The translations under genes were made by a program, and so were the position numbers. Positions 1 through 32,902 of a stretch of 32,902 bases of DNA are shown here, piece after piece. The notes under the pieces were generated by a model. The model was not told where the DNA came from, searched no databases, and worked only from the letters and a program-made list of their open reading frames with translations. Position 1 is the first letter of the stretch. Each line of letters starts with the position of its first letter. This DNA comes from a virus (lineage: Duplodnaviria > Caudoviricetes), in IMG/VR virus record IMGVR_UViG_3300032261_000046, positions 1-32,902 of that record; one strand, 5' to 3'.

Positions 1-173
1 AGGACGTCCTGGCCGACTTCCTGGCCGACTGCTGCGTTTCACATCTTGCCAATGAATGCCTCTTCGACAAGGTCCGGGTCAGAGCCACCGAGCTCTATGT
101 CCGGTACCAGGACTGGTGCAAGGAGAGCGGAGAGAAAGATGTCCTCTCCAAGAGGCTCTTCGGACAAGAACTT
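1..173 (+). repeat. Terminal direct repeat, left copy (circularisation overlap)
   Basis: Matches 32719-32902 except an 11-nt insertion (32845-32855) and one substitution (G138 vs T32867). Confidence 0.97.
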
Positions 174-290
174 AGTGATCGCGGGTACACGCTCATCCCC
201 TCGAATGGCGTTCATTATCGCTACGGCCTGGAGCTAAAGGACAGAGACGAAAGGGGTAAGGTCGAAGACCTGGATCCCGGCCCGGCCTAG
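3..290 (+). CDS. C-terminal winged-helix portion of the primase-helicase (continues 30600.. across the join)
   Basis: Frame 3 reads DVLADFLADCC...ELYVRYQDWCKESGEKDVLSKRLFGQELSDRGY...NGVHYRYGLEL...stop, the typical C-terminus of P4/D5 primases; not in the ORF track. Confidence 0.88.
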   Translation, partial: DVLADFLADCCVSHLANECLFDKVRVRATELYVRYQDWCKESGEKDVLSKRLFGQELSDRGYTLIPSNGVHYRYGLELKDRDERGKVEDLDPGPA

Positions 291-297
291 CCGCGGC

Positions 298-436
298 AGT
301 GCGCAACTCCTCGAAAGTGCGCAACTTTTTGGGTTTTGCCATTGAACTTCAAATACTGAAAAACAAACGCACTTTCGAAAAAGTTGCGCACTTTCGGGGT
401 ACTTGCGCACTGTCACAAAAGTGCGCAAGTGCGCAA
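298..436. promoter_or_regulatory. Putative replication origin with AGTGCGCAA iterons
   Basis: AGTGCGCAA at 298, 316, 420, 428 and inverted at 384, 403; perfect 19-bp inverted repeat 312-330/378-396 around an AT-rich spacer, just after the primase stop. Confidence 0.75.
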
Positions 437-548
437 TTATTGGATTTTACCTTCGACTCTATAGGCCCTTTTTGGCCTTGGCGCAACCTCGCCAAAGGAA
501 ACGCGAGACGGCCGCGGCCGGGGGCTCCCGTTGACTCCCCAGGCGCGC

Positions 549-593
549 AAAAAAACCGCCCTTGGGGCGAAGGTTCAAATCCCCCAAGGACGG
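549..593 (-). terminator. Intrinsic terminator downstream of the attP tRNA fragment
   Basis: Minus strand: CCGTCCTTGGGG-loop-CCCCAAGGGCGG then T7. Confidence 0.7.
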
Positions 594-697
594 CCAGGAA
601 CCCGCGTTGTCATGGCCAACCGTACACAGTCTTGCGATTGCGTCAAGCCGACCTGACCCTCGCCGGTTGCACCGAGGCCGGCCCAAAGGGTCGGCCA

Positions 698-739
698 CGC
701 GCCCGGTAGGATTCGAACCTACAACCTTCGGATTCGAAG
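698..739 (-). other. attP core: 3' half of tRNA-Arg(UCG)
   Basis: Minus strand CTTCGAA-TCCGA-AGGTT-GTAGG-TTCGAAT-CCTAC-CGGGCGC-G gives anticodon loop, 3' anticodon stem, T-arm and acceptor strand; 5' half absent; next to the integrase. Confidence 0.88.
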
Positions 740-826
740 GCCCTGCGTTGATTGCTGACATCATGCACGGCAGCGGCGCCGTGCTGGATGTACGTCTCCC
801 CAGGCAATCCCGCCCGGGGGAGACCA

Positions 827-1747
827 ATGATGCGAAATTGCAACTGGAAGGTGTTCTCGGACAACGTCCTGGGGATGTATGTCCCATCTATCCGTAGGCC
901 GGCAACCGCCAGGAAGATGCGGCAGGTGCTCGAGGAGTTCGGGGAGCTCGTCAGAGGGCCGGCGGAGCTGACGCCGGCGACCATCGCCAGGTGGATCCAG
1001 CTCCACCCCGAACGCAGGCCGGAGACCGTCTGCGCACTGCTGAGAAGCCTCCGCGCTGCTTGCGTTTACGGGGCGCGTTTTGGGGAACTCGAGGCCAACC
1101 CGTTCGACTGGCGGAAGCCCCACGAGTGGGTCGATTGGGACGTGCCCGAGCTGCCCCCGCCGGTGCATTCCGAGCACGAGGTCGCGGCGGTGCTCCAGAG
1201 GGCTGACCTCGAGGCCCAGGGCGGCGACTGGAAGGCCGCGAGGTTGCGGGCGGTCGTTTACGGCTTCGCCTACACCGGGGCCAGGAAGCGGGAGGTGCTG
1301 GCGCTCAGGACCCAGGACGTGGACCTCTTGCGGGGATTGCTTTCAATCCGGACTAACACCCGCCGTCGGCTCAAGACGAGGTCCTCCGCGGCGCAGATCG
1401 CCGTGCCGGAGGTCCTCGCCCGGGTCCTCGAAAGCTGGATCCCGCGGACCTGGTCGGAGTGGCTCTTTCCCGGAGTCGAGCGGAAGGGCCCCTGGCTCGA
1501 AGGACCGCCAGGCGAGAAGCCCCTCGACCAGGTCAAGGCCCTGGGCCTGCGCGCGGGGGTCGAGGGCTTCACCATCCTCAGCCTGCGGCACTCGTTCGCG
1601 AGCTGCGCGGAGGGATGGCAGATCGGCGAGCTGGCGCTCCAGCGACAGCTCCGCCATACCCGGATCCGGACCCAGCTCGCCTATCGGCACCCACTGCCGG
1701 AGGTCCTGCGCGATGTAGGAGCAAAGGTCCGTTACTTGGTGTCTTGA
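827..1747 (+). CDS. int: Tyrosine integrase (compact, XerC-like)
   Basis: YTGARKRE box I, LKT, LSLRHSF, LRH...LAY; GGGGGAG before ATG 827 (start uncertain, track starts at 752). Confidence 0.9.
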   Translation: MMRNCNWKVFSDNVLGMYVPSIRRPATARKMRQVLEEFGELVRGPAELTPATIARWIQLHPERRPETVCALLRSLRAACVYGARFGELEANPFDWRKPHEWVDWDVPELPPPVHSEHEVAAVLQRADLEAQGGDWKAARLRAVVYGFAYTGARKREVLALRTQDVDLLRGLLSIRTNTRRRLKTRSSAAQIAVPEVLARVLESWIPRTWSEWLFPGVERKGPWLEGPPGEKPLDQVKALGLRAGVEGFTILSLRHSFASCAEGWQIGELALQRQLRHTRIRTQLAYRHPLPEVLRDVGAKVRYLVS

Positions 1748-1781
1748 CGTAATCAACGTGAATAGAGATATTTGCGCCTGG

Positions 1782-1796
1782 CAACCTTCGGATTCG
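1782..1796 (+). repeat. 15-bp direct repeat of the attP core (CAACCTTCGGATTCG)
   Basis: Identical to 722-736. Confidence 0.9.
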
Positions 1797-1813
1797 TCGC
1801 GAAAGGAGGGGTG

Positions 1814-2086
1814 ATGGCGATTCGGACTCCGACCACCATTTCCATTGGCCGATTGCAGACGCTCGTTGACAACGAGCCTCTGACCTTCGAGCGCACCGGC
1901 AACCGTTACCGGATGACGGGAGGGGGGCTCGGCCGGGAGTGGACCGGCGCGACCCTTGCCGCCTGCATGGGCCAATGGCTGGCGAGCATGTCCAAGGCGA
2001 AGAGATCCACCAGTGGAACCGCGACGCGGAAGGGAACGTTGCGGACTACCGCCAAGGCCACCGTCACCGCTGGAACCCGGAAATGA
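1814..2086 (+). CDS. Hypothetical protein with basic Thr/Lys/Arg-rich tail (90 aa)
   Basis: Strong RBS AAAGGAGGG before ATG; followed by a terminator. Confidence 0.75.
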   Translation: MAIRTPTTISIGRLQTLVDNEPLTFERTGNRYRMTGGGLGREWTGATLAACMGQWLASMSKAKRSTSGTATRKGTLRTTAKATVTAGTRK

Positions 2087-2088
2087 AG

Positions 2089-2134
2089 AGGACCCGGCGC
2101 GGGGCCACTCCCCCGCGCCGGGTCCTTGTGTTTT
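2089..2134 (+). terminator. Intrinsic terminator between convergent genes
   Basis: Perfect 16-bp stem 2089-2104/2111-2126 followed by TGTGTTTT. Confidence 0.85.
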
Positions 2135-2148
2135 CACGATGCTTTGAG

Positions 2149-2442
2149 TCAGGAGACGACGAGGTCTCGCTGGGCCAGGCGGGCGAGCCGCTCGAGGATT
2201 GCGACCTGGGCCATGTCCCGAGCGAAGATCACGCGCTCGCTCGGCTGCGGTGCCGAGTAGTTGCCGCCGGCGTCGAGCTTGCGGAGTTCGCAGAGGACCT
2301 CCGGGGCGAGCTTCAGGAACCGGGCGTCCTGGAGGTTGTCCTCGGCCGTGGCCTCGATGGCGTCGTGGTCAGGCTCCGCTGCGGACGGCTCAGGCTGCGT
2401 CTGGGGCATGGCGAGGGCCGGCGGGGGGTTCAGGTGGGTCAT
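2149..2442 (-). CDS. Hypothetical protein (start uncertain)
   Basis: Protein-like helical sequence ending at the shared terminator. Confidence 0.55.
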   Translation of the reverse strand: MTHLNPPPALAMPQTQPEPSAAEPDHDAIEATAEDNLQDARFLKLAPEVLCELRKLDAGGNYSAPQPSERVIFARDMAQVAILERLARLAQRDLVVS

Positions 2443-2493
2443 GGGGCGTCGGGCCTCGAGCGGGCGTCTGGAGGGCCTGGCGGGGGAGCTGGT

Positions 2494-2712
2494 ATGGACA
2501 GCGAGGCTTGGAATCGGTTCGAGAAGATGGCCAGCCAATATCCTGCTGATGCAAGGGATCGGCTGTTGCAGCATTACCTTGCGGGACTAATGATGGGCAG
2601 GATTCAGGTGCGATTCGAAGCCGAAGTCTTCAGGCTCTATCGAGAGTTGCTGGCCAGTGGCGAGAGGCAGGTAACACAGTCCTGGAGGCCGACGATGCGG
2701 GCCTGGTGGTAG
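2494..2712 (+). CDS. Possible small counter-oriented hypothetical protein (72 aa)
   Basis: GGGGGAG RBS, ATG 2494, locally lower GC; overlaps the end of the convergent gene by 76 nt. Confidence 0.4.
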   Translation: MDSEAWNRFEKMASQYPADARDRLLQHYLAGLMMGRIQVRFEAEVFRLYRELLASGERQVTQSWRPTMRAWW

Positions 2713-2999
2713 CAGTGGGTCCCCGAACAGCCGCACCCCTCGTGCGAGGAATACCAGCACCGGCGGAACCCGAGCCGGGTCGCGCGGAGCGACTGGGCGA
2801 GCGGGATCCGCGCGGGGGGTCGTGCGGGAGCTGGGGCGGGAGGTTCGCCCGTGGCCAGCGAGAACACGAGCCGCCGGTAGGCTTCACGCGACTCGAGGTC
2901 GGGGTTGGCGTCCGAGCAGAGCCAGCGGTAACGCTCGTGGCGAAACTCGCCGGTGCGGCTGCGTTCGATGGCGATCTCGACCGCTTGGTCGAGGGTCAT
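2637..2999 (-). CDS. Hypothetical protein with Cys-rich C-terminus
   Basis: ATGA overlap with upstream stop; C..CGC..C..CVTC cluster. Confidence 0.75.
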   Translation of the reverse strand: MTLDQAVEIAIERSRTGEFRHERYRWLCSDANPDLESREAYRRLVFSLATGEPPAPAPARPPARIPLAQSLRATRLGFRRCWYSSHEGCGCSGTHCYHQARIVGLQDCVTCLSPLASNSR

Positions 3000-3988
3000 T
3001 CGCTGACGCTCCACGGCCCATTGAAGATGGCGTCGAGTCCGGTTAGCCCCGTCATCGTGCCGCTGGCCGAGTACCCGGGGGGACAGGTCTCGCTCGTCGG
3101 GCTGCTAGCGGCGGTGGTCGCGAGGAAACAAGTACAGCCGCCGCAGGTGTAGGTGCCGCTCGCGCAATTCGTCCAGGTTCCCCCCGAGTAGGTCAAGGGT
3201 GTGAACAGGTACTGGTAGACGACCCCGGTGCCGCCAGGGGTGTAGTTGATCAGAAGGGGCACGCTTCCGGCGACCGTGCCTCCGTGGCAGTTATCCACGG
3301 TGTGGCTGAAGTAAACGCACCCCTGATAGATACACCCTGAAACCCAGCTCACCGTGAAAGTGCCGACGGGCGTGGTGATCGTCAGCGAGGTAGGCCAGGC
3401 GTCGCCGCAGATTTGGCAGCCATCTGGCCCGCAGGTATAGCCCGTCGCTGGCGTGAGGGTGATGGCCGCACCATTCCCCGAACAGGGGCCGGTGACGGTG
3501 ACGCTGCTGGTGCCGGTGTTGAATCGAGTCTTCGACGCGGTCCAGGTGTAGGTGCCGGCGGGAGCTGCGATCGTCGGCGTGTAGCCTGAAGAATTGGTCG
3601 TATACGACCCGCCGTTGAACGTGACCGTCGCGCCCTGAAGACCGAGCGAGACGTCGCAGCCAATGACGTGGATTGTCACTCCGCCCGCGCCGGTGTACGC
3701 ATAGAGCGTGACGTTCGTGGTGCCCGGGCAGGTCAGCGAGACGTCCTGGTTGCTGCCGTTGTATCCGGTCTTCGTGACCGCGACGTTGTAGGTCCCGGAT
3801 GCCGGGACGGTGACGCAGCACTGGCCGCTGGCGTTGGTGGTGCAGGTGCCGATCGTGGTCGCGCCCTGCTTCACCGTGACGGTAGCGCCCGAGACGGCAG
3901 CGCCATTGCAGTCGAGGACCGTCACGCATATCTGACAGCCGGAGCAATTACAGCAGCCGCCTGGACTGAGGAAGATGGATCCAGCCAT
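2996..3988 (-). CDS. Cys-rich distal tail protein with two carboxypeptidase-regulatory-like (Ig-like) domains
   Basis: Two repeats of GATVT...TT..SG......GTY.....KT; about 23 Cys in 330 aa; coupled to neighbours. Confidence 0.75.
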   Translation of the reverse strand: MAGSIFLSPGGCCNCSGCQICVTVLDCNGAAVSGATVTVKQGATTIGTCTTNASGQCCVTVPASGTYNVAVTKTGYNGSNQDVSLTCPGTTNVTLYAYTGAGGVTIHVIGCDVSLGLQGATVTFNGGSYTTNSSGYTPTIAAPAGTYTWTASKTRFNTGTSSVTVTGPCSGNGAAITLTPATGYTCGPDGCQICGDAWPTSLTITTPVGTFTVSWVSGCIYQGCVYFSHTVDNCHGGTVAGSVPLLINYTPGGTGVVYQYLFTPLTYSGGTWTNCASGTYTCGGCTCFLATTAASSPTSETCPPGYSASGTMTGLTGLDAIFNGPWSVSE

Positions 3989-4377
3989 CAGCAGTCCGCC
4001 GCAATCAGCCAGTAATTGCCGTCGATCCAGGCGACCTTGATCGTCTTGCTCACGGCGATCGGGGCGGAGAGGCCGTGGTCGTTGCAGACCGTCACGTTCA
4101 CGAAGTCGGGATTGGTCTCAATGGTGCTGGTCATCGCGGCGGGATCCCAGCGGTAGAGCGTCGCCTGGCCGGCGGTGCTGGGAGCGCCGATCGACCCGGT
4201 GGGGATGGCCGTCGTCACCGTGGCCCGGAAGATGGTGCCGTAACCAGGCGCGTACGCGGCACCAGCCGCCCCGTGCCAGTAGGGGGTCTTCTCCACCCGC
4301 CGCACCGCGTCGGCGATCCGCTTCGCGACCGGCTTGGTGAACGTGACGGGTGCCTTGGGCCTCGAATCGATGCCCAT
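3988..4377 (-). CDS. Minor tail protein (hypothetical)
   Basis: TGATG-coupled both sides; N-terminal helix KRIADAVRRVE plus beta-rich C-terminus. Confidence 0.7.
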   Translation of the reverse strand: MGIDSRPKAPVTFTKPVAKRIADAVRRVEKTPYWHGAAGAAYAPGYGTIFRATVTTAIPTGSIGAPSTAGQATLYRWDPAAMTSTIETNPDFVNVTVCNDHGLSAPIAVSKTIKVAWIDGNYWLIAADC

Positions 4378-5345
4378 CAGGAGCCGCCCGCTCCTGGGAC
4401 CGACTTGTAGTTCAGGATGTCCTTGTCGATGTTCAGCTTGTCGAAGTCGGCGGACGGGTAGATCTGGAAGTCGATGTAGTGCGGCTGACCCGCCGCACCC
4501 ACGTAGCGCCCGCCCGTCGTCAGCATCACGGGGCTGGTGACGGGGGTGTTGTTGATCATGATCTGGGCAGGGTTGCCGTTGATGTCGATCTGGCGGAGGC
4601 CCGCGTTGAGCACGGTCTCAAACCAGCCGTTGACGAGGATGTTCCCGCTGGCGTCGATCTGGTACTCGCGGATCTCGAACTCGTAGGTGACCTCGGCGTA
4701 GTATCCGTAGTCCGCGTGGTAGACCTTGTCGGCCGTGATGTCGTGGCACTTCACGGTGTTGGGGTCATACCCCAGGAAGGGCCCGGCGTTGACGTGGTCC
4801 TTGAAGGTCTGGGCGAGGCTGGCGTCGAACGAGGGCTCGTTGCGGGTGATGGTGAGGAGCGGCCTCGAGTCGTCGCGCTTCAGCGGCGGGTCGAAGGGGT
4901 CGTTGACGGTGTTCGTGATCGGGTTGCCGAGCGCGTCCTTGATGCAGAACCGCTCGAACTTGTTGGAGCCCCAGTGGACCTTGGGCGGGACGGCGAAGGG
5001 GTCGAAGCGGCCGTCGCTCGCGGCCTCGGTGGTGGCTCCGCCCTGGGAGGTCCAGTCGAAGGGGCCGTACTGGAGCGTGACCTTCCACTGCTTGCCGTCC
5101 TCGGCCTCCTCGCTGCAATCCATCGACTGGATGAACGACGCATAATCCCACTCGACGGCCGTGGTGGTGAGGGGGAAGCGGTAGAAGTCGCCGTTGCGCA
5201 GGCCGAGCCCCCGCAGGACCGCGCGCGGTCCCATGTTGGGGTCGTCGGTCAGGACCCGCAGCTCGAGCTTGTACTGCCTGCCGGACTGGCCGCTCCAGGA
5301 GATGGACCGGCCACCCTTGAGGTCGTAGATGGCGAGGATGTTCAT
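4377..5345 (-). CDS. Putative tail tip/hub protein
   Basis: 322 aa, strong GC3 bias, first gene after the tape measure; function from position only. Confidence 0.65.
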   Translation of the reverse strand: MNILAIYDLKGGRSISWSGQSGRQYKLELRVLTDDPNMGPRAVLRGLGLRNGDFYRFPLTTTAVEWDYASFIQSMDCSEEAEDGKQWKVTLQYGPFDWTSQGGATTEAASDGRFDPFAVPPKVHWGSNKFERFCIKDALGNPITNTVNDPFDPPLKRDDSRPLLTITRNEPSFDASLAQTFKDHVNAGPFLGYDPNTVKCHDITADKVYHADYGYYAEVTYEFEIREYQIDASGNILVNGWFETVLNAGLRQIDINGNPAQIMINNTPVTSPVMLTTGGRYVGAAGQPHYIDFQIYPSADFDKLNIDKDILNYKSVPGAGGS

Positions 5346-5354
5346 ACGGGGGGA

Positions 5355-5463
5355 AGTGGCTAGGGGCTAGTGGCTAGTGGCTAGTGAAGAGGGGAGCGGA
5401 GGGGCAGAGTTGAGGCGTGTGGCTTTGCATTTACTAGCCACTCGCCACTAGCCACTCGCCACT
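5355..5463. repeat. Inverted pair of AGTGGC(T/G) heptamer arrays
   Basis: AGTGGCT-type array 5355-5386 and reverse-complement array 5433-5463. Confidence 0.9.
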
Positions 5464-6880
5464 ACAGAGTGTTGATGGCTTCGTAACCCATGTCGCCGCC
5501 GTCGCTGGCCAGCGTCTCCGTGGCGGTGGCGATCCGCTCGAGGGCGGCGACGGTCTTCTCGCTGTTGGCGGCGACCTTTTGCATGTCCTTCTCGGAGCCG
5601 ATGCCGTACTTGCTGCGGAGGATGGTCGAGGCCGCTTCCTTGGTGCCGACTCCCATCGCCTCGGCGAACTCCTTCTTGGGGTTCTTGACCTTCTTGTCGG
5701 TGACGTTGACGTGGGAGCCCAGGGCTGCGTTCATGATGCTCTGGCGGTCGCCGGCGATCTTCTGCTTCGCCTTCTCGAAGGCGGCGTTGATCCCTTCCGA
5801 GGACCAGGGCTTGGCCCAGTCCTTCTTGAGGTCGGCGAACTCCTGCTGGGCGGTATTGTGGAGGTCGTCGCCCCAGGTCTCGAGGAAGTCACTCAGCCCC
5901 GTGGACTTGCCGGTCATCTTCTCGACGAAGTAGTCGAGCCGCTGGGCGAGGAAGTTGAGGCCGTCGACGATGTACCCGATCCCTGACGTGACGATCGCGC
6001 GGAACCCGTGAAAGGCAGCGCCCACCACTTGCCAGGTGTCGGCGATGAAGCCGATCGCACGCTGGAGAAAGCCCATTGAGTCCACGGTGCCCTTGATGGA
6101 CTCGAGCGAGGACTGGCCCCACTCCTTGGTGGATCCACTGAGGTCGTCCCACCACTGCTTGGCGGCGACGACGGCGGTGTTTAGCTCGGCGAAGAACGGC
6201 TCGACGACCTCGGGGAGGGTCTGGCCGATCAGGATCTCGATCTGCTCGATGCGGCCGCGCAGCGAGTCCCAGCTCGCGCCTGAGTCCATCGCCCGCTGGT
6301 CCATCGTGGCGATGATGTCGGCACCGCCCGACATGAGGGCGTTGAAGCGCTCCTGAGTGCTCATCGTGGCGGAGACGTTGATGCCGAATTCCTTCACGCC
6401 CTTGGCCTTCCCCATGAGTCCCATCTGGATCCGGCCGAGGGCCTCCTCGAACTTGATCCCCTTGAACTGGGCGATGGCCTGGGTGAGGGTTAGGAGCTGG
6501 GTTGTCATGCCGGCCGCTTCATCCTCGGAGGTCCCCATCGCCTTGAAGATGCCGCCGAGCTTCGTGGCGGCGGAGGTGAAGGTGATCTCGCTGACGCCGA
6601 ACGCGGCGTTCATCTTCTCGGCCTGCTCGACGATGGTGCCGGAGGCGTCCCCAAACATCGTCTGGAGGCGCTCGACGTTGTCGGAGAGGTCGTCGGCGAG
6701 GCCTGCGAAGTGCCCCAGGGCCGCGACGCCGGCGCCGGCGAAGCTGCCCGCGATGAGGGAACCCACGCCGCCGAGGCTCTTGACGAAGCCGCCCACCATG
6801 CCCTGGGCCTGCTGAAAGCCCTTGGCGAGCTTCTCCGTCGCTGCGGTCATCGCGATGTTGATGGTGCCGATGAGGGCCAC
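5462..6880 (-). CDS. Tape measure protein (short, 472 aa)
   Basis: N-terminus MALIGTINIAMTA, Ala/Gly-rich helical, downstream of the tail chaperones. Confidence 0.88.
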   Translation of the reverse strand: MALIGTINIAMTAATEKLAKGFQQAQGMVGGFVKSLGGVGSLIAGSFAGAGVAALGHFAGLADDLSDNVERLQTMFGDASGTIVEQAEKMNAAFGVSEITFTSAATKLGGIFKAMGTSEDEAAGMTTQLLTLTQAIAQFKGIKFEEALGRIQMGLMGKAKGVKEFGINVSATMSTQERFNALMSGGADIIATMDQRAMDSGASWDSLRGRIEQIEILIGQTLPEVVEPFFAELNTAVVAAKQWWDDLSGSTKEWGQSSLESIKGTVDSMGFLQRAIGFIADTWQVVGAAFHGFRAIVTSGIGYIVDGLNFLAQRLDYFVEKMTGKSTGLSDFLETWGDDLHNTAQQEFADLKKDWAKPWSSEGINAAFEKAKQKIAGDRQSIMNAALGSHVNVTDKKVKNPKKEFAEAMGVGTKEAASTILRSKYGIGSEKDMQKVAANSEKTVAALERIATATETLASDGGDMGYEAINTL

Positions 6881-6909
6881 TGGCTAAACTCTGCTTCGGG
6901 GGGTGAACG

Positions 6910-7155
6910 ATGCGAACTGAGGACTTTTTCCGGAAGGCAACGCCGGGGCGGATGGCCCCGTTGGTGGTCTACTCCGAGGACAGGAAGAACGTGCGGATCG
7001 TCTGGAGCCTCGACGATGGCGACCTGGTGCTCCATTGCCCGGCCGAGATCGCCGAATCGCGGTGTCGCGACATAGTGGCTCGGATAGACAAGATCCGGCG
7101 GGCGAGCTGCCTGCTCGATCTGCTTAATGCGTTCGAAGTACTCGAAGAGCTCTAG
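6910..7155 (+). CDS. Counter-oriented hypothetical protein in the tail operon (81 aa)
   Basis: Fills the gap exactly; GGGGGTG before ATG; stop overlaps the convergent stop in CTAG 7152-7155. Confidence 0.55.
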   Translation: MRTEDFFRKATPGRMAPLVVYSEDRKNVRIVWSLDDGDLVLHCPAEIAESRCRDIVARIDKIRRASCLLDLLNAFEVLEEL

Positions 7156-7574
7156 CGCTTCTCCGCCTCGCGGAGGGTTCCGTCGAGCATCTCTTGCATG
7201 GTCCTGTCGCGGGCCTCTGGCCCCTTGCCGTCGTAAGCCGGGCGCATGAAGGCTTGACCCGGGGTCCACTCGACCACGGCGGGGTAGAACACCTTCTTCC
7301 CCTCGGCCGAGGTTTTGGTCAGACCTTCGGCGTTGCCGACCTGGACGTTGAGGCCGACGCGGCTGCGGGACCGCTTCATCGCCTTCAGCTTCAGGTGCTC
7401 CTTGGTGAGTCCGGTGAGGACTGGCACCCTTGCCTGGGCGTCGGCGAGGACGAGCTTCATGCCCTTGCGCATGGCGGAGCGGAGGACCTTCTTCTGGATC
7501 CTGGGGAGCAGACTCTTGAGCCTGCGGTCGATCTCCTTGTCGCCCGTGATGACGACCAGGCCGCTCTTAGCCAC
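7152..7574 (-). CDS. HK97 gp10-like tail completion protein
   Basis: G.KE...L..L, A+VPV.TG.., VE....P.Q.FMRPA.D motifs. Confidence 0.85.
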   Translation of the reverse strand: MAKSGLVVITGDKEIDRRLKSLLPRIQKKVLRSAMRKGMKLVLADAQARVPVLTGLTKEHLKLKAMKRSRSRVGLNVQVGNAEGLTKTSAEGKKVFYPAVVEWTPGQAFMRPAYDGKGPEARDRTMQEMLDGTLREAEKR

Positions 7575-7878
7575 CGAACATCTCCTTGACCGCCTCGACC
7601 GATTCCTCGGGGGAAAGCCGCTCTTGCCTGGAGGCGTGGCGCGGGCGGGGGATGAATTCCTCGGTCTCGCGCCGCCGCCTCGACCAGGTGTTTGCCGTCA
7701 CGGCGCAGATCTGCGCCCCGATCCAGTAGGGGTCGGCGAGCGGCTCGAGCTGGAAGTAGGCCAGAAGCTCGGACCACTCGGCGGAGTCCAGGGTGTCCTC
7801 CAGCTCGCCAGGCGTGCGGCCGATGGCCGTGGCGTAGCGGATGAAAAGCCGGCGTTCCGGCCGGCTCAGGAGTTTCCC
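7567..7878 (-). CDS. Tail assembly chaperone gpT-like extension (via -1 frameshift)
   Basis: -1 frame from GGGAAAC reads GKLLSRPERRLFIRYATAIGRTPGELEDTLDSAEWSELLAYFQLEP...EMFGG-stop; has no start codon of its own at the 5' end. Confidence 0.85.
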   Translation of the reverse strand, partial: GKLLSRPERRLFIRYATAIGRTPGELEDTLDSAEWSELLAYFQLEPLADPYWIGAQICAVTANTWSRRRRETEEFIPRPRHASRQERLSPEESVEAVKEMFGG

Positions 7879-8201
7879 TTGAGGTCCTCGATGGCCTGCG
7901 AGGACAACTGGTTGACCTCGACCGCCGCCTGCACGATCGGCTCGAGCACGGAGGCGGGCAGAGCCGACAGGGCCGGGATGTCACCAGGCCCGAACAGGAG
8001 CTGGCCCACGGCGTCGCACACCGTGGCCGCTGCGAGCCGCGCGCGGAAGTCTTTGTCCTTCGATTTCGTGTGCGCGACCTCGAAGGCGTCGCGCTCGCCT
8101 GCGGTCATGGCCTTGATGCCGACCTCGCCGCCGAGCTCGGCGACGTTGACCACGCGCACCTTGGGGGCGCGCGCGGCGAGGATCTCTGCTTTCGAGAGCA
8201 T
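7866..8201 (-). CDS. Tail assembly chaperone gpG-like (111 aa)
   Basis: MLSKAEILAA...ELGGEV.IKAMTAGERDAFE; GGAG RBS; ends in a slippery heptamer (7872-7878). Confidence 0.88.
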   Translation of the reverse strand: MLSKAEILAARAPKVRVVNVAELGGEVGIKAMTAGERDAFEVAHTKSKDKDFRARLAAATVCDAVGQLLFGPGDIPALSALPASVLEPIVQAAVEVNQLSSQAIEDLKGNS

Positions 8202-8219
8202 TGGAACTCCAGGAAATGA

Positions 8220-8323
8220 CGAGTGGCGAGTGGAAGGAAATGGGATCGCGTGAAAGGTTGCGGCTCGCGACGGGGGACGGTGGCGTTTACTCGCCACTCG
8301 CCACTCGCCACTCGCCACTCGCC
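8220..8323. repeat. Inverted pair of AGTGGCG heptamer arrays
   Basis: CGAGTGG x2 at 8220-8233; ACTCGCC x5 at 8289-8323. Confidence 0.9.
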
Positions 8324-8332
8324 TCTACCCGA

Positions 8333-8758
8333 TCAGACCCACGTCAGTGGCCCGGTGAGCTGCACTTCGATATCGGCGGTGAGGTTCTCCTCGGGACCGC
8401 CGGCGGAGGGGGCGAACTTGGTCAGGAAGCCCTGGATCGTGCAGGTGTGCGTCGAGCCGCCGGTGCTGAAGGTGATCTGCCAGCCATGAATCGCCGGCGT
8501 GCCTTGCAGGGTCTCGAGCTTCTGGTGAGTCGTGGCATCGGTGGGGTCGAACTCGATCGAGAAGCTGATCGTGCCCGGATCCGGCAGGGTTGGCCGGTAG
8601 GTCTTGGCGGTGCTCGAGAGGTTCGTGGTCTCGGCCGAGCCGACGGCGGCCTCGGGGCCGGAGATCGAGAGGACCTGCCCGATCACGACGTAGGTGCCGG
8701 GCGTGGTGAAGTCACAGCCCAGGGTCGTACCGAGGGCGGGCCAAACAGTGAGTGGCAT
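8333..8758 (-). CDS. Major tail tube protein
   Basis: 141 aa, IGQV.SISGP....ETT.L......P.L.D.G.ISF pattern; upstream of the chaperones. Confidence 0.85.
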   Translation of the reverse strand: MPLTVWPALGTTLGCDFTTPGTYVVIGQVLSISGPEAAVGSAETTNLSSTAKTYRPTLPDPGTISFSIEFDPTDATTHQKLETLQGTPAIHGWQITFSTGGSTHTCTIQGFLTKFAPSAGGPEENLTADIEVQLTGPLTWV

Positions 8759-8788
8759 GGGAGGGGGTCCCTGGGATGGGTCAGGAGG

Positions 8789-9721
8789 TCAGGGGGCGAG
8801 AGATGCGGGGAGCGTGACTTGGTGGTTGATCTGGTAGCTGAAGCCGACCTCGTAGATCCACTGGTCGGTGCCGGCCCTGGGCTCGTGCGGGGTGTCGATC
8901 TCGTCCTCTTGCAGCGAGGCGGTGACGACGACCGAGCCGATCGTGCCGGCGAAGCCGTCGAACCGGCCGCGGATCGTCTCGCCGACCTGGTCGGCCCCGG
9001 ACTCGGTGAACGACCACGCGGAGAGGCGGACGCGGGCCTGGGAGGTGCCGTCGGAGCCGGCGAGGTTATGGCCGTAGGGGCGTGAGGCCAAAGAGTAGGT
9101 CACGGCCGGGAGCGTCGCCGACTGCGGGAGTGCCCCTTCGTAGATGCGGGTACCGACGAGCGCTGTGAGGGCCGTGGAGTTCGTCAGGCGAGCGTACACG
9201 GCCTGGCGGAGCTGGGCTGCGGTGAGGCCTCCGTCGGCCCCCAGCGATGCGGGGAGCGTGATGCGGTGGTTCACCCGGTAGTCGCACGCGGTCTCGTAAA
9301 TCCACTGGTCGGTGCCGGCCTTGGGCGGGTGCGGGATGTCGAGTTCGTCCTGCTTGATCGAGGCGGTCACCGTCACGCCGTTGATCGTGCCGGTGAAGCC
9401 GTCGAACCGGTCGCGGATCGCCTGCACGAGCTGGTCGGAGCTGGACTCGGCGAACGACCAGGCAGAGACCTGGATCCGCGCGGCGGAAATGCCGTCGGAG
9501 CCGCCCAGGTTATGGCCGTGCGGGCGGGTCACCACCCAGAACGTGAGGGCCGGGAGCTGGGCCGACTGGGGGAGCGCTCCGAAGTAGATCCGGGTTCCCA
9601 CGATGGCGGTGATCGCCGACGAGCCGCTCAGGCGCGCGTAGACGGCCTGGCGGAGGAGCTGGGCGCCGACGGCACCGCCGCCGCCGCCCATGCCGAGGTT
9701 GGAGAGCCACCAGAAGAACAC
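8789..9721 (-). CDS. Tail terminator (gp17/DUF3168-like) with tandemly duplicated domain
   Basis: Two ~140-aa units 444 nt apart, each LRQAVYARL...VGTRIY.GALPQ...R.RFDGF.GTI. Confidence 0.82.
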   Translation of the reverse strand: MFFWWLSNLGMGGGGGAVGAQLLRQAVYARLSGSSAITAIVGTRIYFGALPQSAQLPALTFWVVTRPHGHNLGGSDGISAARIQVSAWSFAESSSDQLVQAIRDRFDGFTGTINGVTVTASIKQDELDIPHPPKAGTDQWIYETACDYRVNHRITLPASLGADGGLTAAQLRQAVYARLTNSTALTALVGTRIYEGALPQSATLPAVTYSLASRPYGHNLAGSDGTSQARVRLSAWSFTESGADQVGETIRGRFDGFAGTIGSVVVTASLQEDEIDTPHEPRAGTDQWIYEVGFSYQINHQVTLPASLAP

Positions 9722-9727
9722 AGGGCG

Positions 9728-11011
9728 TCACACCACGACGTAGGTCAGCTCGCCATCGACGGCGATGGCGGCGGAGAGGTTCAGGTTGAGGGCGTCGCCC
9801 GCCGCCGTCTGGAAGAGGCCCACCGGGCAGTAGGCTCCGCCTCCACTGGCGTAGGTCGTGAGGTAATGGAGGCCGCTGATATCCACGTTGCCGGTGGAGC
9901 TCTGCCACTTCGCGTTGACGAGACCGTTGGCGGAGATGCGGTACCGTAGCACGCGGACCCGCTTCGAGGCGGTCGCCGCGACGATGTTCGCGTTCACGCC
10001 GGAGGCGCTCACCGAGAAGCGGGCGAACTGGGGCGTGAGGGCGGAGGTCCCGTTGTAGACCGTCGAGGTCTCGCCGCAGGCGGAGACCTGGCCGAGGAGG
10101 TTCGTGCCGGCCGGCAGGGCGTTCGTGATCGCGGTGACCGCCGTCACCGTGCCGATGTTCCAGGTCCCGGTCTGACTGGCGAGCACCCGCATGTTCCCGG
10201 CGGTGTCGAGCGAGACCGGCGAAGTCTGGCCGGTGGTGTACGAGGGAGCCGAAGTCGTGACTGCGCCCTGGGCGAGAGGTCCCTTCTGCCCCGAGGTGGC
10301 CGAGGCCTGGTTGACCAGCAAGCCGTTGACGCTGGTGTCGAGCGCCAGTCCGCCCGTCGTGCCCACGTTCGCCGTGACCGTCCAGGTCCCGCCCTGAGTG
10401 GCGAGCGTGCGGATGTTCCCGGCCGTGTCGATCGAGATCGGGGAGGTCTGGCCGGTGGTGTACGTGGGGGCGGCGGTCGTGACTGCGCCCTGGGCGAGGT
10501 GGCCCTTCTGCCCCGAGGTGGTGGATCCCTGGGCGACGACCAGGCCCGAGACTGTCGCGTCCAGCGCCAGACCGCCCGTCGTGCCCACGTTCGCGGTCAC
10601 GGTCCAGGAACCGCCCTGAGTGGCGAGCGTGCGGATGTTCCCGGCCGTGTCGATCGAGATCGGCGACGTCTGGCCGGTGGCGTACGTGGGAGCTGCGGTC
10701 GTGACTGCGCCCTGGGTGAGGATCCCCTTCTCGCCCGAGGTGGCCGAGCCCTGGGCCACGACCAGGCCGGAGACGGTGGCGTCGAGGGCGAGCCCGTTCG
10801 TGGTGCCGACGTTCGCGGTGACGGTCCAGGTGCCCTGCTGGGCGACCGGCAGGCCGAACGAGGCGGTGACCGCCTGGAGCACGTTTGCGCCCGGGCTGAT
10901 GGTGGTCGCGTAGGCGACCACGCAGGCGGGCCACTTGGTGCCGCCAGCCTCCGAAAAGTCTCGGATCGTATCGCCGCCGGATCCGGCGTTCAGAACTGTG
11001 TTGTCAGCCAT
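9728..11011 (-). CDS. Putative fibre/whisker protein with three 74-aa repeats
   Basis: Thr/Gly/Ala-rich, internal tandem repeats, beta-rich C-terminal domain. Confidence 0.75.
   Translation of the reverse strand: MADNTVLNAGSGGDTIRDFSEAGGTKWPACVVAYATTISPGANVLQAVTASFGLPVAQQGTWTVTANVGTTNGLALDATVSGLVVAQGSATSGEKGILTQGAVTTAAPTYATGQTSPISIDTAGNIRTLATQGGSWTVTANVGTTGGLALDATVSGLVVAQGSTTSGQKGHLAQGAVTTAAPTYTTGQTSPISIDTAGNIRTLATQGGTWTVTANVGTTGGLALDTSVNGLLVNQASATSGQKGPLAQGAVTTSAPSYTTGQTSPVSLDTAGNMRVLASQTGTWNIGTVTAVTAITNALPAGTNLLGQVSACGETSTVYNGTSALTPQFARFSVSASGVNANIVAATASKRVRVLRYRISANGLVNAKWQSSTGNVDISGLHYLTTYASGGGAYCPVGLFQTAAGDALNLNLSAAIAVDGELTYVVV
10160..10835. repeat. 222-bp tandem repeat, about 3 copies (bounds approximate)
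   Basis: ATGTTCCCGGC anchor at 10191, 10413, 10635. Confidence 0.9.
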
Positions 11012-11012
11012 G

Positions 11013-11819
11013 TCAGTAAGTCAGGACGTCTAGCGTCTCTTCCATTTCGCCGGGCCAGAGGAAGTACGTGATGCCGCCCGCCGCCGCATGGGCGAAGCGG
11101 AGGAGCCAGCCCTGCGGGATGAATATCTGCCAGGGGTTCTCAGTGATGCTCACGATCTCGTCGTTCGAGAGCACTCGCGTCCAGATGTAGACATACGAGA
11201 GGCTTCCGTTAAGAAAATAGTTGGTCCCGTTGTCGTACTGGCCGAGGTTCAGGTTCGTGTTCGCGTCGGCGGGCGGGGTGGTGAGGCTGTTGATCGTGGT
11301 CGTGATCGGAACGCCGTCCTGCCAGAACTGGCAGGGGGTCCCGCTCGTGGCTCCGGTGTCCGTGATGCCCCAGGTGTACCACTGGCCAAGGTTGAGGCTA
11401 ACCGTGCTCTTGACGCGATCCGACGCCGAGTTGCCCCGCCAGGTTAGCGCGGTGGTGCCGGCGAGGTAGAGGAGTTCCCATTGCGCGTTGACGTTGGACC
11501 GTTCAACGAGCATCTGGTTGACCGAGGTCGAGTTGAAATGAAACCGCACCAGCACCGTCTTCGGTGGTCCCGAGAGCTGCGGGACCGCGAGCACGGTCTT
11601 GGAGGTCGTGCCGTTGTAGGCCTGCGCGTACCCCTCGGGCGCGACATCGGCCGTGACATTGGCGTTGGTGGCGATCGTGCCCGAGACGAGGTCCTGCGCC
11701 GGGATCGCGCCGCCGGCATTCATCGGGATGCAGACGGCGAGCCCGTTCGTGATCGGGTGCGTCCAGTCGATCTCCGTGCCCGGCCACGGCTTGACTTGCC
11801 AGGGTGCCCATAGTCCCAT
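11013..11819 (-). CDS. LamG/concanavalin-A-like lectin domain virion protein
   Basis: IDW.HP..GL N-terminus; GQWY, WQDGV, LNLG...FLNGSL..VYIW.RVLS..EI. Confidence 0.82.
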   Translation of the reverse strand: MGLWAPWQVKPWPGTEIDWTHPITNGLAVCIPMNAGGAIPAQDLVSGTIATNANVTADVAPEGYAQAYNGTTSKTVLAVPQLSGPPKTVLVRFHFNSTSVNQMLVERSNVNAQWELLYLAGTTALTWRGNSASDRVKSTVSLNLGQWYTWGITDTGATSGTPCQFWQDGVPITTTINSLTTPPADANTNLNLGQYDNGTNYFLNGSLSYVYIWTRVLSNDEIVSITENPWQIFIPQGWLLRFAHAAAGGITYFLWPGEMEETLDVLTY

Positions 11820-11822
11820 CGG

Positions 11823-12173
11823 TCAGACCGCCGTTACCGTGCCGCACTCGGCCGTGCAGGTCGAGGTCGTGCTGGTGCCGCCCGAGCCGATGGTGAACGC
11901 GATCTTCACCTTATTCGCCGTCGTCGGAACCGCGATCGTCAGGTAACTCGTCGTGGAGGTCACAGGCCCCGGATAGGCTGGCCCGTTGAAGTACGTGGTC
12001 CCTCCGTCGGGGCTCCACTGGACCTGGGCGGTCGCGGCCGTCGTGCGCGTGCCGTTCTCGGTGAGCGACACGAACATCTCGCTGAGGTACGCGCCGGAGA
12101 CGTCCTGCGCGGTCGAGGTCTGCGTCGTCGTGACCGCGCTTAGGTGGGTGCTTTCTGCTTTGGTGATGGCCAT
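11823..12173 (-). CDS. Small beta-sandwich virion protein (hypothetical)
   Basis: Thr-rich, VQWSPDGGTTY motif, tightly packed in the operon. Confidence 0.7.
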   Translation of the reverse strand: MAITKAESTHLSAVTTTQTSTAQDVSGAYLSEMFVSLTENGTRTTAATAQVQWSPDGGTTYFNGPAYPGPVTSTTSYLTIAVPTTANKVKIAFTIGSGGTSTTSTCTAECGTVTAV

Positions 12174-12181
12174 CGATCAGC

Positions 12182-12748
12182 TCAGCTCGCGAGGTCGTCG
12201 ATCGACTGGTTGTAGTTGGCGGTTGCCACGGCCGCGTTCCCGAAGAAGTTCCCGAGCTGCTGGAGCATGACCACCGCCGAGACGAGCTTCGCCTCCGGCC
12301 GGTTGATGCCGCCGGCGATGATGGGATTGGCGGTGTTTGGCGCGCACTTGCCCCAGCTCGCGGTCGCGTTCGTCGTGCCTCCGTACGGGGATCCCAGCAC
12401 CCAGGAGGTCCCGGATCCGGAAACCACGAGGTAGTAGGAGTTGGTCGGATCGCCGGTCACGACGATATAGGTGCCGGCGAGGGCCGTCTGGCTCGCGGAG
12501 AACGTCACCGCGGCGGATCCGGCCGTCACGCTGACCGTGCCGGATCCGGCGGTCTGATCGATGAGCCCGATCGTCCCGTCGGCGTTCTGCGTCCCGGTCG
12601 GCATCGCTGACCACGTCGCCGAGTAGGACTCGGAGTTGTACTTGGTCAGGAAGGCCTGCGCGGCGTCGCGCACGCCCTTGATCGTCTGCACGAGGTTCGT
12701 GAGATCGCTGGCGGCCTGGATCGCGGCAGCTTGCTTGGTGGTTGGCAT
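12182..12748 (-). CDS. Hypothetical virion protein with inserted beta domain
   Basis: Helical termini flank GTVSVTAGSAAVT...PYGGTT. Confidence 0.7.
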   Translation of the reverse strand: MPTTKQAAAIQAASDLTNLVQTIKGVRDAAQAFLTKYNSESYSATWSAMPTGTQNADGTIGLIDQTAGSGTVSVTAGSAAVTFSASQTALAGTYIVVTGDPTNSYYLVVSGSGTSWVLGSPYGGTTNATASWGKCAPNTANPIIAGGINRPEAKLVSAVVMLQQLGNFFGNAAVATANYNQSIDDLAS

Positions 12749-12771
12749 CGAAGGCTCTCGAGGTGATCAGA

Positions 12772-14526
12772 TCAGATGGAGAGGAGCTTGTACTGGAGGG
12801 TGGTGCCGACGGTGGTCGTGATGTACCAGACCGTCGTGTCGGACAGGGGGCAGGGGAAGTACCCTTCGGACACGCTCCAGACGAGGGGACTCTGGGGCTT
12901 GAGCGTGATCGTGTAGGTCGGGGAGCTGGTGCTGTTGGCCTTGATGGTGAGGCCCTTGTCGCTCCACAGGAAAATCGACCGGAGGTTCGCGGCCGTGAAC
13001 CCGACGGTGAGGGCCTGGTTGGTGAGGCTGGCCCCGTAGTTCACGTTGCCGGTGACCAGGTTGCTTCCGATCTCCGTCTGCGAGCCGTAGAGCGGCATGC
13101 CGCCCCGGTCGCTGTTCACGGAGGCGTTGAGCTTCTGGTTCAGCCCCGCGAGGGCAAAGATCGACCCGGCACCGGCGTCCTGGTGCTGGACTGCGCCGCC
13201 GTCCAGGTAGAAGGGCGTCGAGGCGAGCGAGGGGAAGGTCTGGCCGAGGACGCCCAGGCCGCGCAGGGCGAGCCCAGCGCCCGAGGTGGCGTTGGGGGCG
13301 AAGTTGGCGGCGGAGGTCGCGGCGGGGGCTGTCAGTGCCTCTCCGGTGAGCGCCTGGAATCCGAGCAGGTTGCGGGCGGTGAACTGGGCGTCGTAGTCGG
13401 CCGTGTTGCCGTGGCCGGCACACGAGACGAGTCCGGTCAGGTGCTTGTCCACGACGGAGGTCGAGCCGGTGTATCCCTTCTGGGCGGAGTTCTCGGCGAG
13501 GCAGTTAAGGCCCAGTCCAAGGGTGCCGAACCCGAAGCCGCCGGTGCCGTCGGAGCCCCAGGTGGTGCAGTTGATACACAGGCTGAACGACTCGAACCCG
13601 CCGTTGGATCCGCTGGCGGCGTTGCCGCCGACCACACAGAACAGGGCGGTGCACGGCCTGGTGCCGGCGAGGATCCCTCCGGGACAGTTGATCGAGTTCG
13701 AGAACGCGATCACGCAGTAGGCCCCGAGCGTGATCCCGCTCGTGGTGCAATTCAGGGTCTCGGAGCACACCACCTGCGAGATGTTGTAGGTGGTGATCCC
13801 GATCGCGTACGCGGTCACCCGGCAGTTGAACACGAACAGGCTGTTGATCGTGGCGGCGAAGCCGTCGATGCCTGTGCAGCCGGTGAACGCGCCGGGGTTC
13901 ACGAAGTCGATGTTGAAGACGCCTTGCGCCCCGGTGGTGGGCTTGAACGCCGTCACCGAGTTCGCGGAGGGCTTGAGCTGCGGGCGGGTGTCCAGGTTGT
14001 ACTTCGCCCTGGTCGTGCTATAGCCGATCAAGGAGCCGTTCGTCGCGGAGATGAACGCCGTCGTCGCCGCGAGCGTGTAGGCCGTCCCGTTGTTGTGCAG
14101 GTAGGTATCGCGCCCGCCGCTGTTGCTGGCGAGGCTCTGGGCGTAGGTCGCCAGTGACCCGCCTGCGCGGCCCGTCATGCCTGACGCTGCGGCCGTGGAG
14201 CATGTCGCCTGGAGCGTCCAGGTGTTGGTCCCGGTGTTGACGCTCGTGATCAGGTACAGGCCCGGCGTGAAGTTGGTGCCGCCGGTGATGTTCACCGTGT
14301 TGCCGACGTCGCCGGCCAAGACGGTATAGCCCGTGATCGTGATCGTGGCCGACGCGCCCGAGGTCGTGGCGGTGATCGTCGTGCCGTTGAAGACGATGGT
14401 CTTCGCGCCGGCCCCCTGGGTATAGTCCGTCCCCGAGAGCGTGGGGTCGCACCCGCCCCCGTTGGCGTCGTTGCCCAGCAGGTTGTCCACCTCGAAATCG
14501 GTGGTCGCTGATATGTTTACGGCCAT
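12772..14526 (-). CDS. Putative spike protein: central parallel beta-helix plus C-terminal domain paralogous to 14535-14915
   Basis: Recurrent NC/GI/GF rung-like motifs; C-terminal ~105 aa align with the upstream gene. Confidence 0.75.
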   Translation of the reverse strand: MAVNISATTDFEVDNLLGNDANGGGCDPTLSGTDYTQGAGAKTIVFNGTTITATTSGASATITITGYTVLAGDVGNTVNITGGTNFTPGLYLITSVNTGTNTWTLQATCSTAAASGMTGRAGGSLATYAQSLASNSGGRDTYLHNNGTAYTLAATTAFISATNGSLIGYSTTRAKYNLDTRPQLKPSANSVTAFKPTTGAQGVFNIDFVNPGAFTGCTGIDGFAATINSLFVFNCRVTAYAIGITTYNISQVVCSETLNCTTSGITLGAYCVIAFSNSINCPGGILAGTRPCTALFCVVGGNAASGSNGGFESFSLCINCTTWGSDGTGGFGFGTLGLGLNCLAENSAQKGYTGSTSVVDKHLTGLVSCAGHGNTADYDAQFTARNLLGFQALTGEALTAPAATSAANFAPNATSGAGLALRGLGVLGQTFPSLASTPFYLDGGAVQHQDAGAGSIFALAGLNQKLNASVNSDRGGMPLYGSQTEIGSNLVTGNVNYGASLTNQALTVGFTAANLRSIFLWSDKGLTIKANSTSSPTYTITLKPQSPLVWSVSEGYFPCPLSDTTVWYITTTVGTTLQYKLLSI

Positions 14527-14534
14527 CGATCAGA

Positions 14535-14915
14535 TCAGGTGGAGAGGAGCTTGTACTGAAGCCGCGACGCGGCGGTGGTGGTGAGGTACCAGACCGTCGT
14601 GTTCGTGTTCATCGGGTTCGTGTAGTAGCCCTGCGAGATGCTCCAGACGAGCGGGCTCCCGGGCTTGAGGACGATCGTGTAGGCGGGGGAGCTGGTGCTG
14701 TTCCCCTTGATCGTCATGCCCTTGTCGGAGACCAGGAAGATCGACTGGATGTTCGCGGCGGTGAAGCTGAGCGTGAGGGCCTGGTTGGTCACCGAGGCCC
14801 CGACGGTGATGTCGCCGGCGATCTCGGTCGCGCCCACCTCGGACTGGATCCCCTGGAGCGGGGAGCCGCCCTGGTCGCTGGTGACCGAGTAGGTCTGCTT
14901 GTGGGTGATGCTCAT
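14535..14915 (-). CDS. Small beta-rich virion protein (possible decoration/anchor)
   Basis: 126 aa, paralogue of the C-terminal domain of the next gene. Confidence 0.75.
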   Translation of the reverse strand: MSITHKQTYSVTSDQGGSPLQGIQSEVGATEIAGDITVGASVTNQALTLSFTAANIQSIFLVSDKGMTIKGNSTSSPAYTIVLKPGSPLVWSISQGYYTNPMNTNTTVWYLTTTAASRLQYKLLST

Positions 14916-14968
14916 GGCGTGTTAGCTGCCGGCGGCGTCGCCGGCTTCCGCGTCGTCGCGGCTCCGGA

Positions 14969-15316
14969 TCAGGGATGGACGTACTCTTCGCAGATGAACT
15001 CGTACTTGCGATTCCTCTCCTCCACGTTCTGGAATGAGAGGATGTTGATGATTCGCGAGTCCTTGACGAGCTGGAACCGCATGCGGGGATTGGGGAGCGT
15101 TGCGCCCCCCTGCCACCGGCAGGAGACGATGTGGGTGGCGGTCGCCCAGTTCTGTTTGACGTTCAGCAGCTCGGCCCCTCTGAGGAACCTGACCTCGGCC
15201 CAGAAGGTCGCGAGCGCGACCCAGCTCTGGGTGGGCTGGCCATAGGTGTCGAGCGTCTCGACGAGGTCCTGGAGGGCGACCCGCTGGCGGTAGCTGCCGA
15301 CTTGCTGGCTGCGCAT
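14969..15316 (-). CDS. Head closure / head-tail adaptor (SPP1 gp16-like)
   Basis: G..RQRV.LQ.....D.YG.P...W......WAEV..L.G.E. Confidence 0.9.
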   Translation of the reverse strand: MRSQQVGSYRQRVALQDLVETLDTYGQPTQSWVALATFWAEVRFLRGAELLNVKQNWATATHIVSCRWQGGATLPNPRMRFQLVKDSRIINILSFQNVEERNRKYEFICEEYVHP

Positions 15317-15444
15317 CGTTGCGTCGGTTTAGGGGTGTGATAGTCTGGTGGGAGCGATGAGGCCGTGGCCCCATTGAAGGAAGGTCGTAGCAGTCAGCGA
15401 TCAGCATCTTCACCGCGGTCAACTTCCACGGCCCCGTCGCCGCC

Positions 15445-16323
15445 TTACGAATAGGCCCCATGATCGGAGGCCCCGATCAGGGACAGCACCGCGTCGCGCT
15501 GCCGGTCGGAGATGCTCCCCGTCGCTTCGCGGTTTTCATACCAATCGCTCACCAACATCTTCATCGCGGTCTTGATGTTCTCGGGCACGGCCGAGTAATC
15601 GGCCCCGTAGCCGACGGTGAACTGGATGTTGACGGAGTCGAGGGTGGGCTGCGGGATGGGCCACGTCTGGCCGTAGGCGGGCTGGATCCGCGAAGGGCCG
15701 ACCAGGTCGGAGCCGGGCGTGAAGGCGTCGAAAATGTACTTCGTGGGGTCGATCGTCTGGAAGGTGCCCGAGAAGTCCTTGTACTTGACGAAGGTCACGC
15801 CCAGGAGCGGGGCCTCTTGCAGGTTCAGGACGCCGGTGTTGGAGTTCGGGAGCCAGTAGGGGATCGGTCCCATCACCGCCTGGGCACGCATCACGCGGTT
15901 GTAATAGCCCCCCAGCCAGGGCCAGTTGTCGCCCCAGTAGTTCAGGGTCGTGCTGATCAAGCGCTGGCCGGTGATGGTCTCGACCAGGCGGCGGGCGGAG
16001 ATGATCAGCGAGGCGACGAGCGGGTCGTCGTCGGGGTACTCGATGCGGGCGTGGGACTTGGCCTGGGCGAGCGTCAGCGGCTCGTTGGAGACCGAGAGCG
16101 TAACGCCCGTGCCGGTGGAAGTGGCCGGGTTGGTCAGCGTGATCTGGGTCGCACTGTCCACGCTCTTCACCAGTGTGTCGGGAGGAACGTTTGCGCTGGC
16201 CAGCACGAGCGAGCCGACCTGGATCCCGGCCGTGGACGAGACGGAGGCGCACACCGCCGAACCCGATGTGAGGTTCGCGGTCGGGCTGAGTGCGGGGCCG
16301 GAGACGACTTGGATGCGGTACAT
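15445..16323 (-). CDS. Head-tail connector (HK97 gp6-like) with inserted domain
   Basis: EPLTLAQAKSHARI...DD.L...LI.SAR..VE; VPENIKTAMKMLVSDWYENRE. Confidence 0.9.
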   Translation of the reverse strand: MYRIQVVSGPALSPTANLTSGSAVCASVSSTAGIQVGSLVLASANVPPDTLVKSVDSATQITLTNPATSTGTGVTLSVSNEPLTLAQAKSHARIEYPDDDPLVASLIISARRLVETITGQRLISTTLNYWGDNWPWLGGYYNRVMRAQAVMGPIPYWLPNSNTGVLNLQEAPLLGVTFVKYKDFSGTFQTIDPTKYIFDAFTPGSDLVGPSRIQPAYGQTWPIPQPTLDSVNIQFTVGYGADYSAVPENIKTAMKMLVSDWYENREATGSISDRQRDAVLSLIGASDHGAYS

Positions 16324-16354
16324 AGTGGCGAGTGGCGAGTGGCGAGTGGCGAGT
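16324..16354. repeat. AGTGGCG x4 heptamer array abutting the connector start codon
   Basis: CAT (16321-16323) directly followed by AGTGGCG repeats. Confidence 0.92.
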
Positions 16355-16430
16355 CAAAAGCAAGCGAGCGATCAGGGAGCGACCCTGTACGTTCCTGGCA
16401 CTGGTCCGACCGTGCGCTGGAGACAATCGC

Positions 16431-16673
16431 TCACTTGCGAGTCACTGCGCGCTCCGACTTGGCGGGCTTGGGATCCGACGCCACCTCGAGGACGAGCTCG
16501 GAGCGGGGGCGGGGGGACGGGATCGGCGTGAGGTCCTCGCCGTCGGCCAGGCTGGCGTGCCCGGCCTTGAGGTAGGCCTTCGCCTTGAGGTCCGGCAGAT
16601 CGACCACGTCTCCCTTGCGGAAGACGTGGGTGCCGATCAGGTGATTGTCGAGGTTGAGACGGACGCGGGGCAT
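16431..16673 (-). CDS. Small head-associated hypothetical protein
   Basis: GDVVDLP...A..Y...G.A motif, common in small genes after capsid genes. Confidence 0.7.
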   Translation of the reverse strand: MPRVRLNLDNHLIGTHVFRKGDVVDLPDLKAKAYLKAGHASLADGEDLTPIPSPRPRSELVLEVASDPKPAKSERAVTRK

Positions 16674-16674
16674 G

Positions 16675-17136
16675 TCAGCCTTTCAGGAACAGACCCAGGC
16701 CGACGTCGGCGATCTCGCCGGCGAAGGCTTCGAGGTCGAGGATCGCGGACTCAACGGACTCTTGGAGATCGCACAGCTCGGCGGCGGTCGTGCTGTCGCC
16801 GCTTGATTCGGCGGTGACATACGCCGCCTGGTACGCCGCCAGGAGCGTGGTGAAGAGGTCCTGCGCCGTTTGCAGGATCGCCTCGGGCGGTTGCTTCGGA
16901 TCCACGACCCAGCCCATGAGCTGGATGACGAACGATCCGCCGAGCTCGAAGGTGCGATCCGTCAGGTAGCGACGCCGGTCGCGTGACTTCTTGACCTGCT
17001 TGTCGAACCACTTCGTCAGGCCCTTGTACTTGCGGGCCTGGAAGACGTGTTCAAATGCGTGGGAAACCTCGAAGACGGTGATCTCGCATTGAGCCACGGC
17101 GTTCAGGGAGTCGATGACTGAGGGATCGCCTTGCAT
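16675..17136 (-). CDS. Bacterioferritin-fold protein with degenerate ferroxidase centre
   Basis: Near-ungapped manual alignment to E. coli Bfr (M.GD..VI..LN.....E18; R61...L.G; GD; I..LE; GL...L). Confidence 0.8.
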   Translation of the reverse strand: MQGDPSVIDSLNAVAQCEITVFEVSHAFEHVFQARKYKGLTKWFDKQVKKSRDRRRYLTDRTFELGGSFVIQLMGWVVDPKQPPEAILQTAQDLFTTLLAAYQAAYVTAESSGDSTTAAELCDLQESVESAILDLEAFAGEIADVGLGLFLKG

Positions 17137-17149
17137 GGGGGCCTCTTGG

Positions 17150-17221
17150 AATACGGGAGGGGATGGCGGGAGAGCAACATAGCGCCTAGGAGCCGGGCCT
17201 CCAGGCCATCCCTCCCGTATT
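17150..17221 (-). promoter_or_regulatory. Long stem-loop between capsid and ferritin-like genes
   Basis: 17150-17167 pairs with 17205-17221 (17 bp, one bulge); no U-tract. Confidence 0.65.
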
Positions 17222-17226
17222 GGCTC

Positions 17227-18585
17227 TTACTGGGTGATCAGGTCGTTGTTGATGCAGAACGACGCGGCGTGCCGGACCTCGAAGTCGAGGTCCTGGAGAA
17301 CGACGATCCGGATGGTGCCGGCGGGGCCTCCAGTGTATGGATCCACCAAAACGTCCATGCCCGACCAGAAGGCGAGGATCGCCTCGGACCAGTTGGCGAG
17401 GATCATCGACGAGAGGCTCGTGCCGGTGCCCTTCGTGAGGTTCGATGGCATGAGGTTCGTCGCGTAGGCGGGGTAACCGTTGACGGTGTTGTCGTCGCCC
17501 CAGAGCGCGACCGGGAAGTACGAGGTCTGCCCGGACATCTGCTTCGGGGTCAGCTTGAGGGTCGCCCGCGCTTGCGGGGTCATCACCATCCCGATGTTGG
17601 CGTTCAGCGGCACGTTGGCCTTGGCGAGGGCCTCTTCCATCTGGCAGATCAACGTCCAGGTGGGGGCGTCGCCGTTGGTGCCCGAGCCGATGTTGCCGAC
17701 GCCGGCCGTGCCGAGGATGCCCTGGGGCTGCGGGGAGCCGGTGCCTGCGTAGACGGCGGTCTCGATGCCGCGCGCCAGGATCGCCGCGAGGTCCTCGCGG
17801 ACGAACTGCTCGGCGTCGATCGAGAGCTGCTCCAGGAACCGACGGCTCATGTCGGTGAACGCGCCGGCCGTCTTGGGAGTGAACAGGACCTGGTCGATCG
17901 TCTGGGCCGTCGTCGAGACTGCGGCGGACTCAGCGACCCAGCTCAGGGTGCCGATGCCCGACTGCCTGGGCAACGCGAAGTTGCCATGCATGTCGGTCAG
18001 GACCTTGGGGCCGAGCTGGTTGAGGACCATGAGCGCCCGGAGGTACTCGATCCAGGTGGTGTCCCACCGGGTGAGGACCGCGCCGGTGCCGGCCGTGGTG
18101 TCGTCGATACGATGCTCGACCTGCTTCGCGTGGATGCCCCGGACCCGATCGCCATTGGCGAGGCGGGTGGGATCCTCGTTGAAGGACATCGGCATTCGCT
18201 GCGGCACGAAGAACCCCTGGGGATTCTTGCCGACGCGCTTGGCGATCTCCTGCGAGGTCTCGCCCTCGAGGCCGTCGAGCTTCTCGCGGCCAGCCACCTT
18301 GAGGATGGCCCGGCTCACGCTGTACTTGTGCTTGCCGTTCGCCACCTCGTGGGGGAGGGGTTCGGAGATGCGGCGGTAGTCAGCCTCGGTGGCGCGCTCG
18401 CCGGCCTCGAACCGCTCGATCGAGCTGATCGACTTCGACAGCTCGGTGGTGCGGCTGAAGATTTCGTCGGAGCGCTTCTGCTCCTCGGCCGTGAATGGGC
18501 GCTTCTCTTTGCCGACTTTCTCCGCCAGCTCACGCTGTTCGTCGATGAGCTTGGCGTGCTCTGCTCTAAGTTCGCAGGCTTTCAT
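17227..18585 (-). CDS. Major capsid protein, HK97 fold, with N-terminal coiled-coil scaffold segment
   Basis: WVAE, PK..GA....SR..L, G.G...P.GI, NGYP...TN..P, VDPYT, D..VRH..SF; follows the protease. Confidence 0.95.
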   Translation of the reverse strand: MKACELRAEHAKLIDEQRELAEKVGKEKRPFTAEEQKRSDEIFSRTTELSKSISSIERFEAGERATEADYRRISEPLPHEVANGKHKYSVSRAILKVAGREKLDGLEGETSQEIAKRVGKNPQGFFVPQRMPMSFNEDPTRLANGDRVRGIHAKQVEHRIDDTTAGTGAVLTRWDTTWIEYLRALMVLNQLGPKVLTDMHGNFALPRQSGIGTLSWVAESAAVSTTAQTIDQVLFTPKTAGAFTDMSRRFLEQLSIDAEQFVREDLAAILARGIETAVYAGTGSPQPQGILGTAGVGNIGSGTNGDAPTWTLICQMEEALAKANVPLNANIGMVMTPQARATLKLTPKQMSGQTSYFPVALWGDDNTVNGYPAYATNLMPSNLTKGTGTSLSSMILANWSEAILAFWSGMDVLVDPYTGGPAGTIRIVVLQDLDFEVRHAASFCINNDLITQ

Positions 18586-18624
18586 GGGGACCTTTCGGAA
18601 GTGATGGGTCAGGTGGGCCTGGAG

Positions 18625-19332
18625 TCAGGGCAAGACAGACGCCTGCTCTACTCGCAGTCGGAAGTGAAGATGTGAGACGGGATCGAACTGATGGACGGGA
18701 TCGGGAGCTGGGGCCGGAGCTGCGGCGCTCCGGGCCTGGTCGAGGCTGCGGAGCGCGGCGGAGGTGTCGGTGTACGCCGGGAACACCACCGGGCCTACGT
18801 CGTACAGGTCGCGGACCTTGAGGAGCGTGCGGATCGGGACCGCGCCCGAGTTATCCCAGGAGTCGGCGTCGGCGACGAACGAGAACGACATGCCGTCCAT
18901 GTCGCCACGGCGGATGTCCTCGGCGGTGTCGCGGCCGACCTGGGTGTCGGGCAGGTCGATCTCGACGCGGAGCCCCAGGAGATCCGTGCTCATCCGGAGC
19001 GTGCCCGACTTGGACCGACCGATCAGCTTGTTGGCGTCGTGGTTCACGAGCGCCCGCACGTCCTGGGAGAGGACGGCGTTGAAGGCGTCGGGGGCGATCT
19101 GCTCGTAGAAGCCGCCCAAGTCCTGCGAAAACTTGCCGAAGACGGCCGCGTACCCGACGACGGTTCCCGGTCCCTTGCCGCCCTTCGCGGCGCGGAGCTG
19201 GAGGCCAGCCATCAGGCAGCGACGCTCTTCGTTCTCGGAGGTCGCCCGGACCGTGGGTGCGGGAGCTGGTACCGGCGAGGGCGCGCGCTTGGGGGCCGCC
19301 CTGCCGAACGTGCGGGAGGGGACGAGAGGCAT
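18625..19332 (-). CDS. Prohead maturation protease (HK97 gp4 family)
   Basis: GYAAVF, E.IAP.AF, L.NHD, GMSFSF, DVGPV.FPAY.DT. Confidence 0.95.
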   Translation of the reverse strand: MPLVPSRTFGRAAPKRAPSPVPAPAPTVRATSENEERRCLMAGLQLRAAKGGKGPGTVVGYAAVFGKFSQDLGGFYEQIAPDAFNAVLSQDVRALVNHDANKLIGRSKSGTLRMSTDLLGLRVEIDLPDTQVGRDTAEDIRRGDMDGMSFSFVADADSWDNSGAVPIRTLLKVRDLYDVGPVVFPAYTDTSAALRSLDQARSAAAPAPAPDPVHQFDPVSHLHFRLRVEQASVLP

Positions 19333-19359
19333 TTCAGAACCGCTTTCGCTGGACGTGGA

Positions 19360-20742
19360 TTAGGGAGATGAAGGCTCGGATGTGGGCTGGGACTCTTTGA
19401 GCTTGGGAGGTGCTTTACCGGAGGCGGAGAGGGGCAGGTAATCTTTCTTTTGCCGCTCAGGCGAGGCGTCAGTGTCCGGAGCTGGCGGCGATCGCGGTGA
19501 CGGAGGTGGGTCGGTGGGATCCTGGCCAGCTTTTTTAAGCGAGGTGTATTGCGACTGGACGAGATAGAGGTCGCCGCCCTTATCGGTGCCGAGGGGGTTC
19601 ATCCCTTCGCTCACGCGGATGTCATCGGCGCTCATCGCGCCCATGTTCCTCATCACCTGGTAGTAGGAAGTGCGGGCGGCGGTGTTCGCTCGGTTGAGGC
19701 GGGCGAAGCTGTGATGCCAGAAGATGCCCTTGTCGCGCTCGGACTGGAAGAGGAGCTTCTCGTCGGACTCGCTCTCCCAGGCCAGGGACCAGCCCAGGAG
19801 CGTGGTATCGGTGTAGTCCCGATTGGACTCCTCGACGTTCGCCAGATGGCTCTGCGAGTAGTCGCCGATCTTGTGCGGAGGCAACCGGAAGATCGCCGCC
19901 ATCTCCACCCGCTGGAAGGACCGGGTCGCGAGGAACTGGGCGTCGTCCAAGGGCATGGTGGTCGCGTTCCAGTCCATGCCCTCCTCGAGGATCATCAGGT
20001 GGTGGGCGCTCTTGGCTCCCTGATGCACCTGGTAGATCGATTCGCGGAGGTTCTGGCGGGCGGTGGGCGAGAGCTTGCGAGGGGTCTTCAGGACCCCGCC
20101 CGGCTGGGCGTGGTTCCCGAAGAAGGACGCGCCGAACTCGGTCGCCGCCATGCCCAGGCCCACGTCCTGGCGGGCCATGTGGATCACGCTGTAGCCGACC
20201 AGGCCGTCGAAGCCCAGGCCTGCGATATGCAGCATGTTCTCCGGCAGGATCCGCTTCTGGGTGTCCGAGAGCAGGTAGTAGAGCCGGCCGGTCCAGTCGT
20301 CGCGCCTGGGCTGCACCAGGGCGGGGTTGAGCGGGTACAGACTGATGGGCTGGCCACGGCCATTGCGGACGATCTCGGCGTAGCCGTTACCCCAGAGCAA
20401 GACATGGCCCATGAGGGCCTGGCGGAAGCGGAAGGCGTTCTGCTCTTCGTTGGGAGCCTCGTTCAAGAGGCGGTTGGCGCAGACGTCGAGCGCAGGCTGG
20501 CGGGACTCGAGGCCGGTGCGGCGGAAGGTCGAGTAAGGCAGCGAGGCGATGTCGGTGGCGATCACGTTCACCGCGGCGAAGACCGAGGTGAAGTTGAGCG
20601 CCGTCTGAGGCGTGACCAGCGTCCCGCTGAGGACGGGGCTACTGACCAGGAAGCCGGCGTTGGTGACCGCCTGGCCCTGGCGCGCACGCTGGGCGGTGCC
20701 CCTGGGAAATCGTTTCGAGAGGGTCGTGTCGAACCGCTTCAT
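19360..20742 (-). CDS. Portal protein (HK97 family)
   Basis: LLWGNGYA, GFDGL.G.S, F.N.A.PGG.L, ILEEGM, DAQFL..R. Confidence 0.96.
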   Translation of the reverse strand: MKRFDTTLSKRFPRGTAQRARQGQAVTNAGFLVSSPVLSGTLVTPQTALNFTSVFAAVNVIATDIASLPYSTFRRTGLESRQPALDVCANRLLNEAPNEEQNAFRFRQALMGHVLLWGNGYAEIVRNGRGQPISLYPLNPALVQPRRDDWTGRLYYLLSDTQKRILPENMLHIAGLGFDGLVGYSVIHMARQDVGLGMAATEFGASFFGNHAQPGGVLKTPRKLSPTARQNLRESIYQVHQGAKSAHHLMILEEGMDWNATTMPLDDAQFLATRSFQRVEMAAIFRLPPHKIGDYSQSHLANVEESNRDYTDTTLLGWSLAWESESDEKLLFQSERDKGIFWHHSFARLNRANTAARTSYYQVMRNMGAMSADDIRVSEGMNPLGTDKGGDLYLVQSQYTSLKKAGQDPTDPPPSPRSPPAPDTDASPERQKKDYLPLSASGKAPPKLKESQPTSEPSSP

Positions 20743-20919
20743 TTATTTCTTGGGGCTGGTGCCGCCCTTGGTCCAGCCGCCCGTAAGAGGCTGGTTCCAG
20801 CCCCCGGAGCCGACGCCGGCGACGAGGTTGCCCCCGGAGCTGTAGCCGGCTGGCGGAGTGCTCGAGCTGGGTGCCTTGGGCGTGGTAGGTGCGGGCGTGC
20901 CGGTGATCTTGTCTGACAT
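20743..20919 (-). CDS. Small Pro/Gly-rich peptide (58 aa)
   Basis: MSDKITGTPAPTTPKAPSSSTPPAGYSSGGNLVAGVGSGGWNQPLTGGWTKGGTSPKK; fills the terL-portal gap and its TAA abuts the portal ATG. Confidence 0.7.
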   Translation of the reverse strand: MSDKITGTPAPTTPKAPSSSTPPAGYSSGGNLVAGVGSGGWNQPLTGGWTKGGTSPKK

Positions 20920-20929
20920 GGTTGGACCC

Positions 20930-22528
20930 TTACAGGAACAGAAGGCCGCGTTCTTCGTAGACCGAGGTCTCGGTGATTTCAGAGGTGGCTGCGGCGATGG
21001 CGTTGACGAGCGCGGCCATGCCGTCGATCTTCTTGGAGGACTTCTTCTTCGATAGCTTCAGGTTGCCGGCCGCGTCCTGCTCGGCCACCGAGTTGGAGGC
21101 ATGCCAGCGGAGGATCGGGTGACCGCCATGCCGCAACTTGCCGCAGAGGATCAGCCGCAACAGCTCCTTCGTCGGAGCGGAGAGAGACAGGAAGCCTTGC
21201 CGCAAGAACTCTACCGGGAGGCCATCCTGCTCTTTGAGTTCAAGCGCCAGCTTCGCTGCGTTATAGGGGTCACAGAAGACCTTGCGGCAGTCGTGCTGCG
21301 ACGCCTGTATCACGACCTCTCGACGGACGAACGAATAATCAACCACGTTCCCTGGAGTGAGTTCGATGAACTCACCGTCTGCCCAGGTGCGGTAGGGGAC
21401 CTGGTGACGCTTCTCAAGGTCGGCGATGTTTTCCTCCGGGAGCCAGAACCGGGGCACTACATCGAAGCCGCTCTCGGGATCCCCGCTGATCGTGACCGCG
21501 GCGGTGAGGTCGTCGATCGATGAGAGGTCGAGGCCGATCCAGATCGGGTCGCCTTTCACCAGGGTCGCGTGGGCGTTGCAGGCGTCCCACTGGCCGATGG
21601 CGATGAACGCCTGGTCGCCGCGGATGACGATGTTGAGTCGCAACCGCAGAAAGTTCGCCCAGTCGGTGGGCGTGTTCTTCGCCTTCTGTAAATCCTTGCG
21701 GAAGTCGTCCTCGTTGAGCGTGACACCGAGGGAGGGGTTAGCCTTTCGCCAGGTGTCGGGTGATTCGAGCTCGTCGTCAGGCAGGGCCCGGTAGACCACG
21801 CCGAGGTGGCTGACGTCCGGGATGACGCCGGCGTTGACCTTCTCGCTGTACTCCCTTTGCTCGAACCAGGGGCCGCTCTCTTCCTCGCCGGCCGTCGTGA
21901 TCACGATCCGCAGCGGCTGCTCTCGACTCGCGCCGGCGTACTCGAAGACCTCCCAGAGGTCTCTGCTCTTGAACCGGTGCAGCTCGTCGAAGATGGAGGC
22001 GGAAGCGTTGACGCCGTCCTTGCTGGGGGCGTCGGCCGAGTTCTTCTGGATCTTGCCGTAGCCGATGGGGTCGATGATCCGACCCTTGCTGCGCGTCACC
22101 TCGAGCCGGCTCTTCAGCTCGGGGGACTTGTCGACCATCCTCGCCGCTTCCTCGAAGACCAGGTCGGCCTGGGCCCGATCAACGGCGTTGAGGTAGACCT
22201 CGGGAGCGCCCTCGCCGTCGGCGAGCAGGAAGAAGAGGCAGAGCGCTGAGACCAGCGTGCTCTTGCCGTTCTTTTTGGCGACCTCGAGGTAGGTGGTCTT
22301 GAACCGGCGCTTGCCGTCCCTGGTACGCCAGCCGAAGAGGCGCATGAGGTAGTCGCGCTGCCAGTCGAGGAGCTTCAGAGGCTGCCCGGCCCAGCGGCCC
22401 TTGCTCTGACAGCAGAACGCCTCGATGAAGTCGCAGACAAGCGAGCCGTATTCCTCGTCGAAGTAGCAGCCCTGCGATAGGGCGAGCTGGTCCGACTGAT
22501 TCCGGATCCAGAGCGAATCGACGGACAT
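20930..22528 (-). CDS. terL: Terminase large subunit
   Basis: L..WQ, KKNGKST Walker A, IFDELH Walker B, ITTAG, GLDLS..DLTA, KIDG..A. Confidence 0.97.
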   Translation of the reverse strand: MSVDSLWIRNQSDQLALSQGCYFDEEYGSLVCDFIEAFCCQSKGRWAGQPLKLLDWQRDYLMRLFGWRTRDGKRRFKTTYLEVAKKNGKSTLVSALCLFFLLADGEGAPEVYLNAVDRAQADLVFEEAARMVDKSPELKSRLEVTRSKGRIIDPIGYGKIQKNSADAPSKDGVNASASIFDELHRFKSRDLWEVFEYAGASREQPLRIVITTAGEEESGPWFEQREYSEKVNAGVIPDVSHLGVVYRALPDDELESPDTWRKANPSLGVTLNEDDFRKDLQKAKNTPTDWANFLRLRLNIVIRGDQAFIAIGQWDACNAHATLVKGDPIWIGLDLSSIDDLTAAVTISGDPESGFDVVPRFWLPEENIADLEKRHQVPYRTWADGEFIELTPGNVVDYSFVRREVVIQASQHDCRKVFCDPYNAAKLALELKEQDGLPVEFLRQGFLSLSAPTKELLRLILCGKLRHGGHPILRWHASNSVAEQDAAGNLKLSKKKSSKKIDGMAALVNAIAAATSEITETSVYEERGLLFL

Positions 22529-22529
22529 G

Positions 22530-23636
22530 TCAGGTGGTGATCATGTCCAGGGCGGTGACGAACGACGCCGTGCGGCGGAACTGGACGTCGGCCTCCTGGT
22601 AGGCGGAGACCTGGTAGTAGCCACTGGTGGCGAGCGTGTACGGGTTGACGAGGAGATCGACGGCGGAGAACAGGTTCACGAACAGGTCGTCCCAGTTGCC
22701 GAAGATCAGCGCCGATAACGTGGCTCCCGAGGTCCCCTTCACCAGATTGTTGGGGACGTTGGTCGTGGCCATCGCCGGATATCCAAGGACCGTGTTGCGG
22801 TCCTTGTCCCAGAGGAACCGGCCTGCGTTGCCGCTGGAGGCATCGACGCGGCGGAGCTTGCTCCGGCCGTTCGGCGTGGTCACCCAGCCCAGGCGTGCCT
22901 CGGCCGGTGCATCTCCGTTGGCATTGGTCAGGACCGCTTCCATGCCGACCAGGTCGGCGTAGGCTGGTGCCCCGCCGTTGGCCGCGTCGGCGGCGAGCGT
23001 GTATCCGGTGAGCGTGGCCGGTGTGCTGGGGATGATCCCCGTGGGGGCGTTGCCGGATCCGTTCAGAGCGGCTGCGTCGATCGCCACGGCGATCGATTTG
23101 GCGAGGTCGTCGTAGACCCACTGGTCGAACCCAGGCGCGCCCAGCTCCTTCATGACCCGGCTGATGCCAGTGTTCGCGAGGCAGGTGTGGGGCACGAACA
23201 CGATGGAGGTGGTCGTCAGGTTCGTGAACGATCCATAGTTCGCGTTCTCAGCGACCCACGCGACGGGCGTCGCTCCGGTCTGAACCGGTATCTGGAGCTT
23301 GCCGCGCTGGGTAGTGAGGCTGGTGATCCGGCCCCCCATCGCCGCGACCACGAGCTTGGCCCGCAGCACGTCGACGAAGCCGTCCGGCCAGGCGATCGGT
23401 AGGCCAGTGACTGACGCGGTCGTGTCGGCCCGCTGCTCGATCACGGGAGCATCGTGCGGCAGGAAGAACCCTTGCGGCGACCGCCCCGAGCGGTGCGCGA
23501 TCTCGGCGGAGACCTCCCCCTCGAGGCCGGTGGGCTTGCGGTCCTGAGATTCGAGCGCCGAGCGGATGGCCCGGATCAGGCTGTAGCGCGCCTTCCCCTT
23601 GTGATGCGGGAGATCGGCGAAGATGTCTTTATCCAT
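22530..23636 (-). CDS. Second HK97-fold capsid protein (paralogue lacking the N-terminal coiled coil)
   Basis: Aligns with 17227-18585 along its length: YS..RAI, GLEGE.S.EIA.R.G..PQGFF.P, WVAE, GYPA.AT..P.NL.KGT, V.PYT. Confidence 0.9.
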   Translation of the reverse strand: MDKDIFADLPHHKGKARYSLIRAIRSALESQDRKPTGLEGEVSAEIAHRSGRSPQGFFLPHDAPVIEQRADTTASVTGLPIAWPDGFVDVLRAKLVVAAMGGRITSLTTQRGKLQIPVQTGATPVAWVAENANYGSFTNLTTTSIVFVPHTCLANTGISRVMKELGAPGFDQWVYDDLAKSIAVAIDAAALNGSGNAPTGIIPSTPATLTGYTLAADAANGGAPAYADLVGMEAVLTNANGDAPAEARLGWVTTPNGRSKLRRVDASSGNAGRFLWDKDRNTVLGYPAMATTNVPNNLVKGTSGATLSALIFGNWDDLFVNLFSAVDLLVNPYTLATSGYYQVSAYQEADVQFRRTASFVTALDMITT

Positions 23637-23638
23637 GT

Positions 23639-24028
23639 TCAGGCTTTCCGCTTGGAGAGGAACTCAGCGAGCGCGTCTTTCTTGGGCTCTGCCGTGGTCT
23701 TCAGACGTGATCGGGAGGAGGGGGTGAGGCCGAACTCGACGAGCAGCTTGCGGTACAGCTCTCTCGCCTTCCAGTTCTCCGGGTCGTGGCGGATCCAGAG
23801 ATAGCAATCGCAGAGGAGGGCAAGCGCGGGCCTGTCGCCCTCGGTGAGCAGCCCTGCCTTTGCCAGCATCGGAGCCAGCTCGGCCCAGTGCTCGCGTGCC
23901 GTCTGGTTGAGCCACTTCGGAGGGTCGAGATTAGCCGCGGGAATCACTGGCTCGTCGCGGTTGATCCGGCAGGCCTGCGTGCCGTCGAGGAGCTTGAGCG
24001 CGGTGGGTTTTGGCTTGCGTCCACGCAT
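23639..24028 (-). CDS. terS: Terminase small subunit (P27 family)
   Basis: MRGRKPKPTALK.L.G, PP.WL, EFGLTPSSRSRL. Confidence 0.95.
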   Translation of the reverse strand: MRGRKPKPTALKLLDGTQACRINRDEPVIPAANLDPPKWLNQTAREHWAELAPMLAKAGLLTEGDRPALALLCDCYLWIRHDPENWKARELYRKLLVEFGLTPSSRSRLKTTAEPKKDALAEFLSKRKA

Positions 24029-24059
24029 GTCGATTCGTTAGCAGCTCCTCGCGGAGCTC

Positions 24060-24140
24060 CAATTTTGCACAAAAAAGCGCGCGACTTGGCCTGCGGTCTG
24101 GAAGAAGTCGACTTTCGCGGAAATCATCCCCCCCAAGGGC
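24060..24140 (-). other. Candidate cos region
   Basis: Intergenic between HNH and terS, with a G7 run followed by GACCG; this is the usual cos position in HNH-terminase phages; cut site not determined. Confidence 0.4.
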
Positions 24141-24170
24141 TTTCGAAGGGGCATTCGCGGAGGCATTCGC

Positions 24171-24500
24171 TTACGTGTTCTCTGACTCACCAGAGCGTGC
24201 GGCATGCAGTCTGCTGTGACAGCTCGAGCAGAGACTCTGCAAGTTGTCGAGGTCGAGGGCCAGGCCGGGATCGTCGCGCCTCTCGATGACGTGATGCACA
24301 TGAGTGGCTGGCACCAGCCTCTCATGGCATTGGCATATCTGGCAGAGTGGATCTATCCTCAGCTTCATGCGCCTTAGCTTGACCCAGGCAGCGGAAGCAT
24401 AGAACCGCTTGGCCTCGGAATCCCTGACATAGCGGTCGTATGCCTGGTGCCTATTGGTCTGCGGGACTGCTGGCCGGTAGGTCGGGATCTTGCGGGGCAA
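24171..24500 (-). CDS. Terminase-associated HNH endonuclease (HK97 gp74-like)
   Basis: FY.S..W..LR, PLC..C, VHH, NLQSLC..CH...H. Confidence 0.93.
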   Translation of the reverse strand: MPRKIPTYRPAVPQTNRHQAYDRYVRDSEAKRFYASAAWVKLRRMKLRIDPLCQICQCHERLVPATHVHHVIERRDDPGLALDLDNLQSLCSSCHSRLHAARSGESENT

Positions 24501-24657
24501 TGTGGTGCTTGAGGGCTGCTCGCCAGACCCGACAGCCGAGCTGGATGAGCCAAAGGCCGATCCAGTAGCGGGGGTCTAAGCGGATATCCACTTCGAGGGT
24601 GATCTCGAACTCACTGTCCTTCATGATGTCCGAGGCTTTGATGGGTCGTGCTTTCAT
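24451..24657 (-). CDS. Hypothetical protein (68 aa)
   Basis: TGATG coupling with upstream gene; short hydrophobic stretch. Confidence 0.55.
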   Translation of the reverse strand: MKARPIKASDIMKDSEFEITLEVDIRLDPRYWIGLWLIQLGCRVWRAALKHHIAPQDPDLPASSPADQ

Positions 24658-24860
24658 CAGTCGAGGCTGTTGTGAGCTGCTTCGAGGCGGTTCAGCCTGG
24701 CCAGCAGGTGGTTTCGCTCGTGCTTCACCGAGCAGAGTTCCCGGTAGTAATTGTCGGCGAGGGTCTCGAACCGCCTGGCGATAGACTTGAGTTCGGCGAC
24801 CTGGGCCTTGAGTGATTCCAGGGTGCGGTCGATGCCAGCCTTGATCTCGGACTCGCTCAT
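24657..24860 (-). CDS. Small coiled-coil protein
   Basis: Heptad pattern; ATGA overlap. Confidence 0.7.
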   Translation of the reverse strand: MSESEIKAGIDRTLESLKAQVAELKSIARRFETLADNYYRELCSVKHERNHLLARLNRLEAAHNSLD

Positions 24861-25186
24861 GATCCCTCACTGTGCGGGTGTGCGAGGTCCTTCGCCGGCA
24901 TGACGTGGGCCTGGGCGGAGGCCTGGAGTTCCCGGAGCTTGGCCTCGGCCTGGGCGTCTTCGATGCGGCGCAGGCGCAGGGCCTCGGCGTCGAGGCGTGC
25001 CTGCTCTCGGATCGTTGCCCTGTAGGCTGCGTAGCATGCGATCCCGGTCACGACCAGGTTGCCGATGAAGCTGATCGCGTTCGCCCAGTTCACCTGGCCG
25101 AGCAGGCGGAAGAAGCTCTCGCCGGTGAGTCCGCTCGAGACGCCGGAGGCATACAGGATAGGGTTGTGTGTCATGACCGTTATCAC
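24857..25186 (-). CDS. Membrane protein with one TM helix plus coiled coil (holin-like candidate)
   Basis: AISFIGNLVVTGIACYAAY then a charged helix. Confidence 0.6.
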   Translation of the reverse strand: MITVMTHNPILYASGVSSGLTGESFFRLLGQVNWANAISFIGNLVVTGIACYAAYRATIREQARLDAEALRLRRIEDAQAEAKLRELQASAQAHVMPAKDLAHPHSEGS

Positions 25187-25422
25187 AGAGGTGGGAACGT
25201 CGGGAACTGCGAGAGCGCGGCAATGAGGTCCTGAATCGCCGCGAGTGCGACCTTGGCTCGTTGCAACGCATCGGCGATGATGAATGAGTCTGGCGGGATG
25301 ACGCCGTACGGGAGGTCTGCTGCTTCGACGGCGGGTTCGGCGGAGGCCCGCGGGGCTGCCTTGGCTGACGTTTCAGGAACTCTGGCCGTCGGCCGGGTTG
25401 GGCGGTGGGAGCTGCAGGGCAA
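25183..25422 (-). CDS. Hypothetical ORF, possibly a frameshifted continuation of 25373-25600
   Basis: Protein-like C-terminal helix; stop overlaps next start (GTGA); weak TTG start. Confidence 0.45.
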   Translation of the reverse strand: MPCSSHRPTRPTARVPETSAKAAPRASAEPAVEAADLPYGVIPPDSFIIADALQRAKVALAAIQDLIAALSQFPTFPPL

Positions 25423-25600
25423 TGGAGTAAATCTCCTTCTTCAGGATCTCCCAATAGCTATGCGTGAGGTCGTCGACCTGCGTGAGTCGTAGCTCGAGGG
25501 CCTTGAGCGTGTCCGAGTGGCTCTCAATCAGCTCCTCGATCCGCCCGAGTCGGCGCTCGGCCTCGTCGAGCCGTGCCTCTATGGCAGGGATGGCAAACAT
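25373..25600 (-). CDS. Coiled-coil hypothetical protein
   Basis: IEARLDEAERRLGRIEELI heptads; GGAG upstream. Confidence 0.65.
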   Translation of the reverse strand: MFAIPAIEARLDEAERRLGRIEELIESHSDTLKALELRLTQVDDLTHSYWEILKKEIYSIALQLPPPNPADGQSS

Positions 25601-25604
25601 GGGC

Positions 25605-25727
25605 TTATCGCTCCGAGAGGACCTTGAGGAACGTGCGGAGAATTGCGGCGAAGACGGGGGCGGCGACGATGCCGACGGCCAGGAGGCACACGAGGCGGAT
25701 CAGTTGGGAGATGACTCGTGCGAGCAC
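25605..25727 (-). CDS. Small single-pass membrane peptide (40 aa)
   Basis: MLARVISQLIRLVCLLAVGIVAAPVFAAILRTFLKVLSER; GAGG RBS; stop 4 nt before next ATG; not in track. Confidence 0.6.
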   Translation of the reverse strand: MLARVISQLIRLVCLLAVGIVAAPVFAAILRTFLKVLSER

Positions 25728-25931
25728 CAAGGCCTCGTATTAGACTTAGTCCCGAACCCGGGTCGTCGCTGGCCCGCATACCCTGGGCTGGGATTTCACA
25801 GCCCTAGTCCGGGGTGGTCCCGCTGAAGGCGATCAGACTCCTCCGCGCGGGACAGCTTTGGGCGTGTATTAAGGGCACGCCCTGATGGTCTAGTCAGGCG
25901 GCCGGGCGGGAGTAATGGCCCGCTCGGCTTT

Positions 25932-26264
25932 TCACGCGGCGTCGCGGGCGACGTGGATCTCGGTGACGGAGAGCTGCCGCTCGATCGAGGGGCGGAGCTG
26001 CGTGCGGATCTCTTCGACGACTTCGGTGCCCATGATGCGGGCGACCTCGTGGGCGGTGAACCGGCGCACCTCGCGGGTGACGACCTGGGCGGTGAGCTTG
26101 CCAGGCTCGACCTGGGCACCCTCGAGCAGGCAGGTCAGGAGGCCCTTACGCCGCAGATCGAGATCGGCACTAAGCCGCTTCACTTCCGCGTGCAGGGCCC
26201 GGTACTCGGCGAGAGTGACCTGGGTGATTCTTGGACCGACGCTCTTTGCGCGTGCTTTGGCCAA
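25932..26264 (-). CDS. Hypothetical protein (110 aa, TTG start inferred)
   Basis: AAGGA 8 nt before TTG; only this part of the track ORF looks protein-like. Confidence 0.6.
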   Translation of the reverse strand: MAKARAKSVGPRITQVTLAEYRALHAEVKRLSADLDLRRKGLLTCLLEGAQVEPGKLTAQVVTREVRRFTAHEVARIMGTEVVEEIRTQLRPSIERQLSVTEIHVARDAA

Positions 26265-26628
26265 CGGGCTTGTCCTTGGGCTTGGGGTCTGGCCTCGGGT
26301 CAGTGCGCGGATTGCGCCTGAGGGCGGCATGTCCGTCGCACCCGCTGCGGTGACAGACGGCACAGCAGAGGACCGAGCCAGGGCGATGATTCGACGGCGT
26401 GCAACGGCAGCGCGAAGTGGGAAAGAGACCATTCAGGGGGCAGAAAAGGACGAGCTTGGGGAGATGGAAGCGAATCGCGGTCGCGGCTTCGATCTCGCGT
26501 TCAAGGCGGGCGAGTTCCTTCTGCACGAGTCGCGGGGAGACCCTCGCGTAGCGAGCGACCTTGTCTGTGCTCCAGCCCCATTCGAGCCGGTTGAGCCAGG
26601 CGTACGCGCGGCGTTCTCGATCGGCCAT
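26170..26628 (-). CDS. Putative HTH plus Cys/His zinc-binding regulator
   Basis: GWSTDKVARYARVSPRLVQKEL HTH-like; CCAVCHRSGCDGH. Confidence 0.65.
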   Translation of the reverse strand: MADRERRAYAWLNRLEWGWSTDKVARYARVSPRLVQKELARLEREIEAATAIRFHLPKLVLFCPLNGLFPTSRCRCTPSNHRPGSVLCCAVCHRSGCDGHAALRRNPRTDPRPDPKPKDKPVGQSTRKERRSKNHPGHSRRVPGPARGSEAA

Positions 26629-26690
26629 GTGACACTACCAATCTAGGACATGGATCCGGGAGAGCCGGGGTGAGAAGTGGGTTTTCCGCC

Positions 26691-27482
26691 CTAAGCCGTT
26701 TGCTTCTCGGGACTACGATCGTCTGGCATGGCGAACAGGTCTGAGCTGCGAGGGGACGACAGTATTTGTCGCAGCCGGCGGAGGGCCCGGTCCTGGACCT
26801 GGTAAAGCCACCAGGCTGAGAGGCCAGTCTCGTGAGCAATGTCCCGCATGGACATGGGATCACAGCCCAGGCCAAAGCGGCGGGCCAGGACCACCCGCTC
26901 GAGCTGGAGGAGCGAGCCGAAGGCCACTGCGAGTGCGTCGAGGTCCTCGCTCAGGACGGCGAGCTCGTGCGGATCCGCCTGCCTGGGATCGGTCGGCAGG
27001 GTCACGCGACCGGCCTCGAGCTGGTCGATCTCGTCGTCGTCACTCGCGGTGAGGGCGAAGTACTTGATCGGCCGGCGAGCTCGGCGTCGGTGCTCCAGAC
27101 ACTCCGCCCGGGTCTTTGCCTGGGCCTCCGTGACTGCCTTGGCGAGTGCCTCCTCGCGCTCGAGGTAGACGGGCGTATGAATGGCGGGACGCTCTCGCAG
27201 CCAGGCGTGAATCTCCATGAGGATCCAGTGCCGGGCGTACGTGGTGAACCTGGTGCCGGCCTCGTCGTCGAAGCGGTCGGCGGCTTCTACGAGGCCGGTG
27301 ACGGCGGCCTGGAGAATGTCCTGGAAGTCGCCATCCCGTGACCAGGGCTTGGCGAGGCCGATCGCGTAGCCGTAGTTATGCTCGACCAGCGCGTCTCGTG
27401 CCTTCTGGTCGCCCTGCTTCACCCGTTGGGCCAGGGCGACTTCCTCCTCGGCGCTGAGGAGGGGGAGCTGCTTGTACCGCAT
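26691..27482 (-). CDS. Sigma-70 family RNA polymerase sigma factor (RpoD/RpoH-like regions 1.2, 2, 4)
   Basis: PLLS.EEE..LA, AR..LV..N, D..Q....GL.EA..RFD...G.RF.TYA..WI, ER.VL..RFGL, AL.RLR. Confidence 0.93.
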   Translation of the reverse strand: MRYKQLPLLSAEEEVALAQRVKQGDQKARDALVEHNYGYAIGLAKPWSRDGDFQDILQAAVTGLVEAADRFDDEAGTRFTTYARHWILMEIHAWLRERPAIHTPVYLEREEALAKAVTEAQAKTRAECLEHRRRARRPIKYFALTASDDDEIDQLEAGRVTLPTDPRQADPHELAVLSEDLDALAVAFGSLLQLERVVLARRFGLGCDPMSMRDIAHETGLSAWWLYQVQDRALRRLRQILSSPRSSDLFAMPDDRSPEKQTA

Positions 27483-27721
27483 CGTATCTCCGGCTGCGTC
27501 GCCTCGTGTCCCTTATTCGAACATAGCTCTTGCCCGCCCTAACGGCAGGTGGAGGGTCGTGTCACGGGGGTTCGGCGGCGGTGAATCAGGGCGAGCGAGG
27601 TTTGACCTAGTGTTCAGACTGGGGGCTCATGGCTTCGCCAGGCTGCGGGGCCGGCCTCGAGGCGCAGGCTCAAAACGGAGGGAAACGCCCCCCGAGGCGT
27701 GCCGAATTCGGCCTTTCACAG

Positions 27722-27749
27722 GCTGAACATTTTGGTTGGAATGTTCAGC
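27722..27749. promoter_or_regulatory. 10-8-10 palindrome GCTGAACATT-N8-AATGTTCAGC (recombination core or operator)
   Basis: Perfect arms 27722-27731/27740-27749; another perfect arm at 27817-27826. Confidence 0.6.
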
Positions 27750-27841
27750 GTGCCGGGAATTCAGGGGCTCAAAATGCAGGCTTTGTGCGTCCTGAGCGCG
27801 AAACAGACCGCATCGTAATGTTCAGCATGGGAGTTGGAGCA

Positions 27842-28459
27842 ATGCCTGGAAGTAGGTCCCAGAATGACGAGCTGCGAGGTCGGAAGTACCTCGAAAAAGA
27901 TGAGGTCATGAGGATCGTCAGAGCCGCTGCGAAGCTGGGTCGCCAACTGCGGAAGCTGAAGCCCGGCGAGAAACGGGGAAGGTGCACCAACGGACAGCGC
28001 GACTCGGCGATGATCCTGATCGCCTATCGCCACGCCTTCCGCGTGAGCGAGCTGGTGAACCTGAGATGGGAGCAAATCAACCTGGAGAGGCGGAGCATGT
28101 TCGTCAAGCGCCTGAAGGGCAGTAGCTCGCAGATGCATACGATGCAAAAGGACGAGGTCGCGGTCCTGCGCGCCCTGGGAGGCGATAGGACCGGACTCGT
28201 CTTCCGCAGCGAGCTGGGGGGGCGGATGGCCCGCAACCGGTTCAACCAGATCCTCGCCCGCGCCGCGCAGGCCGCGGGGCTGAAATTCCCGGTCAACCCG
28301 CACATGCTCCGGCACGGCTGCGGGTTCGAGCTGACGAACCGGGGGATCCCGATGCGCTATATACAGGACTGGATGGGCCACGCCAACTTGCAGCACACCG
28401 CCGGTTATGCCGCCCTTTGCGACCAGCGCTTCAGGGCCGTCGCGATGTGGGATGACTAG
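27842..28459 (+). CDS. FimB/FimE-like tyrosine recombinase (catalytic domain only, 205 aa)
   Basis: RKYL...EV, RD..MIL.AYRH..R.SEL, KRLKG, PHMLRH.CGF.L, IQD..GH.N..HT..Y. Confidence 0.92.
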   Translation: MPGSRSQNDELRGRKYLEKDEVMRIVRAAAKLGRQLRKLKPGEKRGRCTNGQRDSAMILIAYRHAFRVSELVNLRWEQINLERRSMFVKRLKGSSSQMHTMQKDEVAVLRALGGDRTGLVFRSELGGRMARNRFNQILARAAQAAGLKFPVNPHMLRHGCGFELTNRGIPMRYIQDWMGHANLQHTAGYAALCDQRFRAVAMWDD

Positions 28460-28725
28460 ACGAGCCGCTCCGCCTCGACCTTGGTGATCTTGCCGAGGTG
28501 GGTCTGGATCCGCCATTCGTAATCGGGGGCCGGCTCTCCCTCATCGATCGCGTCGAAGTCGGGGCTCATCGCCAGGTAGACGAACTTGCGGACGGACTGG
28601 TCGAGCCGGCAGTCGAAGACGACGACGCGGCTCATGAGCGGGAGCAGGTTCAGCCCCTCCTTGCGTACCCAGTGCTCCGGGAGGGTGAACCTTCCCCAGC
28701 GTGCGGTCTGGTCGTGGCTGCTCAT
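28456..28725 (-). CDS. Hypothetical protein
   Basis: Y...SP.FD.I.EGE..P.Y pattern; convergent stop overlap. Confidence 0.7.
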   Translation of the reverse strand: MSSHDQTARWGRFTLPEHWVRKEGLNLLPLMSRVVVFDCRLDQSVRKFVYLAMSPDFDAIDEGEPAPDYEWRIQTHLGKITKVEAERLV

Positions 28726-28833
28726 GGCTTAGGCGTGACCCCTGCCCTGCCCCGGTGCGGAAGTGGTTATCGGCCAGTATAGCCGGCAGAGGCGGCAGTG
28801 TGAGGAGCGGTTAGCCTTCACTGATCGGCAGGG

Positions 28834-29049
28834 TCAGCCTGCCTTCCGCTGGGCGAGGTGCTCGGGTACCTCGACGTTGACGCCGGCGAGGGCCTCGCCG
28901 AGGAGCTGCTCGGCGATCGCCGAGCGATCGGTCTTGCGCGCTGCCGCCAAGACGGTCAGCCGGGTATCGGTCGAGGCTGAAAGAATCAACGTCACCTTCC
29001 GGCATTCCTGCCTGGCGGGTCGTGCGAGTCGGATCCTGACCGTCTTCAT
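28834..29049 (-). CDS. Ribbon-helix-helix (CopG/ParG-like) DNA-binding protein
   Basis: KVTLILS beta strand then two helices (..RL..LAA....RSAI.E.LL..AL); AAAGGAG RBS. Confidence 0.7.
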   Translation of the reverse strand: MKTVRIRLARPARQECRKVTLILSASTDTRLTVLAAARKTDRSAIAEQLLGEALAGVNVEVPEHLAQRKAG

Positions 29050-29085
29050 GCTCGGACTCCTTTCCGGTTAGGACGCCCGTTCCGG

Positions 29086-29331
29086 TTATCGGCAGGCCGG
29101 CTGATCCTCCTTAATCCTCTCCTGCTCCTCGAACCGCCACACGCCCCGCCGTAGCTCGGAGACGATCTGGCCGGAGTCGCCGTTGGTCAGGTAGAGCGTG
29201 TTGCCTCCCGGATCCGACAAGATCAGCACGAAGTGCGTCTCGCGCGGCATCATGAGCGATACCGCCGCGGTCAACTCGGCCGTGTAGCTCGCGACTTCCG
29301 CGTCGGTCATCTGCGAGAGCCGCTTCATCAT
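29086..29331 (-). CDS. Hypothetical protein (81 aa)
   Basis: ATGA overlap with upstream stop. Confidence 0.65.
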   Translation of the reverse strand: MMKRLSQMTDAEVASYTAELTAAVSLMMPRETHFVLILSDPGGNTLYLTNGDSGQIVSELRRGVWRFEEQERIKEDQPACR

Positions 29332-29687
29332 CGTGCCACGCCCCCCACGTTGACCACGACCGGAGGTCCTGCGGCGATGGGCACGAGGTAGAGCAGGTCG
29401 CTCGGGTTGCCGGAGAGCGTCCCCGTCGAGCTGCACTGGAAGACGGCGCACCACGCGCCGGACACCGTCGCCGCGATGTCGGGTACTTGAAAGACGCATT
29501 CGTTGGCCAGCGAGCCGACGGTGTTTGTATGCGGGAGCATCTTGAGGTGAGCAGCGAGGGGAGTGCCACCCGTCGGGATGGCTTCCCAGCCGCCGATGCC
29601 CCCATTGAGCGTGAAGTTCCAGATCGACGTGGCCCACCGGATGCAACAAGCGAGGTATCCCGCATTCGCGTCTACCAAGAAGGTCAT
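29328..29687 (-). CDS. Hypothetical protein (119 aa)
   Basis: AAAGGTGA RBS before ATG 29687. Confidence 0.65.
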   Translation of the reverse strand: MTFLVDANAGYLACCIRWATSIWNFTLNGGIGGWEAIPTGGTPLAAHLKMLPHTNTVGSLANECVFQVPDIAATVSGAWCAVFQCSSTGTLSGNPSDLLYLVPIAAGPPVVVNVGGVAR

Positions 29688-29692
29688 GGGTT

Positions 29693-29926
29693 TCACCTTT
29701 CGTGCCTCGGAGTCGAGAAACAGCGCCAGCGGTGCTCGTCTGCCGGTCGCCAGGTGATGCCCCAGAGCCGACGGAAGCGCTCTTGCATGTCCCAGGCCTG
29801 CTTCTGGGTCTTCCACGGCCCGGCCCAGAGTTGCCAGATCCGATGCACCCGCCCCATCACCACCCATCCTACGGTGGTGCGATCCACTCGGAAGCGATCA
29901 GGCGCGGGTGCCGCTCGGGTGGCCAT
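29693..29926 (-). CDS. Trp/Arg-rich hypothetical protein
   Basis: GAAAGGTGA RBS before ATG 29926. Confidence 0.6.
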   Translation of the reverse strand: MATRAAPAPDRFRVDRTTVGWVVMGRVHRIWQLWAGPWKTQKQAWDMQERFRRLWGITWRPADEHRWRCFSTPRHER

Positions 29927-29984
29927 CAGTCTCACCTTTCGGTGAGGTAGTGAGCTTGCCTTGTTCCCGATGTGTGGATAAGTT

Positions 29985-30029
29985 GAAGGACCGCTCGGAC
30001 CACCGAGGCGCAGTCCAAGCGGTCCCTTC
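29985..30029 (-). promoter_or_regulatory. Leader stem-loop in the divergent early control region
   Basis: 13-bp core stem 29988-30000/30013-30025; the mismatch is a U-G pair on the minus strand. Confidence 0.5.
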
Positions 30030-30305
30030 CAGCCTCATGCCTTGATAGGAGTCTCACTAGCCATTTTCATCGGGCTGATCTGAGCGCGAAGGTTCAAAAT
30101 CCACTCGGAACAGCCAAAAAACAGGAGCCAGCGATGGACCCGCCGAATTCACGCGCCTTCAAAGGCGGCGTGCCTGATCGCTCTTCGAATGGCAAGAGCA
30201 ATCATGCGCACACATCCTATCTTGGGAATGACAGGTACACAAGCCTTTCTTCCCTGAAACGGTGCCGGACGCTCCCTCTCGACCCATCGGGAAAGGAGGG
30301 GAGCC

Positions 30306-30596
30306 ATGTCTTGTAAGCCGTGGTCTTGCCCCGTGTCGGACGCAGAGCACTACCGAGCCGAGCTGGCTCAGGCCCGCGCCCTCGCCTTCCTGACGCTCAT
30401 GGGCCGCGCCTGCGAGCTCGAGGAGATCGAGCGCGCGCCGAGCATGAAGGAGTTCGCGAGAGACGAGATCGAGGTCGCCCTGCTCGCATTGCGGCTGAGC
30501 GACCGGGTCGAGAAGAAGATTCAGCTCATTCGCTACCGCCCCGGAGACAAGTGGCTCCGCCGCGACGTCGTCGTCTACACCGTGAGGAGGGCCTAG
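30306..30596 (+). CDS. Hypothetical protein upstream of primase
   Basis: AAAGGAGGG RBS; stop 3 nt before the primase ATG. Confidence 0.7.
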   Translation: MSCKPWSCPVSDAEHYRAELAQARALAFLTLMGRACELEEIERAPSMKEFARDEIEVALLALRLSDRVEKKIQLIRYRPGDKWLRRDVVVYTVRRA

Positions 30597-30599
30597 CCG

Positions 30600-32855
30600 A
30601 TGGGCACGAAGACCACCTCGGGCACTCGCCCCATCGACCTCGTCATCGGCCGGCTTGAGAGCGGTGGCTTCGACCCCCGACCGGCAGGGGGCGGCGGGTG
30701 GGAATCCCGCTGTCCCGTTCACCAGGGATCAAGGCATAACCTCTCGATCAAGGAAGCCTCGGACGGCATTGTCCTCTTGCATTGCCACCATGCCCATGAG
30801 AACGGCCAGCCATCGTGCACGGCCCAGGCCATCGCCGGGAGCCTCGACATCGAGTTCAAGCATCTATTCCCCTCTGCCGTCGCCGGGGCCCGCCCGCCCA
30901 GGGCAAAGGAGACGCCGAAGCGACCGCGCGACCACCCGCCAAGTACCCCCAGACGCGCGTACCCATCGCCCGAGTCCGCCATCGCGTACTATGTCAGGAA
31001 TTACGGACGGCCCACCGCGCACTGGGTCTACCCCGACCCCGATGGCTTCGAGCTGATGCGGATGTATCGCTTCAGCTTCCTCGACAAGGCGGGTGAGCCG
31101 GACAAGGTCTATCGTCCCGTCCACCCGTCCGCGGACGGCTGGCGCGTCGGGGATCCCCCCGGCGATCTCCCCCTCTTCAACCTCAACAAGCTGACCGCCG
31201 CCGAGCTCGCCATCGTGGTCGAGGGCGAGAAGTGCGCCTGCCTGGTCGATACCCTCGGCCTCGTCGGCACGACGTCGGCGCATGGCGCTAACAGTGCCCT
31301 GAAGACCGATTGGTCACCACTGGCGGGCAAGAAAGCGGTCATCCTCCCGGACCATATCGACGGCCAGGACTACGCCCAAAGCGTCGCCCAGATCCTCACC
31401 GATCTGGATCCACCCGCCGAGGTGCGCATCCTTCCCCTTCCCGGACTCAAGGCGAAGGGCGATGACATCGAGCAGTGGCTCGAGGGACTGCCCCAGGACT
31501 GGACCCCCGCCGACCGCCGCATCGAGCTCGAGCGCCTCATCCTCACCGCGCCGACCTGGAGCGCGCCGCCCCCCGAGCCCCCCAAGCTCCCGGTGACCAT
31601 CGATGAGAACGGCTTCAACCTCACTGAATGGGGGAACGCCCAGCGCCTCATCCGCGCCTACGGCGACCGCCTCAGATACTGCCACTCGCGCAGCATCTGG
31701 CTCACCTGGGACGGCCGCCGCTGGGATCCGGCTGAAAGGGGCACCATCTGGCAGTGGACCAAGGAGACCATCCGCCAGCTCGTGATCGAGGCCTCCGAGA
31801 CCGGAGACCATGACCTGAGCGTCCAGACCTATCGCTGGGCCCTCTACTGCCAGCGCCAGAAGGTCATGGCCGCGACCATCAATCTGGCGTGGTCCGAGCC
31901 GGGCGTCGGCGTCGTCGCCGGCGACTTCGACCGCGATCCCTGGCTTCTCAACTGCCCCAACGGCACGGTCGACCTGCGTACCGGAGACCTGCGCCCCCAT
32001 AACCGGGAGAACCTGCTCTCCAAGCTGACCCTCTGCGACTACGAACCCACCGCCCACTGCCCGCGCTGGAGAAAGGCCCTCGAGCTCATCTTCGCCGGCG
32101 ACGCCGAAATGATCAGTTACATCCAGCGCGCCCTCGGGTACTCCCTGACCGGCGACACCGGCCTCCAGGCCATCTTCCTCTGTCACGGCAAGGGGCGCAA
32201 CGGCAAGAACACCGTCCTGGACACCGTCCGCGCGATACTCCACGACTACGCCACGGTGGCCGCGCCGAGGATCCTGCTCGCCGCGGGGCAGAATGACCAC
32301 CCCACCGCCCTGGCCGACCTGATGGGCCGTCGGTTCGTACCCACCAGCGAGGTGGACAAGGGGGAGCGGATGGCGGAGTCCCTCGTCAAGCGGCTGACCG
32401 GCGACCGCACCATCAAGGCTCGCTTCATGCGCCAGGACCCCTTCGAGTTCGCCGTGACGTTCAAGCTCTGGATGCTGGCCAACGCCAGACCCGAGATCAA
32501 GGGCCGCGACGAGGGCATCTGGTCCAGGATTAAGCTCATCCCCTTCGAGGTCTTCATCCCGCCCGAGAAGCGGATCCCGAACCTGTCGGAAATCCTCGTC
32601 GCAGAGGAGGGCCCCGGAATCCTTGGGTGGATCGTCCAGGGCGCCGTCGACTGGCGCCGCGACGGGCTTCAAGACCCCCGGAAGGTGACGGAGGCGATGG
32701 AGTCTTACCGAGCCGAGCAGGACGTCCTGGCCGACTTCCTGGCCGACTGCTGCGTTTCACATCTTGCCAATGAATGCCTCTTCGACAAGGTCCGGGTCAG
32801 AGCCACCGAGCTCTATGTCCGGTACCAGGACTGGTGCAAGGAGATCGACACATAA
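30600..32855 (+). CDS. P4/D5-family primase-helicase (Zn finger, Toprim, D5_N, SF3 helicase); about 802 aa if read through the circular join to 290
   Basis: CPVH, VVEGEK, ILPD, LLN.PNG.VDL.TG, GKGRNGKNT, K.LTG...I.ARF. Confidence 0.95.
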   Translation: MGTKTTSGTRPIDLVIGRLESGGFDPRPAGGGGWESRCPVHQGSRHNLSIKEASDGIVLLHCHHAHENGQPSCTAQAIAGSLDIEFKHLFPSAVAGARPPRAKETPKRPRDHPPSTPRRAYPSPESAIAYYVRNYGRPTAHWVYPDPDGFELMRMYRFSFLDKAGEPDKVYRPVHPSADGWRVGDPPGDLPLFNLNKLTAAELAIVVEGEKCACLVDTLGLVGTTSAHGANSALKTDWSPLAGKKAVILPDHIDGQDYAQSVAQILTDLDPPAEVRILPLPGLKAKGDDIEQWLEGLPQDWTPADRRIELERLILTAPTWSAPPPEPPKLPVTIDENGFNLTEWGNAQRLIRAYGDRLRYCHSRSIWLTWDGRRWDPAERGTIWQWTKETIRQLVIEASETGDHDLSVQTYRWALYCQRQKVMAATINLAWSEPGVGVVAGDFDRDPWLLNCPNGTVDLRTGDLRPHNRENLLSKLTLCDYEPTAHCPRWRKALELIFAGDAEMISYIQRALGYSLTGDTGLQAIFLCHGKGRNGKNTVLDTVRAILHDYATVAAPRILLAAGQNDHPTALADLMGRRFVPTSEVDKGERMAESLVKRLTGDRTIKARFMRQDPFEFAVTFKLWMLANARPEIKGRDEGIWSRIKLIPFEVFIPPEKRIPNLSEILVAEEGPGILGWIVQGAVDWRRDGLQDPRKVTEAMESYRAEQDVLADFLADCCVSHLANECLFDKVRVRATELYVRYQDWCKEIDT

Positions 32856-32902
32856 GCGGAGAGAAATATGTCCTCTCCAAGAGGCTCTTCGGACAAGAAC
32901 TT
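32719..32902 (+). repeat. Terminal direct repeat, right copy
   Basis: Matches 1-173 with the TCGACACATAA insertion and one SNP. Confidence 0.97.

Follow-up and report, generated by a model that had tools for sequence, protein, structure and literature searches.

A phage clade of bacterioferritin-fold proteins that has lost the central di-iron site and carries a new conserved motif, predicted at the subunit interface

The 153-residue protein P0001, encoded by an uncultured tailed phage, is a member of the ferritin superfamily that is derived from bacterioferritin (Bfr) and lacks features that define Bfr, Dps and encapsulin cargo. Its central di-iron site is almost certainly dead. A phage clade of Bfr-fold proteins like this one, with the central site removed and a new interface motif (HxxEH on helix A together with D45 on helix B), is apparently undescribed; the titles and abstract openings of the papers surveyed gave no description of a ligand-less Bfr clade in phage head modules. 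Judging from the sequences, P0001 is tentatively explained as a head-associated late protein whose relocated metal site would hold stray metal off the packaged DNA, a reading to which we give somewhat less than an even chance.

The window, which is the whole stretch of DNA analysed here, is an entire IMG/VR virus record of 32,902 bases, estimated by CheckV as 87% complete. The ends of the record overlap inside the primase gene (positions 1-173 against 32718-32901, 93.5% over 184 columns), so the genome is probably close to whole, and the record was probably assembled as a circle and left with a ragged end. Window DNA was found in 24 runs, all of them soil metagenomes from 2018-2019, which may belong to one campaign; four of the runs are possible sources of the record. 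The minus strand carries genes for an HNH protein, the small terminase, a second capsid-like protein, the large terminase, the portal, an S78 protease and an HK97-type capsid; after the capsid gene follow P0001, an 80-aa ORF, and genes for the adaptor, head closure, tail completion, tail tube and tape-measure-like proteins. The phage further encodes a D5-type primase, a sigma factor and two tyrosine recombinases. The window was regarded as a tailed phage, probably temperate, and not as an encapsulin operon. The features around P0001 are as follows.

15445..16323, minus strand: head-tail adaptor (PF05135, phrog_442)
16431..16673, minus strand: 80-aa ORF of no known family, also present in relatives without the Bfr-like gene
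16675..17136, minus strand: bacterioferritin-fold gene P0001, 153 aa plus stop, without the central di-iron site and the haem Met
17150..17223 (approximate), minus strand: possible long hairpin between the capsid stop and P0001 (-43.3 kcal/mol, z -2.4)
17227..18585, minus strand: HK97-type major capsid protein (PF05065, E 4e-37; phrog_617), immediately upstream of P0001
18625..19332, minus strand: prohead protease S78 (Pfam)
19360..20742, minus strand: portal protein (Pfam)
20930..22528, minus strand: terminase large subunit (Pfam)

P0001 starts 90 nt downstream of the capsid stop (17227), as its description in the earlier note as lying directly after the major capsid gene implies. Only 1 nt separates its stop from the next start codon (16673), which suggests co-transcription with the late genes; no promoter or terminator match was found within 15300-19500. 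For the hairpin, 6 of 200 shuffles were equally stable, and the related locus L014 has merely a short spacer at this place. Each of the six close relatives whose DNA covers this place has the 80-aa ORF (35-46% identity), located behind the Bfr-like gene or, failing that, behind the capsid gene.

Several other features of the window were also recorded. The second HK97-fold capsid-like gene (22530-23636, minus strand; 368 aa) is 35% identical to the main capsid, is without the first ~70 residues of the latter, and sits between the genes of the two terminase subunits. L010, L013, L014 and L015 share it at 54-66% (in L014 it has moved between terminase and portal), and it could encode a second shell size or a minor capsid subunit. 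The tail-completion gene (8789-9721, minus strand) contains two tandem gp17-type domains, and near it a 450-nt internal repeat (84% identical, 10159-10830) is found in the next gene. The tape-measure-like gene (5462-6880, minus strand; phrog_31409, E 9e-5) encodes only 472 aa, which implies a very short tail. A sigma-70-type factor (26691-27482, minus strand) adjoins the second tyrosine recombinase at 27629-28459. An AGTGGCG repeat at 16324-16355, with similar letters near 8280-8330, draws contigs from many other organisms; in three of four runs its depth is 111-137 against ~7 elsewhere, as would be expected of a dispersed repeat that is widespread.

The ferritin fold that had been proposed for P0001 was borne out by both profile search and structure prediction. 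Pfam Ferritin (PF00210) matched at E 8e-9, with 36 bits against a cut-off of 24.5. The AlphaFold2 model (pLDDT 96.6) contains helices at residues 5-34, 38-64, 84-111, 115-145 and 147-152; by DSSP it is all-helical, with the short helix E (147-152) present and the BC helix absent, a combination described as a bacterioferritin feature (PMC3179174). The best Foldseek matches of the model were bacterioferritin and FtnA chains, with TM 0.94-0.95. The alignment to Bfr was said to be almost free of gaps, and hhalign against Rhizobium Bfr (L027) indeed gave a single 1-residue gap at 98.5% probability. The best PDB match of the clade profile was 9iig_A (E 1.5e-21), the aligned sequence of which has K at position 52 and the ferroxidase residues present. 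The TIGR00754 equivalog did not match P0001, and seven of eight homologues scored 16-37 bits against its cut-off of 125.55. P0001 has a net charge of -8 and no N- or C-terminal extension.

Homologues were collected in two steps. A word-based search returned 13 proteins, comprising one 99% copy and 12 proteins at 48-62% identity; these first-found homologues are without the same ligands, and their alignment revealed other invariant polar residues. A HMMER scan with that alignment gave 218 matches, 150 of which were listed and analysed. P0014, the 99% copy, five fragments and a repeat protein of no relation were left out, and 155 sequences were kept, namely 62 without the canonical centre and 93 others. 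These 155 sequences, three locus proteins and Rhizobium Bfr were used for IQ-TREE, which recovered, among the matches listed and the added loci, a clade of 60 (SH-aLRT 99.9) with a median pairwise identity of 26%; 94 sequences lie outside for comparison. A sister group of five (P0036, P0063, P0109, P0127 and P0140) has lost the ferroxidase centre and kept the E18-R54 pair, and is without the HxxEH motif, having its own aromatic-rich helix A; a search for the genomic context of these five gave none. Many long-branched Bfr-like proteins outside the clade (for example P0062, P0070, P0116 and P0121) have all six ligands intact and an Arg at the haem position, and may be the source pool of the clade. 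Several clade members carry the source label 'bacterioferritin (cytochrome b1)' despite having neither the centre nor the haem ligand.

The di-iron ligands of Bfr are given as E18, E51, H54, E94, E127 and H130 (PMC12120770), and two features of the gene bear on them.

17083..17085, minus strand: E18, the sole canonical ligand retained, probably ion-paired with R54
16969..16983, minus strand: RDRRR, codons 52-56, in which R52 replaces the haem Met and R54 replaces His54

P0001 has E, S, R, F, V and A at positions 18/51/54/95/128/131, where Rhizobium Bfr has E, E, H, E, E and H, and it has R at the haem-ligand position 52, where Rhizobium Bfr has M. The claims that only E18 is left and that the haem Met has become Arg were thus exact. 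The loss is clade-wide: E51 is found in 0/60 clade members against 81/94 sequences outside, H54 in 0/60 against 82/94, E94 in 2/60 against 88/94, E127 in 0/60 against 63/94, H130 in 0/60 against 75/94, Y25 in 1/60 against 85/94, and the haem M52 in 0/60 against 36/94. R or H at position 52 also occurs in 33/94 sequences outside, and R52 by itself is not new. E18 is the exception, being present in 40/60 clade members (86/94 outside). It is always paired with R/K54 (43/43), and both are absent in the other 19 of 19 sequences, where position 54 is non-basic and mostly Trp or Leu; each of the two states requires four parsimony changes on the tree. Since E18 occurs only beside R/K54, an ion pair and not an iron ligand is indicated, and we infer that E18 was kept as half of a buried pair with R54.

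The basic patch noted on this helix is present, but conservation is confined to R52, R54, R55 and R56, while K46, K49 and K50 vary. A DNA-binding role of the patch found no support: its lysines are variable, those arginines that are conserved fall in the core of the bundle or at the two-fold interface, and the overall charge is negative.

It could be supposed that P0001 is a captured host bfr gene decaying neutrally, with five ligands lost and the gene itself lost from some relatives. Pairwise dN/dS for P0001 was 0.23-0.54 (six pairs, with dS near saturation), compared with 0.16-0.53 for the capsid and 0.20-0.49 for the adaptor. The GC3 of the Bfr-like gene tracks each genome, and no variant letters were seen over P0001 in the runs that cover the gene, three out of four. 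Neutral decay is contradicted by these dN/dS values and the lack of variant letters, by the full length kept across the clade and by the shared new motif, and its probability is negligible. P0001 is, with near certainty, a selected protein. Ligand loss across the clade and dN/dS below 1 in the six pairs are the pattern which the earlier note had proposed to look for.

The new motif involves the following codons.

17047..17061, minus strand: H-A-F-E-H (HxxEH), codons 26-30, helix A, the core of the motif
17002..17004, minus strand: D45, helix B, candidate third metal ligand by conservation and helical wheel, aligned with a Dps ferroxidase Asp

H26 is found in 55/60 clade members against 1/94 sequences outside, E29 in 55/60 against 3/94, H30 in 49/60 against 7/94, D45 in 50/60 against 7/94, E23 in 42/60 against 10/94, R/H52 in 53/60 against 33/94, R/K55 in 50/60 against 2/94 and R/H56 in 56/60 against 19/94, where the clade counts are somewhat inflated because the collecting profile already contained the motif and the patterns that led to L008, L039, L080 and L165 required portions of it. 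Even so, 93 sequences without the motif were collected with this profile. The full HxxEH is present on the helix in 48/60 clade members, and it arises by chance in 0.075% of 20000 shuffles of P0001. No columns of the clade are better kept than those of H26 and E29, which rank above the structural D114. Positions 52 and 56 are paired as RR in 27/51 and as HH in 9/51 sequences, with four parsimony changes between Arg and His at 52 and five at 56, and position 60 is D, N or E in only 41/60. E29 occurs together with R56 in 28/51 and E23 with R52 in 18/51.

In solved Bfr/FtnA dimers, residues 22, 23, 26, 30, 33, 52, 56 and 60 form two-fold contacts (PMC12120770); N23 and R30 are located at the two-fold, and the iron site of Dps is at the two-fold interface (PMC3179174). 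Helical-wheel arithmetic places 23/26/30 and 45/52/56 on the flanks of the dimer interface. The HxxEH/D45 motif would thus face the two-fold interface and overlap the place of the Dps ferroxidase site. In two alignments, Rhizobium Dps has acidic residues opposite D45, R56 and D60, while the conserved His of its helix A stands opposite E29 in one and opposite H26 in the other. The intersubunit ferroxidase ligands of Dps (His, His, Asp, Asp, Glu) fall on E29 (or H26), T41, D45, R56 and D60 of P0001. The clade profile also matches Listeria Dps structures, with a +2 offset at the match start, and hhalign of the clade profile against Rhizobium Dps gave no significant match.

Two fixed His, several acids and an exchange between Arg and His are most simply explained by a metal site, and we think it somewhat more likely than not that the motif binds a metal. 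In P0001 itself, Arg at 52 and 56 and Thr at the position of the second Dps His (41) mean that the cluster could be a pure salt-bridge network. Calling the protein catalytically dead is right for the central site alone. Alternative ligands, which the earlier note regarded as evidence against its reading if they gave normal ferroxidase activity, are in part there as candidates: the His/Glu/Asp cluster comprises the most conserved columns of the family.

The same cluster could also serve a new enzyme on a ferritin scaffold, in which HxxEH and D45 bind one Zn, Mn or Fe ion, E29 acts as general base and the arginines hold an anionic substrate. Such a protein might be a packaged metallo-hydrolase or nucleotide trap, at work while the head matures or once the DNA has been injected. 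The inverted motif of zinc metallopeptidases is HxxEH, which is complete in most of the clade. A ~160-residue domain of cyanophycin synthetase has it as a cryptic active site with conserved Arg and His around it (PMC9262961), and effectors whose genes lie among the head genes are presumed to be packaged (PMC9503650). Against this stand the all-helical fold, with no inverzincin beta-sheet, the location of the site, which would be partly buried at the dimer interface, the prohead protease that the window already encodes, the lack of a PADLOC match for P0001, and the absence of any substrate clue. We consider both the enzyme and its proposed role quite unlikely.

The genomic context of the Bfr-like gene was compared across phages. 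It was found in the head module in 8/8 distinct records read as DNA, across three head types, the head module being 26% of the window genome. The order capsid, Bfr-like gene, 80-aa ORF and adaptor occurs in the window, L005/L010 (record 100% complete), L014 and L007. L008 has the order terminase, portal, Bfr-like gene, with another portal family. The order portal, Bfr-like gene, scaffold and phrog_283 capsid is found directly in L165, with a methyltransferase inserted in L039 and with other inserts in L080 (record 90% complete); inserted genes come and go around the Bfr-like gene in L039 and L080, and the Bfr-like gene stays. These phrog_283 capsids (L039 5160-6518, L080 1051-2424, L165 6530-7888) contain inserted repeats matching tail-fibre families. 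Read-through N-termini were seen in P0014, which has a capsid end (73% over 74 aa), and in P0015, which has a portal end (63% over 27 aa); the fused ends probably come from frameshifted assemblies and would imply placements after capsid and portal. A search for longer, fused forms of the Bfr-like protein gave none, which is a weak point against head loading. The capsid synteny which the earlier note proposed to check holds for the head module and not for the capsid as such: the gene follows the portal in other phages. The ten contexts amount to about four independent placements, covering 7/60 tree members (none for the other 53), and together with the bias of virus collections towards head genes this makes the head link good and not overwhelming. 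The capsids and portals encoded beside it come from families that are not related to each other, and the proteins showed no conserved tail for docking.

The gene is absent at this site in three of six phages with a capsid at least 60% identical (L012, L013 and L015, at 60-63%), whose records are 13-34% complete and contain no match to the gene. Because L015 groups as the sister of L014 (UFBoot 94), these absences require no fewer than two losses, or else repeated gains, and they indicate that the gene is accessory and not essential. The gene was also absent at eight more distant capsid loci.

Such a patchy head-module gene could encode a metal-free minor head protein, in which the His/Glu/Asp/Arg residues are a self-specific salt-bridge network replacing haem and the inert dimer or cage is a small structural helper of the MuF/gp7 kind. 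The E18-R54 pair shows that vacated metal sites are filled by ion pairs in this clade, the pairings of E29 with R56 and of E23 with R52 fit such a network, and salt bridges at these positions occur in haem-free Bfr dimers (PMC12120770); moreover, in L008 and L165 the gene comes right behind the portal, where muf genes are located (PMC5576092). Yet His retained in 55/60 (H26) and 49/60 (H30) members at so low an identity, and the repeated Arg-to-His changes at 52 and 56, exceed what salt bridges need, and P0001 has no MuF domain, no basic tail and a negative net charge. This explanation is rather unlikely.

Two features at the ends of the bundle concern assembly.

16729..16956, minus strand: span with R61, E129 and E136 (R61/E128/E135 of Bfr), cage-assembly salt-bridge residues, all kept
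16681..16698, minus strand: helix E, residues 147-152, of Bfr type, not an encapsulin targeting peptide

The equivalents of R61, E128 and E135 hold the Bfr 24-mer together (PMC3179174); in the clade R61 is present in 47/60 members, E129 (E or D) in 46/60 and E136 in 48/60. The inner iron site of Bfr, H46/D50, is gone (K46 and K50 in P0001), and the Bfr pore residues D34, E66, D132, N148 and Q151 are replaced by A34, G66, L133, L149 and K152. In the clade D34 is found in 0/60, D132 in 2/60, N148 in 5/60 and Q151 in 5/60. Over twelve chosen inner-face positions, the mean charge shifts from -1.8 to +1.0. With the pore residues lost and the inner face changed in charge, a cage, if formed, would not be an ordinary iron store.

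These residues also bear on the proposal that P0001 is a cytoplasmic, unpackaged late protein, the homodimers of which join host Bfr/FtnA cages as dead, haem-less, pore-altered subunits and so lower iron storage or release. The assembly residues, helix E and a Bfr-like N-terminus are kept while pore residues are lost, the gene is accessory, and it has been reported that foreign Bfr subunits co-assemble in vivo and that natural hetero-cages are made from homodimers (PMC12120770). The proposal leaves unexplained why conservation is highest in the new motif. Genes for host take-over usually belong to the early set, whereas all 10 contexts are in the head module, and the clade is more divergent than one would probably expect if it tracked a host interface. 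We hold it to be unlikely.

The C-terminus, DVGLGLFLKG, had been compared with encapsulin targeting peptides and with helix E of Bfr, and only the second likeness stood. The targeting-peptide consensus of Family 1 encapsulin cargo is SDGSLGIGSLKRS (PMC8346489), and by a simple pattern over the last 30 residues a motif of this kind was present in 0/60 clade members; G146 is found in 50/60 of them and in 85/94 other Bfr-like proteins. Encapsulin-type cargo, carried by such a peptide into the capsid or into a shell of the second capsid-like gene, would fit the adjoining HK97-fold gene, the shorter second one at 22530-23636 and the existence of Bfr cargos of encapsulins (PMC8346489). Yet the C-terminal tail forms helix E, and the shell gene is that of a true phage capsid, in the company of terminase, portal, protease and tail genes. 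L013 and L015, which are without the Bfr-like gene, have the second capsid-like gene as well. The cargo part of the earlier proposal is accordingly very improbable. Its more general part, that the four-helix bundle has been repurposed, is supported, as are the ferritin fold, the loss of the canonical centre and haem ligand, purifying selection and the conserved link to head genes.

In the preferred reading, that of a head-associated protein with a relocated metal site, the vacated centre would be filled by the E18-R54 ion pair or by hydrophobic residues, and the HxxEH/D45 cluster would likely form a metal site at the two-fold subunit interface. In the P0001 branch Arg52 and Arg56 would stand where other branches have His, with the cluster still binding metal. 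Homodimers and probably a Bfr-type cage would form, because R61/E129/E136 and helix E are kept. The operon position points to late expression together with the head proteins; it is evidence on timing and not on packaging. The protein would then be loaded into the head, where it would keep the packaged DNA clear of stray metal, probably Fe2+, and protect against Fenton damage. We give an even chance to the presence of P0001 in virions. Ferritin-fold domains occur within prohead-protease-labelled proteins of uncultured phages (BFVD A0A6J7XDU5, TM 0.79; A0A6J7WIS1; A0A6J7WPK9), which gives independent support for head loading of the ferritin superfamily, and it has been proposed that procapsids might carry cargo-like proteins (bioRxiv 10.1101/2025.06.18.659913). 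It is possible, though doubtful, that phages acquired a haem-free Bfr, stripped out its di-iron centre and evolved a new active site at the dimer interface (HxxEH, D45 and Arg/His at 52 and 56), carried in virions of unrelated head types; with the same doubt, such a site may be an iron site between subunits of the Dps kind, invented independently for a second time on a 24-mer, or the first metallo-hydrolase of its sort among ferritins. The remaining probability is for roles beyond the readings given here.

Phage ferritin-family genes are usually classed as oxidative-stress helpers on the Pfam label alone. If HxxEH/D45 binds metal, the active site would have moved from the bundle core to the subunit interface, with the Arg/His variants as intermediates, and this move is the difference that separates Bfr from Dps. 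The 17-kDa protein would then also serve to test whether a metal-handling protein is loaded into tailed-phage heads.

Compared with known systems, P0001 is closest in build to Bfr, including E. coli Bfr (1bcf), with which it shares the bundle with helix E, the missing BC helix (TM 0.94), the length, the N-terminus and R61/E128/E135. It differs in being phage encoded, in its new HxxEH/D45 motif and in the absence of E51, H54, E94, E127, H130, Y25, H46/D50 and the B-pore and four-fold-pore residues. It resembles the haem-free Bfr branch (Shewanella hetero-Bfr 9iig_A and P. aeruginosa FtnA 3r2h) in having no haem Met, whereas the natural hetero-cage subunits described keep either haem or the ferroxidase centre (PMC12120770) and P0001 has neither. 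Like Dps, it has no central di-iron site and has conserved His and acidic residues at the predicted two-fold interface, D45 and D60 being in the Dps ligand register. Unlike Dps, it has Bfr ancestry, helix E, no BC helix and no basic terminal tail, with Glu at the first His, Thr at the second, Arg or His at an Asp, and two extra His. Dps also occurs in phages (PMC8008677, PMC6669764) and, as Dps-like domains in BFVD, in head modules, and phage Dps and ferritin genes have already been published (PMC8008677, PMC6669764, PMC6802176). Encapsulin cargo (Flp/EncFtn, IMEF and Bfr cargo; PMC8346489) shares a ferritin-superfamily gene adjoining an HK97-fold shell gene, but here the shell is a DNA-packaging phage capsid, the targeting peptide is missing and the canonical di-iron ligands are gone. 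MuF and SPP1 gp7 (PMC5576092) are similar as patchy packaging-module genes right after the portal, as in part of this family, whereas P0001 is acidic, follows the capsid gene in this phage group and has no MuF domain by Pfam or PHROG. The inverzincin HxxEH metallopeptidases (M16; the CphA1 N domain, PMC9262961) likewise have a helical HxxEH, nearby Arg and His and a downstream acid; P0001 has an unrelated all-helical ferritin fold with no adjacent beta-sheet or backing helix, and this likeness, an analogy, is a lead and not a test.
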